DNA from: Leucoraja erinacea
Taxonomy: Eukaryota
Direction of reading: 5' to 3'
NCBI RefSeq assembly: GCF_028641065.1
Contig: NC_073395.1
Coordinates: forward strand, 35,402,001-35,466,000
Length of the DNA stretch: 64,000 bases
Each line of letters begins with the position of its first letter. Position 1 is the stretch's first letter. A program made the translations under genes and the position numbers. Under the pieces are notes generated by a model. The model searched no databases. It was not told where the DNA came from and saw only the letters and a list, made by a program, of their open reading frames with translations. Shown here one piece after another: positions 1-64,000 of this stretch.

Positions 1-1010
1 GGACTGATATCACGAGTGTCACACAAATGCAATTTTTAATAGTAGGTACGTCTACGATCTTCAATTTTGGGTGACTGCTTTATATATTTAGAATTGTTAT
101 AAGTAGGTTTCACAAAGACTTAATTTTGCAAGTTCCATAAGGCTTTCCAAATCCTGGTAATTTCGTTTTTAATGCCAAGGAACAATTTATTTTAATTTTT
201 ATTTGTGAATTGTTTCTGTTTTGGATATGTGGTGTTTCAGAAAGTGTTTTGGCATAGCAGTAAGAAGTCAACGCCAATGTCAAGTGCTACTGAAATCAGT
301 ATGGTGCTTTATTTCCCTTGAGGCCCCTTAGCAGGTGTGCATTTTGCCCATTGTTGTAAAAGAATTCCTTCCATGGGAATATTATTTTTCTCTGAATTCG
401 AAAAAACGAATGTGCCACAAATGCCAGTAAGATCCATAATTTAGTTTCTGATCAGTGTTGAGTTAACTGAGGCTGGACATGAAAGAATTCCAAAGTGTTA
501 ACCGATTAGTTATCCTGCTGTGAAACCTTATCTTTCCAGAAAGCCGATGTATTATATGTCAAACTGACACAGTAAAAATATACATAATAGTGTTGCTGTT
601 CTGGAAATAAACACTTTTAGTTTGTGCCAACCATTCTTTCCTTCAGGCCACAAGTGTATTGATATTGCTGTGGAACTTTTTAATGTCTGCATAATTAAGG
701 CAAACAAAACAAACTAAATCGGCGTGGTGACATTATTTTCCAATGTGAAATTAAAGAGATAGCTTCCTAACGTGGTGCTGCTTCATTGAGCCGAGGTTTT
801 CCATTATCTGTTCATTTGAATAGATTGTGAGAGTTAATTCTCACCTGACACTTCTTGTAAATGTGATTGCAAAACTTGTAAATGTAAATGCATAGATTGC
901 TGGATCTGGGAATTAGTATTATTGGTATTATTATTTATCAGGCTCAGATGAACAACTTGATGATGGTTATTTACTAATGTGCACAATAGTGTTTCTTTTT
1001 GGCTTTTTAG

Positions 1011-1337
<327 letters not shown>

Positions 1338-1466
1338 TGATGTACAGATTACAAACGTCATTTAATGCACTGTTAATCAAAGAACTATTACTGCTTAAGT
1401 AAAGAATACTTTGAGGACCCACTGAACACAAGTCCCTTCTGTATTCGCTGCCCTACAAAGAAATAA

Positions 1467-2052
1467 AGGGCCTGTCCCACTTGGGCGATTTTTTTCGGCG
1501 ACTACAGGCGACTTGGCTGTTTTCGCAGGGTCGTGAGTAGTCTTCTCAAGTCACGTAAAGAGTCGTGATGTTTTTCTGGTTGCCGCTGGATTTTGAAACG
1601 TTCAAAACTTTTTGGCGACTGTGGGCTTGACGTAGCTTGGCTTCTCCTTTCGTAGGTGCTGTCGTAGGTTGTCGCCAGGATGACGCAGGTTGTCGAGGGG
1701 TGCTGACTTCAGTGAATTTCATGGGCGACTACCTACGTCAACCAGCGACAGGTACCGGCGACTGAATTGTCTTCAGTTGTCGCCGACAGGGTCGTTGCTT
1801 GTCGCGGGTTGATGTAGGTTGACTTCGGTTGTCGTAGGATGTTGTTTGTGTGGTCGTAGGTAATCAATGGTGTGGTCGTAGGTGGACGTCCTAAGTCGTG
1901 ACGATTGGGTCGCCGGTAGCTTGACGTCGATTAGGTGTTTGGTTGTCGTAGACATTGTCGTGGGGGGGGGGGGGGGTCCAGTCGCCGCTTTTTCAGCGAC
2001 CTGCTACGACTGTGACAGTCGCCTAAAAAATCGCCTAATTGGGACAGGCCCT
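1467..2052. mobile_element. Non-autonomous PIF/Harbinger-like MITE
   Basis: TIRs AGGGCCTGTCCCA...TGGGACAGGCCCT, flanked by TAA/TTA. Many GTCG-rich subterminal repeats. Same TIR family as 62394-63059. Confidence 0.75.
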
Positions 2053-2588
2053 TTAAGCTTCATGTTTTTTTAACCACATACTTCATAAGAACATCTTGTT
2101 GCAACAATGTGATATTTTTAATTTCTCCTCTACTCTTTTGACCTTGGTGAATGAAACTAACAATTTAGTTTTAAATGTTGGACTTTGCATTCCGACAGTT
2201 TTTATTATATTCATATTCCATATTCAAGTTGAGAGGAAATACTCATCCCATCAGAATGCCTGAGTAATAATATGAATGTTTGCTGGCATGCCAGATAGCT
2301 AGTTGAGTGCATTTTGCATATTGACTAAAATTAGCTCAAAGTAAAATAATGACCAAGAGCCCAGCTCAAACTAGTTTTAAGCCAGGTGCATATGATATAT
2401 CCTCTCAGAGGAGGAGAATGATAGACTTTCAAAGTGCTAAGGAAGCCATGGGAGCACAGTATTGACTGCAAAACCATTCAATTTGTAAACCAGGGACGAT
2501 CACATCCAGGGATTGTAAATTCAGTTCTTGGCCTGAATCATTACTACAATGTACTGAAGATGCGGGGAGCTTTAGTTTTATAAATATA

Positions 2589-2974
2589 CTAGGCCAAGTG
2601 CAGACCCGTTGGGTCTGCTCCCCCAATGGTGTGATCCCCCAACCCAATATTCCACCATGCACCCGTCTCCTCCAACGGAACTGAACCCGTTCCCAAATGT
2701 AAGATTGCAGCACTCCCCTGCCTCCCTCAGCAGTGGATTTTAAAAAAATTCCGATTTCACCTCCCCTGCCTGCCCTCCCCCTCCTATTGAAGCACTTGCT
2801 GTGATATCCCATTGAGGTGAAAAGTTCAGAGTGTTCCTGTCTTGCAACTTTGTTTTGAAGTGTGTTGGAAGCTGATAGGAAGGAGCAGCGAATCAAAAGG
2901 AAGAAAGGCAGCCAGCCAGCAGTCGGACGGACGGACGGCAGGCGGCAGCCACAGACTTTTATATAATAGATAGA
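2589..2974 (-). mobile_element. Non-autonomous Helitron
   Basis: Minus strand reads A|TCTATCTATTATATAAAAG at the 5' end. The 3' end has the hairpin GCAGACCC-AAC-GGGTCTGC followed by CTAG|T. A/T insertion site, no TSD. Confidence 0.75.
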
Positions 2975-3153
2975 TATTGCAAATGGGATGGGTTTCAGTT
3001 TATCTGATTGCCCAGCAGCAAACAGTTCTGCTTTCATTTATAACTTGTGCTTTAAAAAATAGGACAAGAACACTCGGAGTTTAAATTATATTTATTTGGA
3101 ATATAGTAAAAATTGCATTTTCTGCGCCACTAATATGTAATAAAACATGATAA

Positions 3154-3309
<156 letters not shown>

Positions 3310-3695
3310 TGAAACTATACGTTTTGCAGTTTTTACTTTTTTACATGAATTATTTCGATTTAAATAAAATTTGGGTTGATGTGAGTGTCAACAAATGTTC
3401 TAAGGTCTAAAGTCCACATAAGTTTTCTTTCTCCCTACAAATTTGAATTCCGTGACCTGCATTAGGCTTTTACCAATTCCATTTTCCTATAAATGAGTTT
3501 GTAAGTTACTGTATTTCCCTTTGAGTCAGAAGTACATAGCCTCCAGTAAGCATAGGATGATTGAATATGCCTTATCCAGAATCATTCAAGAATTGCATCC
3601 AAAATATTCCAGCATGTACAGTGAAAAGCTTTGCTTTGCATGCTATCTGATGGATCAGGTATACCATACATAAATACAGTCAAGCCAGTATTAAG

Positions 3696-4735
3696 TAGCA
3701 ATGTTACAAAATTTTGAGATTTAAAAAATCAAGTCTGCAATTTATCCCATCAGATTAAGCATAAAAATAAGTTTAATTTGACACCTAATTCACTTTCATA
3801 TCTCAAGTATTTAAAATGTTATGGCCATTTTCATACTCGGAAATTAGCATCTTGTTCCCTATTGAATTTCTATGGACATAACAAAAAAGCTGTGATCGTG
3901 GACAGTCAAAAGCCCATAACTTTCTTAAAAATTAAGAGAACGGAATGAAATTTTCAGTTATCATAGATTGAAGCATTCTGAAACAAATATAAAATAATCT
4001 TACTTGGATGACCTGAAATTAAAGCATATAATTAGTTAGTTACCTAATTGTAGCTAATTCCAAACTTCAATTACTAGATCTAAACATCTATCCATTACTT
4101 AATAAATGATTAACATTTTTAAATAGCCTAAGTGTCCAAATAATATTCACAAACAATTCACAATAAAACATGATTTTTAAATCTCATTTACATTAATTTA
4201 TAGGCCAAATGGAAGGAATTTAGTGTTTAATTGCTGTAAATTAAAGTCCATTTAAATCAGCTTTCTAGTGGGATCCTGTGAACGCGCTGGTTTAGAACGT
4301 TCACATTGCGGTTGATTTGTGCCCCCAAATGCCCTGAAAAATACTGCGGGATATAATGGGCCCAAAATGAGCTACTCGCAACTTTAAACTTTGTATAAAG
4401 GGATCTTAAGAAACCCTTTTTAATGTAAAAATAAACAGCCTACCTTCTGTTGTCCCTGTATGAGATCTGGCCCGTTGTCGGCGGTCGTGGGTTTAGAGGT
4501 TAATTTTTAACCTACTATAACAAGTAAATAAAGCCCTTAAAACTAATAATAGCTCAAGCGAGGGAATCTTCCAGCGATTTTGCATTAATAATTAACTAGG
4601 CTGAAAAACCTCGATTTGAACAGCCTAGGGAAAATCGCTTTTTAAACCCGCCCCGCTCTAAACGGCGCCAAAATCGCGCACACGGGCTGGGATAGATTTT
4701 CAGCGACGCTTCAGGTACGTTTTGCAACATACCTA
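3696..4735. mobile_element. Non-autonomous DNA transposon with TAG...CTA termini and 7-bp TSD (copy 1)
   Basis: Imperfect TIRs TAGCAATGTTACAAAA / TTTTGCAACATACCTA. TSD TATTAAG at 3689-3695 and 4736-4742. Closely similar second copy at 36119-37157. Confidence 0.85.
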
Positions 4736-4966
4736 TATTAAGTACAATAGATAGAGCAAAGGGGAAGATACAGAGTGCAGGATATAGTTCCCAGCATGTA
4801 GCACATTTCACTGTGCCAGGGTAGATGTGACAAAGTGACAATTACGTGTGTGATTGAAATAATTGAATATTATTGTGCATCATTTCCAAAGACAATGCCG
4901 TCAATGGGGTAGAGGCGAGTTGGACAAAACCCTAGCTTATGGAAGGACTGTTAATTTCCTGTAGCG

Positions 4967-5127
4967 TGTAGGAAAGAACTGCAGATCCTGGTTTAAATCG
5001 AAGGAAGACACAGAATGCTGGAGTAACTCCGCAGGACAGGCAGCATCGTCTGAAGAAGGGTATTGACCCGAAACGTCGCCCATTCCTTCTCTCTGCCTGT
5101 CTCGCTGAGTTACTCCAGCATTTTGTC
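4967..5127 (+). mobile_element. Short Penelope-pLTR-derived foldback element with minimal hammerhead motif
   Basis: 15-bp TSD TAATTTCCTGTAGCG (4952-4966, 5128-5142). Inverted arms AATGCTGGAGTAACTC / GAGTTACTCCAGCATT. Central CTGAAGA-AGGGT-ATTG-ACCC-GAAAC-GTC at 5050-5077. Confidence 0.75.
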
Positions 5128-5312
5128 TAATTTCCTGTAGCGCTCTAGCTTGTCCTTGCTCCCTTTAAATGGCCTCCCTCCTGTCTTCTGGTACCACGCC
5201 TGTGGCAAACGATTATGTAAATTCATCTGCAAATGTCCCTTGCAATAATTTTGATAAAATGCATAAGGACCTTCCATTAGCATGTACGTTTGTTTCTTAT
5301 ACAATAGAATAA

Positions 5313-5540
<228 letters not shown>

Positions 5541-5590
5541 GAAACTACTTCTAGTGCATATAATGTTTATAATGTGCTGCTAGTTATCTA

Positions 5591-7102
5591 CAGTGCATTC
5601 CGAAAGTATTCAGACCTCTTCAATTTTTCCCATTTTGTTACGTTACAGCCTTATTCTAAAATGGATTAAATGTATTTTTTTAATCACCAATCTACACACA
5701 ATAGCCCATAATAAACAAGTGAAAACACGTGTTTAGAAATGTTTGCAAAGAAATAACTGAAATATCACATTTACGTAAGTATCAGACCCTTTGCTCAGTA
5801 CTTTGTGAGGCACCTTTGGCAGTGATTACAGCTTCAAGTCTTCTTGGGTATGACACTACAAGCTTGGCACACCTGTATTTGGATAGTTTCTCCCATTTTT
5901 CTCTGCAGATCCTCTCAAGCTGTCAGGTTGGATGGGGAGTGTTGATGCACAGCTATTTTCAGGTCTCTCCAGAGATGTTCGATCGGGTTCAAGTTTGGGC
6001 TCTGGCTGGGTCACTCAAGTACATTCGGACTTGTCACGAAGCCACTCCTGCGCTGTCTTGGCTGTGTGCTTGGGGTTGTTGTCATGTTGGAAGGTGAACC
6101 TCCGCCCCAGTCTGAGGACTAGAATGTTCTGGAGCAGGTTTTCATCAAGGATCTCTCTGTACTTTGCTCTGTTCATCTTTCCCTTGATCCTGACTAGTCT
6201 CCCAGTTCCTGCCGCTGAAAAACATCCCCATCACCATGCCTCACCGTAGGTCTAGTATTGGCCAGGTGATGAGCGGTGCCTGGTTTCCTCCAGACGTGAC
6301 GCTTGGCATTCAGGCCAAAGAGTTCAATCTTGGTTTCATCAGCCCAGAAAATCGTGTTTCTCATGATCTGAGAGTCCTTTAGGTGTCTTTCTGCAAACTC
6401 CAAGCGGGCTGTCGTGTGCCTTTTACTGAGAAGTGATTTCCGTCTGGCCACTCTACCATAAAGGCCTGCTTGGTGGAATGCTACAGATATAATTGTCCTT
6501 CTGGAAGTTTCTCCCATCTCCACAGAGGAACACTGGAGCTCTGTCAGAGTGACCATCGGGTTCTTGGTCACCTCCCTGACCAAGCCCCTTCTCCCCCAAT
6601 TGCTCAGTTTGGCCGGGCGGCCAGCTCTATGAAGAGTCCTGGTGGTTCCAAAGTTCTTCCATTTAAGAATGACGGAGGCCTGTGTGTTCTTCGGGACCTG
6701 CAATGCTGCAGAAATTTTTTATACCCTTCTCCAGATCTGTGTCTCGACACAATGCTGTCACGGAAGTCTACGGACAATTCCTTTGTCTTCATGGCTTGGT
6801 TTTCGCTTTGACATGCACTATCAACTGTGGGTCCTTATATAGACAGGTGTGTGCCTTTCCAAATCATGTCCAATCAATTTAATTTACCACTGGTGGACTC
6901 CAATCAAGTTGTAGAAACATCTCAAGGATAATCAATGGAAACAGGATGAACCTAAGATTAATTTTGAGTGTTATAGCAAAGGGTCTGAATACTATAAATG
7001 TGATATTTCAGTTATTTCTTTTTAATCAGTTTTAAAACAAGTGTGTAACGTAACAAAATGTAGAAAAAAGTGAGGCGGGCTGAATACTTCCTGAATGCAC
7101 TG
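5591..7102 (-). mobile_element. Tc1/mariner transposon (IR/DR type), defective transposase
   Basis: TA|CAGTGCATTC...GAATGCACTG|TA. Long TIRs with an internal repeat of AGTA(T)TCAGACCC. Frameshifted transposase on - from ATG 6792 (MKTKELSVDFRDSIVSRHRSGEGYKK; GRPAKLS; LYGRVARRKSLLSKRH; FWADETKIELFG). Confidence 0.95.
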
Positions 7103-9553
7103 TAGATCTGATTTTAGGTACTTGGTTAGTATTATTACATCATAGATAAAGTGGAGAGATTAGCAATTAAATAGCATATTTTTGAATCACAGAAAGAGTC
7201 CACTTTTCAATGAAATTTGTCAATTTTCATGTGCCATCATTGATTTCCATTGTTACCCAATTTTAGAAATGATCTTTACTGATAGTCTAAATAAACTGGA
7301 CGCTGCAGGACGTTTTTATAATCATAGAAATTTATGGAACAGTTCGCCATTAGGCCCATAATGTCAATGCCAAACAAAATTAGTGCCATTTAGTTTAGTC
7401 CCAATTCAAAGCTCTGTCTCTCACCTGGTGAGAGATCTTTCTGAGTACTCAAACAGGTACTTTTCCAAAATGAATTTCTGCCTCCGGGTAGAGAGTTTCA
7501 GGACTCATTATTTTTTCTCAATTCCTGCTTCTAGTCCTGCTAATATACTAAATATATGACACTTTGCTATTATCTTCTGCTTTGTCAACGGAAATTGCTT
7601 CTTGCCCAGGCCTCATAAAATTTAATCAGCTCCATTAAAATCAACTACCCTTCACTTTTATTCCAAATAAAACAACCTAGCCAGTCTCTTCTATGAACTC
7701 TTATTCTCCCCCCCCCCCCCCCCCCCCCCCCCCTCAAACCAAGTCTAGCAAATATGTCCTATGATCTGGTGGACACAGCCATACGTGGTATTCTGGCTGT
7801 GGCCTAACTAATGCTTTATGCAGTTCCACAGTGCAGTCTATTTTGAAGAGTATTAATGATACCTTTATTAAGGGGCAAAAATCCAAGATTGTTTTGTCCC
7901 ATCTGTTTACTTGGTTTGTACTGTCCATTCTTTAATCTCTGGAAAAATATTGCATTCTATCTATCGAGCCAGTAATTATCTTCGAATGCTCTTTAAATCT
8001 ACTAAATTGATTAATTGTAAACCAACATCAGAGAAAATTGCAAACAAATTTACTCTCCATGAAATAGGAGAAGTTTAGATACTTCATTAAAACAATTGAA
8101 TTTATTTCTTATTACCAGTCCATCATCTTCCACAAGCACTATTGGTTCTGTACTGACCAAACAGAATCATATTTCCTAACTTTACAGCTTTAATAAAGCT
8201 GTTTGTGAACATTTGAAATGTTTTTTTCAATGCTGTGTGCTACTAAACTGATAAACCCAATGGAGAAAACTGCAATTTTGTGTAAAATGGAAGCTATTAT
8301 GTGAAGATGACCGTTTGTAATGTATTGCATACTTTAACTGTGATATGCTTAAATGAAAATGTAGGCTTCAAGCCTGTGATGTTTACAATGTCTAAAATAT
8401 TATATTCCTACAAAGTGACTTGAGTTTTTCTTGACTTGCAATTTCTGATCAATTTGAGAAGATATTGAAAAACTTTTGCATTTAAGAGTTACATTTTATA
8501 ACTGCACAACTAGCAATATCTAAATAGCTATTTGCATAATAGGAAAGGAAAAATATTCTTGCATTTAAGTGGTGAAATAAGTATGATTAGGATAGTATTT
8601 GAGACATCATCACTGCTGATATCCCCACGGAAGTTGCCTGACCTGTCACTGTTTATATTTCACAATTTTCCAAGTTTTCCATGTATGAGGGATCAAACAG
8701 ACAACCAAACTGAGAAGCACATTTCATGAAGAATGGGCTTTTAAAGCAAAGTAGTTGCTATTAAATGTAACTGGATTAAGCAGTTCCCACTGCCTGGCAT
8801 TTGGCATTTATTTTTATCACATCCATTAAGTGAGCACAGGGAACAATCTTGGAGCAGGCATTTAAATAGAAATTCTGCTCTGGTGATAATGATACTGAAT
8901 TCTCACACATGTTCATGAATTTGATTCATAACATCTGGTACAATCAGTCAATTTGGCGTTTAAATTAAAAAAATGCTGGAAATTCCAGCAGGTCGGGCAA
9001 CATCTTTGGAAAGGGAAACTCAGCAATTTAGGTAAACAATAACATTTTGACAGTACATCAGTTAAATCTGTTTCTCCATAATTTGTGCTGCTGTAATAAA
9101 AGCAACTTACTACCCCCTCAATAATATTCCTATCATCAAGCACACAATTCACCTAAGATGTTAAAGTCCTGCAGCACAGAAGCAGACTCTCAAGCCCACC
9201 AAGGCAGTCAATTGATAAGTACCCAATTTTGCTCTGGATTACATTATCCTGATTTTGCTACTCACTCTGGGCAAGTCATAGTAGCCAAATAATTTACTGC
9301 CTTGCACATCGTTGGGCTGTGGGGAAAAAACTAGCACTGAAGGATGCAGTGCATCCCACAGAAAATTGTGCAAATATGAAACAGGCATCACCAGGAGGCA
9401 GCAACTCCACTAGTAAGGTTTCATTTGCATTGATCAATAAATTTAATTGATCATATTTCTTTCTTTAACTATGAATAGGAACAGTAGGCTAATAACTTTA
9501 TCCCATTCCTATATTCTTACCACAGCTCTGCTGGTAAACTAGATACAGAGTGG

Positions 9554-9758
9554 TAGGAAGGACCTGCAGATGCTGGTTTAAGCCAAAGATAGACACAAAA
9601 TGCTGGAGTAACTCAGCGGGTCAGACAGCATCTCTGGAGAAAAGGAATAGGTGATGTTTCAGAAGAAGAATGTCGACCCGACTTGTCACATTCCTTTTCT
9701 CCAGATGTGCTGTCTGACCTGTTGAGTTACTCCAGCATTTTGTGTCTATCTTCTATTT
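9554..9758 (+). mobile_element. Short Penelope-pLTR-derived foldback element (second TSD-bounded copy)
   Basis: 14-bp TSD TAGATACAGAGTGG (9540-9553, 9759-9772). About 60-bp inverted arms. Same 5' boundary as 4967-5127; hammerhead core is degenerate. Confidence 0.75.
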
Positions 9759-10821
9759 TAGATACAGAGTGGATCAGGTTGATGTGAAGTTGAGAATATT
9801 CAGACATTGCCTACAGGCGGATCAACTCCAATGGCTTAAGGTTAAACTAATGAAATGGTACTCTTCCACATTATGGGACCCGAAATGTCACCGACCGATG
9901 TTCTCCAGAGATGCTGCTTGACCCATTGTATTACTTCAGCACGTGTTTGTTCTTGCAAACTAGCATTTGCAGTTCCTTGTGTCTCTAAACTTCATTATAG
10001 TTGGATGAATAATTGTAAATGTTCAGCGGATCACTAAGAAAAACATCAGTCATTGTACAATTCTGTGCATTTGCCGTGATAAGCTGTGACTTCTCACGTG
10101 CAACATGCACTTTTCAAATATTCTGATTTATTTAACTCCTCGCAAATCATTTCCAGCCTTCCTGCAACAGACTGGGCTCTTCAAAACCATTCTTAACTGT
10201 TTATGTCTAAATAGTTTAGGGATAAATCTGCTTAATAATAGATAACATAATCTCTTGCAATAGATACCTAGCATTTTAAATCCATGTTTCCTGAAATAAG
10301 CTGTTACATAGATAGGTTATTGAGTAAGGATGGGCCTACTTGTTTTTAAATGCATCTAATTTCCATATATCAAATTAGGTTTCAGATCATTGGAAATGCA
10401 AATTCTCATTTGGAAGCTGGAGCCAGCATGAGAAGAATTATGTGGGGTAATGACTAAAATCATAGCAGAACAAGACTACTGGTTTTCCCAACTATCATGA
10501 AGAAATTTACCATCGGGAGGGGAACAAGATGCTAAAGTAATTATATTTAATGCTTATGAATAAATACCTATTCACAGTCCTTAGTTTACAACAAGACAAC
10601 ATTTAATGGTGCTAAATCCCATAAACTCAACAACAAAATGATCAGGTGAGTAAATCTCTTCACCATCTGGTGAGCAAATTCTGTACGATTATCACACGCG
10701 ATGGGATTAATTTTATAAAGCTGATTAGGGAGAATATAGACTGCCTTTGATGAAGAAGAAACATGGAGCAAACCACCACACCTATAAATCTGGCAGGGGA
10801 AGATTATTAACAAATTTTATG

Positions 10822-11960
10822 TTCATAAATCATAGGAGCAGAAATTAGGCAATTCATCCCCATCGAGTCTACACCATGCAATCATGGCTGATCTATCTTT
10901 CCCAGTCAACTCAATTCTCCTGCCTTCGCCCTGTAACCTTTGACACCCTTATTAATCAAGTACCTGTCAATCTCCGCTTTAAGCACACCCAGTACTTTGG
11001 CCTCCACTGCCGTCTATGGCAATGAATTCCACAGGTTCACCACCATCTGGCGAAAGATATTTCTCCTCATCTTTTTTTAAAGGGACGTACTTTTATTCTC
11101 TGGCTGTGACCTCTGGTCCTAGACTCTCACTAGTGGAAACAACCTCTCCACATCCGATCAATCCAGGCCTTTCATTGTACTGTAAATTTTATGAAATTTT
11201 CCCCTCATCCTTCTAAACTCCAGTGAGTACAGGCTCAGAGCCATTCCACTCAGCACATCCTTCCTCAGAAATGGGTTTCAACATTTCTCACAATACTCCA
11301 AATGTGGTCTTACCAGTGCCTTGTAAACCTCAAGCATTACATTCCTGTTTTTATATCCTAGTTCTCTTGAAATGAATGCTAACATTGCATTTGCCTTCCT
11401 TACTACTGATTCAGCCTGCAAATTAACTTTGTGGGAATCCTGTATCAGCACTCCAAGTCTCTTTGCAGCTCCCATTTCTGAATGCTCTCCCCATTTAGAA
11501 AATAGTCTATGCCTTTATTCCTACTACCAAAGTGTATGACCACACACTTTGCTACACTGTATTCCATTGCCACTTCTTTGCCACCAAACCTGTCCAAAGT
11601 CCTTCTGCAGACTCCATGCTTCCTCTACACCACGTGCCAGTCCGCCTATCTTCATATCATCCACAAACCCTGGCCACAAAGCCTTCAATTCCATCATTCA
11701 AATCATGAATATACAATGTGAAAAGTAGCGGACTCAACAGAAACCAATGCGGAACACCACTAGTCACTGGCAGCCAAACAGAAAAAGCCCTTTTATTTCC
11801 ACTCTGCTTTCTGCCATTCAGCCAACCTTTTATCCATGCTAGTACCTACCTTCTATTTGGTTCTCATCTTGTTTTAGCAACCTCATGTGTGGCACTTTGC
11901 CAAAGGCCTTCTGAAAACCCAAGTGAACTACATCCACTGATTCCCCTTTGTCTGTCCTAT
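10822..11960 (-). mobile_element. CR1 LINE 3' fragment, degraded
   Basis: Minus ORF with VRKANAMLAFISR...YKALVRPHLEYC, the CR1 ORF2 C-terminal motif. Boundaries approximate. Confidence 0.85.
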
Positions 11961-13439
11961 TTGTCTTTGTGGATTTTAAGTGCATTTAGCAAATATCACA
12001 AAATCAGGTTAACAATATTTGAAATTAATGGGATTAAAGGGTAAATGTCAGGTTGTGTTTCTATCTTGAGTAAATGTAAAGCAATATGTAAATGGTTCCT
12101 CTTCAGACTAGAGGATGGTCAACAATGGTGACCTTCCAAGACTTGTTTTTTTTTTGTATATTTGTGTATATATAAAATTAGACTTAGAATACAGTCAATG
12201 TTCAAAATCTGCTTATGATATCAAACGGTGGTGTGGCTAAAACCAGAATGATGCCAATGGACTCCAATGGCACCCAGACTAGCACCAAATTATAGATTAA
12301 TTTTAGTAGAGGTGTGATAATAGTGTACATAATCATCGTTGCATTTTATTAGATGCACCTGCCACCAGATATTGACAAGACCAGAGGCACTGAAGTCCAC
12401 ACAAATCCTATGCCCTAGCCTCCTACACCCTGCAAATGTCGGAAACTAAACATTAACATTTGAGAATAATAGCCCATGTTTCTCCTTCCAAAGCTGCTGC
12501 TTGATCTGGTGAGTACTTCCTGCATTTTCTGTTTATATTTCAGATATTGAACGAGTGTTGTCACACGAAGAATAATCGTCGTTGTTCGATACAACACAAA
12601 TTTTGGAAGATGAGGTAGTGGATGGAAATTACTAATGGATAGAAGCACGGCAGCCAAAACGTCCACTATCCCTTTGCCTCCACAGATGCCGCCAGATTCG
12701 CTGAGTTCCGGTGGATTACTTTTTGCTCCAGACCCGCATCATCTCCAGTCTCTTGCATCTCCATCTTGCTGGGCCAATGCTTGGTTTTCATAAATGCCCA
12801 TTTGATCTCTACACCTGGCTACCTCACCCTCCTGCCTTTTCCCCATCCTACCGCGCCCTGAATTCCCCCCGCCAAATCTGTAAGTAATTCCCACTGCAGC
12901 GTTCATTTACCATTCAAAACAGGAATATTTTGGAGGGAAGCTAAACCGTTAGTTGTGCCAAGTAAACTGTTGTTTAATGAGTCTGATATTTAAGGGCAAT
13001 GTATAAGGAAAACAGCTATCAATTCCCCCACAGATACTATCTAACCCACTGAGTTACTTCAGCATTTTGTGTTTTGCTCAAGATTCCAACATTTGCAGTT
13101 CCTTGTGTCTCCATAAGTTTCATATAGTGAAAATATAATACTGTATTGTTGGATTTACAGAATATACAGATTCGATTGGAAATAATGATTTTGCAATCTC
13201 GTCATAATGGGCTGTTAAACTACACTAGATAAACGTTTTTAGCTCTACTTTTGCTGCTCCATCTACTTCATATAGTGTTGAGTCAGGAGAGGCAGGAGCG
13301 TTTTAATGTCATGTCCCGAAAAGGAACAATTACGTTCTTACTTGCAGCAGCACAACAGAATTATGCTGTAAACACCATAATAAGCAACAAAAAGTTATAT
13401 AATGATAGTCAAAAACAAACAATAATAGTGCATTATTAT

Positions 13440-13787
13440 GAACCTCGCTCAGGTGACGGGAAATGTGCTGCTGCCGTGCATCGTAAATGCCGAGCACTGC
13501 AGCTCAGAGTATGTGGGGCGGAGTGCGAGCAGCGGCGCTGCTGTCACGCGACCAAGGAAAGCTCCCGGGGCGGAGAGACTGAGCCAGAGAGCGATGAAAC
13601 CATCCCGGATTTAGTGGTTGCGCGAGCCAGGGACAGATAGAACCCTCCCCGGGAGCGGATCGAACCCTCCCCGGGAACGTCGGGACTGGAGCTCGCGAAC
13701 AACAGACATTGCACTAGTGCCGCAGGAAACCAATGCACCTGGAATAAGGGAGCACCGACCTGCCGGCATCCTCGGCAGCAGGGCAGT
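13440..13787 (+). promoter_or_regulatory. CpG-rich promoter/5' UTR of TWF1
   Basis: Local GC/CpG-rich island in AT-rich surroundings, directly upstream of the TWF1 ATG. GC boxes GGGGCGG near 13515 and 13567. Confidence 0.7.
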
Positions 13788-13812
13788 ATGTGTCATCAGA
13801 CCGGCATTCCAG
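13788..13812 (+). CDS. TWF1: Twinfilin-1 coding exon 1
   Basis: gcagtATG (A at -3) TGT CAT CAG ACC GGC ATT CCA G|gtactg = MCHQTGIP, compared with twinfilin MSHQTGI; 25 coding nt. Confidence 0.88.
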
Positions 13813-14935
13813 GTACTGTATCAAACAAAAAACCTCGCTGCTCTGTCTGGATCGCTTCAAAGTGAAAACTCACCGGCCTCAAATCTGTTGCTTTTTACAT
13901 TTGTGGCCACAGTCAGGTGGAAAACTATTAATCTCGTCCCTTTTAAGAACCTAATCCTTATTAAGTAGCTTTCAAATAATGTTTTGATGACTATCCGCAG
14001 AGGACGCGAAGTGATTTAAACAGGTGTGCTTTGCCTTAATGAGTCTAACAAAAATATCACATTATTAAGTCGTGTTAGTGCACAAACATTGATGACTTGG
14101 AATGGACAATATATTGAGAAGGACTTTCTGGATGAAACGACACCAAGGTCCTTCTAATGCCAATATATGATGCATTCTTCTTGACAGATAATGATATTTT
14201 TGTATCATTGTATACAAAAATAATTATTTTACTTTACTGAACCGGACAAATCAGATGCAAATAACAAAGTGTTGGAAAAAACTCAGTGGGTCAGGCAGCA
14301 TCTGGAGAGGAAGTGGTGGAATGATGTTTTGGGTTGAGTCCTTCAATACTGCCTGAATCCATCCACACATGCTGTCTGACTCACTGAGTTCCCCCAGCAA
14401 TTTGTTTTTTTTTTTACTCAAGATTCTGCAGAATCAACTTTATGGTATGTTTGAGTAATTGCCAACAAAACTTATTAACTATATATTTTGTGGTCATGGT
14501 TTTAAAAAATGCACTGGGAGCTCACCAGCTGGAGCCATCACAACCAAACCTGGCATTGGAAAACAACCTCTGGAATGTTCTAACCGAGTGTTAAAGTTAC
14601 TAATGGAGTTTTAGTATTATTTTTGTTACAGGTGTTTCTGTCATTTTCAAATGCTGGACATAAGATACAAATTGAGGGGATGCTTTAAGTGGTTGAAGTC
14701 CTAAAGAAGTTCAGAGTGAGAAAGGGCAATACTTGGAACACAAAAGATGGGGAAAATACTAAAGTGTGAGTTAGAAGTCCGAGTGAGGTCAAATGCAGAA
14801 GGTGTTAACAAATGTAGAACATTGGACAGGATGGAATAGCTGAAGATGGACTAGTTATTTTTATCGGGGGTGTTGAAAGTGTTTTTGTTGTTGTTCTGAG
14901 AAGGGCATTGGGAAAAGGGGGAGAGTGAGATGGGT

Positions 14936-15409
14936 TATAGAGTCATAGAGTAATACAGTGTGGAAAGAGGCCATTCGGCCCAACTCGCCCACACCGGCCA
15001 ACCATATCCCAGCTACACTAGTCCCACTTGCCTGCGCTTGGTCCATAACCCTCCAAACCTGTCCTATCCATGTACCTGTCTAACTGTTTCTTAAATAATG
15101 GGATAGTCCCAGCCTCAACTACCTCCTCTGGCAGCTTGTTCCATACACCCATACACATTGTGTGAAAAAGTTACTCCTCGGATTCCTATTAAATCTTTTC
15201 CCCTTCACCATGAACCTATGTCCTCTGGTCCTCGATTCCCTTAATCTGGGCAAAAGACTCTGTGCATCTACCCAATCTATTCCTCCCGTGATTTTGTATA
15301 CCTCCATAAGATCTCCCCTCATCCTCCTAAGGTCCATGGAATAGAGACCCAGCCTACTCAACCTCTCCTTATAGCTCACACCCTCTAGTACTGGCATCAT
15401 CCTCGTAAA
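14936..15409 (-). mobile_element. CR1 LINE 3' fragment
   Basis: Minus ORF with SYKERLSRLGLYSMDLRRMRGDLMEVYKI...RTRGH; (CTCTATGA)-like tail at the left end. Confidence 0.9.
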
Positions 15410-15448
15410 TGGTTGGTAATGGAAGCTTTGAAAGGAAGTCATAGTATG

Positions 15449-16170
15449 ATGCAGCGAGACCTGGGTGTCATGGTACACCAGTCATTGAAGGTAGGCATGC
15501 AGGTGCAGCAGGCAGTAAAGAAAGCGAATGGTATGTTAGCTTTCATTGCAAAAGGATTTGAGTATAGGAGCAGGGAGGTTCTACTGCAGTTGTACAGGGT
15601 CTTGGTGAGACCACACCTGGAGTATTGCGTACAGTTTTGGTCTCCAAATCTGAGGAAGGACATTATTGCCATAGAGGGAGTGCAGAGAAGGTTCACCAGA
15701 CTGATTCCTGGGATGTCTGGACTGTCTTATGAAGAAAGACTGGATAGACTTGGTTTATACTCTCTAGAATTTAGGAGATTGAGATGGGATCTTATAGAAA
15801 AGTATAACATTCTTAAGGGGCTGGACAGGCTAGATGCAGGAAGATTGTTCCCGATGTTGGGGAAGTCCAGGACAAGGGGTCACAGCTTAAGGATAAGGGG
15901 AAATCCTTTAAAAACCGAGATGAGAAGAACTTTTTTCACACAGAGAGCGGTGAATCTCTGGAACTCTCTGCCACAGAGGGTAGTTGAGGCCAGTTCATTG
16001 GCTATATTTAAGAGGGAGTTAGATGTGGCCCTTGTGGCTAAGGGGATCAGGGGGTATGGAGAGAAGTACGGGATACTGAGTTGGATGATCAGCCATGATC
16101 ATATTGAATGGCGGTGCAGGCTCGAAGAGCCGAATGGCCTACTCCTGCACCTAATTTCTATGTTTCTATG
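15449..16170 (+). mobile_element. CR1 LINE 3' fragment, young (uninterrupted ORF2 C-terminus)
   Basis: RDLGVMV...LVRPHLEYCVQFWSP...LRRLRWDLI...RTRGHSL...FFTQRAVNLWNSLP; tail (TTTCTATG)n. Nearly identical to 29911-30300. Confidence 0.95.
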
Positions 16171-16382
16171 TTGGAATTATATGAGAACATTAGTTATCGT
16201 GGAGATGGGAGGGAATGTTAACGGCAGTAAAGTAAAACTGGATTCATTAGGAGCACAATGGAAGGCACCTGAATGAAGAGGTTGCAGAGAAAACAAATGT
16301 TTAGGGTTGATCTGTGAACAAAATGTAGCCAGGTGGACCGTGAGAAGAGCGGGATATATTAAAGAACACCATTGAACAGGTA

Positions 16383-16760
16383 GGACACAAAGTGGTGGAG
16401 TAACTCAGTGGGTCAGGTAGCTCCTCTGGATAACAAACAACATTTCGGGTCAAGACCCTTCTTCAGACTGATGGGTGGGGGTAGGAGAATTTGTTTGAAA
16501 CAAAGGCCACAGTAAAAAGGTGTGAGACAGAATTGAAGAGATGTAAATTGCAAAGCTGGAGGGAGGAAAGTAGTGGGAAGAAATAGGTGGGAGTCTAGGT
16601 TGGGCAATGGGGAGGGAAGGGGGGAGAAATAGGGAGGTGTGGGGTCATGGTTAGTGGAGAGCTGGGATAAGCAGGAGATTGCCTAAAATTTGAGAATTTA
16701 CTACTCCTGCCATTGGGTGGTAAGCTAACCAGGTAGAATACAAGCTGCTGTTCCCGGAGC
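16383..16760 (-). mobile_element. Penelope-like element 3' fragment with pLTR
   Basis: Minus strand carries CTGAAGAAGGGTCTTGACCCGAAATG (pLTR/hammerhead-like), next to a purine-rich stretch shared with the other Penelope fragments. Confidence 0.6.
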
Positions 16761-17394
16761 TATCAGAGGTACAAAACTGTTCCAGTCCCATCTTTGCGCA
16801 GAGTTCAATGGTTCAAGTCAGTGAATCTCTACCACTTTCCTCTGGTGATTAGTAACTAGCAACAAAAGCTGGCATTGGCAGTTGTATCTGTATCCCAGGA
16901 TTGAACAAGAAAAATAAGCAGTTGCATCAGACACAAGCTTCAGTTTGGTAATATTTCACTAGTTACTATTAATATATTTGGCCCTTTAAATATAACCACA
17001 AAACAGTCTGGCCCTGGCTCACTGCAGGTGAAAATAAGGGAAATCCAGTTGCCATGTCTGAAGAAGGATCCCGACTCGAAACATCACTTATCCATGTTCT
17101 CTAGAGATGCTGTCTGACAAGCTGAATTATTCTGCATTTTATATTTCTTTGTATTTTTAAAATATTTAGTTGCAAAGAATGGAGCTTGGTTGTTCTGTTT
17201 ACAATTGTTTACTTTATTTGTGCTTTTTAGTTGTGTCTTTGTCTCGGTTGATAATACTCCAGTCTCTGTGTTGTGTTCAAGAACACACATTGCCCCTGCA
17301 TTCTCAAAAGTGTTTTCATTTGCGTAAGATATAAACTAAAGTGGAATGAGAGGCGAGCTCCTAGCAACCTGGCTAACATTTCTCCCATGGGCTA

Positions 17395-17735
17395 AACACA
17401 AAGTGCTGGAGTAACTTTAGTGGGTCAGGCAGTACCTGTGGAGGGAATGAATGGGCAACATTTTAGGTCAGGACCCTTCTTCAGACCAATAATCAAGATT
17501 TCAGTATCAGTAGTTCCTTGTGTCTCATTTTTCCCATGGCCAATGACAAGAAAATAGATCACCTGGCCATTTATTTGAGTTCTATATATTCCTGCAGTAC
17601 AATATTGATGGATTTCAAATGATAATCCATTAGTTCTAATCATGGTTATGTCCGAAGAAGGGTCTCGACACGAAACGTCACCCATTCTTTCTTGTCAGAG
17701 ATGCTGCCTGACCCACTGAGTTATTCCAGCTTCTT
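17395..17735. repeat. Inverted pair of Penelope pLTR-like repeats
   Basis: ACACAAAGTGCTGGAGTAACT... on the left and ...GAGTTATTCCAGCTTCTTGTGT on the right; hammerhead-like GAAGAAGGGTCTCGACACGAAACGTC near 17654-17679. Confidence 0.6.
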
Positions 17736-19249
17736 GTGTCTGTCTAAAGTTGTAATCAGGGTGCAGTTGGCCTTGGGATGCGATATACTTGTAATTGTAA
17801 AACACAAGTTAACCCTTCAAAGTAAGGGGCACAATATTTTGGCTGCAGACCCAGGATTGGAGCTCTTCGAGAAACTTGTCTAGGATGTTAACTTGTCTCT
17901 TTTCTCCATATGAGTCTGGTCTGTGGAATGTTTCCGATATTCTTTGTTTCAAGTTTCCAGCTTTTTCAATATTTCTGTTTGGTCTTTGGTCTCGGAGTTA
18001 GGAATTGTTTTCCCAAAGTTTTACACAATGCTGTTAGGTCCTCACTACAACTATATAAAACTGGTCATGAATGGTCATGAATGGTTTCTAATATTTCACC
18101 CACTTCACTTATTTATTACATTCAGTGTCAGTAATGGAGAAAATATAATTACCGGTATATCAAATGTTGTTATTTCAGTTGAAATTTAATCTGGTAGTTG
18201 TTAGTGTCAATTCTATTTCCAGATTATTCAAAGATCTTGCCCTATCTTATACTATAGGCATTATTTCCTTCTTTGGAGACATTTTGGTCTTGCAATAATA
18301 TGATTAGTTGAATCGCCCCACCAATACAGCAACAATTTATATGTGGGATGTAACAGAGACTCACAATCAATTATTTACGTGGCCAGTATCATGACTGAAT
18401 CTTAACCTGTCCTCTCCTTTCGTGTATGAGATATTCAGATTGATGTTACTGTGCACATACTGGAAGATCTTGCATGTGATGTTCTCAAAATCCGGATGCA
18501 GCATATGAACAATGTAATTATGGGTAGATTATGAATTGCAACTATCATCGTGATTATTAGGAAAACAACATTGACGTAGTTTAAAATGTGAGCATATGTT
18601 CATAACAAAAATCATTTATCATCATGCCTTGTTCAAGCCTGTTTTGGTAATGTTGTGGGTAAATCATACCAGCTATGACGTACCTGCTGCACCTGCGCTG
18701 GGTAATAAAGGAACATTGTTGTCATCCCTGACTTGGTACACTTTTATTTTCAATTATTATTTTCCACTGTAGCCTTCTGGGATTTCACATGTTAGTGCCT
18801 GAATTAATTTGAATTATCCAGTAGGGTTCCGTATTGGGGGGATTTTGGAATTAATGACAGATCGGATTATATTTTACCTCCATTGTTTGGATACCCCTGA
18901 TCTAATTTTCTTATCCTCAAATCTTGTAGGCTTTGTAATTGTTGAATTATGACCTGGGCTGTTTCACCAATAATTTGTGAATTTAATACTCCATTGGCTC
19001 CTGTGACTATTACATTTTTTCAACCTCCTGTTCTAAGTTCTCTGATAATTTTAAATTGCGTCCACTTTTTGCAACTTATCATTCCGTGGGATGCTCTGCT
19101 CCATTTTCTATATCTATTCCTTTGTGATATAATTCCTGTGGCTCTCCGTGAGTTATTATAGACAAACATATATTTGTTGGTCTACACAGTCATCTGGACT
19201 ATACTTTCTCCCAACCTTGCAATAACACCATCAATTTATCCTTCTTTGC

Positions 19250-19800
19250 TGTATCTGCCCCCAAGATGTGGCTTTCACTCCAGGACATCTGAGATGTCAT
19301 CTAGTAAACATGGTTTCTCTCTTGCTGTTGGGGTTGGGTCCATCATCCATGTCACTACTGAGTCTCACAATTCTGTGTTCGCTTCCCACCCCCACCCCCC
19401 CCCCCCCACCCCTTTCAGAGCAAGGATCAAGTTCCCCTGGTCATAGCCTTTCACGCCACAACCTCTGCATCAAACACATAATTTTCTGACATCTCCACCA
19501 ACTGCATCATGATCCCACCACCAGTCACATCTTCCTGTCCCCATCCCTTTTTTGCTTTCACTAGAAACCAATCCCTCTGTAACTGCTTGGAGCTCCCATC
19601 CTTTCCTACCCTAACTGCTTCCTCCCCAGGTTTAGTCGGCAAAGCCGCTGGAGACGTAACACCTGTCGCAATACCACCTCCCTCGCCTCCATCCAGCGAG
19701 GTGACCGATTTGCCAAACACTTGCGCTCGGTCTGCAAAGGCCTGCTGAATTTCTTATTGCTGATAATTATTTTAATTCCCCTTCCTATGGCCAGGCAAGT
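19250..19800 (+). mobile_element. Penelope-like element fragment
   Basis: Homologous to 28380-29035 (QHIILxHFxxLxxDPTTSHIFP-like and RFAKHLRSV motifs); heavily degraded. Confidence 0.65.
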
Positions 19801-19959
19801 GATGGGTCGATATAGGTGAGGAGAGATTTGATCGGCAAATGGTAGGGTAAAGGCTAGAGATAAAAAGAGTGACGAAGAAGCAAAAGAGTGTAAGATAAGA
19901 AGTGAATTAGGAATGAAATTTAAAGCCAGAGGGTTGGATATAAGTGGGAAAGGACGGGT

Positions 19960-20000
<41 letters not shown>

Positions 20001-21179
20001 GAAAGGAGGGGGGGGGGGAGGGGGAAAACGAAAGGTGGGGCAGGAGGGTGGCATAAATGAGTATACATTGAGTTACTCCAGCACTTTGCTTTTTACTCAT
20101 TCTAATATCTGAATTTCCTTATATCTCCTTTATACACTTGTTAGGCTTCCAAATTATATCTCTCTCTTTCCATTGCATTTTATGCAGTTTGTAATTCTAA
20201 CTGTGGTTAGAAAATTTTAAACCAGTTAATTTCTCATTGCAACTTTATTATGCCGACCATTCTAATCAATCTCCTAGGAACGATACAATAATGTTTTTAT
20301 GTTTCCTAGAAAGTTTCCTGATGTCTCCTGGCACAGTTTGACAATGTGTGAGCATGTTAACGAGCCATTCTGCTACGTGATGAAAGCTTTGAATGCAATG
20401 GGACCTGAGTGCATTCTTTGGTTGTTTCTCAGTGGGTTTTGTGGGGATTGTTTACAAGTTGCCTAAAGAAAGGGTGATCTTCTGTACCTGCTGCTTTGCT
20501 GACACCTAAAGCAAAGTTTGACTTGTACCTCTAAATGTGGTGATTGATTCTCTCAATGAACAACAGAGATTATTGGACTGCGTTTCAAAGTATTGCCACT
20601 GGTTACTATGGTAACTGGAAAGATTTTTTTTGCTGATCTTTTGTGCCAAATCCAACAGAAAGTGTTTGTATGTACTCAAGAGCTGTATATCTCAGAACAA
20701 TTTCTTTGCTTCAGAATTACCAAGATAAAATAGATATTTTAGTCCAGTTTATTTGTGTACGAGGTCATTAAAACTAATGAGATTGAAAATGCATCATGGA
20801 ATATTCAAAATTATCTTCAGACCACCCCTTCAAACAAGAAGTCTGCTATTTGTCCTTGTGGATAAAGACTAAAACAAGTCTGGGCAGTATAGTGGGTCTT
20901 GAGGAATAGAACCATGCAGGGCCGGCCTTAAGCCGATTGGACCGATTGCTTTCAATTGGGCCCCGCGCCTTAGGGGGGCCTCGCACTAATGTTCCTTATT
21001 TCGTACAGAAATACAAATTCACTTTGTTAAATAAAGCTTTTTTAAAAAAACATTCGCCATCCGGATTTTTAAAAAATACGATCATGGATAACAACCGTTG
21101 CACGGCCATCAGACACAAACAATTTGTTAACTACTACTGTTAGCACTTGCTAACAGCCAGTAGTTAACAAGTAGTTATA

Positions 21180-21352
21180 CAATATGTCATCAATACATCG
21201 ATCCACATTCCTCAGTAAATGTAATTGTGTTTTGAACAAGTATTAATGACGCTGCGTTCCTTTGAATAAAATTCATGCGGCGTCATTAATACTTGTTCAA
21301 AACACAATTACATTTACTGAGGAATGTAGATCGATGCATTGATGACACATTG
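21180..21352. repeat. Long near-perfect inverted repeat (76-nt arms, 21-nt spacer)
   Basis: 21180-21255 is the reverse complement of 21277-21352 with 4 mismatches. Confidence 0.92.
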
Positions 21353-22613
21353 AGAATTTCTTAAAACTCACCATCATGATTGAGGGCTCCGGACCGCGAG
21401 AAGGGGCTTCTCCTTGGTGTGCAGGTTAGTCATTCACCTACCGCCCATGTTGTGTCTCTCTGTCTTTCGCTCTCTCCCTCCCTCTCTCTCTCGTGCTCTC
21501 TCTCTTCCGCTCCCCATCTCATCTCTCTCTAGCTCTCTCACTCCCTCTCTCTCACCCTGTCGCCTCGGCATTCCCGGAATCATTGACGTTTTGCGGTACA
21601 CAAAAATGCTGGAGAAACTCAGTGGATGAGGCAGCCGCCTTGCCCGCTGAGTTCCTCCAGCACTCTGTGTTTTTTGTTTGGCTCTGAAGTTGAAGGTGGC
21701 TCAGCGGGACAGGCATGAGCTCTGGGGAGAGGGTTGCGTTTCTGGTTGAGACCCTTCTTCAGCCAATCACAAGTACTCTCACCGACGAGAGTCTGTAAGA
21801 AGGGTCTTCCCTCCAGAGTCGCCACGCTGCCTGTCCTGTTGAGTCACTCCAGCTTTATGTCTATCTTCAATTTCAGAGAAACAAAATTTCTCACGGGGGG
21901 CTTATAGCATCTACCCTCCCCCTTCCCAACTAACCCTAGTTCCTAAAACCCATTTCCATCACTGTTCATGTTATACTTATAATGCAGCGTCCAGGCTTGA
22001 AGTGATTCTGTGAAACAAAAAGATAAAGCGCTGGTTTCAGTCCAACAGCAGCCTGAAGCACTTCAGCCTCTTCGCCCTGTGACCAGCTGTTTCAAGTTTT
22101 GTGCTGCTGTTGGACTAAAACCAGCTCTTTATCTTTTTGTTTCACCCCCTGTCCGTCCACATTCATCTCCCTCTCCCCCACCTTCCTCCCTTGGTGCCTG
22201 CTGCTTTGGTGGGTCATACATTGCCTGTTAACCACTGATTTATTTTCAAGTGGTCAGTGCAAAGTCTGCCCTCTTAAAAACTAGTATCGTTGTCAAAAGT
22301 GACTTGCTTCGTGAAAATGGGCATTTGTAAAATTAAACCCCAGTGTCCTCTAAGCTACGTGTTACTGTATTGTTCAATATTCTTGCTAAATGTCATATTA
22401 TCATTTTAATGCTGCGTGTGCTTCAGCATGGGCCATCAATTAGTTATATCGCAGCAGAACATAGTATTAAATCGCAAGCGACTGCAGATGTGCAGATCTT
22501 GAGCAAAAAAAACAAACCGCTAGAGGAATATTGAGTCACACCATTTAGTGAAGCCACCTAACAAAGGGTTGCTCTTTGGAGGCAAATAGTCACTTCCTGA
22601 CTAACTGCTGACT

Positions 22614-24425
22614 TTTTAAAATTTTATTTATTTATTTCTTTATTAGAAGCAAACACATATTATAAAAATGTCATGTATATCAATACTACATTATTAATAT
22701 TATCAATTGTGGGTTGATTCCGCTTCTAGTTATTTTTTAAAGACGAAGTAAGAGAGAAAGAGGGGAAAAAAAACACTAATGTCAAGATAAAAAAAAGAAT
22801 GTAAAGATTTACTAATAATACATCTTTGGAGATAGGTTCGTGGATTATAAAGTATAACTTTTCATCTAATCCTGAGTTCAAGCTTCAGTAAGGTTCCCGT
22901 GCTGCACCAATCTACCCCTTCAAATAGTCAATGAATGGAGATCATATTCTAACAAAAAGTTCTTGTTTGTCCATTAAGACAAATCTGATTCTTTCCAGGT
23001 GTAGGGTCTCCGACATTTCCATGGCTTTTTGTGAGTGTTAGACTTTGTTCTGATATGCCAAGTATTATTAGTTTTGAAACGGGATCTAATTTAGTATTGA
23101 TAACTTCAGAAATTATTCTAAAAATATCAATCCAGAAATTTTTGATTTTTATACAGTTTACAAAAGTATGTGCTAGGTTAGCCTCTAGATGCTGACATTT
23201 ATCACAGATAGGAAAGATATGTGGGAAAATTCTATTTAGTTTTGTTTTAGAGTAATGTAATCTGTGTAATACTTTAAATTGTATTAAAGCATGTCTGGCA
23301 TTTAACGAGCATTGATGTATATATTGTGAACTTTCATCCCAAATATCTTTTGTTATACGTTGGCCTAATTCATTTTCCCATGTGTGTCTATATAATTCCA
23401 TCGATGGAAACTCGGTATCTAAGAGGATGTTATAAATATATGCTATTAATTTTTCTGTATTAGTATGTTTGTTCAAACATTCATCAAGGATTTCTGGTTC
23501 CCTAGTCCTATAATCTTGTGTATTAGATTTAACATGATCTCTAAGTTGTAGATATCTGAAAAAGTTATTTGAATGTAAACAGTAGATCTGTTGTAACTCC
23601 TGAAATGAGAGAAAAGTGCCTTTCCTATAAAGATGTAGCATATTTTTAATTCCACAATTTTTCCATTGTGTAAAACCTTTATCCAATGTGGATGGTTTAA
23701 ATAAAGGATTGTTTACAATGGGGAAACAGAGTGATATATTATTCAATTTTAAAGCCCTTTTTAATTGTTTCCAGATTCATATGCCACTATGTATTATAGG
23801 GTTTTCCCTTTAGGTTTTTTGGTTCTGGTTGCTGATCCATTTCTTCCAGCCAGAAATTCATGTTTTTAATTTGGACTGCCCAAAATATAAACAGAAAATT
23901 TGGTAAGGCTAAACCTCCACTTGTCTTTGATTTACATACATGTTTTTTGCTTATTCTATGATTCTTATTATCCCAGATGAAGCTTGTAACAATAGAATCG
24001 ACCTTGGGAGATATATTGATTGGAATAGGTAAAGTAACTGTGGTAAAAAGATCATTTTTATAGCATTAATTCTACCAAACATTGAAATGGGAAGTGTTTT
24101 CCAATACTGCATATTCTTATGTAGTTTATTCAGTAAAGGTGGAAAGTTAAATTTAAATAAAGAAGTATATGTCTTAGTTACATAAATTCCTAAATATTTA
24201 AATTTTTCCTTCACTATTTTAAAAGGGGATTGTTGTAGTGTGTGTAAATTAAGTTCTGTTATTGGCATGATTTCGCTTTTATTCCAATTAATTCTATATC
24301 CAGAAAATTGACCAAATTGAGTTATTAGATTTAGTAAATTTGGAATGCTAATTTCTGGCTTTGTAATATGTATTAATACATCATCTGCATATAAAGAGAT
24401 TTTATTAATTGTGTCTTTAGTATTT
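22614..24425 (-). mobile_element. L1-clade LINE, 5'-truncated
   Basis: Minus ORFs KFKYLGIYV...GRINAIKMIFLPQLLYLF and QFKVLHRLHY...CDKCQHLEANLAHTFVNC (L1 ORF2 C-terminus, CCHC). A-rich tail. TSD ACTGCTGACT at 22604-22613 and 24426-24435. Confidence 0.9.
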
Positions 24426-24504
24426 ACTGCTGACTCTTTTTAACTTGGCGCAGAGTGCAATGGTTATCTGTTTTCTATTGCACAAATGCATGAGTGAAGA
24501 ATCG

Positions 24505-25332
24505 AGTCGATTGGCCTCATCAGCAACAACGATGAGTTGGCCTACAGGGAGGAGGTCCAGCACTTAGCAGCATGGTGCGCTGACAACAACCTGGCCCTTA
24601 ACTCCAAGAAGGCCAAGGAGCTCATTGTAGACTTCAGGAAGTCCAGAGGCGGCATGCACACCCCCATCCACATTAACGGGACGGAGGTGGAACGTGTTTC
24701 TAGCTTCAGGTTCCTGAGAGTCAACATCTCCGATGACCTCTCTTGGACCCACAATACCTCTACTCTGATCAAGAAGGCTCATCAGCGTCTCTTCTTCCTG
24801 AGGAGACTGAAGAAGGTCCATCTGTCTCCTCAGATCCTGGTGAACTTCTACCGCTGCACCATCGAGAGCATCCTTACCAACTGCATCACAGTATGGTATG
24901 GCAACTGCTCTGTCTCCGACCGGAAGGCATTGCAGAGGGTGGTGAAAATTGCCCAACGCATCACCGGTTCCTCGCTCCCCTCCATTGAGTCTGTCCAAAG
25001 CAAGCGCTGTCTGCGGAGGGCGCTCAGCATCGCCAAGGACTGCTCTCACCCCAACCATGGACTGTTTACCCTCCTACCATCCGGGAGGCGCTAAAGGTCT
25101 CTCCGTTGCCGAACCAGCAGGTCGAGGAACAGCTTCTTCCCGGCGGCTGTCACTCTACTCAACAACGTACCTCGGTGACTGCCAATCACCACCCCCCCCC
25201 CAGACACATTATTATTTATTCAAATCATGTGCTATGTCGCTCTTCCAGGGAGATGCTAAATGCATTTCGTTGTCTCTGTACTGTACACTGACAATGACAA
25301 TTAAAATTGAATCTGAATCTGAATCTGAATCT
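24505..25332 (+). mobile_element. Rex1/Babar-type LINE 3' fragment
   Basis: WCADNNLALNSKKAKELIVDFRK...KKAHQRLFFLRRLKK...FYRCTIESILT...LFTLLPSGRR; (GAATCT)n tail at about 25309-25332. Confidence 0.9.
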
Positions 25333-26569
25333 GAGTCAAGAATGTATAATTGTCATGTGCACCCACAACAGAACAATGAAATTCTTATTTGCAACAGCAT
25401 AACAGGCGTGTAAACACAATACTCATAGAATATGAGAACGTATGAGAAACGACAAAATTCAATAACTTAACCCTATTACTGATGCAAAAAAGCTCAGGGT
25501 GCCCCATCAAATCTTATCAATCGCTTGCTAATCGCATGACTGCGTCCAACCGCTGACTGGTTTGTTGATCGTATTGCTAGATATGAACTGTTTTGGGAGA
25601 GAAAAATGCTCACGGCAGACCAAACGTGTTAAACAGAAATTGGTTAGATACTGAGCTTTACACAGTGAGAAATCATGTGAAATAATCACTGACTTTTATT
25701 TTAAATGAATGTACCTGCATGTTATACTGTTTAGTTTGGAGCGAGATAGTCCACTGAGTTCGCCCAGACCAGCGTTTTTTGTTTTCCTATTTGTCAATTT
25801 TTTTGTGCCTGATTATTTGATGGCCAATTAATCGCTGTCTCTACGGGGGTTGCGTCCAATCACCAACCAGCTTGCCTTAAAATTCCCGTCCAATCAACAA
25901 ATAGGTCTCCTCCCGTCCAATCAGTCGCTGTCTCCAAGGGCATTGTGTCCAATCACATAATGCAGTTTATGGTAATTAACAGCCACGGTAAAGGTTGGAA
26001 GCCAGCGGAGGTACTGACAGTCAAATGGGAGCAGGAGAGATTCAGACAGTGTATAATCCATAGCACCTCAGCGTACAATTTCATAATATATTCTAAATAA
26101 CAGGGCTGACAGACCTTGACTGGGAACCTGGGGCTCACCATAATTGTTCCCAATTGGGCCCGACACCCCCTAAGGCCGGCCCTGGAACCATGACCTAGGA
26201 GTCCACACACACTTACGCTGGAGTTCCCAGCCTTGGGCTATTTTAACAGAACAAATGTAACATTGTGATATTTTACAGATGCAATTTCATATTTACTGCT
26301 GTAACTGATCAGATTGTTAATAATTTGCTTTTTGTTAATGTAAATCATTCAAAAAAATAAGAAAAGGCTATATTGATCTTTCAGAATAATCTTCCAGGTG
26401 ATAGTCATGTTCTGAAATTTCATGTCCTGCTGAATGACTTACTGAGTATTTTCAGCCATCTCAGATATCTATTATCTGTAGTCTTTTTTATATTCATTTA
26501 GTTTTTATTGGTTTACAGTCTACATTATTTGTCTTTATGTTAGCAATAACTTTTAAGGATATAGAATAA

Positions 26570-27125
26570 CAGCTCAGAAACAATGTGCCAAAAGTGATGC
26601 CAAGACCAACTCTTATCTGCTTGCAATTAATTCATATCCCTCCATTCTCAGCCGATGCAAATGTCTCTTAAATGTCACAATTGCATCTATCTTCACCACC
26701 ACCCCGGCAATGTGTTCCAGGCAATCACCACCCTCTGTATAAAAAAAAATAACCCGCACATCACTTTTTAAAAAAATTGGCCCCTCTCATCTTAAAGCTA
26801 TGCCCTCTAATATTTGATATTTCCATCTCGGGCAATAGTACTGACTGCCTACCCTATATGTTCACATAGTTTTTATATTCGTATCAGGCCTCCCCTCAAA
26901 CTCCGACACTCTAGTGAAAACCATTCAAGTCTGTCCAACCTTTCCCTGTAGCTAATACCCCTAATCCAGGCATCATTCTGGTAAACCTCCTCTGCACCCT
27001 TTCCAAAGGTGCCACATTTTTCCTGCAATGTGGTGACCAGAAATGCACACAATACTCCAAATGCAGCCTCACCAAAGTCTGACATAGCTGCATCATGATT
27101 TCCTGCCTCTTGTACTCAATCTGCA
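26570..27125 (-). mobile_element. CR1 LINE 3' fragment
   Basis: Minus ORF LVRLHLEYCVHFWSP...LERVQRRFTRMMPGL. Confidence 0.85.
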
Positions 27126-27939
27126 TTAATCATTTAAGGTTGGGGTCATTGGTTTGAAATGTGTAGTCTGTAGTGAAGAAACTGTGCTTACCGCTATTCA
27201 GAGTCAAAGAAGAGTCAAAGCCCCCACGGCGGAAATGTCCCGATCCATATTGATGAGGCCAAGCTGTTGGTGTAACCCCGGCGGGCTCTTGTTTCGACCC
27301 CCGGCGGGCGCACAAAGTGCTAAATTCCAAAAGGGATTGGACCATCCATATCTTCATTAAGATGGAATTTAAGTAACCAGGGACCCGCCCGGGCTCCCGG
27401 TATATGTATGCTGTATAGGAACTGGACAGCAGCGCTGGCTGAAGAAAGGTTATTCCGCAGCTCTATTTTCCTAAAAGAAGAAAGACGGAGACGTCAAAGA
27501 AAAGGGTCGGGTCTCCAGGGGAAAGAATTTTGAGCTCCCCCCCCCCCCCCCACCCCCCACACACTAATAATCGTTGAAACAGAAAATGGTGTTTACCATC
27601 TAAAAATGGAAATATCACTGGAATTTAAGCAATTAGTCTGTATTGAACTGGAGCAGTGGGTGTTCAATTTAAAAAGAAAAGACTCATGCAGGGACTCACT
27701 CAGTAATATCGTTTGGTGACCATCTGAGCAAATCACTTGCAATTATCTGTATTGTCAATAATTCATCGTTTTATAATTGTTATTTAGTTTTATAATTTTA
27801 GTGAACTATACCTAATAGGGGTAAACACTTTAAGTAATTACTGTATTTAAATGTATAGAATCCATAATCTTAAAAGACATTTCTTAAACACAACTAACCA
27901 CTTTTTGGCAGAAATATTCTATTCTGTTTTTTTCCACAG

Positions 27940-28017
27940 TTTCCAAAGAACTAAAGAATATCTTTGCCAGGGCCAGGAATGGAGAATTCTGTGTCCTGAA
28001 AATTGTGATTGAAAACG
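27940..28017 (+). CDS. TWF1: Twinfilin-1 exon 2
   Basis: ttccacag|TT ... AAC G|gtaggt; (V)SKELKNIFARARNGEFCVLKIVIEN; 78 nt. Confidence 0.93.
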
Positions 28018-28379
28018 GTAGGTTGTTCAGGAGCTGGAATCTGCACTTAGCGAGAATCACCACAGAATTGTCTTTTATGTCACATCTTAAACAGTCAAAC
28101 CTTTTAGTATGCTCCTTATAAAACATCAAATCTTATAATACGAAAACAAAATTATATTATGCAAGCCAAATTAATTGTCTTCAAATGTAAGATTTATGAC
28201 TCCACTACACTGATTGAAGATACTGCCTGCTCACGTTTATTGAAGTCCAATACGGTCTTAAAAATAATTAGAGGGATAAATTGTGCTCTCTCAATTTGTA
28301 TATCTTTTGACTCGCGTCACAAATGCAAGAAGATATGATACAGAAATGATTAAAGCGATACAAATTGTGAAGCTAGGGG

Positions 28380-29035
28380 ATACTGAAAATTGGAGAATTC
28401 ATACCATTCAGCTACCAAAGAGGAGTACAAGGTATTGTTTCTCTAGTTTTGTGTGGCCTCACTCTGGCAATGGAGGAGGTCTACGAAGGAAAGTTCAGTA
28501 TGGGAACGGGAAGAGGAGTTAAAATGGATAGTAATCGTGAGATCCTGTGGGCCTTGGCAGACCAAGCGTAAGTGTTCAGTGAAACAATCACTAAATCCGC
28601 ATGTGGTCTCACCGATGTACAGGCGGCCACATCGGGAACACCGGATGCAGTGGATGAGGTTCGACGAGGTCCATGTGAACTTCTGCCTCATTTGGAAGGA
28701 CTGCTGGGGTCCCTGGATGGTGGTGTGGGAGGACAGATAGGGAGAGTGTTACAACTTATATGGCTGCAGGCCAAAGTACCTGGGCAGGGGATGGTTTGGG
28801 TGGGAAGGGATGAGTGAACCAAGGAGTTGTGGAGGAAATGGCCTCTAGAGGGCAGAAAGAGGTGGGAATGGGAATATGTGACTACTGGTGGGATCACAGT
28901 GGAGATGATGGAAATGTTGGAGGATGATGTGTTGGATGCGGAGGCTGGTGGGGTGCAAGGTGAGGACCAAGGGAACTCTATCCTTGTTGCGTCGGAGATG
29001 TCCTCTTTCGTTAGTAAATGTGGCTTTTCCTCCTG
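28380..29035 (-). mobile_element. Penelope-like element, GIY-YIG endonuclease region
   Basis: FTWTSSNLIHCIRCSRCGRLYIGET...FTEHLR...HFNSSS, preceded by RVPLVLTLHPTSLRIQHIILQHF. Confidence 0.88.
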
Positions 29036-29199
29036 CTGTCATCTCTGAATTCTTTTGCTGAGAATTTGCAACACATCAATAAGGAACTGTCAGAATTGAG
29101 CGTTTCAGTGCTGTTCTGTGAATCTTCCATTTGAAGTTCACAATCTTTATGTAACTCTAACAAACAGCATTTCTACCCATCAATGCTGTTTTAATCAAT

Positions 29200-29910
29200 G
29201 GAATGTTGTCGAGCAGAGGGATCTAGGAGTGCAGGTGCTTGGTTCCTTGAAGGTCGAGTCGCAGGTAGATAAGATGGTCAAAAGGTCTTTTGGCACTTTG
29301 GCCTTCATCAGAGTATTGAGTATAGAAGTTGGGAGGTCATGTTACAGTTGACTAAGACGTTGGTGAGACCGCATTTGGAGTATTGTGTTCAGTTCTGGGC
29401 ACCTATTTTATAGGAAAGATATTGTAGTTTGAAAGGGTTCAGAGAAGGTTTATAAGGATGTTGACAGGACTAGCGGATCTGAGCTATAGGGAGAGGTTGG
29501 GTAGGCTGGGTCTCTATTCCTTGGAGCACAGGAGGATGAGGGATGATCTTATAGAGGTGTATAAAATCATGAGAGGAATAGATCGGGTAGATGCATAGAT
29601 CTATTGCCCAGAGTGAGGGAATCGAGGACCAGAGGACAAAGGTCTAAAGTGAAGGGGTAACAATTTAATAGGAATCTGAGCGGTAACTTTTTCACACAAA
29701 GGGTGGTGGGTGTATGGAACGAGCTGCCAGAGGAGGTTGTGGAGGCAGGTACTATTGGAACGTTTAAGAGACATTTGGACAGGTACATGGATAGGATAAG
29801 TTTGGAGGATATGGACTAAACGCAGGCAGGTGGGACTCGTGTAGCTGGGACATGTTGGCCAGTATGGGCAAGTTGGGCCGAAGGGCTTGTTTCCACACTA
29901 TATCACTCTT
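29200..29910 (+). mobile_element. CR1 LINE 3' fragment
   Basis: EQRDLGVQV and GTGAGACCGCATTTGGAGTATTGTG (VRPHLEYC) motifs; similar to the 14936-15409 subfamily. Confidence 0.88.
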
Positions 29911-30300
29911 TTAGAAACTTACAAAATTCTTATGGGGTTGGACAGGCTAGATGCAGGAAGATTGCTCCCGATGTTGGGGAAGTCCAGGACAAGGGGTCAC
30001 AACTTAAGGATAAGGGGGAAATCCTTTAAAACCGAGATGAGAAGAACTTTTTTCACACAGAGAGTGGTGAATCCCTGGAACTCTCTGCCACAGAGGGTAG
30101 TCGAGGCCAGTTCATTGGCTATATTTAAGAGGGAGTTAGATGTGGCCCTTGTGGCTAAGGGGATCAGAGGGTATGGAGAGAAGGCAGGTACGGGATACTG
30201 AGTTGGATGATCAGCCATGATCATATTGAATGGCGGTGCAGGCTCGAAGGGCCGAATGGCCTACTCCTGCACCTAATTTCTATGTTTCTATGTTTCTATG
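29911..30300 (+). mobile_element. CR1 LINE 3' fragment, young, abutting the previous copy
   Basis: ETYKILMGLDRLDAGRL...RTRGHNL; ends in (TTTCTATG)3. Nearly identical to 15790-16170. Confidence 0.92.
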
Positions 30301-30415
30301 ACTTGACAATAGTTTAGCATTAAAATAAAATGTAGGCAAGTTACAGGATTGGGTTTTGCATTTCTGATTTTTTTTTCTTCTAATTTTCCTTGCTAATGTT
30401 AATTATTTGTTACAG

Positions 30416-30594
30416 AACAACTCAAGGTTGGTGCATCCAGGGAGTCTGTTAGCAGATGGGACCAAGAATATGATCTGTGTATTCTTCCTCTGTTAGAAGA
30501 ACAGCAGCCTGCCTATATCTTGTACCGATTGGACACCATGAATGTTCAGGGATTTCAGTGGCTCTTTATTGCCTGGTCACCTGACCTTTCACCA
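30416..30594 (+). CDS. TWF1: Twinfilin-1 exon 3
   Basis: tacag|AA ... CCA|gtaaga; (E)[59 protein letters not shown]; 179 nt, first ADF-H domain. Confidence 0.95.
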
Positions 30595-31057
30595 GTAAGA
30601 ATTTGGCTGTCATATGAAGATAAATGAAAATGTGATTTAAATATAACAAGCTTTGCAAGAAAAGGCCTTGGGACCGAATAGCATTTCAAGAAGGTTCCGT
30701 CTTTCCAATTTAACAGGAAGGTGTTGTAGTTTATTAGGATGTAGTTTATAGGCACTCTTGGCTGTATGTTACTTTGAATCAACGTAGTGAATTGTGTGTC
30801 TATTAGAGAGGGGTAGAGGGATTCTACAGTGTAGTTTTCACAACCAAACCAAACACCCATCGTAAAACAATGATGCTCAGTGGTTGAAATCTCAGCAGTC
30901 ATTGTGAAATTTAACTTTCTACTTTACAGCAGGATTTTCCCTTCCCCATCACCTCTTGTCCAGTGTGAATCTCATCCCAAATGGTGTCAATAATAGTGCA
31001 GCATATAAAATTAATCTTTGGTGTGTACAGCATACACATGACACTTAAATTCCATCT

Positions 31058-32365
31058 TAAGTCAAGAGAGTTTTATTGTCATGTGTCCCAGATAGGACAA
31101 TGAAATTCTTACTTGCTGCAGAACAACAGAATATAGAACGGGAGATAAAAGTCCAGTCTGTCTATAGGCCAATAGATAGATAGATATAATTTATTGCCAC
31201 ACAACCAGGGTCGGTGGAAATTTGGGTTGTCAGCAGCAGTACAATAATAAAGAACACACAACCACAATAAAACTGTAACACAAACATCCACCACAACATT
31301 CATCACTGTGGTGGAAGGCACAAAATTTGGCCAGTCCTCCTCCATTTCCCCCCCGTGGACAGGACCAGAGTCCAGAGTCAGTCCAGGATCGGCTCTTCCT
31401 CACCGGAGACCGCGGCTATAAGATGGTGTAGGGCCGATCGGTCGAGATTTAAAGACTCCGCCGCAGCCAGAAGCACCGTACACTGCAGGGCCGGCGGTCG
31501 AAGCTCCCCTCCAGGGGTGATGGTGAGTCCATGCCGGCCCCACGGTAGAAGTTGGCCGCGGGCCGGCAGTGATGGCTTCTTCTTCCCCCGGGTCCCCCAC
31601 GAGGGATCCCGGGCTGTAGACGCCGCGGCAGCTGGAACTCTGCAGACCGCGGCTTCAGGCTGCCGGCAGCCCCGGGCCAGCGAAACGGAGCGCTCCCCTC
31701 CAGCGAGCCCCAGCGAGGGCTCACCCGCTCCACAACGAGAGTCCACGCTGCGCCCGCCGCTGAAGCCCCCGGGCGCGTCTCCGGGAAAGGCCGCGCCGAT
31801 CCTTGATGTTAGGCCACGGGGGAGGCGACCTGAAAAAACTCGCCTCTCCATGGAGGAGGCGACCAAAGCGGTTTCCCCCTTACCCCCCCACACCACCCCC
31901 CACACAAAACACACGAAGGAACATTAAATACATACTTTAAAACATACTAAAAAATAAAAAAAGGTTGAAAAAACTGACGCGCTGCTGACAGGCTGCTGCC
32001 AGAGCAGCGCCCCCTACAGACCATATATACACAATAAATATTCGATAAAGTGCAATAGTAATAATAGACTGTTATTGCTCAGAGCTTATTTGATGTTGTG
32101 TTTAATAGCCCGATGGCTGTGGGGAAGGAGCTGTTCCTGAACCTGGATGTTACAGATTTCAGGGTCCTGTACCTTCTTCCCGATGGCAACGGAGAGATGA
32201 GTGTGTGACCAGGATAGTGTGGGTCTTTGATGATGTTTGCAGTCTTTTTGAGGCAGCGACTGCGATAGATCCCTTCGATGGTGGGGAGGTCAGAGCCATT
32301 GATGGACTGGACAGTGGTCGCAACTTTCAGCATTCTTTTCTGCTCCTGGACGTTCAAGTTGCCAT
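31058..32365 (-). mobile_element. Rex1-type LINE 3' fragment interrupted by a GC-rich insert of about 850 bp (about 31173-32016)
   Basis: Minus ORF RCLKKTANIIKDPHYPGHTLISPLPSGRRYR...FRNSSFPTAIGLLN. The 3' tail is shared with 38043-38245. The insert starts GGGGGCGCTG on - and ends in (CTAT)n. Confidence 0.75.
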
Positions 32366-34610
32366 TGAATAAACAAAGTTCCCATTGAATAAACAACGTT
32401 CTCATTCTATTCTAAACTCGTTTAGCTTGGAACTGATATTGAAGGATCTAATGTGTCTTCAATGCAGCCTCACAAATCTCTTGTCCACCTTGTCCATGGA
32501 GTTCATGGCCCTTTGGCATTTTGACCTTTGGATCATTTCCAGGCTGGTGTTACAAATCTCTGCGGGAACGGATAGAGTAAGATGGGCATTTTCCTACATT
32601 TCCAGCTGCTCTAAAGTCCAGATTTTCATGGTTTTACCCAAGGTCTTTGCAAATGCCTCCTTCCAGAAGGACGTGGCTGTTGTCTCCTAGTTCTGCCACC
32701 ATTTTGCACAAGCGATGGGCTTCTGATGGCCAGTACCTTCACCAGCTCTCAGCTCTTTCCTTTATGGGTGCATTCTCATGTCCCACTCTCATCAAGGCAG
32801 CTTCCGTTCATTAAATGGCAACACTCTCCAGTAGCTTGCTTATGCTGTGATATCACAAGCTTCATAAATTGCATCAACAGGTCAAAATGCTGGCATCTGT
32901 GGGAATTTGCAATTAATTAATTGTATTTAGGTAATTGATCTAACTGAATTAATACAGTGCATTGTCCTCACATGATTTAAGTGGGTGAATCATCATTGCT
33001 GTTTTATGAATCTTGAAGTTAAATATCTTCATAAGGGTTTAACACCCAGCCTTGGGATATCTTACAGAGGAATATTGATAACATTAAAAAGTAGCAAAGC
33101 AATTTTTAACTGGAATATTATAGCAGGCATCTAAGTAATCACAAAGCTTATAAATTCTGGTTAACATTCCAGACTCTCCCTCTCCATTTTATCTAAAACA
33201 AAACATGTTATAGATGCAAACTGGAGATGCTGCAAGGATTGACATCAATCAATTCTGAAAATCCTCCTTGGTCTACAGGGACTGTAATTGCCCTTTGATC
33301 GATATACACCGGAGTTTGCTTCTTATTCTACTGCCAGTGAGAAGTGTAGGTCACTAGTTGCACCATTAAGATTAATTTCTATTGCATTGATTGGTGATTA
33401 CAGAACTGAATATCAAGCATGCGGATCTGATGGTTAGATTCGGATGTACAAATGTGAATCACACCACAATTATTTGATCCATTTTCCCAATGGGAAGAAT
33501 TTCTACAGCTTACAGTTAGCAAAAAATAACAAATTAAAGATTTTATGTACAATGTGCATAAAGGAAACCATTTTCTATGATCCTGGCTAAATACCTGCTT
33601 CTGCAACATTTGAGGTTCTACCCATATGTTCTGGTCACTACAGAAAATGTTGCCTGCATATAGCATTAACTTAGTGTTAGAGATTTCATCTTAATGCATT
33701 ATGGAATTATTTTGTAGATTATTATTGTGTAGAATTTGGAGTAAATGATACTGAACATCAGTTAGATGTTTCAAGGCTATTTAAAAACAATGGAAATTGC
33801 TAGAATCAGTGGGTTAAACAGAATCTGTGGAACGAAAAAGAGTTAATGCTTTGGACTAACACCCATTGAAGTTTAGATGCAAGTATTCTTTGAATGTGTG
33901 TTATCTGATCATTTGTACCATTACCAAATAGCTTGATTTATTTTTCTAATTTATATATTTTTTTTAAATAAAGCATCTTAACAGTGTAAATACATAAATG
34001 TGAGATTATTTTAAAAGGTTTTCAAGACTATCTTTAATGCATGTTTTTTAAATTTCCGATGTTCAGTTTCCTAATGTGGTTTATCAGTGCTTCTTATCAA
34101 TATTAATTAACGTAGTATTGCTCCCAATAATGCAACATACTTAGCATTGTTCTTATGGTAGATTTTTTGTAAAGCAGAATATATATTTTGAATGTTTGTC
34201 ATGTAGCTCTGACATACCAGTTGAAAAAATTATGAAATATTTTCTAAAATAAATATAAATTAGATATAGTATTAATAAATAAGATGATTTGTAGATTTCG
34301 GCACTATTCTAATTCGGGGCATCCATGCATTTCCTGTTTAGTTACTTTCCACTCACTGTGCCTGAGTGTCAAGTCTTGTTTGATAATACTCCCAGTTCAT
34401 TACATTCAGAGGCACTATGTTTATATCCACATTGCATTTGCAAATGTCATGACATGTTTACTTAATCTAAGTAGACTTTTTCAAAGTGGGTGAATGTTTT
34501 TCATGCAGCCTAGAGCTACGTAATTGTCATTGATGGTATTTGTTTAAAAAAGCTGAATCTGTGTTCATAGAAGGTTTGTGAAGTTTTATTTTCCTATATC
34601 TTTTCTGCAG

Positions 34611-34706
34611 GTTCGACAAAAAATGTTATATGCAGCAACAAGAACAACTTTGAAGAAGGAATTTGGGAATAGCCACATCAAAGATGAATTATTTGGGACT
34701 GTAACG
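34611..34706 (+). CDS. TWF1: Twinfilin-1 exon 4
   Basis: ctgcag|GTT ... ACG|gtatga; [32 protein letters not shown]; 96 nt. Confidence 0.95.
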
Positions 34707-34974
34707 GTATGAATCTACTTTTTAATCTGTGGTTCGTTTTTGTTTTGCTACCAGTCCTTACTCTATCTCAGGATATCAGTGACGATCTCAGGGTGATATT
34801 TGATGTCAGTTCCTAATGTGCTCAAATCACTTTATTTGCATTGATGTTGCATCACTAGTAAAATGAACTGTGTGCAATTAATCCACATCCATCGTTTGGC
34901 TTTACCAAGTCAGAGTGTGCTCCAAGTCTAATTAATTGTTGCCCATTAAAGGGAACATGAGCCCCTGGAACTAG

Positions 34975-37730
34975 AGGCAAAATATTCAAAACTAACAAAA
35001 ATTTCAGTGTGGTGGTGAAAAGACTTACAAAGTATCTGAAACAAAACCATTTCATTGATAAGTCAATCCAAAAGGCTGGCATAGCAGGCTTCTCGGGATG
35101 CCTTGAACATACCAGCATTATATGGCATTAAATCCAGACTGCTAAGAAAGAACGAAATAATCTGCATGTCTTGTTCCTCGATCTGGCCAACGCCTATGGA
35201 TCAGTTCCTCATTCGCTACTGTGGATTGCTTTTGAATTCTTTCAGTTGCCTGCAATAATAACAAATCTAGTAAAAAACTACTTCCAGGATCTGCAATTTT
35301 GTCTCACAACATCGGACTTTACCACAGCGTGGCAACCACTGGAAGTAAGCATCATGGCGGGGTGCACCATCTTCCCATTGACCTTCACTGTGGCAATGGA
35401 GCTCATTATCAGGGCATCAAAATGGGTTGTGGGAGGAAAATGGCTTCAGTGTGGTCAGCGATTGCCACCGATAAGAGCCAATATGGACAATATAACAACA
35501 CTAACAACAACTATCCCCTGCACCAAGAGACTTCTGGAAAAACTTCATCAAAACATCACATGGGCAAGGATGAAGATTAAACCCAGCAAGTGCAGAAGCA
35601 TCTCCATTGTCAAAGGTCAAGTCAAGGATCACAGATTTCATATTGACGGAATACCTGTTCCAACTGTTTCAGAAAGGCCAGTGAAGAGTTTGTGTCGATG
35701 ACATGATGCAAAGCTCACGGAAGGATCTCGGCTAAGTTTTGTCATCAGAGCCACTTATGTTGTTCTACCATCACACCAGAACCTGAAGCAGTGGTTTGGA
35801 GAAGACCCCGTTTGCTCCCTTTGCCAAGCACCTGCATCACTAAGGCACATTTTAACAGGATGCACTATGAGCCTCGACCAAGGGGGTTACACTTGGCGGC
35901 ATAACCAAGTTCTCAGACAGCTGGCATCAGTCCTTGAACAGAGACGAACGACCACAAATGCTTCCCCACCAACATTGTCCACTTCACAACATTTGTACCA
36001 GCAGGCCAACCTCCAGAGCTCCAGATAACATCAATGGATGCAAGCATTCTGCAGCCTGCTCGGGATTGGAAAATGGAAGTGGACTTAGAAAAAAGGCTTG
36101 TGTTTTCCCGACATTGTGTAGCAATGTTACAAAATTTTGAGATAAAAAAAATCAAGTCTGCAATTTATCCCATCAGATAAAGCATAAAGATAAGTTTAAT
36201 TTGACACCTAATTCACTTTCATATCTCAAGTAATAAAAAGGTTATGGCCATTTTCATACTCGGAAATTAGCATCTTGTTCCCTATTGATTTTCTATGGAC
36301 ATAACAAAAAAGCTGTGATCATGGACAGTCAAAAGCCCATAACCTTCTTAAAAATTAAGAGAACTGAATGAAATTTTCAGTTATCATAGATTGAACCATT
36401 CTGAAACAAATATAAAATAATCTTACTTGGGTGACCTGAAATTAAAGCATATAATTAGTTAGTTACCCAATTGTAGCTAATTTCAAACTTCAATTACTAG
36501 ATCTAAACATCTATCCATTTCTTAATAAATGATTAACATTTTTAAATAGCCTAAGTGTCCAAATAATATTCACAAATAATTCACAATAAAACATGATTTT
36601 TAAATCTCATTTACATCAATTTATAGGCCAAATGGAAGGAATTTAGTGTTCAATTGCTGTAAATTAAAGTCAATTTAAATCGGCTTTCTAGTGGGTTCCT
36701 GTGAATGCGCTGGTTTAGAACGTTCACATTGCGTTGGATTTGTGCCCTCAAATGCCCAGAAAAATACTGCGGGATATAAAGAGCCCAAAATGAGCTACTC
36801 GCTATAGAAAACTTTATATACAGGGTTCTTAAGAAGCCCCTTTTAATGTAAAAATAAGGTACATACCTTTAATTGTTTGCTTTATAAAACCCTGGGGCTG
36901 CGAGAGGTCGCTGGTTTAGAGAGTGATTTTTAAACTACTATAACTATTATACAAGGCCATAAAAACTAATAATATCTTTTGCGACAGGGTCTTTCAGCGA
37001 TTTTCCGTTAATGATTTACTAAGCTGAACATTTTCGATTGCAACAGCCTAGTAAAAATCGTGTTTTAAACCCGCCCCCTCTAAACAGCGCCAAAATCGCG
37101 CACACGGGGTGGGGCAGATTCTCAGCCACGATTCAGGTAGGTTTTGTAACATACCTACATTGTGGCTACAACACTCCGGCCAGACATGGTCCTGTGGTCT
37201 ACAACAGCCACGTTGGCATACGTTGTGGAACTGACAGTTCCATGGGAAGATGGTGTTAAAGCTTATGAGAGGAAAAAGACCAAATACTCTGAACTGGCAA
37301 CTGAAGCTTCCCAGAATGGCTAGAAGATCAAGATTTTCCCTGTCGAATTGGGATGCAGGGGATTTGTTGATACACCTATGACCAGGCTATTAAAGAAAAT
37401 GGGGGTGAGGGGTCGCTCCCTCCAACAAGCAATCAAGTCATTATCAAATTCTGCAGAAAAAAGCAGCAATTGGATTTGGATCTAAAGGAGAGACAACAAT
37501 TGGGCTGCAAGATGAAGACAGGAGGGTATGGAACTGAGGGGGGTGCAACTGGGACGCCAGGTATCACCGTTGAGCCCTCTGGAAATGTTGTAGGCTTATC
37601 AATGAAATGTCAAAGAAGGAGGGTGCCCACCTGATGAACCCGATGACGTACCTACCCTACCTTCCACCACTCCAATCCCACTGCAAATAGCAAGAGTGCT
37701 GACTTATTACAGGGCTTGAAAAATCAAGTC
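34975..37730 (+). mobile_element. HERO/R2-group non-LTR retrotransposon (RT + zinc knuckle + restriction-like endonuclease), 5'-truncated, interrupted
   Basis: QKAGIAGFSGCLEH; FLDLANAYGSVPH; IMAGCTIFP; PIRANMDN (degenerate YMDD); CSLC..HILTGC; YTWRHNQVL; LRPDMVLWS...VELTVPWED...YERKKTKY. Stops and frameshifts present; ends approximate. Confidence 0.85.
36119..37157. mobile_element. Non-autonomous DNA transposon with TAG...CTA termini and 7-bp TSD (copy 2), nested in the HERO element
   Basis: Same termini as 3696-4735. TSD CATTGTG at 36112-36118 and 37158-37164. Removing it restores FPDIVATTLRPD. Confidence 0.88.
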
Positions 37731-39267
37731 CTATTAGCTCTACTACATTATACACACACATTATTATATATATATATATATACATTATATATATATATAT
37801 ATATGCCTATTTCCACCCTGTATCTTTAAATTAAACTAAAACACTAAAACCAGAGGGAGTCTAAAGGTCTCTACCCGAAACGTCACCAAATTTCTTCTAT
37901 CCAGAGATGCTGGCTACTCCATGGAGTTCGCCCGCACAATTAAAGCAAGGAATAGTCTTCACCCTACCATAGTTACCCAACTAGACGCAACTAAATTTAA
38001 GGTAGTTCTTTTTTCCCCAAAAATCCTTTTTTGCTTATGTCCAAGTCAAGAGTCAAGAGAGTTTTATTGTCATGTGTCCCAGATAGGACAATGAAATTCT
38101 TGCTTGCTGCAGCACAACAGGATATGTAAACATAATACAGAACAGAACAGGAGATAAAAGTTCAGTGTGTCTATATACCATAGACCATATATATATATAC
38201 AATAAATAAACAGGTAAAATGCAATAGGCTGTTATTGTTCAGAGTTTGAAGTTTGGTTGTGGACCCTCCAACACTTCCAGTTTAAATTCCATTTAGAATA
38301 TGTTTGGAGGACCAGGAAACCAAGAAGCACGAATTACTCCAGAGAGTTACTTCAGCTCCAGGGAGTGATTCTGCGTTGGTTTTCAGCGGTCGCGGCGAGG
38401 CAGTAACCGGACAGCAATGGTGGCCAGATCTCCCATAATGCAAAGGGAGGGAGAAAGTACCCGGCGCCAACCAGTTGCCGTGGCAGTGCACATGTGCAGG
38501 GCGACCGATGATGTGCTGGCCGGAGCAGTGCGCATGTGCAAGGCGGCCGGCGGATGAGGAACAGCGAGCGGAGAGCGGAGACCCGGCGGCCCAGACACGG
38601 ATGGCGGGCAGAGACAGAGAGTGACAGAGAGAGAGATAGAGAGGGGTGGCCCGTTCAGAGTTGAACAGCAAGTGTCCCGGGTGCTTGCCAAGCCGGGCAA
38701 AATGGCACAGCTTTTAGGTTGCCCGGCAGGACTTTAGGTGGCCATTGGCACCAGGGCAACCGTTAATTTCGAGCCCTGCTTAGCTATTCCTCTTTCCTCT
38801 ATAAGTATCAGCTGAACTATAAAGATCAGCTCATTGTTTACTGATCATTTCATGTCAAATTCTGTTTGCTTATCATTCTAGATACACTGACTTCAATTGA
38901 CTCCTGATTTACTGATGCTTCAATTAAAATGACCCCCATCTTTCTATGTGGCCTTTCCCAAACCGTGCTCCTTGTAAATTTCAACCTTTTTGTCCATCAT
39001 TGGCTCTTAATATAGTTCGAGGACTGGATTGTTAGAAGCAAATAGAGCCACATCAAATAACGGGGAATTACTGAGTTGAATGTTTTATTATCTGCAGGGC
39101 CAAAACAGGATTGCCTTCTTATCTAAGGAAGGATGAGCAAACCTTGGGTATGGGAAGAGGTTGCTGGGATAATGGGGAGTGGTGATAGGAACAGAACGTT
39201 GAATAACGTGAGGATAAAGTGTATTTTGATGGGTCAGTTTTTCTATTTTCCACTTCTGTGTTTGTAG

Positions 39268-39363
39268 GAGGATGTTTCCTTCAGTGGTTACACAAAGCAT
39301 CTTGTTTTGCAAAAGGGTCCCGTCCCACTGACAGCAGCAGAAGAAGAGCTACAGAAGATTAAG
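39268..39363 (+). CDS. TWF1: Twinfilin-1 exon 5 (apparently shortened by 9 nt)
   Basis: ttgtag|GAG; EDVSFSGYTKHLVLQKGPVPLTAAEEELQKIK. The only usable in-phase donor is AAG|gtaaat; the position 9 nt downstream reads GAG|ctaaat. Confidence 0.85.
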
Positions 39364-39399
39364 GTAAATGAGCTAAATATAATAAAAAGGTTCTACAAA

Positions 39400-39900
39400 T
39401 GCTGGTTGATGCTAAAGATAGGCATAAACTGCTGGAGAAGCTCAGCGGGTCGGGCAGCATCTCTGGAGAAAATGGATAGGGGAAGTGTCGGGTCAAGCGC
39501 TTCTTCAAGCTGATTGAGTGGGGGAGAGAAACTGGACGCAAGAAAAAAAAAAAAACAGGACAAATCGGGGTCGGCAACAGATGACTGCGGGCAAGGAGGT
39601 TCCCTGATAGTCCAATTGTTGGCTAGAGACTGTGAGCGTAAGAGGGATACCTTGTTGCAAATTCAGCGACCGTTTGGCTGAACACTCGCGCTTGGTGTGC
39701 CAAGGGCTACTGCATCTCCTGGGTGCCAAGCACTTTAACTCCTCCAACCAATCCAATACTCAGCTTTTTGTGCTGAGCCTCCTCCATTGCTGGAGTGAGG
39801 CCACTCGAATATTGGAGGTAAAGCATCTCATATTTGGCCGGGGTGGTTTACAGCGCAGTGGTATGAACGTTGAATTTTTCAATTTTGGGTAAGTTCTCCA
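39400..39900. mobile_element. Penelope-like fragments (pLTR plus GIY-YIG C-terminal part)
   Basis: DRLAEHSRLVC...KHFNSSNQS...LEVKHLIF...GMNVEF on +, adjoining an inverted pLTR-like repeat. Confidence 0.7.
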
Positions 39901-40454
39901 AACATCTTCCTCCCCAACCCTCCCTCTTACCCCCCCCCCCCCCCCCATCCCTTTCCTCCACTAAATGTCTGTTAACCCATTCCATGGTTCACAACAAAAT
40001 ATCCTTCTTGGTCCCACACTGTCTCTAACCTGTTAACCTGTCAGCCTATCAGGGAATCTCATTGCCTGAGGTCATTTGTTGTCGGCCTCGGCTTGTCCTG
40101 TTTTTTTTTATCTCACTTTTTGCTAGGGTAGAGATGTCAAATACTAAAGGGTATAGCTTTAAGGTGAGAGGGGGAATATTCAAAGATGTGGGGCAAGGGG
40201 TGCCTGAATTGTGCTGCCTGGGGCAGTGGTGGAAGCAGACCTGATAGTAACATTTAACAAACATTTAGACAAGCATGAAAACAAGCAAAGAATGGAGGGT
40301 CATGGATCATAAGCAGGCAGATATGGTTAGTTTAATTTGGCATCATGTACGGCACAGACATTGTGGGGCCAAAGGGCCTAGTTCGTAATAGTTTGCATGC
40401 GTGTCATTCTTCAAAGCAGCGGTGTGAGGTCACAGAAACCTATAATGACCTAAC

Positions 40455-43400
40455 ATAGTAAGATTATCAAAGAGATACCAGTTTTTGATATGATCATAAG
40501 AGGGTGGGAGCGGAGGGCACGTATTCCCTCAACGTTCCTCCTCATAAAATACAGATCAAACTTCAAACTGGTAAGTTCTCGTTTAATCTTACTATTTTAC
40601 TTCGGAGTCACGTGAGTGACTACGTGAAGATTTCAAAGCTCTGTGACCTCATGCCGTGGAACGAGTCCATGCTTCACAACTGCCTTGGGTATTGGGAGAG
40701 AGCATCATTAGTTATTTTAAAACACACTTATACAAAGAGTTGTGTGGTATAACGAAAAAATATATAAATTCGGGCAAATTATATTGTTGAACGTAAAATG
40801 GTTTCCGAACACGATGATGGCTCCAAAAAAACTGGTTTATTATAAAACCTTTGGAAAATCCTTTCGGATGACCATCCTGCCATTCTGAGGATTTGGTCTG
40901 TGGGTACCTCTAGAATTTTTGCTGCGGATGTTGCTGCAGCCCTGGTGGAATGAGAGTTAAAAAACATTAGTGTCTATTCCTGCCATCTTTAGGACATATT
41001 TGAGCCACCTTGATATAGTTTGGGTCGTGACCCTTTTGTGCGGTTTCTTGTAAGAGATTAACAACGCCATTCTCTGACCTCGAATGCTCTTAGTATATTC
41101 TATGTATAGTTGGATGTGTCTTGCTATACACAGTCGTTCGTCATATGGGTATACCATAAATTCAAACACTTGACCCGATGAACCTGGTCTGTTTTCTTTT
41201 ATTAAATCCTGTATGACAAACACCAGTTTCTCGGGTGAGATGATCAGGGAGTCCAGGCTCAGTTTGCTTAATGGCTGGACTCGTTGTGCGGTAACTAACG
41301 CCATGAGCATAACCATCTTCATGGTCCGTTACTGAAGTGACAATGCTGTTATGGGCGACCAGCTCCTCAGCATGTTTAGAACGACACCCACCTCCCAGAT
41401 TTTGGAGTACCTGGTTTTAGGGGGATTACCATTGAATATGCCCCTCATGAGTTTTGTTACCAGGGGGTGTGTTCCCACCGTGTGCCGCTCCGTTCCTTGT
41501 GATAGGTAATTGGAGAGTGCACTTCTGGCACTATTGATGGCACTGTAGCTCCATCGATTATCATAATGGAGGCTTGTTAAAATTCCAATACGGCCAGAAT
41601 GTTCTTGGCCTTTTGGTCGAGGTTGTTGTCCAAGCAGTATATGCCCCATTTCGTGATGTGTCCAAGGTACTGCTTCCGTGTTGACAGTCTTTGTGCAGAT
41701 GAGATGAGATTCATCGTCCTGTCTGACAGCCCCATGCCGTGTAGTGGGTCTTTCAGACTCTACAAATCAACAAATCCATAGTCTTATAGCATGGATGACT
41801 GCCCCCAGTCACTGGATGAATTAATAAATTTGGCTATGTTCATGAGGGAACATGGTTCTAACACCATCCCCTGTATGACCGAATACCATGATTGAGTAGG
41901 CCAGTCGGGTACTATGAGAATCCCAGATGCCGAGTCTTGTTGAATTTTTTCCCTAGTACCCCATTGATGGGGCAGAACGGGGGAAATACATCACCCTATG
42001 GCTTTGTTTACGTAACAATGCCAAGCTGGTTTTAGAATTTTAGTAAATAATATTGGGGCTGATGTTTGCCCCTTTGGTAAGCTCTATATTGCCAAAGTTC
42101 CCCCCCCCCATCCAGTTAAATTGCAAACACCGTCTGTGATCCCCTCTGATGGGTACTGTATAGTATGTATCTTTTGAGTCAATGCCTGCCATATAGAAAA
42201 CCCAGCTGACACCAATTCTTTATCAGTAATAAGAGTATCCATCTTAAAATGAACATATTGAACGAATGTGTTTAGGGTTGAAAGGTCAATGATAATCCTG
42301 CAACCCCCATCTATTTGATTTTTAATAATATGTTTGCCAAAATTCTAATTTTCCATGAAAAGTATGCTCAATCACACAGGTGGCTTGTGTGTACAAAATT
42401 TGTAGCACCATGTGGGTTTAGATTGTTTGGTTTATAGTTAATAAAATGCCATTCTGGATCCATGTTGTACCCCTGTTTTGGGATGGTTAAATTAATCAGA
42501 TAACCCTGCAGAGTCCCTGCTGAGATTATATGATCATGGGAGTGATTTTACACCATACATAACTGTAGTGTTGCAAATTCCCCTCCCCCACCGTCGTGGG
42601 TCCCTTTTTTACAGAAGAACCACACCCACCTACCTCCATGGTTACCGGTGGTTGTGTTATTTCCTTGGTTTTTTGAAAAGGGGGTTCTGGTTTGATATCT
42701 CTTGTTCGGGGTTGTGTGGGAGGTTGAGGCTTCCGCATCTTCCAGGGTGGCCGTCCCTGGCCATACCCTAAAAAGGCTGCTGCGGGTTATATTGATTTCT
42801 GGCACTGCCACTGGTATGAGCCACATTTTTATGGCCTTGCATGTGGCTGGTATCGTGCTCCAAAATAGGCCCTTGCGCTGGCCTTGATGAGCCCCAGTGT
42901 CTTGGCTTCGTCCACACACGGTTCTTTGTTTGCAAATGGTAGCATTTTAGGGGTCCAGTGCTGGCTGAATGGCAGCCTTCCACATGTAGTTCAGCTCATA
43001 TTGCATATTACTAAAACAGAGCTAGTGCGTCTTGATGGTCTTTGGTTACCTCTGTTTAGTCCAGGGTGCGGGTGTATGCTGTGATCCCTTCCGTCAATCC
43101 CTTTAAGGTTTTCTGGATCTTGAGGTCCTGGTTCCTGATGTTCCTCCCCATATGCTGCCAAATGCATTGGTTTACACTGGGCACCTGTAATGCCTCACCG
43201 TTGCCAGGTGGCAGATGTCTGGCCAGTCTCTGTAAATATTTCTTGTTGGAGTTTGTGGCCAGACATATAGTTAATACTATTGCCATCCTGGATCCAAGTC
43301 TACCCCTGTTTGACTTGGTTTAAAGTAATCAGCCACCATGTCCAGCAGAGTCCCTGCTGTGTTAGGATCATGGGACGCTGTATTACCAGGCTCTGGCCCA

Positions 43401-45327
43401 TCAGGGTCCTGCCTACTCTTTTTTATAGAGTTAGAGATCTCTAGGGGTCCCGCACGGGGTACCCATGTGGGGCTTACCTCCTGCCCACTGTGGCTAGTCT
43501 CCACATCCATGTGACTGCTACTGTGAAGGAGCTCCTTTTTTCCCCCCGCTGTTTCCGTCCCCCGTACACACGGGCACTGGTTTGCGGGTTTTCCTCGCCC
43601 TACCGCTGACCGCACCGGTCTTGTATGTAGGTCCACCTCTCCACACGGTCCCGGTACTCACAGGCACCTGTGCTGGCTGCTGTCATGCTGCAGCCACTCG
43701 TACCGGCTTCCTCCAGCGGGGGCTAGCGGGTCCACGCCGTCTCCGTACTTCCAGCGCCATGGACCCATCTAATACTTTAACCAAAGGATTAATAAACAGA
43801 TTTTTATGAAAAAACATAGAAATTAGGTGCAGGAGCAGGCCATTCAGCCCCTCGAGCCTGCACCGCCACTCAATTCAATGGGGTCCGTGGGGTTGTACCC
43901 GATACGTCTGGATTTTGCTGTGTAGGCGGTCAAAACCCGGCTCCAACGCTCTCAGCGCTCCTGGCTGCTCGTTTATCTCAGACCGCTGGGACCGACCCCG
44001 GTACTCACGGTACTGGTCCCTCGCGGTCGTTGCAGCCGGTCAACCCCACTCCAATGCCCTCAGTTCTGGGCACTCCTGCTTATATGGTCCTTAGATAAGG
44101 GACGTATCAGATATTAAAACTGATAATAAACAGATACTATACTTGATCTTAGCCAAAAGGCCAAGAAGCGATCTCTGTAACTAAAAAACCCGCTGGGACC
44201 GACCCCGGTACTCACGGTACTGGTCCCTCGCGGTCGATTGCAGCCAGTCAACTCCACTGCAATGTCCTTAGTTTGTGAGCCTCGGCGCTGGCCGGTAGCG
44301 CTGCTTCAAGCCAGACTCGCTTCCAAAGCGAGACTGGCATACTGGCCGAGAAATGAATTTTCCCCTGGTGCGGGAGCGAAGTCGGGCACAGGTGTTTTCC
44401 CTCTCCGGGAATCGATGTGCCGTTGCTGCTCCTGCCGCTGCCGGCCGCCGTGCCGTTGCTGCTCCTGCCGGCTGCCGTTGCTGCTCCTGCCGGCTGCCTG
44501 CACTCCGCGGTTCTCCCGCCAGCTTTCTGCAGCTTACATGGACCCGGTCCATGTCTGCACCTAAAGGGTAAGTGGAAGGAACGCAGAGTCTCTTACCTGC
44601 TGTTCCCGACTTTCAATTCTCCCGCTGGTGAACGTCGTTCCCTGCGTGTCGGGTTCGAGCCGCTCGGACCGACCCCGGTGTTCACGGGACTGGTCCCTCG
44701 CGGCAGTTCCGCAGTCGGTAAAACCCGGCTGTTCGTAGGGACCCCTTGGACCAACCCCGGTGCTTACCGTTTGAAGAAGGTTTTCGGCCCGAACGTCCCC
44801 AGTTCCTTTGCTCCATTAGTGCCGCTGCACTCGCTGAGCTTTTCCAGCCCTCCTGTGTACCCCCGGTACTTACAGCACTGGTCCCTGCTCTCTGTCCTGC
44901 AGCCTCGGCGCTGGCCGCTAGCGACTGCTCCAAGCCAGTCTCGCTTGAGACTGGCATACGGGACGTCTTTGCTTTGCTTCCCGCCCGGCCGAGAAGTGAA
45001 TTTTGCCGGTGCGGGAGCGAAGTCGGGCACAGGTTTTTCCCCTCCAGGAAACTGGTGCCGTTGCTGCTCCTGCCGGCTGCTCGCACTCCGCGGGTCTCCC
45101 CGCCAGCTTTCCGCAGCCTTCATGGATCAGGTCCATGTCTCCACCTAAAAGGTAAGTAGAAAAAAGGAACGCAGAGTCTCTTACCTGCTGTTCCCGACTT
45201 TCAAATTCTCCCGCTTGGGGAACGTCGTTCCCCCTGTGTGACTTGTTGCAATGCGTGTAGCGATATGACATGCATGCGTTGGAAGCGGGTTCTTCACGTA
45301 GTCACTCACGTGACTCCGAAGTAAAAT
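40455..45327 (-). mobile_element. DIRS-type tyrosine-recombinase retrotransposon, internally deleted and rearranged, in TWF1 intron 5
   Basis: On -: gag-like (VPSVNQCIW..RNQDLKIQK); RT remnant DGGCRIIIDLSTLNTFVQYVHFKMDTL (about 42235-42312); methyltransferase-like GILIVPDWPTQSWY (about 41885-41927); YR (SAINSARSALS; LMALVTAQRVQ; TISRWLK; HSTRAAATS..AGWSS..FQRFY). Perfect 37-bp inverted match 40594-40630 / 45291-45327, plus an adjacent imperfect match to the other end (about 40455-40495): an internal complementary region. Confidence 0.9.
44081..44172 (-). pseudogene. U2 snRNA 5' fragment (about nt 1-90)
   Basis: Minus strand ATCGCTTCTTGGCCTTTTGGCTAAGATCAAGTATAGTATCTGTTTATTATCAGTTTTAATATCTGATACGTCCCTTATCTAAGGACCATATA matches the U2 5' domain. 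It stops before the Sm site and has a substitution in the GTAGTA branch-recognition sequence. Confidence 0.92.
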
Positions 45328-45509
45328 CCTAATTTTCCTTGTAGTACTTCATTTTGTTTAGTTAAATCTGTTTCCCTATTATTGATCTACCTGCCAAGCA
45401 AAATGGGTGTATTTTGTTTAATTTGTGTAGGTCTCTCATAATTTACATAACATGATTAAAAACTCTATGTCCGTTATTTAAAAAAAAACTAATCTATCAC
45501 AGCTAGAAT

Positions 45510-46260
45510 ACATAAGGTCATAAGTGATTACAGCAGAATTAGGCCATTCAGCCCATCAAGTCTACGCCATCATTCAACCATGGCTGATCTATGTCTCCCT
45601 CCAAACCACATTCTCCTGCCTTCTTCCCCTATCCCGACATCTGTACTAATCAAGAATCTATATATCTCTGCCATAAAAATATCCATTGACTTGGGCCTCC
45701 ACAGCCTTCTGTGGCAAAGAATTCCACAGATTCATCACCCTCTGACTAAAGAAATTCCACCTCATCTCCACCATAAAGGAACGTCCTTTATTTCTGAGGC
45801 TATGACCTCTGATCCTAGACTCTTCCACTAGTGGAAACATCCTCTCCACATGCACTCTACCCAACAATTTCGCTATTCGGTAAGTTTCAATGAGGTCCCC
45901 TCATCCTTCTAAACTTCAGTGAGTAGAGGCCCAGTGCCAAGCCTGACAACAGTTAGACTTTCTGGAGCCCTTGAGGTATCCAGTCTTTCTCCAGTGAGGT
46001 GACTAGAACTGAATGCAGTCCATCGGTTGTAGCATATTTCAGTAGTTCTTGCATGATCACACTGCTCTTGCAGTTCATGGCTTGGCCAACAAAGGCAACA
46101 ATCCCTTGTGTCCTTTTAACTGAAGAGCAGTGAACGTTCCTTCCAAAATACCTGTTATTCAAAACCATACTCTTGTTCTTTGGTGTGACCTGCCTTTATT
46201 TGTTTCCTTTCCCAAGTGTATTACTTTGAACTTCTCTGGATTGAATTGCATTTGTTACGT
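45510..46260 (-). mobile_element. CR1 LINE fragments
   Basis: RMFPLVEESRIRGHSL...FFSQRVMNLWNSLP on -; degraded further right. Confidence 0.8.
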
Positions 46261-46484
46261 AGACTCCTCATAACTCCATTGATGGGAACGCAATTATGTG
46301 CAAGTTTCCCTCCCAGTTGCATGTCATCTTGACTTGGAAATATAAACCTGTTCCTTAGACTTAACAATGCCTTGGCTATCAGGATGTGCAAAAAATACGA
46401 TGTTTGGCAGCAAAATCCACACCTCATGAATGGCTGTCGGAAAATAAAAATACATTGGTAAACCACTTGTTATATTTTTGGCAG

Positions 46485-46610
46485 GAGGACACTGAAATCT
46501 TTGTAGAAACTAAACGACCAACATTGCAAGGAGTAGCCTTTCCTTTGCAGGAAAATGCTGTACAGGCCCTGGAAAAACTCCAACACAAAGAGCTGAGCTA
46601 CGTCCAACTT
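46485..46610 (+). CDS. TWF1: Twinfilin-1 exon 6
   Basis: ttggcag|GAG ... CTT|gtaagt; [42 protein letters not shown]; 126 nt. Confidence 0.93.
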
Positions 46611-46734
46611 GTAAGTATTTGTGTGAATGGACTGCTTAATTTTTTTAAATCTACATGTTGTTCTCTATGGAAATGATAATGAAGAAATGATAATGTTTTG
46701 TAGTACTGCTGATACAGCAAAATAACATTAGCAG

Positions 46735-47250
46735 TCACAGCCATTGCCTGGTCCACTAGAGGTACTGACCTCCCCACCATCAAAAGGTTCTGTACGAGGC
46801 ATTGCCTCGAAAAAATGCAGCCAATATCGTCAAAGACCCACATCACTTTGCACATGCTCTCATTTCATTCCTACCACCAGGAGGAAGGCGTACATAATCA
46901 ACGACTCGTCCCACCCCCGTCATTCCTCCTCCTTCCCACTTCCATCGGAAAAAAGGTGAAGAAGCTTGAAAAGGTGCACCACCAGACCTGGGAACAGCTT
47001 CTTGCCCCCTGTGATCAGGCTTTTGCTCAGTCCTTCCATATGCTACTGTCCAATTTACCTCTTCCTATTGCGGACATTGGACTTTGTCCATGGGACTTGT
47101 GCGCTACAATGCTGAGAACTATGTTCTACACTTTATCTTTCATTTGCTCTACCTATTGTATATGAGTTGACGATTGTATTTGTGTTTAGTATTATCTGGT
47201 CTGAATGGGTATCATAACGTTTTTCACTGTACCATGGTACACATGTACAC
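46735..47250 (+). mobile_element. Rex1-type LINE 3' fragments
   Basis: Remnants of DLPTI..CLEK.ANIVKDP and DSSHPRHSSSFPLPS, like 32079-32405. Confidence 0.65.
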
Positions 47251-48039
47251 TTAACAAGAATAAACCCATATCCAAAGTATGATAAGAACCCAGGCCTTTT
47301 TACAATTTGTGGATATCTTAATTCATTGATCATTTTACTTCCCATTTTCTGCACGGCCTCAAGGCTGCCTGTCCTTGCCGTATTCCAAGAATCCTGGTGG
47401 TTTGTACAGAAACGTTTGTATTATCTCTCCTGTGGTTACACATTGTAAAAACATGGTTGGTTTTCTTTACTTTTGTTTTCACAATCAGTTGACCGTTAGT
47501 ATCCAATAAAATCTTCAGTTTTTTTCTAAAGCATGGAGAGTTTGTTTGTTTGTTCTTTTCTTCCTTCTATTTTCATCATGATTTTGGCTGTGTTTAAGTA
47601 TCTGATTTCATTTTGCTATACTTCAGCTTCCCTTTCCATCTTCCAAATCTCTTAAAACTTTGCTTGCTTTCATTGTCAGAAAGTTTGATTTTGTTTTTCT
47701 CCAGGTACAAATTATTGCCACATATTGAGCTTGTGTTGATGTGACCACACGTGCTGTCGCCCTAGACATAGGAATTGGTTAAACTGTGGATGAAGGGCTT
47801 CCCTTAAATTGCTTTCAACTTTGTAATGCTTGTGTCATTTGAAAATAAAAGCTTTAAAAGTACAACATGCAATTAAAATATATATCACATTTGCGGAATT
47901 TATACTGTCAGCAGTATCTACCATTTCCTTTAAATTCAATAAATTAGTTATGCAAGGTCATCTGCTCTCACCAGAATGTGTTTCCTACTCATTGTTGTTA
48001 TAATTGATTAATCAATGCACCACCTCTTTTTGTTGGCAG

Positions 48040-48190
48040 GAAATAGACTTCAATCATGAAAGTATAGTGTTGGCTGATGCATCCCATACGGAGATAGTGG
48101 ATTTACCAATGCGTGTACCAAAGGATTCTGCACGATATCATTTCTTCCTCTATAAGCACTCGTACGAAGGAGACTACAGGGAGTCTATAG
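48040..48190 (+). CDS. TWF1: Twinfilin-1 exon 7
   Basis: ttggcag|GAA ... ATA G|gtacaa; [50 protein letters not shown]; 151 nt. Confidence 0.95.
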
Positions 48191-48706
48191 GTACAATGTC
48201 TTCGCTAGTGTTGATTTCATTGTAAACTTGGAAACTCATCTTGCAGTTATTTGTTGGACCTTGAAATGCCTATTGTTGAATCCACAAAATAATAAAATCT
48301 CCTACACAAAAAACGCTTCCAAGGGGGACTTGATTTTATTGTAAATGCTCTTTCTCTCCTGCTGTTGCCTTTCTTAATATTTTTACTGGAACGTCTTTTA
48401 TCAAAGTTGGTTCAATATAGGTCGATCTCGAGTTCCTGTCATTGTTACTGCATCATGAGTTCACAGGAAGTGCATGTTTTGAAGTCGGATTTGATTCTAT
48501 CATGTTTCTTTCATGGCAGCAACCAAGTACAAATATTCAACGACCAAATGACAGATCTTTATTAATAACGGAAATAATCGTACGAGGAAGCATTCTCTGA
48601 ACTGGCTGACATCATTAATCCCTCACACTAATTGTTCTCATTATTGAATACATTATAATTAAGTTGTAAATTGTTTCTTTAAACATAAATATTTTTTGTT
48701 TTCCAG

Positions 48707-48828
48707 TGTTTATATATTCTATGCCTGGCTATACCTGTAGCATTCGAGAACGAATGTTATATTCCAGTTGTAAGAATTCCCTTATTGATATGGTGGAAAA
48801 ACAGCTTTCACTGGAAATAACTAAAAAG
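48707..48828 (+). CDS. TWF1: Twinfilin-1 exon 8
   Basis: ttccag|TG ... AAG|gtaaaa; (V)[48 protein letters not shown] is TWF1-type (TWF2 has GYKCSIKE). Confidence 0.95.
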
Positions 48829-49221
48829 GTAAAAACAAATGAAGTGTTTCAGCTCATTTGTAGCAGTTTGCAATTACCATCTCTACAATTCTTTAGCAAC
48901 CAAGAAAGTGCCAACAATCTCCCAATCCTTCCTCCATCAAAAACATGTGGGAATAGCTCGCATGGTCCTTGAGTTCTCTCTGGCATTTAATTAGTTATTA
49001 ACTGAATCTGTATCTATGTCTTGATTTAAATCTAAATAACTTATAACCTGCTATCATGTATATCTCTCCCTTCAATGATATATTTAGTCCGATCATGTGG
49101 TCTTGAAATAATTTATTTGTTAAAAATGTCCTTCTTATCCTCAAATCTGCTTGAATGTATCATATTTTTCCATTTGTAAAATTAAATGGTGTAACCGAGT
49201 GGTTCACCTCTGTGCTTTCAG

Positions 49222-49389
49222 ATTGAAATCGGCGACGGCAATGAGTTAACCCCTGACTTCTTATATGAGGAAGTACATCCAAAGCAGCTCGCACACAGAC
49301 AAATATTTGCAAAACCAAAGGGCCCTGCAGGCAAGAGGGGAATAAGGCGATTAATACGAGGGCCAGCAGAACCTGACAAAACTGATTAA
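49222..49389 (+). CDS. TWF1: Twinfilin-1 exon 9 (last; capping-protein-binding tail)
   Basis: tttcag|ATT; [55 protein letters not shown], stop TAA at 49387-49389. Confidence 0.96.
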
Positions 49390-50327
49390 AAATAGTATAT
49401 CTTCGAAGATCTTGCTTTTTTAAGGCTTAATAGGTAATACTTTTGTATACTGTGGCCATTCTATATCATTTTACATCCAATCTATTCTATTTTGTTATAT
49501 TTTGCTTATCTTGTTCATCATGTCTGGAGTATTGAATTAATTTCTGTAATTACGCTTTTTCGTTTGGGTGTTGGTCAGATGTTTGGCATCCCTAGTTTTT
49601 CTCACTAGCTCGGTTCCTGAAGATGCTATTGCTCTTACTGTGGTAAAAGATCAAAGTTGCAAGTTTGAATGCAAACTACAGCTGAGATATAGTTTGCCAC
49701 ACTGATGTTTTTATCAAACTTATAGTGAAAACTTAATATGCTCAGTGCAAGCTACCAAACTGGACTTTAATTTGACCATAATGCCAAGTTTCTCTCTTTT
49801 TCTCATCATTAATGCTGTCAAGTTGGATGAAACTAAATAGGACCCAAAATAATTCTTAAATATGCTATATTGAATTCAACCAAGCAGTACACATTGTTCA
49901 GTTGTGCATTTCATATACATTTGCATGCTGGTGATAATTCAATTTGTTTTTTTGCTCCAATTGGATGCTGAAGCCTTGGATAAAGTGAATGCTAATAATT
50001 TCAAACCATATGTCTCTAGTCACCTTTGTAATTACAACAGAAGGAAATCAATTGCCCAAAATTACATTTGTTAAGTGACATCACCAGCATGTCTTATCTA
50101 AACCCTTTATCCATTTACCAGATCGATGATCATTATTATTCTGATCGTTGATCAGTCGGGTCAATCCCAGCAAACTCAAATGAAACGGGATTGAGTTGAT
50201 CTCTAGAATTGCTAAAACCCTCCAAGCTTCCTTTCAATCACAACAGAGATCTGGGTCACGAATTTTGGGATACCTAGATTCCCAACATATACCATCATTA
50301 ATAATGAGGATGAATGTAAAATGTTTT

Positions 50328-50333
50328 AATAAA
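50328..50333 (+). terminator. Candidate polyadenylation signal of TWF1
   Basis: AATAAA about 940 nt after the stop codon, in an AT-rich, repeat-poor 3' region. Confidence 0.35.
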
Positions 50334-52010
50334 ACTACTATGACTGCATCCAGTATGGTTCTCTGTGACAGTTTATTTAAAATCAAGGTATAATCCAATA
50401 GAGGCATTACAAAAACCTTGAAAATCTATAATGTCTGCATGGGTTTCAATCTGCCCTTGCCTAAATGCACATAGCTGAAACTGATGCAACACCTTTGTTA
50501 AATGTAATACAGGTACTTGTATAATGGGAAAATCATTTATTTAGTATCAAACGATTTATGAAGAACCAATGCCTTCATATTAGTTATGATGCTCAGATTA
50601 TTATTTAATTGACTACTGTAATATTCTAATTGCAGATTACAATGTTTTTGTTTTTAAATAGTTTTACATGTTTTTGTTTTTAAATAATTAATTAAGACGT
50701 AATGCCAAACCTGGTCAATAACTTGGATCTCATTTTAATTTGTCTGAAGTTTAGGTTAGACGTAATATTTAATTACTTTTTCAAAATCTCAAATAATGGA
50801 ATATTGTCATGTTTGACATAAATTCAATTCCTTCACATTCCTCAAACATTTTCCATACCATTAGTATGTCAATACTACTTTTAATAGACAACGACCTCAA
50901 TGTTATGAAATGATTGCCTTTTCTGAATTTATTCCTGTTTAGAAAACTGGGTCAAATTAACCCTTCCTCGTTTAGTATTTTAATAACAGTGAGGATAAAA
51001 ATTCAAATATTGGTGATGACTCAATTGAGGAGATGATTTGAAGCAAGGCAGCTCTTTGTCCAAGTTATTATCAGGAATGACCCCTCAAAATGTCCCAGCA
51101 AAGAACTTGAAATATTGGTGACCTTTTCAAAAAGAAATATTCTAATATCAGATTTGCGAGACATGATTTCTCAAGCACAATACGAGCTAAATGATCCCTC
51201 CTGTGATATTGATAATTTTCTCACAGCATCAACTGCACATATGCATAAGACTTGGCAATATTACCATATTTTTGTTAATCAAGTTGCTGCATTGTTTGCC
51301 AGACCCATTAACTTGTACCTTGCACTGGCGTGAGGTCACTTGTGACGTGGGACTCAATTAGGCTAGGTAATTATGAGGTGGAAATAGGGTGTTGGCAACA
51401 ATCTAACGTTGGAAATCACTCACTGGAAATTTGTCATTTCCACTCCCCCCCCCCCCCCCCCCCCCCCCCCCACCACCTTTTTTATATTTACATATTTGTA
51501 TCATTTCCACGGCACATCTTTCTACATCTAATCAGCAGCTGTAATAGAAAGAGATTCTTTAAAGTCTGCCTTCCTCTTGTCCAGCATAGAAGAGGTACCA
51601 GTTACATTCTTTTCACAGAAACCCACTTCTCTTACTATTTTTCTTGCCTTTCACAATGAAAGTCGCAGGATAAAATGAACTATAGTAGCATGGTTAGAAA
51701 CTGCCAAAGTAATGGGAAGTAGAGTGCAGTATAGTAACCTTTTTTAAATGGAAGAATCTAGTTTGGTTAATATTTATTAATGATTTAAAAACTTGGGTGT
51801 ATAGAATTCAATTTGCAAATGACTTACCATACTAAAACAAGGTGAACTAGGGCTTGATATTTTTTATCCATATTGTATTTTATGAGAATATTATTTGGTC
51901 TGAAGTGTGATTAATATTGCACTTGTTAAATAATCAGGTTTAAAATTTTGTTCTGATTACACTTCACCTGTTGCTGTAAAATTCAACTCTGGAATGCAAA
52001 GTAATAGTTA

Positions 52011-53528
52011 AGAGGCTTTCTCACGGGGCGACTTGACGCAAAAGGTAACCAGAATTGAACATCGTGGGAACCTCGTACGATAACCGTACGGCATTCGTGG
52101 ACCATCGTGGACCACCGTGGCGCTGACGGCAGGTACTCGTGTAACTTGTTGACTCGGGAGAAATTTCAAGCAAGCTTGAATTTCTCCAAGAGTGACTTGT
52201 ACACTTGTGGTTGAACATTGAAACATTATATGGACGTAGTGGCCAGTGCGATATCCGTAATAACTCTTGCGTTTACCGTGGGAACTCCTGCGAACGGTGA
52301 ACCCGGAAGCTGGACAGAGGGGACAGAAGGTGAGTAAAAAGGTGGTCTCAATATCGCCAATGGAACATGTGTCCATCGAGGACGTCCCACCTCATTGTGA
52401 TTGTTGGAGAATCTTTTTCACTGGAACACTTGCAGAGATGGCTCCCAGAAAAGCTCAAAGAAAGGGGGTAAAGCATGTCAGAAAGGTTTTTGCCATGCAG
52501 GAGAATGAGGAGGAGACGCAGCAAGAGAGACAGGTGGAGAGGCAACAGGAGATGCCACAGATAACACTGCCTGTGGGCTCCTTGGAGCAGGGAGAGGGTG
52601 AGCAAGGTGGATTTTCAGATTGCCTCCCCAGTAGCCGTTGTAGGAATAGCCTCAACAGATATATAAGGGAAGATGGCAGAAGGTAAGGCCATATAACTTC
52701 ACCAGGGAACAAGAGGGTGAACTTGTAGAATGGTACCAATTCAACAAAATTCTTTACGATAAATCCAGAGAGGATTACAGAAACAGGGAGAAAAAACAGA
52801 ACCTGCTGGAGACGAAGGCTGCGGAGTATCCCGGGTGCTCATGTGAGTATATATAACGATATATTAGTACATCAACAGGAAAACCATTTAATGTTATCCA
52901 TGATTTAAAAACATACATTGCTATTGATGTAAAAGTACTGTTTTTAACTTAAACCTCTCTTATAAGTGTGTCTGTGCCCTGCAGCTGCAAAGTAAAAAAG
53001 TCGCAGACAGCTTTTACACGCTCTGTGTTTGAAGTTGGAATCATGAATCATATTGTCCAAATAGAGGTCTCCGTTGAAAGATGGGCTTCACCCAGTGAGA
53101 CTTCCCCTTAATTCTCTTTTTAATTAATCTCACCCTTCTGCCTTCACGCAAGCGTCCTCGATTCACATAGAGGGCTGCTGCAAACACCGCGTCAATGAAA
53201 AACACCACCATCCTGTACACGAAACTACTTAGTATAGGCATGTCTCCAAATGAGCCAATTCAACCAAGGGAGGATATTTATAGTGTGTGAAAAAAAAAGT
53301 GGCATCATTTGTGCCACGTGATGATTTAACAACACTTCACAGTTCACAATGTTCATTCAAGATTTAACGGGAAAGCTCAGGAGACGGACAAGTCACTTGC
53401 ACAAATAACAGAAATGCCGAGTACCCGTGGGAACTCTTCATCTACGTTATATCGTGTGATATCGTGCTAGACCACGACCACTTCACTCTGGTTACATCTT
53501 GCGTCAAGTCTCTTGGGGGAAAGCCCCA
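52011..53528. mobile_element. PIF/Harbinger deletion derivative retaining the 5' parts of both genes
   Basis: TTA TSD (52008-52010, 53529-53531). TIRs of about 45 bp (GGCTTTC...GACTTGACGCAA..GTAACCAGA). + strand: MAPRKAQ... then MADF/Myb-like FTREQEGELVEWYQFNKILYDKSREDYRNREKKQNLL. - strand: transposase N-terminus HWVKPIFQRRPLFGQYDS. Confidence 0.85.
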
Positions 53529-54000
53529 TTACTCGGGTAGCAATTGTTATACGATTTATAAATCAGTAAATATTGCACATCAAATTCTGATATATGAAAA
53601 TTAAAACACCAAAGCTAGCAACTTTTTTATGTTTCAATTTTAAAAGAATTGTATCAAAGTAAGACGGTAGAGCTATCCATGGTTTATGGTAATCTGGCAT
53701 GGCTGGTCTGGTACCCATGAATAAAAACATTTCCTCAATTAATTATTCACTGGTCAATGTCTCATTTCTCTTGATGCGGCATGGTTTTAGGAGAATGAAA
53801 ATTCTTAACTTCATTTAGGCTCATACTAAATCACTAATTTCTTTGTGCAGATTAAATTAATTGTGCAGGTTGCACATATAATTATGTCTATCTGGCTATG
53901 ATACTTCTTAACGCTCAAGAGTGTTATTTGTCATGCAGAAGAACAATGACATTCTTAGTTTTACAGGCACATTAGATGCAACAAAAAACAATGAATATGC

Positions 54001-57000
54001 TTTAGCGAGACAGGCAGGTTGTTAAATAATTTTATTTGGCAAACAAAATGATAATAAAACTCAATACACGCGTGCCTGGTCAGCTAACACTAGAATAGCG
54101 CCTGCTGCTGGGAGGAGCGCTGACAATCGACTAGAAAGTCTGCAAACGAACCCCCGTGGTCACGTGATCGGGCCAACCAATGACGAGGGTTTGAACTTCC
54201 CCAAACCACCACTAGGTGCCGCTACAGGACCCCCCCCAGAACCGGAGGAAAGGAACCAAGCGGGAGGCCGAATGAGGCGACCAATCCGAGTGGAGACACG
54301 AGGTACAGGATGAACTGGCGGAACAGAGCCAGCAGGCGGCAAAGTAACAGGAGAAACAGGCACAACATGTACGGCCAGCGGACGAACTCTACGTCAGGGT
54401 TGAGCCACCACCACCGGGCTATCGACAACCAGGTGGGCGGGCTTGAGGCGAGCCACTGAAACGATCTCCTCCCGACCCCCGACATCCAACAGAAAAGTTG
54501 TGATGCCGGGCCACAACACCCGGAAATTACCCTCATAGGTCCGCTGCAGCAGAGTCCAGTGCGAGTCCCTGCGGATAAAAACAAACAGGCAGTCCTTAAG
54601 CTCTGGCGGAACATAGACAAGAGCAATCCCATGTGGAGAGGTCGGGATAGGAGCCAGGCCGCCCACTTTCTCCTGTAGGTTCGCCAAAACAGACGAAGTG
54701 CGCTCTTGCAGCCCCCGACCTGCAGGAAGGAAATCCCCAGGCACCCGCAGCGGGGAGCCGTACACGAGCTCGGCAGATGACGTGTCCAAATCCGCCTTTG
54801 GGGCCGTGCGGACCCCCAGCAACACCCAAGGCAACTGGTCCACCCAGTCCAGGCCCGTAAATCGTGCCTTCAGCGCTGACTTCAAATGCTGATGGAAACG
54901 CTCCACCAAACCGTTGGCCTGAGGGTGATAGGCGGTGGTGTGATGCAGCTGCGACCCATACAGCTGTGCCAGAGCTGACCACAAGGCAGAAGTAAACTAG
55001 GCACCACGGTCGGTGAGGATGTCCACAGGTACAGCAAAACGAGCCACCCAGTGGGCCACGAGGGCACGAGCATAAGGCGCGGCGGAGGTGTCCGTGTTGA
55101 ACGGCCTCTGGCCACCTCGTGAAGCGATCCATGATGGTAAGCAGGTGCGTAGCACTGCAAGACGTCGGTAGCGGACCCACCAAATCAACATGGTTGTGCT
55201 CGAACCAATGAGGGGGAACCACAAAATCCTGAAGCGGCGCTCGCACATGTCGCTGGACCTTTGACGTCTGGCAGGGAATGCAGGCCCTAGTCCAGGCCAC
55301 AACCTGTTTATGAAGCCCCTGCCAGACAAACCTGTCCGTCACCAATGCAGAAGTCGCCCGGATGGAAGGGTGGGCCAGACCGTGGACAACGTCGAACACA
55401 CACCGCCGCTAACCCACAGGGACGATGGGGCGTGGCCTCCCGCAGAGAACCGTCACACCTGCAGGACCGAACATCGGCCTATACCAATCCAGACGCTGCT
55501 GTCCAATAGGCGTCCAACTCACCGCCCTCGCATTGTGCAGCACCGAGCCCAGAATAATCCATGCCCGGGTCCACGGACAACATGGCCGGGACTGCAGGGC
55601 GAGACAAAGCGTCCACGACCAGGTTCAGCTTGCCTGCCACGTGCTAGACATCGGTGGTGTACTCTGACACAAACGCCAGGTGCTGCTGTTGCCGAGATGA
55701 CCAGTGGTCAGACACCTTTGTAAACGCAAACGTGAGGGGCTTGTGGCCTGTGAACGGCGTGAAGGGTCTGCACTCGCGGAAATGACAGATCGCCAAATAA
55801 AGGGCCAGGAGCTCTTGATCAAACACGTGTAGCTCCGCTCCGGAGGATGTAGGTGCCGGCTGAAAAAGGCAAGCGGTTGCCAGCATTCTGTCAATAAATT
55901 GCTCCAGGACCCCTCCGTCAGCAGTATACGAGGCGTCCACGGTGAGGGCGGTCGGAGCAGCAGCCCGTGGGTGCACCAGCATGGTGACCTTGGCTAGCGC
56001 CTCCTTAGCACCGTCGAAGGCAGCCGCGGTCTCGGCGTCCCACACTAGGTCCCGCGGCTTTCCGACCAAGCACTGGAACAAGGGCTGCATGATCCGGGCC
56101 GCCGACGGCACAAAACTATGATAGAAATTCACCATGCCGACGAACTCCTGTAGCCCCTTGATGGTGAGTGGCCGGAGAAACTGCCGAATAGCCTCCACCT
56201 TAGCAGGAAAAGGTGCAGCACCCTGTGAGGTGACATGGTGTCCCAGGAAGGAAATAGAGCAGAGCACAAACTGATATTTGTCGGGGTTGATCACCAGCTC
56301 GTATCCTGAAGCCACTGGAACAGTACCGGGAGGTGCGCGCAGTGTTCCTGGTGGGGGCAGTTAGAGACCAGAATGTCATCCAGGTACACAAACACGAATT
56401 CCAACCCCCGACCCACCATATTGATCAACCGCTGGAAAGCCTGGGCGGCGTTCTTCAACCCGATCAGCATCTGCAGCCATTCAAATAGGCAATACGGGGT
56501 GATGATGGCGGTCTTCGGCACATCATCGGGGTTGACGGGAATCTGGTGGTAGCCGCGCACCAGATCCACCTTGGAAAAGATGGTAGTACCGTCCAAGTGC
56601 GTTGTGAAGTCTTGAATGTGCGGGACTGGGTAGTGATCAGCGGTCGTGACCACGTTCAGGCGGCGGTAATCCCCACATTGTCTCCACCCCCCAGATGTAA
56701 TGGGGAAGTCCACATGCTGTTGGAGCGCTGCACAATCCCCATGTCCTCCCTTTGCCGGAACTCTTCCTTGGTGAGATGCAACTTGTCGGGCAGGAGCCTG
56801 CGCGCCCTTGCATGCAGTGGAGGGCCGGCAGTAAGAATATGATGGACCACCCCATACTTAGGGGCAGCTGCGTGAAAGCGTGGGGTCAGATGCTCCGGGA
56901 ATTCAGCCGGTGTGGGAACATATGCCCCACCCACATCCATCACAGATCCGAGGTGCGGGTCGGAGTGAACTGCGGGCCGCGAAGGCGTGGCCCCGGAGTA

Positions 57001-58255
57001 GTCCGGAGGCATGAGCCTCTGGCCCCGCACGCCTACCAGTAGAGAAAAAGCCCGCAAAAAATCGGCGCCCAGCAACGGCTGGGAAACGTCCGTGATAGTA
57101 AAAGCCCACAAGTAACGGCGGGAGTCGAGGAGGAGGGAAAGGGTCCGAGTGCCGTAGGTGTGGATGGGGCTGCCGTTGACGGCGGTCAGGGCGGGGCCAT
57201 GCTTATCGGCATGAGTATCGAGCCCAGACGGAGGAAGGATGCTCAGCACAGCGTCAGTGTCCACAAGGAAGCAAAGTCGGGAATGGCGATCCCGGACATA
57301 GAGGCAATGGTTCTGGCCGACCTCGATAGCCTCTACTGGCGATCGGCCGAGGCATTTCCCGAAAACGAGCAGGTCTCTTATTGCGGTCTCTGGCGGTCGA
57401 CTGCGGCGCGGCGATGGCAGCGGAGGGCTGGACGTCTCTGCGAGGCTGCTGGTGCGAAGGCGTGGACACCCAGCTGATGGGCCCGCCGTCCAGCTGTTTG
57501 ACAAGCCACAGTTCGTCGACCTGTTCAGCGAGCTGCAGGGGGGCGGTAAAATCTGACTCAGCGAGGAGCATGTGGATGTTGTCGGGCATCTGCTCGAGGA
57601 AGGCCTGCTCGAACAGGAGGCAGGGCTGGTGGCCATTCATAAGAGTGAGCATATCGCTCATCAGCGCAGACAGCTTACGATCGGTGAGGCCATCCATGCG
57701 ATCGCGCCGACTGAGCCGGAAAGTGTCGAGCAGCAGCGCCTTAAGGCCTTCATACTTGCCAAATGCAGGCAGATTTTGCAGGTACGGCAGCAATCGGGTG
57801 GCAGTCTCCTGACTGAGCACTCCCCACCATGTAGAAGTAACCGGTGGCATCCGCGACGATGTTGCGGAGTTCGAATTGAGCCTCAATGTGGGTGAACCAC
57901 ACTTGAGGCTGTACCGCCCAGAAAACGGGCAGTTTCAGGGCAACTGCATTTTGCTGGGTGGGCTGCACGTTGAGGTTTTTGGCGGCTTTCATTGTAAAGA
58001 TCCGAAAAAACATTCGTACCAGCGGGGTCACCATTTCAGCGAGTCAGGCAGGTTGAGTTAAATTTTATTTGGCAAACTAAACGATAATAAAACTCAGTTT
58101 TACATGCCTGGTCAGCTAACACTAGAATAGCTCCTGCTGCTGGGAGTGCTGACGACTGACTAGAAAGCCCGCGAACGAACCCCCGCGGTCATGTGATCGG
58201 GCCAACTAATGAAGAGGGTTCGAACTTCCTCAAACCACCACCAGGTGCTGCTACA
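54001..58255 (-). mobile_element. Gypsy LTR retrotransposon (CsRn1-like), both LTRs present, decayed
   Basis: LTRs at 54001-54226 and 58035-58255; 4-bp TSD ATGC. PBS TGGTGACCCCG (tRNA-Trp type) at 58023-58033; G-rich PPT at 54227-54240. gag LKLPVFWAVQPQVWF; protease FLVDTDA; RT CGDYRRLN/VYLDDILV; RNase H TVDAS/ELLALY; integrase HPSIRAT..CIPCQ and YHPQANGLVERFH. Confidence 0.95.
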
Positions 58256-58559
58256 ATGCAATAAATTATCAGTTATTCGAAGTGAACTAGACCATGATGG
58301 TGCAAGAATCAGATTATGTAGAGCAAACCAAGGCACTGCAAAGTCCGTGGTGGCAGGGTTGTGCAGGTGGTTCAAGATGCTGGTAACGGTTCTAAGGCTC
58401 CTCTACCTTCTTCCCAATGGTAGCAGCATGAATAGAGCATGACTGGTGTGGGTCTTTGATATTGACTGCTTTCTTGGCAGCACTTCTTGTAGGTCCCTTC
58501 GAAGGTGGATTGGTCACTATTCATGATGGACCTGGCAATGTCCACCACTTTCTGCCGTC

Positions 58560-58945
58560 TATTATTTTCACGAATTCAGATTTCTAAAACCTAAATCAAA
58601 AATACAACTCCCCCTATTCCCTTTCCCCCTGCTTCTATCATGCCGGTAGCACCTATACCATGGAATATTAAGCTGCCAGTCCTGATCCTCCATTAGCCAT
58701 GTTTCTTTAATGGCTCTCATATCCCAGTCCCACAAACCTATCCATGACCTGAGTTCATCCATTTTGCCTGGAGGTAGTTGAGGCAGATACTACTGCAATG
58801 TTTAAGAAACATTTAGACAGGTGCATAGATAGGATAGGTTTAGAGGGATATGGGCCAAATTCAGCAGGTGGGACTACTGTAGAAGGGACATGTTGGGCAA
58901 GTTGGACCGATGGGCCTGTTTCCACACTGTATGACCCTATAACTA
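58560..58945. mobile_element. CR1 fragments in opposite orientations
   Basis: - strand endonuclease remnant (IKETWL..DWQLNIPWYRCYRHDR) joined to a + strand 3' end (FKKHLDRC...GLEGYGPN). Confidence 0.7.
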
Positions 58946-59387
58946 TCTTAATACCATGCAATAACAGGTTTATTATTAGTGCCCCTATAATGGCAAACAT
59001 GAGGATTGTAGATTTAGGATTTGAGGAAGGTAAAAGATTTTTTAAAGTGCTTATAAAAATAGTTTTCACATGAATGAAAAAAGTGAATTCGCAACCACTG
59101 CAGAACTAAATAAGGTGAAAGTAATGCATATAGACCAAACGGGATGTGTACAATTTGTACATAATGGGAAGAAAAAATATTAATATAACTTACTCAGAGA
59201 TCAGCAAACCTCCTTCCTCCCTACCACTCCAAAATATTAACGTGAACTTCCACGTAGCATTCTTGTACCCTACCTCTGGACTTGGTCTCAGTAGAATGCA
59301 AAAGTGCAGTGTTTATTCAGCAAGGCCATAGAGTACAATCCCTGTGCATTACCAATGCTTGGCCCATCTGCATCATCCATCTTTCTA

Positions 59388-60788
59388 TCTATATTACTAA
59401 AAGTCTGATCTTGACTGCTTTTGGCCCACTGTGGTGCGATTTCTGAGAGAACGCCGCCACCTACGGCTGTCATTTTTGGCCACCCCGCTCAAAGCCCAAG
59501 TCCGCCTTCCTGGACCAGAGGATTTTTCCCATCAATGAAAAATCAGAGATATTATTATTTTTTTAATTGCCATTCTCTCTGCTGCCACTGCTGGAGGGAG
59601 AGGGAGGGACTATAAAACCAGGAAGTGGTGTGCCTCACTCAGTCTCTGCAAGATGGAGGAAGCCAGTGGATCACATCTCTCTGAGCTCTGAATAACACTG
59701 AACACATGTCTAATCAACTGTGAGCCCCTTAATGTGGTTTGAAAATGAAAATATGGTTGGTTTAAAGTAAAAAGACACTGCCTGCAAATGGTTGTTTGGG
59801 TGCTTTGGGTTGAAGTTAAAAGGCAATATTGCAAATGGTAGTTTGGGTGCTTTGGCTTGAAGTTAAAGGGCACTACTGCAAATGGTGGTCTGCGTGCTTT
59901 GGCTTGAAGTTAAAAGGCACTACTGCCAATGGTGGTCTGGGTACTTTGGCTTGAAGTTAAAAGGCGCTACTGCAAATGGTGGTTTGGGTGCTTTGGGTAA
60001 CCCTGTTTGCACAGTATATTGATTTTAGATAAAACGCTACCACTTACGGCTGTGATTTTTGGCCACCTTACTCAGTCCTCCGCCGCTCAGCAGGTGCAGA
60101 GGATTCTTCCCATCAATGAAAAATAAAAGTGTTATTCGTGTTTAAAAAATGTTGAGAATCTCTCTCCTGTCAATCACGCCATGAAGGCCACATCTTTTCC
60201 GGTGGGAGGGGGAGGGGTTATAAAACCCGGATGTGTGTCTCAGTCTCTGCATGATGGGGGAGGGAGAGGTCACGACTCTGTCTGAGCTGTGAATCAACTG
60301 AACACACAGAATGTCTACTGAACTGTGAGTTTGGTGTTTAGTGTGATCTTATGGTGGTTTCACCCTGCATGAAATGGTATGAAGCTGCATTTGAATTTGG
60401 TGGCCTTGCACCCTGCTTGATATGGAATGAAACTGCACTTGAATTTGGCGGCCTTGTACCCTGCTTGAAGTGGTATGAAACTGCACTTGAATTTGGTAAC
60501 GTTGCACCCTGCTTGAAATGGTAGGAAAATGGATTTGAATTTGGTGACCTTGCACCCTGCTTGAAATGGAATTTCAAGGAATAGCCATGAGTCAACTGCC
60601 AGCCCACCAGCCGTGAGCGAGCTGTCAGCACATCAGGCTTGAGGGACTGAGCTGCCACCCCAAAAAACCATACCAGCGCTCCAGAAAGCCCCCCCCACTG
60701 GCCACCAATATTGGAATTGGTGGAGAGGTGGAATATTGCGTCGGGGGACCAGCCCTCCCGTGTGAACATGGGACCCAACTTAGTCTAG
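59388..60788 (+). mobile_element. Non-autonomous Helitron with internal minisatellites
   Basis: 5' A|TCTATATTACTAAAAG; 3' GGGACCCAAC..TTAGTCTAG (hairpin partly deleted). 3' region CCAATATT..TGG shared with 2589-2974. Tandem repeats of about 47 bp at about 59770-59995 and about 48 bp at about 60360-60570. Confidence 0.75.
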
Positions 60789-63700
60789 TCTATAACTAAA
60801 ACTCATCTTGTCCCCTTCCCGTTTGCGTTGTTTTTTAATTTGCGCAAAAACGGTACCGGTGAGCGCTACGATTTTTCGCCACCTTACCTGTCATTCTCCT
60901 GTGCTGCCAGTGCACCAAGTTTTGTTCGGATCGGTGAAATATTACAAAAGCTATTGGTCTTCTCTCCTGTCATTCGCTGCAACGGCGATGCCTCTTCCGG
61001 AATCCGCTGTCAATCACCGGCGGCGAGAAGAATAAAGCTGAAGGAACAGTGTGTGGGCATAGGCTGTGTCCGTGGGCAGGGGCGACCACCACCACCATGA
61101 CACGCGAGCCGCTGAGTGCATCCGGGGCCGGGAACTGCTGAGTGAGGCTGGAGCCGCTGTGTGAGGACGGAGCCGGTGCCGGGAGCCGCTGTGTGAGGAC
61201 GGAGCCGGTGCCGGGAGGTCAAATCCGGGGCCGGGAGCCGCTAAGTGCGGCAGGAGCTGCTGAGTGAGTCTGGAGCAGAGGCCGGGAGCCGCTGAGCTCA
61301 CACACCCCCCCCTCCCACATACATTCCCTCCCCTACCCCCCACACCCACCATGCCCACAAACCCCCCTCCCCCCACATGCATCCCACCCACACACCCTCC
61401 CCCCCCACACCCCACACCACCTCTGCCCACAAGCCCACCCCCCCACAATCCTCTCACCCCCCACACCCCGCCACACAGCGGTAGGCCGCGGCAGCGGCAG
61501 GGGTAGGCCATGGCAGCGGTAGGCCACGTTAGTGCTCACTCCCTATCGGCCCCCGCCTGAAGCCGTCCTCCTCCCCTGGCTACAGAACGCTCCCGCCGTC
61601 CCATGCCTAAAGCCGTCCCCGTCCCCAACTGCAGGACGTTCCCCCCCCCACCACCGGAAGCTGTCCCGTCCCCAGTTGCACGACACTTGGCAGTGGCAGC
61701 CGTAGGCCACGACCGCGATAGGACACGGCAGCAGCAGGGTTGGCAGCGGTAGGCCAGGCCGGCGGTGGGCCACGACAGCGGTAGGCCACGGCAGCAATAG
61801 GCAGTGGCAGGGATAGGCAGCAGAAGGCCCTGGCAGCGGAAGGCCACGGCAGCAGCAGGCCATGGCAGGGGTAGGCCGTGGCAGTGGCAGGCCATGACAG
61901 CGACAGGCCACGGCAGCGCCCCCCGGCAGGCCCCGCCTGAAGCCGCACCCCGTCCCCCGGCTGCAGAACGCTCCCGCCGGCCCTCGCCTGAAACCATCCC
62001 CAGCTGCAGTCCATTCTGTTCACAACACCTGTACTAGCCCAAGAAAAGTCCCTTCAGCCCACAATGTCTTACTAGCCCTCTGGAAACCAGTACCTTTGGC
62101 CCACAACATTCGTATCAGCCCTGCAGAAAGTCCCCCCCCCCGCCCCACCCCGGCCACCGCCTGAAGCCCTCCCCCTCCCCCTCCCCAGGCTGCAGGAAGC
62201 TTCCCCCACCACCGGCCCACGACAGCCACAGCAGCCGTCCCCCTCCCGCGGCTGCTAGACGCTCCCTCCCCCCCCCCCCCCCCCCCCCCCCCCCCCACTG
62301 GCCCTCGCCTGAAGGCCGTGGCAGCGACAGGCCACGGGGGCAGCAGGCCATGACATCGATAGGCAGTGGCAGGGGTAGGCAGTGGCAGGGTTATGGGCCT
62401 ATCCCACTTGGGCGACTTTTTAGGTGACTGCAGGAGACTTTGCAGTCGCCACATGGTCACCACATGTTCGCAGGTGGTTGCCGGGGAGTCGCCTTCATGG
62501 TCATGAGGAGTTCTCACATTTTGGGAACTAATTGCGGCCTCATTATGGTCACTGAGAATTTTTCAACATGCTGAAAAATGAGCAGTGACTAGAATTAAGT
62601 CGCCATGGAGAGTAGCAAGAATTCTCGAGCCGTAGGTGGGTCGCCAGGAGGTCGAAGGTTCTCTGAGGTTCTCGTAGGTTGGAGCCAGTGCTGACCGGTG
62701 AATTTCATTGGCGCATTGGGAGAAAAAAATAGATAAGTAGTTTTCAGAGCCAAGGAACCAACCGGTAATGTTAAATGTCCGCCGAACATCACAGCCGTGT
62801 ATCTCTGGCTTCTTAAAGATTGTCTCCACTCCTTCTCCCCCCCCCCCCTCTTTTACTGTACACGTACTGTACACTGTGCTTTAGTTGTCTTAATTATAGC
62901 GCCAACCTTCCTGTTCATCGCGGTATGTGCCTGTATCACCTTGGCTTTGCACCGTGGGAATTTTATAGACAGCGCTCCCTGGCCCCCTTCTTTGCGATGC
63001 GTTTGTGTGCATGTGTCGCTGGTAGTCCGCTGAAAAATTGCCTCAGTGGGACAGGCCCAGTAGGCAACAGTAGGCTACGACAGTGGTAGGCCACGGCAGC
63101 GCTCCCCCCTCTCCCCACCCAGCCCCCCGACTGAACCCGTCCCCCTCCCCCAGCTGCAGGACGTTCCACCGCCCCCCCCAACTGGCCCCCGCCTGAAGCT
63201 TGTGGGAGCGGCAGCAGCAGGTAGTAGGCCACAAAAGCGGCAGGCCACGGCAGCGACAGGCCATGGCAGCGGTAGGCTACAGCAGCAGTAGGCCACTGCA
63301 GCGCTCCCCCTCTCCCCATCGGCCCCCAATAGGCCCCACCTGCAGCCGTCCCCCTCCCCCAGCTGCAGGACGCTCTCCTCCCCCCCCCCCCCCGATAGCC
63401 CCCAACTGAAGCTGCCCCCTCCCATGGCTGCAGGACGCTCTCCTCCCCCCCCCCCACTAGCCCTCGCCTGAAGCCATCCCCCTCCCCCAGCTGCAGAACG
63501 CAACAAGAGACGCAACAAGAAAGAATGGACTGAATAAATCTCATCTTTAACGTTTAAATTGTTGTTATATTTTAAGTTATTCACATTTTAAGCTTTTATA
63601 AATCCCTTTTTCACTTGCTGTGGTTGAGGGGGTATAGAGTGAGTGCAGGACGCTACCCGCAACCGGCCCCCGACAGCTCTCGACTGAAGCCGCCCCCCCA

Positions 63701-64000
63701 CCGACCCCCGACAAACCCCCGTCTGAAGCTGTCCCCCCTCTATCGGCTGCAGGATGTTCTCTCCTCTCCCACCCCCCCCCCAACAGCCCCCTGAAAGTCG
63801 TCCCCCTCCCCCACTGCAAGATGCTCCCCACTGGTCCCCGCCTGAGGCTGGTGGGGAGCGGCAGCGGTATGCCACAACAGCAATAGGCCACGGCAGCGCT
63901 CCCACCCCCACCCCACCGGCCCCCGCCTGAAGCCGTGCCCCTCCCCAGGCTGCAAGACGTTCCCCCTCCCCCCACCGGCCCCCGACAGTCCCCGCCTGTA
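60789..64000 (+). mobile_element. Second Helitron-like element with GC-rich minisatellite arrays, running off the window
   Basis: Starts TCTATAACTAAAAC immediately after the CTAG of the previous element. Repeats such as GGCAGCGGTAGGCCAC and CCCCGCCTGAAGCCGTCCCCC follow. 3' end not seen. Confidence 0.6.
62394..63059. mobile_element. PIF/Harbinger-like MITE nested in the minisatellite array
   Basis: TIRs TGGGCCTATCCCACT / AGTGGGACAGGCCCA, flanked by TTA/GTA; same TIR family as 1467-2052. Confidence 0.72.

Follow-up and report, generated by a model that had tools for sequence, protein, structure and literature searches.

The question raised by this locus is whether a short hairpin-forming insert that carries a hammerhead ribozyme motif represents a mobile family in its own right or the product of insertion by a larger element. 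The former was proposed in the initial annotation of the window (the whole stretch of 64,000 nucleotides analysed here). Our analysis favours the latter, with a probability of roughly 0.85: the insert is best explained as two head-to-head 5'-truncated pLTR pieces of a GIY-YIG Penelope-like element (PLE), built in one insertion event, and the 161-base hairpin is probably not a separate mobile RNA family. The components of this insert, referred to as copy 1, are as follows.

4952-4966, plus strand: left copy of the 15-bp TSD, matching 5128-5142 at 15/15 positions.
4967-5047, minus strand: inverted arm, a 5'-truncated pLTR 3' end with tail (alignment; 67/80 identical to the left arm of copy 2).
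5048-5127, plus strand: direct arm, a stretch of pLTR that opens 2 nt ahead of the ribozyme core and runs as far as the tailless end (alignment, loose read ends).
5048-5079, plus strand: minimal type I hammerhead motif (sequence and pattern search, features as in the excerpt of PMC4209133).
5128-5142, plus strand: right copy of the TSD (15/15 match).

The insert (4967-5127) is 161 bp long, and both its perfect TSD and its inverted arms (5010-5043 and 5093-5126, 88% complementary) were confirmed as first annotated. Its RNA fold reaches -71 kcal/mol (z -6.7). A tail of about 40 nt (4967 to about 5008) is present in the left arm only, the right arm having none, and the overhang beyond the paired arms amounts to about 43 nt here and 32 nt in copy 2 (9554-9758). 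The left, inverted arm is without the ribozyme core, and the direct arm bears a private deletion of about 8 nt at 5092/5093, recognized by loose ends before 5093. At the centre (5040-5057), the family continuation of the left arm, TCTGGAGA, is closely like the start of the right arm, TCTGAAGA, a likeness that could possibly have served as microhomology for the join of the arms.

Reads of the family end sharply at 4966, beyond which 449-501 contigs per run carry unlike, AT-rich flanks. The right junction was found in contigs of organisms A, B and C with 24-28 element letters, which is under the 31-letter bar, and its presence in all three suggests an old shared insertion. Copy 1 landed beside older repeats, since its left flank holds two other high-depth repeats (4700-4797 and 4892-4950). 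Elsewhere in the vicinity, 5586-7107 is a DNA transposon of the Tc1/mariner type, which has inverted ends and whose transposase (Pfam HTH_Tnp_Tc3_2) is broken.

The motif in copy 1, located in a pLTR and with a complete core, is a Penelope-type minimal hammerhead, as had been claimed. The core letters stand where the initial annotation had placed them: CTGAAGA at 5050-5056, GAAA at 5070-5073, the palindrome ACGT at 5073-5076 and GTC ending at 5077, with the 4-bp stem II formed by 5058-5061 and 5066-5069. An extra A at 5057 separates CTGAAGA from stem II, so that the minimal-hammerhead features between 5050 and 5077 are complete (CUGANGA, extra base, G10.1-C11.1, GAAA, palindromic 15.2-16.2 and NUH). 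The cut is predicted between 5077 and 5078. Stem I does consist of two pairs, one of them a G-U pair (5049.5078 U-G and 5048-5079 G-C), and has a predicted probability of at most 0.03. The 28-letter core pattern matched copy 1 with 0 mismatches and five other places in the window with 1-3, the core thus being intact in one of the six; 100 shuffles gave 0 matches.

The Rfam hammerhead covariance models, which had been put forward as a check, matched neither the window (E<=5) nor the segment 4940-5160 (E<=10). Rfam models of miRNA hairpins did align over the foldback, with low scores far below their cut-offs, and these were dismissed as generic hairpin matches. The family differences listed within 5048-5081 are located in loop II and 3' of the cut site, and changes in stem II among the window copies mostly break pairs. 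In the full copy 1 insert, stem II has a predicted probability of 0.00 and a ribozyme-like fold is predicted to cost about 6 kcal/mol. These predictions, together with the absence of loop 3 and the presence of a single sense core, make it unlikely that the copy 1 ribozyme would work alone.

Related sequences are spread over the window:

9540-9772, plus strand: second TSD-flanked inverted pair (copy 2), insert 9554-9758, centre near 9660/9661 (TSD search, alignment).
14260-14432, minus strand: third, older inverted pair with the tail on one arm; TSD search negative (profile search).
16378-16756, minus strand: 5'-truncated direct PLE end comprising GIY-YIG C-terminus, 3' UTR, hammerhead (16439-16466) and pLTR (peptide comparison, core pattern).
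17377-17539, minus strand: inverted pair with a tail-only inverted arm of another tail subfamily, TSD 13/14, insert 17391-17526 (TSD and profile search).
17632-17762, plus strand: single direct arm from the ribozyme edge, TSD 13/15, insert 17649-17745 (TSD search).
21596-21877, no strand assigned: two neighbouring degenerate inverted pairs, 21596-21684 and 21696-21877 (profile search).
28412-29018, minus strand: 5'-truncated PLE ORF remnant of the GIY-YIG region with in-frame stops (phmmer, tblastn).
39380-40114, no strand assigned: long inverted pair, its right end followed by another repeat (inverted-repeat and protein comparison).

A profile search of the window gave 27 matches at E<=1, 18 of them training sequences, and 23 lay below 1e-4; five base-shuffled windows yielded 0-2 matches each. 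All of the further copies annotated near 14270 to 39420 were recovered, but most are single arms and not foldbacks. Seven head-to-head pairs were recognized, starting at 4967, 9554, 14260, 17391, 21596, 21696 and 39380, the remainder being single arms. In a mismatch-tolerant search, TSD scores of at least 9 were obtained for 4 of 13 units (copies 1 and 2, 17391-17526 and 17649-17745) compared with 3 of 300 random intervals, and the nine units at which no TSD was found are mostly the more decayed ones. Copy 2 has a TSD matching at 14/14 positions and a left end within 1-2 nt of that of copy 1, as reported for it. Its centre and its right end are others than those of copy 1. Its core is broken (C-A-GAAGA, GAAA replaced, stem II disrupted) and is paired in the predicted fold with its own inverted arm.

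Several other sequences lie among these copies. The stretch 19420-20110 is a PLE remnant with a sense ORF end, an antisense G-rich 3' UTR and a sense pLTR end with decayed tail, an order that reads as a three-part inversion. Two near-perfect hairpins at 21180-21352 and 22010-22145 (arms of 76 and 43 nt, 95% complementary) are unrelated to the pLTR and possibly MITE-like. A weak pLTR/hammerhead-like match at 44769-44849 (E 1.8e-5), within an unrelated GC-rich stretch, is of doubtful status. Close to it, on the minus strand, 44068-44172 matches the 5' half of U2 snRNA (77.7 bits) and is likely a retrocopy. Broken LTR-retrotransposon-like coding pieces in several frames, presumably protease, reverse transcriptase and integrase-like, occupy 54222-57934 on the minus strand.

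The parent of the arms can be traced through two of the copies listed. In 16378-16756 the repeat comes after a pyrimidine-rich stretch and a peptide identical at 13/25 positions to the C-terminus of P0001 (pairwise E 2e-06). In 39380-40114 a minus-strand arm made up of tail, pLTR, hammerhead and 3' UTR meets, head-to-head, a direct arm whose start lies within the GIY-YIG domain (39659-39886), and both arms carry the same 3' UTR (83% over 64 nt). The ORF remnant gave 861 proteins at E<=0.001 when its part 28446-28748 was used in phmmer, the three best matches being named from stingray, whale shark and skate, which makes a cartilaginous fish the likely host. Five long homologues (816-891 aa) were checked, of which all five have a C-terminal GIY-YIG domain and three an RVT_1 domain, several of these below the Pfam cut-off. 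Word-based protein searches with the GIY-YIG piece gave no matches and a full HMMER scan recognized it; Pfam gave no recognition of the window's own GIY-YIG pieces. Judged from sequence, the repeat in both arms of copy 1 is the pLTR of a GIY-YIG PLE, because 16378-16756 and 39380-40114 join ORF end, 3' UTR and hammerhead in cis and because the homologues combine RVT_1 with GIY-YIG. The claim that GIY-YIG Penelope elements are present in the window holds in part: they are there, but only as 5'-truncated remnants with stops, and tblastn found no Penelope reverse transcriptase part in the window. No pLTR was found beside the remnant at 28412-29018.

If the foldback were copied as a unit, its copies would share one centre and both ends. 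The copies differ in centre and in right end; no two of the seven window pairs have the same centre, and at least two tail subfamilies are involved. At two diagnostic sites the arms agree within copy 1 and within copy 2 and the copies differ, so that variants sort by element and not by arm side, which is the pattern that a separate template for each pair would give.

Four public sequencing runs, three of DNA and one of RNA, were aligned to 4700-5400. About 52,000-54,000 contigs per DNA run aligned, and the summed depth on the insert was 2e6-1.6e7 against about 23-90 on the right flank; this depth is not a copy number, and the pLTR family is very large. Behind 5047 the sequence goes on as ordinary pLTR in 671-774 contigs per DNA run and in 2316 RNA reads, and before 5048 it is mixed in 544-637 contigs and in 1918 RNA reads (agreement 0.32-0.37). 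None of the 24 pieces listed, out of about 160,000 from the three DNA runs, crosses the copy 1 centre at 5047|5048. Other centres were seen in contigs, with 4986, 4993 or 5002 joined to 5048 (1-3 contigs each). The joints are known from 15 listed of 271, in short-read contigs that break at repeats anyway, and no empty-site joint was among these 15. The RNA run consists of fragmented polyA RNA of another organism (D), was read to 6% and cannot show small or circular RNA; its reads lie about equally on both strands, with no pile of molecule ends among those listed.

Retrozymes would be expected as head-to-tail arrays with at least two consecutive complete hammerheads, and in the window no such tandem of the unit exists. 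The tandem-repeat analysis gave 34 rows, and no pLTR copy falls within any of them; the term retrozyme-like is not supported for the copies seen here. Head-to-tail joins from 5126 to 5048, across a shared GTCT, did occur in 22, 14 and 15 contigs of the three DNA runs, and these are candidate tandem, retrozyme-like units of about 90 bp elsewhere in the sequenced genomes.

A further view of how such pairs arise was provided by a pattern scan of metagenomes and genomes, which returned 81 loci (L001-L081) that share the core but lie in unrelated, AT-rich sequence. Apart from the 29-nt core, these scans yielded nothing of the window's own family, and the 81 loci were for that reason used only as a control. 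They belong to an apparently distant animal PLE family with AT-rich sequence, in which the core and the stem II letters are those of the window's intact copy (the control having been chosen by that pattern) and stem I is longer than that of copy 1, with at least 3 pairs. One of them, L081, comes from a contig binned with a prokaryote genome, likely through host contamination. The longer control loci encode the same endonuclease region, which ends about 100 nt upstream of the core.

Sixteen of the 81 control loci were dropped as duplicates, 21 of the remaining 65 have an antisense piece upstream and 15 were examined; L003, L006, L035, L053, L064 and L066 were omitted from the TSD count, their antisense piece being distant or shared. 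The 15 inverted loci have 15 different centres, and in 13 of them the tail is on a single arm. Direct repeats of 11-14 nt flank 9 of the 15, and 10 nt was reached in only 2 of 210 cross-pairs. From the sequences of this unrelated family, all 15 of whose centres differ, the inverted-pair build is a general PLE product. L006, L035, L066 and L061 share an inverted pLTR piece together with 1-1.5 kb of non-coding upstream DNA; the first three differ in their 3' flank, and L061 has the 3' flank of L013. Here a centre was apparently recopied with flanking DNA, or the contigs are chimeras.

The foldback is thus likely to have been made anew at each insertion, given the seven differing centres in the window, the break of the reads at the copy 1 centre and the different centres of the 15 control loci examined. 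A non-autonomous retrozyme-like foldback RNA that is transcribed, cleaves itself and is mobilised whole through retrotransposition by PLE proteins in trans would account for the nearly identical left ends of two TSD-flanked foldbacks, for a stable hairpin with its core intact in copy 1 and for the recopied inverted piece in the four control loci. The shared left end, though, follows from the fixed end of the tail. Centre and right end are different in every window pair, the arm variants group by element, family reads break off at the copy 1 centre, the copy 2 core is broken and paired to its own arm, and stem II of copy 1 is predicted not to form in the fold of the full insert; with one sense core per foldback there is also no dimer in cis. 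The claim of a discrete hairpin RNA family copied as a unit is therefore not supported, and we consider such a family very improbable.

A MITE-like DNA element, or a later inversion or deletion within a longer insert, could likewise produce inverted arms, and the private internal deletion in copy 1 would be in keeping with rearrangement. The arms are not terminal, however, as a tail of 32-43 nt protrudes on one side; the TSDs are 14-15 bp long; both arms are pLTR tied to a GIY-YIG ORF; and inserts of an unrelated PLE family are built in the same way. An origin of this kind is scarcely credible. The idea that the copies are mere pLTR debris, entertained as a fallback in the initial annotation, comes closer, but debris of this sort is flanked by TSDs, every piece having been inserted in its own right. 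The TSDs of copies 1 and 2 (15/15 and 14/14) point, as had been suggested, to target-primed retrotransposition by a GIY-YIG PLE protein.

For the preferred reading, a PLE insertion of two head-to-head pLTR pieces, the following course may be proposed. The PLE protein would cut both DNA strands about 15 nt apart, and reverse transcription would be primed from both free 3' ends. Of two internal start sites in the RNA, one cDNA would use the tail-bearing and the other the tailless one, and the two cDNAs would halt after about 80-110 nt and then be joined head to head. The top strand rightwards from 4967 and the bottom strand leftwards from 5127 both read as cDNA from the repeat's 3' ends. Since the two arms cover overlapping stretches of the RNA, the template must be present twice, as a pair of RNAs or as the 5' and 3' repeats within a single transcript. 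The hammerhead would be a passenger from the parent that decays in inserted copies; if it works at all, it would do so in the RNA of the parent, either dimerised or assisted by protein.

The excerpts of PMC11167929 describe an anole PLE protein, studied in purified form, that both cuts the two strands and extends them, has two internal start sites bounding the tail and an AT-rich target preference, and needs no ribozyme cleavage, the anole ribozyme itself cleaving only with protein. The two-primer step for inverted inserts is extrapolated by analogy from that other PLE clade. Speaking against the preferred reading are the non-random 5' ends of the arms described below, which fit a short dedicated template, the head-to-tail joins in 14-22 contigs per DNA run, which imply rare tandem units elsewhere, and the inverted piece shared by four control loci, whose centre was apparently recopied.

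The 5' ends of 22 arms were scored by hand on decayed copies, with the match at 44769-44849 left out as doubtful. In ten arms the end lies downstream of the first core base by 15-58 nt, in another ten it lies at -3 to +2, and two arms run on into the 3' UTR, so that 10 of the 12 arms that reach the core stop at its edge (crude hazard test, p ~1e-9). Most pLTR arms are 80-110 nt long. In the same hand scoring, the edge-starting arms are nearly all tailless (about 1 of 10 with a full tail), and about 7 of the 12 others are tailed. The pile-up could reflect a fixed RNA start, a splice point, a structural stall or a length limit of about 90 nt on the cDNA.

A tentative refinement of the preferred reading is that the arms were copied from a short linear RNA of about 90-130 nt starting at the ribozyme edge, the foldback still being built at insertion; the source would be the 5' leader of a PLE transcript, with priming at the start site within that leader, or else a short derivative resembling a SINE. 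Besides the pile-up itself, the TSD at 17649 abuts the ribozyme edge within 3 nt, which also led us to reject a captured host exon upstream of that copy, and the head-to-tail joins restart at 5048. In the two run-on copies the edge is immediately preceded by a pyrimidine tract and TCAG, which we take to resemble both a 3' splice site and an initiator. The excerpt of PMC4209133 adds that the D. virilis Penelope intron ends at helix I. Against a short RNA, arms are mostly 80-110 nt long whatever their start, and a length limit or a structural stall would give the same pile. The control ends are also spread: of 43 ends, 13 lie no more than 29 nt upstream of the core, 4 lie at -79 (reference with inverted piece) and 26 range from -40 to beyond -500.

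It is a possible but doubtful proposition that, in these fish, the hammerhead 5' edge is the exact point at which Penelope RNA starts or is spliced and that the reverse transcriptase often primes in the 5' leader and not at the 3' site. If true, the genome would be flooded with ribozyme-headed mini-copies of about 90 nt, which would explain the solo minimal hammerheads of animal genomes, and rare head-to-tail joins restarting at the same base would supply raw material for retrozymes. Should the pile-up at the ribozyme edge hold genome-wide, it would mark the RNA start or splice point and suggest where solo hammerheads and retrozyme units come from, an origin open to testing. The copy 1 locus itself is ordinary, one decayed copy of a very large repeat family. 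Its value is as a clean natural record of a PLE insertion, with two primed ends, a one-sided tail and a long TSD, whose mechanism is partly worked out.

The architecture of an inverted truncated copy with tail, TSD and minimal hammerhead is already published. The excerpts seen describe for PLEs an inverted 5'-truncated copy with a 30-40-bp tail at one end (PMC8557442), an inverted pLTR with a 31-bp tail and an 8-10-bp TSD (PMC3846280) and inverted repeats that vary in size by copy (PMC2377424), and inverted truncated copies, tail and TSD also appear in PMC8969392. Searches, from which subscription literature is mostly absent, found no paper on hammerhead ribozyme, Penelope and cartilaginous fish together and nothing specific on truncated, non-autonomous or palindromic PLE inserts.

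Compared with the endonuclease-positive PLE insertions in the excerpts of PMC3846280, PMC8557442 and PMC2377424, the window copies have the same head-to-head copy, 30-40-nt tail at one end, TSD, variable arms, 5' truncation and parent with C-terminal GIY-YIG. They differ in being only about 160-205 bp long with no coding part, in TSDs of 14-15 bp, longer than the 8-10 bp given in the rotifer excerpts, and in the pile-up of direct arms at the ribozyme edge, a feature that does not appear in those excerpts.

Metazoan PLE minimal hammerheads, mostly scattered single motifs in pLTRs with some opposite-strand pairs, share with copy 1 the type I core, the extra base before stem II, G10.1-C11.1, the palindromic 15.2-16.2 without loop 3 and the pLTR location (excerpt of PMC4209133, in which cartilaginous fish are unnamed). 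Unlike the motifs of that account, copy 1 has a stem II of 4 bp and a stem I of only 2 bp; helix I has 4-5 bp in schistosome families and 2 bp in D. virilis.

Non-LTR retrozymes resemble the present copies in being non-coding, with a type I hammerhead, PLE-pLTR kinship and TSDs of more than 4 bp (excerpts of PMC7229834 and bioRxiv 10.64898/2026.07.22.740005, the latter covering one chondrichthyan genome). In these excerpts, retrozymes are tandem repeats of head-to-tail units, each with a complete hammerhead, that yield small circular RNAs, whereas copy 1 is one head-to-head pair with one minimal core. The copy 1 locus is therefore not a retrozyme and works like any PLE insertion.

Follow-up and report, generated by a model that had tools for sequence, protein, structure and literature searches.

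The window analysed here is a 64,000-nucleotide (64-kb) stretch of the genome of the little skate, Leucoraja erinacea. Its plus strand carries nine coding exon matches of a twinfilin-1-like gene, between positions 13788 and 49386, in which all 313 compared residues are identical to the little skate protein XP_055506806.1, with 8 differences from the Amblyraja sequence and 18 from that of Rhinoraja. A decayed DIRS1-like element of approximately 4.9 kb is inserted antisense in an intron of this gene, between the exons at 39268-39363 and 46482-46610, and extends, on the minus strand, from its left end at 45327 to a presumed right end at about 40387. Within the 5' region of this element lies a truncated copy of the U2 snRNA (Table 1).

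Table 1. Coordinates of the host exons, the parts of the DIRS1-like element and the sequences around the U2 fragment
Feature	Position	Strand	Remarks
Twinfilin-1-like exon, upstream of host intron	39268..39363	+	
Right terminal region of DIRS element	40387..40539	-	apparently damaged; end position presumed
Internal complementary region (ICR)	40540..40630	-	left part 40594-40630; right part presumed
Tyrosine recombinase gene	40791..41735	-	disrupted by frameshifts and a stop; 96% identity with XP_055510073.1
Reverse transcriptase fragment	41973..42329	-	broken; E 1e-6 to RT-recombinase proteins
Gag-like core	43110..43301	-	weakly similar to DIRS-type proteins of mussel, E 2e-4 to 7e-4
AT-rich stretch, 45 nt	43767..43811	-	GC 0.20 in GC-rich surroundings; adjoins LINE-type tail
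LINE-type 3' end, 63 nt	43812..43874	-	same sense as U2; 206 nt downstream of U2
Repeat B	43983..44065	-	downstream copy; lead homologous to next module, 43955-43921
Extra bases 3' of U2, 15-16 nt	44066..44081	-	likeness to DIRS module lead-in not significant
U2 snRNA nt 1-89 (perhaps 90)	44082..44172	-	3'-truncated before Sm site; Rfam
Extra bases 5' of U2, 17 nt, AT-rich	44173..44189	-	begins with 7-mer, G plus six T, at 44189-44183
Repeat A	44190..44273	-	upstream copy on element's strand; 47-nt core as in B, 37-nt lead with 5 substitutions
Second copy of DIRS 5' unit	44278..44649	-	head to tail with first
First copy of DIRS 5' unit	44901..45240	-	89% to second over 177 nt
Left terminus of DIRS element	45291..45327	-	37/37 complementary to ICR
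Twinfilin-1-like exon, downstream of host intron	46482..46610	+	

An ICR complementary to the left terminus is a defining feature of DIRS1-like elements (PMC3266345). At the other end, the left terminus is matched at just 12/13 bases and the ICR with gaps, most of the expected pairing sequence is missing, and from these remnants the right terminus looks deleted or damaged. The coding sequences are similarly decayed. The gag-like core has no Pfam match, and none of 34 candidates proved to be a longer homologue; the gag sequence is duplicated internally at 76% identity (42433-42541 and 43266-43375), just before the reverse transcriptase (RT) fragment. No RNase H or methyltransferase was detected between that fragment and 41951 among 160 proteins compared, and both domains have probably been lost from this copy. 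A relative 96% identical to the broken recombinase (41735-40791) matches PF00589 above the cut-off. The segment 43880-45327 is rich in CpG, with an observed to expected ratio of about 0.9 in the measured segments against 0.4-0.5 elsewhere.

U2 is the sole Rfam family to reach the gathering score in the 64-kb window (44172 to 44068 on the minus strand, 77.7 bits, E 1.4e-13). In the Rfam alignment, model positions 1-89 correspond to 44172-44082 on the minus strand, possibly with one base more, and positions 90-185, within which the Sm site presumably falls, are skipped. The first-pass annotation had described a fragment that begins exactly at the U2 5' end, extends to about nucleotide 90, stops before the Sm site and is oriented as the DIRS reading frames are, and the alignment bears this out, the shared strand (minus) being that of the recombinase, RT and gag-like fragments. 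The fragment lies approximately 1.15 kb inward from the left terminus. No further piece of U2 was found in the window at the gathering score, nor, at E<=1, beside the fragment (40300-44060 and 44200-45400), where the relaxed search returned just a bacterial motif below threshold and a match to an lncRNA, both taken as chance. Over nucleotides 1-67 the copy has three substitutions and two one-base insertions relative to the Rfam consensus, and a change at nucleotide 33 falls inside the branch-point pairing sequence. Because of the 3' truncation and these changes it is not a working snRNA: the full length, Sm site and intact branch-point pairing of a functional U2 gene are all lacking. The fragment is a dead, non-functional copy, and most likely a passenger without function.

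It had also been proposed that U2 is bracketed by two copies of a DIRS-internal repeat of roughly 70 bp. The flanking copies are real, although they are longer than was proposed: 43983-44065 (B) and 44190-44273 (A) align at 92.9% identity over 84 columns (E 6e-29), with their starts 207 nt apart. Their placement around U2 also stands, but not as a direct bracket. One side has 17 unassigned bases (44173-44189) between U2 and the repeat and the other 15-16 (44066-44080/81), and the repeats belong to a series. Related modules are present at 44861-44886, 44742-44770, 44660-44703, 43921-43955, 43650-43667 and 43546-43587, across the 5' region and gag. Five of them have matches that none of 1000-2000 shuffles equalled, and the match of 43650-43667 was equalled in 8/1000. 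Counting A and B, the 5' region of the element holds about eight such modules. Since related modules recur six more times, A and B are not a unique duplication; they are native modules.

The differences between A and B are unevenly distributed. The first 47 columns, which include seven CpG, are identical, and all six differences lie in the remaining 37 (clustering P=0.006). Taking 43957-43915 as an outgroup, all five A/B substitutions are assigned to A, at 44237-44273; three of the five are G to A on the element's strand. Six differences in 84 columns would be unusual for a target duplication with a pairwise distance of 2% (P=0.008), and less so at 4% (P=0.12). Even decay of a target duplication therefore fits A and B poorly, and a join of two DIRS templates fits them better, as the perfect 47-nt core beside the divergent lead of A suggests two templates; the identical core could also be the product of gene conversion. 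Splice-donor-like words are present in the 5' units and module cores (minus strand: 45184, 44596, 44873, 44215, 44008 and 43661), with others on the plus strand at 45152 and 44568, facing the twinfilin transcript. The DIRS 5' region may be intronic in DIRS RNA.

At the ends of the U2 fragment, the longest word common to both junctions is 5 nt, such that there is no short target-site duplication, and no duplication of 8-35 nt is found at the U2 ends, the only repeat present being that of 47-84 nt. Poly(A) is likewise absent from the U2 ends. Microhomology is not significant at either junction, the score of the left flank being reached by 613/5000 shuffles and that of the right by 1138/5000. Neither flank has an exact match longer than 10 nt elsewhere within the 64-kb window, and their likeness to the two halves of one native spacer is not significant. 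An extension of the repeat up to the 3' end of U2 was considered and rejected, because the anchored extension was matched by 3337/5000 shuffles, as was the idea that the 207-nt spacing preserves a reading frame, since every one of the three frames is interrupted by stops within the insert.

A short target-site duplication or LINE-type signature belonging to U2 itself had been named beforehand as the sign of an ordinary retropseudogene. The former is absent; of the latter there is a LINE-type tail 206 nt away, together with a 7-nt bracketing repeat. The tail, which we take to be CR1-like, has two further copies in the window (16103-16165 and 30225-30287). Against the nearest of these it has four differences, three of them A to G changes in the sense orientation, which may reflect RNA editing or subfamily variation. 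The adjoining AT-rich stretch may be the native end of an intron, or foreign. The bracketing repeat is the 7-mer of G and six T, which is found at the end of repeat A (44189-44183) and again at the end of the LINE tail (43815-43809).

The reading tentatively favoured here, though short of probable, is that U2 was captured when the DIRS RT switched from DIRS RNA to U2 and back to DIRS RNA. Starting at the 3' end of a DIRS RNA, the enzyme would have copied through module B and then transferred to U2 at the single-stranded linker around nucleotide 90. After running off the U2 5' end it would have continued on another DIRS RNA, at a position downstream of the one it had left; the chimera would then likely have been integrated by proteins supplied in trans. 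Such a re-entry would account for both the repetition of the module and the divergent lead of A. The DIRS sequence on both sides, the shared strand and the lack of poly(A) or of any shared word longer than 5 nt fit a template switch, which is also supported by the mosaic of divergent DIRS pieces, namely the two 5' units that are 89% alike and the pattern of A and B. Moreover, with the recombinase paralogue at a DNA distance of about 1.6%, six differences in 84 columns are more than a duplication of 2% age would give. Capture of host RNA by a double switch is known from LTR elements, and what they produce in this way can transpose again (PMC5131818). Among the vertebrates screened in a survey of tailless U2 retrocopies, these were found only in mammals and the anole, and the parts of that survey consulted name no cartilaginous fish (PMC5322556); this restriction is counted in favour of the DIRS switch.

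Several observations argue against it. Microhomology at both junctions is insignificant, and in LTR capture in Drosophila, microsimilarity was reported at 25/29 junctions and element sequence was replaced in all cases (PMC5131818), as opposed to the repeat and extra bases present at both ends of U2 here. Retroviruses switch templates between non-homologous sequences at least 1000-fold less often than between homologous ones (PMC3187697). Furthermore, a LINE route is suggested by the LINE-type tail together with the bracketing 7-mer. The template switching onto U2 that had been envisaged in the first-pass annotation is partly supported. A DIRS host, an origin from RNA and U2 ends that lack poly(A) and a short duplication all fit it, but microhomology is not significant, the repeats are native modules, and the LINE-type tail 206 nt away with its bracketing repeat leaves room for a LINE route.

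The alternative that a LINE RT acted in genomic DIRS DNA is possible but doubtful, and the same grade covers both of its versions jointly. The first is a tailless U2 retrocopy whose target duplication, at 47-84 nt, would be unusually long. The second is a three-part chimera, spanning 44182-43816, in which a U2 head is followed by 206 nt of DIRS RNA and a LINE tail; its insertion at a T-run would have duplicated 7 nt. The order of U2, DIRS and LINE tail on one strand matches that of known snRNA/LINE chimeras (PMC11838501, PMC2104539 and PMC4494074), and the chance of two independent inserts being so positioned is about 0.015. Copies of U2 truncated at the 3' end are common by-products of LINE activity, primed at A-rich sites (PMC5322556). 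The recurrence of the 7-mer could represent the duplication made by a single U2-DIRS-LINE chimera, being present in just 0.6% (window) to 1.4% (element) of 23-nt windows; but it is a low-complexity word, spotted post hoc, which occurs four times in the element and of which four letters are part of the LINE tail. It could equally be the mark of a jump onto a shorter DIRS variant, or chance. Both versions also have to contend with the U2 ends, which lack a duplication of 8-35 nt, and with the clustering of the differences between A and B, which are not uniform (P=0.006). The chimeric version further requires that the DIRS-derived middle came down next to a module homologous to itself, a placement very unlikely to arise by random insertion.

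It is considered rather unlikely that a broken DIRS copy was repaired with U2 cDNA, or with part of an older U2 pseudogene together with 15-17 of its flanking bases, and that the neighbouring module was duplicated in the process. Templated insertions at repaired DNA breaks are known, and the extra bases at both junctions, in the absence of a tail and of a short duplication, are as such a repair would leave them. An already decayed source would also suit the five changes in 67 nt of U2, compared with none in the 47 nt of the adjoining cores, which include seven CpG. However, a DNA source gives no reason why U2 should start near nucleotide 1 or lie in the sense of the element, and the flanks have no exact match above 10 nt elsewhere in the window. 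That a U2 pseudogene was joined to DIRS repeats by misassembly is highly improbable, despite the repeat-rich region with its 47-nt perfect repeat and tandem 5' units, given that A and B differ at six places and the 5' units by about 10%, and so are not one sequence written twice, that the host exons agree with the named skate protein at 313/313 residues, and that five runs from two studies each contain at least half of the sampled words of 39500-49400, although the latter is not specific to the junctions; among the runs listed for this segment none was of RNA.

If the DIRS switch did occur, it may have done so in this copy or in an ancestor that spread it. The best match to the recombinase is the little skate protein XP_055510073.1, with 11/301 aligned residues different and a DNA distance of about 1.6%. 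It is not this same locus, a possibility rejected because it is on a 35.58-Mb contig and twinfilin on one of 41.58 Mb. XP_055510073.1 shares the frame break near 41585, which an intact relative does not have; the shared frameshift falls within a T-run, and two independent origins or a mistake in the assembly are conceivable. The 96% identity of the recombinase at a second locus, along with the shared frameshift, implies that the subfamily is young, multi-copy and probably moved in trans. This suggests a defective lineage copied in trans, and as the RT of DIRS-1 acts in trans (PMC7192593), a defective DIRS subfamily that propagates is plausible.

Whether such a subfamily carries U2 is more questionable. 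A U2-carrying DIRS subfamily in the skate appears possible rather than probable, and the fuller scenario, in which a master of the young, defective, trans-moved subfamily took up the U2 5' domain, and with it perhaps the LINE tail, by template switching and was then dispersed, would be similarly doubtful. It is favoured by internal divergences that exceed the distance between the recombinases and by the young defective paralogue. The five changes in U2 exceed those expected at an age of 1-2%, with P=0.002-0.15 depending on the changes and rate counted. A dating of the capture before this insertion from these five changes was not relied on, as the 47/47 core argues against it. A perfect core beside a changed U2 suggests instead that the changes came with the source, which counts against a family. 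Direct repeats are deleted by retroviral RT at 41% per cycle for 110 bp, and about four-fold less at 90% identity (PMC3187697); a U2 cassette between such repeats would hence be unstable, a further point against a family. No sister 5' region was found in the viral contigs, metagenome contigs and protein collections searched. The DIRS terminal motif had no hit in the viral contigs and the repeat-core motif none in the metagenome contigs, where 0/52 pattern matches to the recombinase were confirmed; exact look-up of the element's open reading frames returned 0/9.

Among known systems, the skate U2-DIRS junction would seem by analogy to work most like a captured retrocopy of the LTR type (Tan et al. 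2016, PMC5131818). A piece of host RNA flanked by the element, without poly(A) and without a short duplication, is present in both; the LTR-mediated retrocopies are likewise partial, in sense orientation and possibly capable of re-transposition. They differ in involving LTR elements and mRNAs, the word 'DIRS' being absent from that text, and in that most of their junctions show microsimilarity and element sequence is replaced; the skate locus instead has a repeat, with 15-17 additional bases on each side of U2. Tailless U2 retropseudogenes (Noll et al. 2015, PMC5322556) are also 5'-complete, 3'-truncated, without a tail and end near an A/U-rich stretch, but as described there have target duplications of 8-35 nt, depend on L1 activity and occur in therians and the anole; the skate fragment has no such duplication.

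Other associations of small RNAs with retroelements are less similar. In SINEU and the snRNA-LINE chimeras (Kojima 2015, PMC4494074; PMC11838501; PMC2104539) a U2 5' part is placed 5' of a retro-sequence by template switch. The skate fragment similarly has a LINE-type tail downstream in the same sense, but with 206 nt of DIRS sequence between the snRNA head and the LINE 3' end. SINEU units, as characterised in PMC4494074, are free, multi-copy crocodilian units with poly(A), unlike a U2 internal to a DIRS element. Cassandra, Helenus and Ajax (TRIMp3, PMC10886601) are non-autonomous retroelements with a small-RNA-derived piece, but theirs are 5S or tRNA promoters in LTRs, whereas the skate U2 is internal and damaged, and U2 is reported to have no internal promoter (PMC4494074). 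Utopia and Keno (PMC4640811) also place U2 sequence beside a retrotransposon; they insert into U2 genes, mostly followed by the 3' part of U2, whereas here U2 is the insert, has no 3' half and adjoins no non-LTR coding region. The skate fragment is thus not Utopia or Keno, not SINEU as defined, and not TRIMp3. Literature searches at the level of abstracts and listings found no DIRS-snRNA chimera, although one may be recorded in Repbase, in supplements or in subscription journals.

The junction is real and unusual, the element around it is dead, and the mechanisms considered for it are of known kinds. The primer of DIRS element replication is described as unknown (PMC7192593). Priming and RNA copying in this group are still largely open, and a captured host RNA is a fossil of the encounters and jumps of the enzyme. 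Should several copies share the junctions, host-RNA capture, so far known for LTR elements and LINEs, would be extended to the DIRS order, and U2 pseudogenes of cartilaginous fish would have a newly recognised source. A true U2 subfamily would make this the first tyrosine-recombinase retroelement to carry an snRNA, and would show directly that spliceosomal RNA is packaged and copied in DIRS particles. Junctions unique to this locus would make the fragment an ordinary dead U2 retrocopy in an equally dead transposon. In neither case is there an indication of function.

The window contains further repeat-derived sequence. A broken Gypsy-type element at 54397-56857 on the minus strand retains matches to RT, RNase H and an integrase zinc finger, and there are fragments of a Tc1-type transposase (6197-6718) and of RT (23954-24439 and 24498-25091). 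A Pfam match to ALKBH8_N at 35132-35698 is probably repeat-derived as well. In the intron flanking the DIRS element, 39542-39610 and 40046-40114 form a 69-nt inverted repeat at 81% identity, and 39431-39508 has a weak inverted likeness (72%, E 0.002) to 44771-44848 in the DIRS 5' region.
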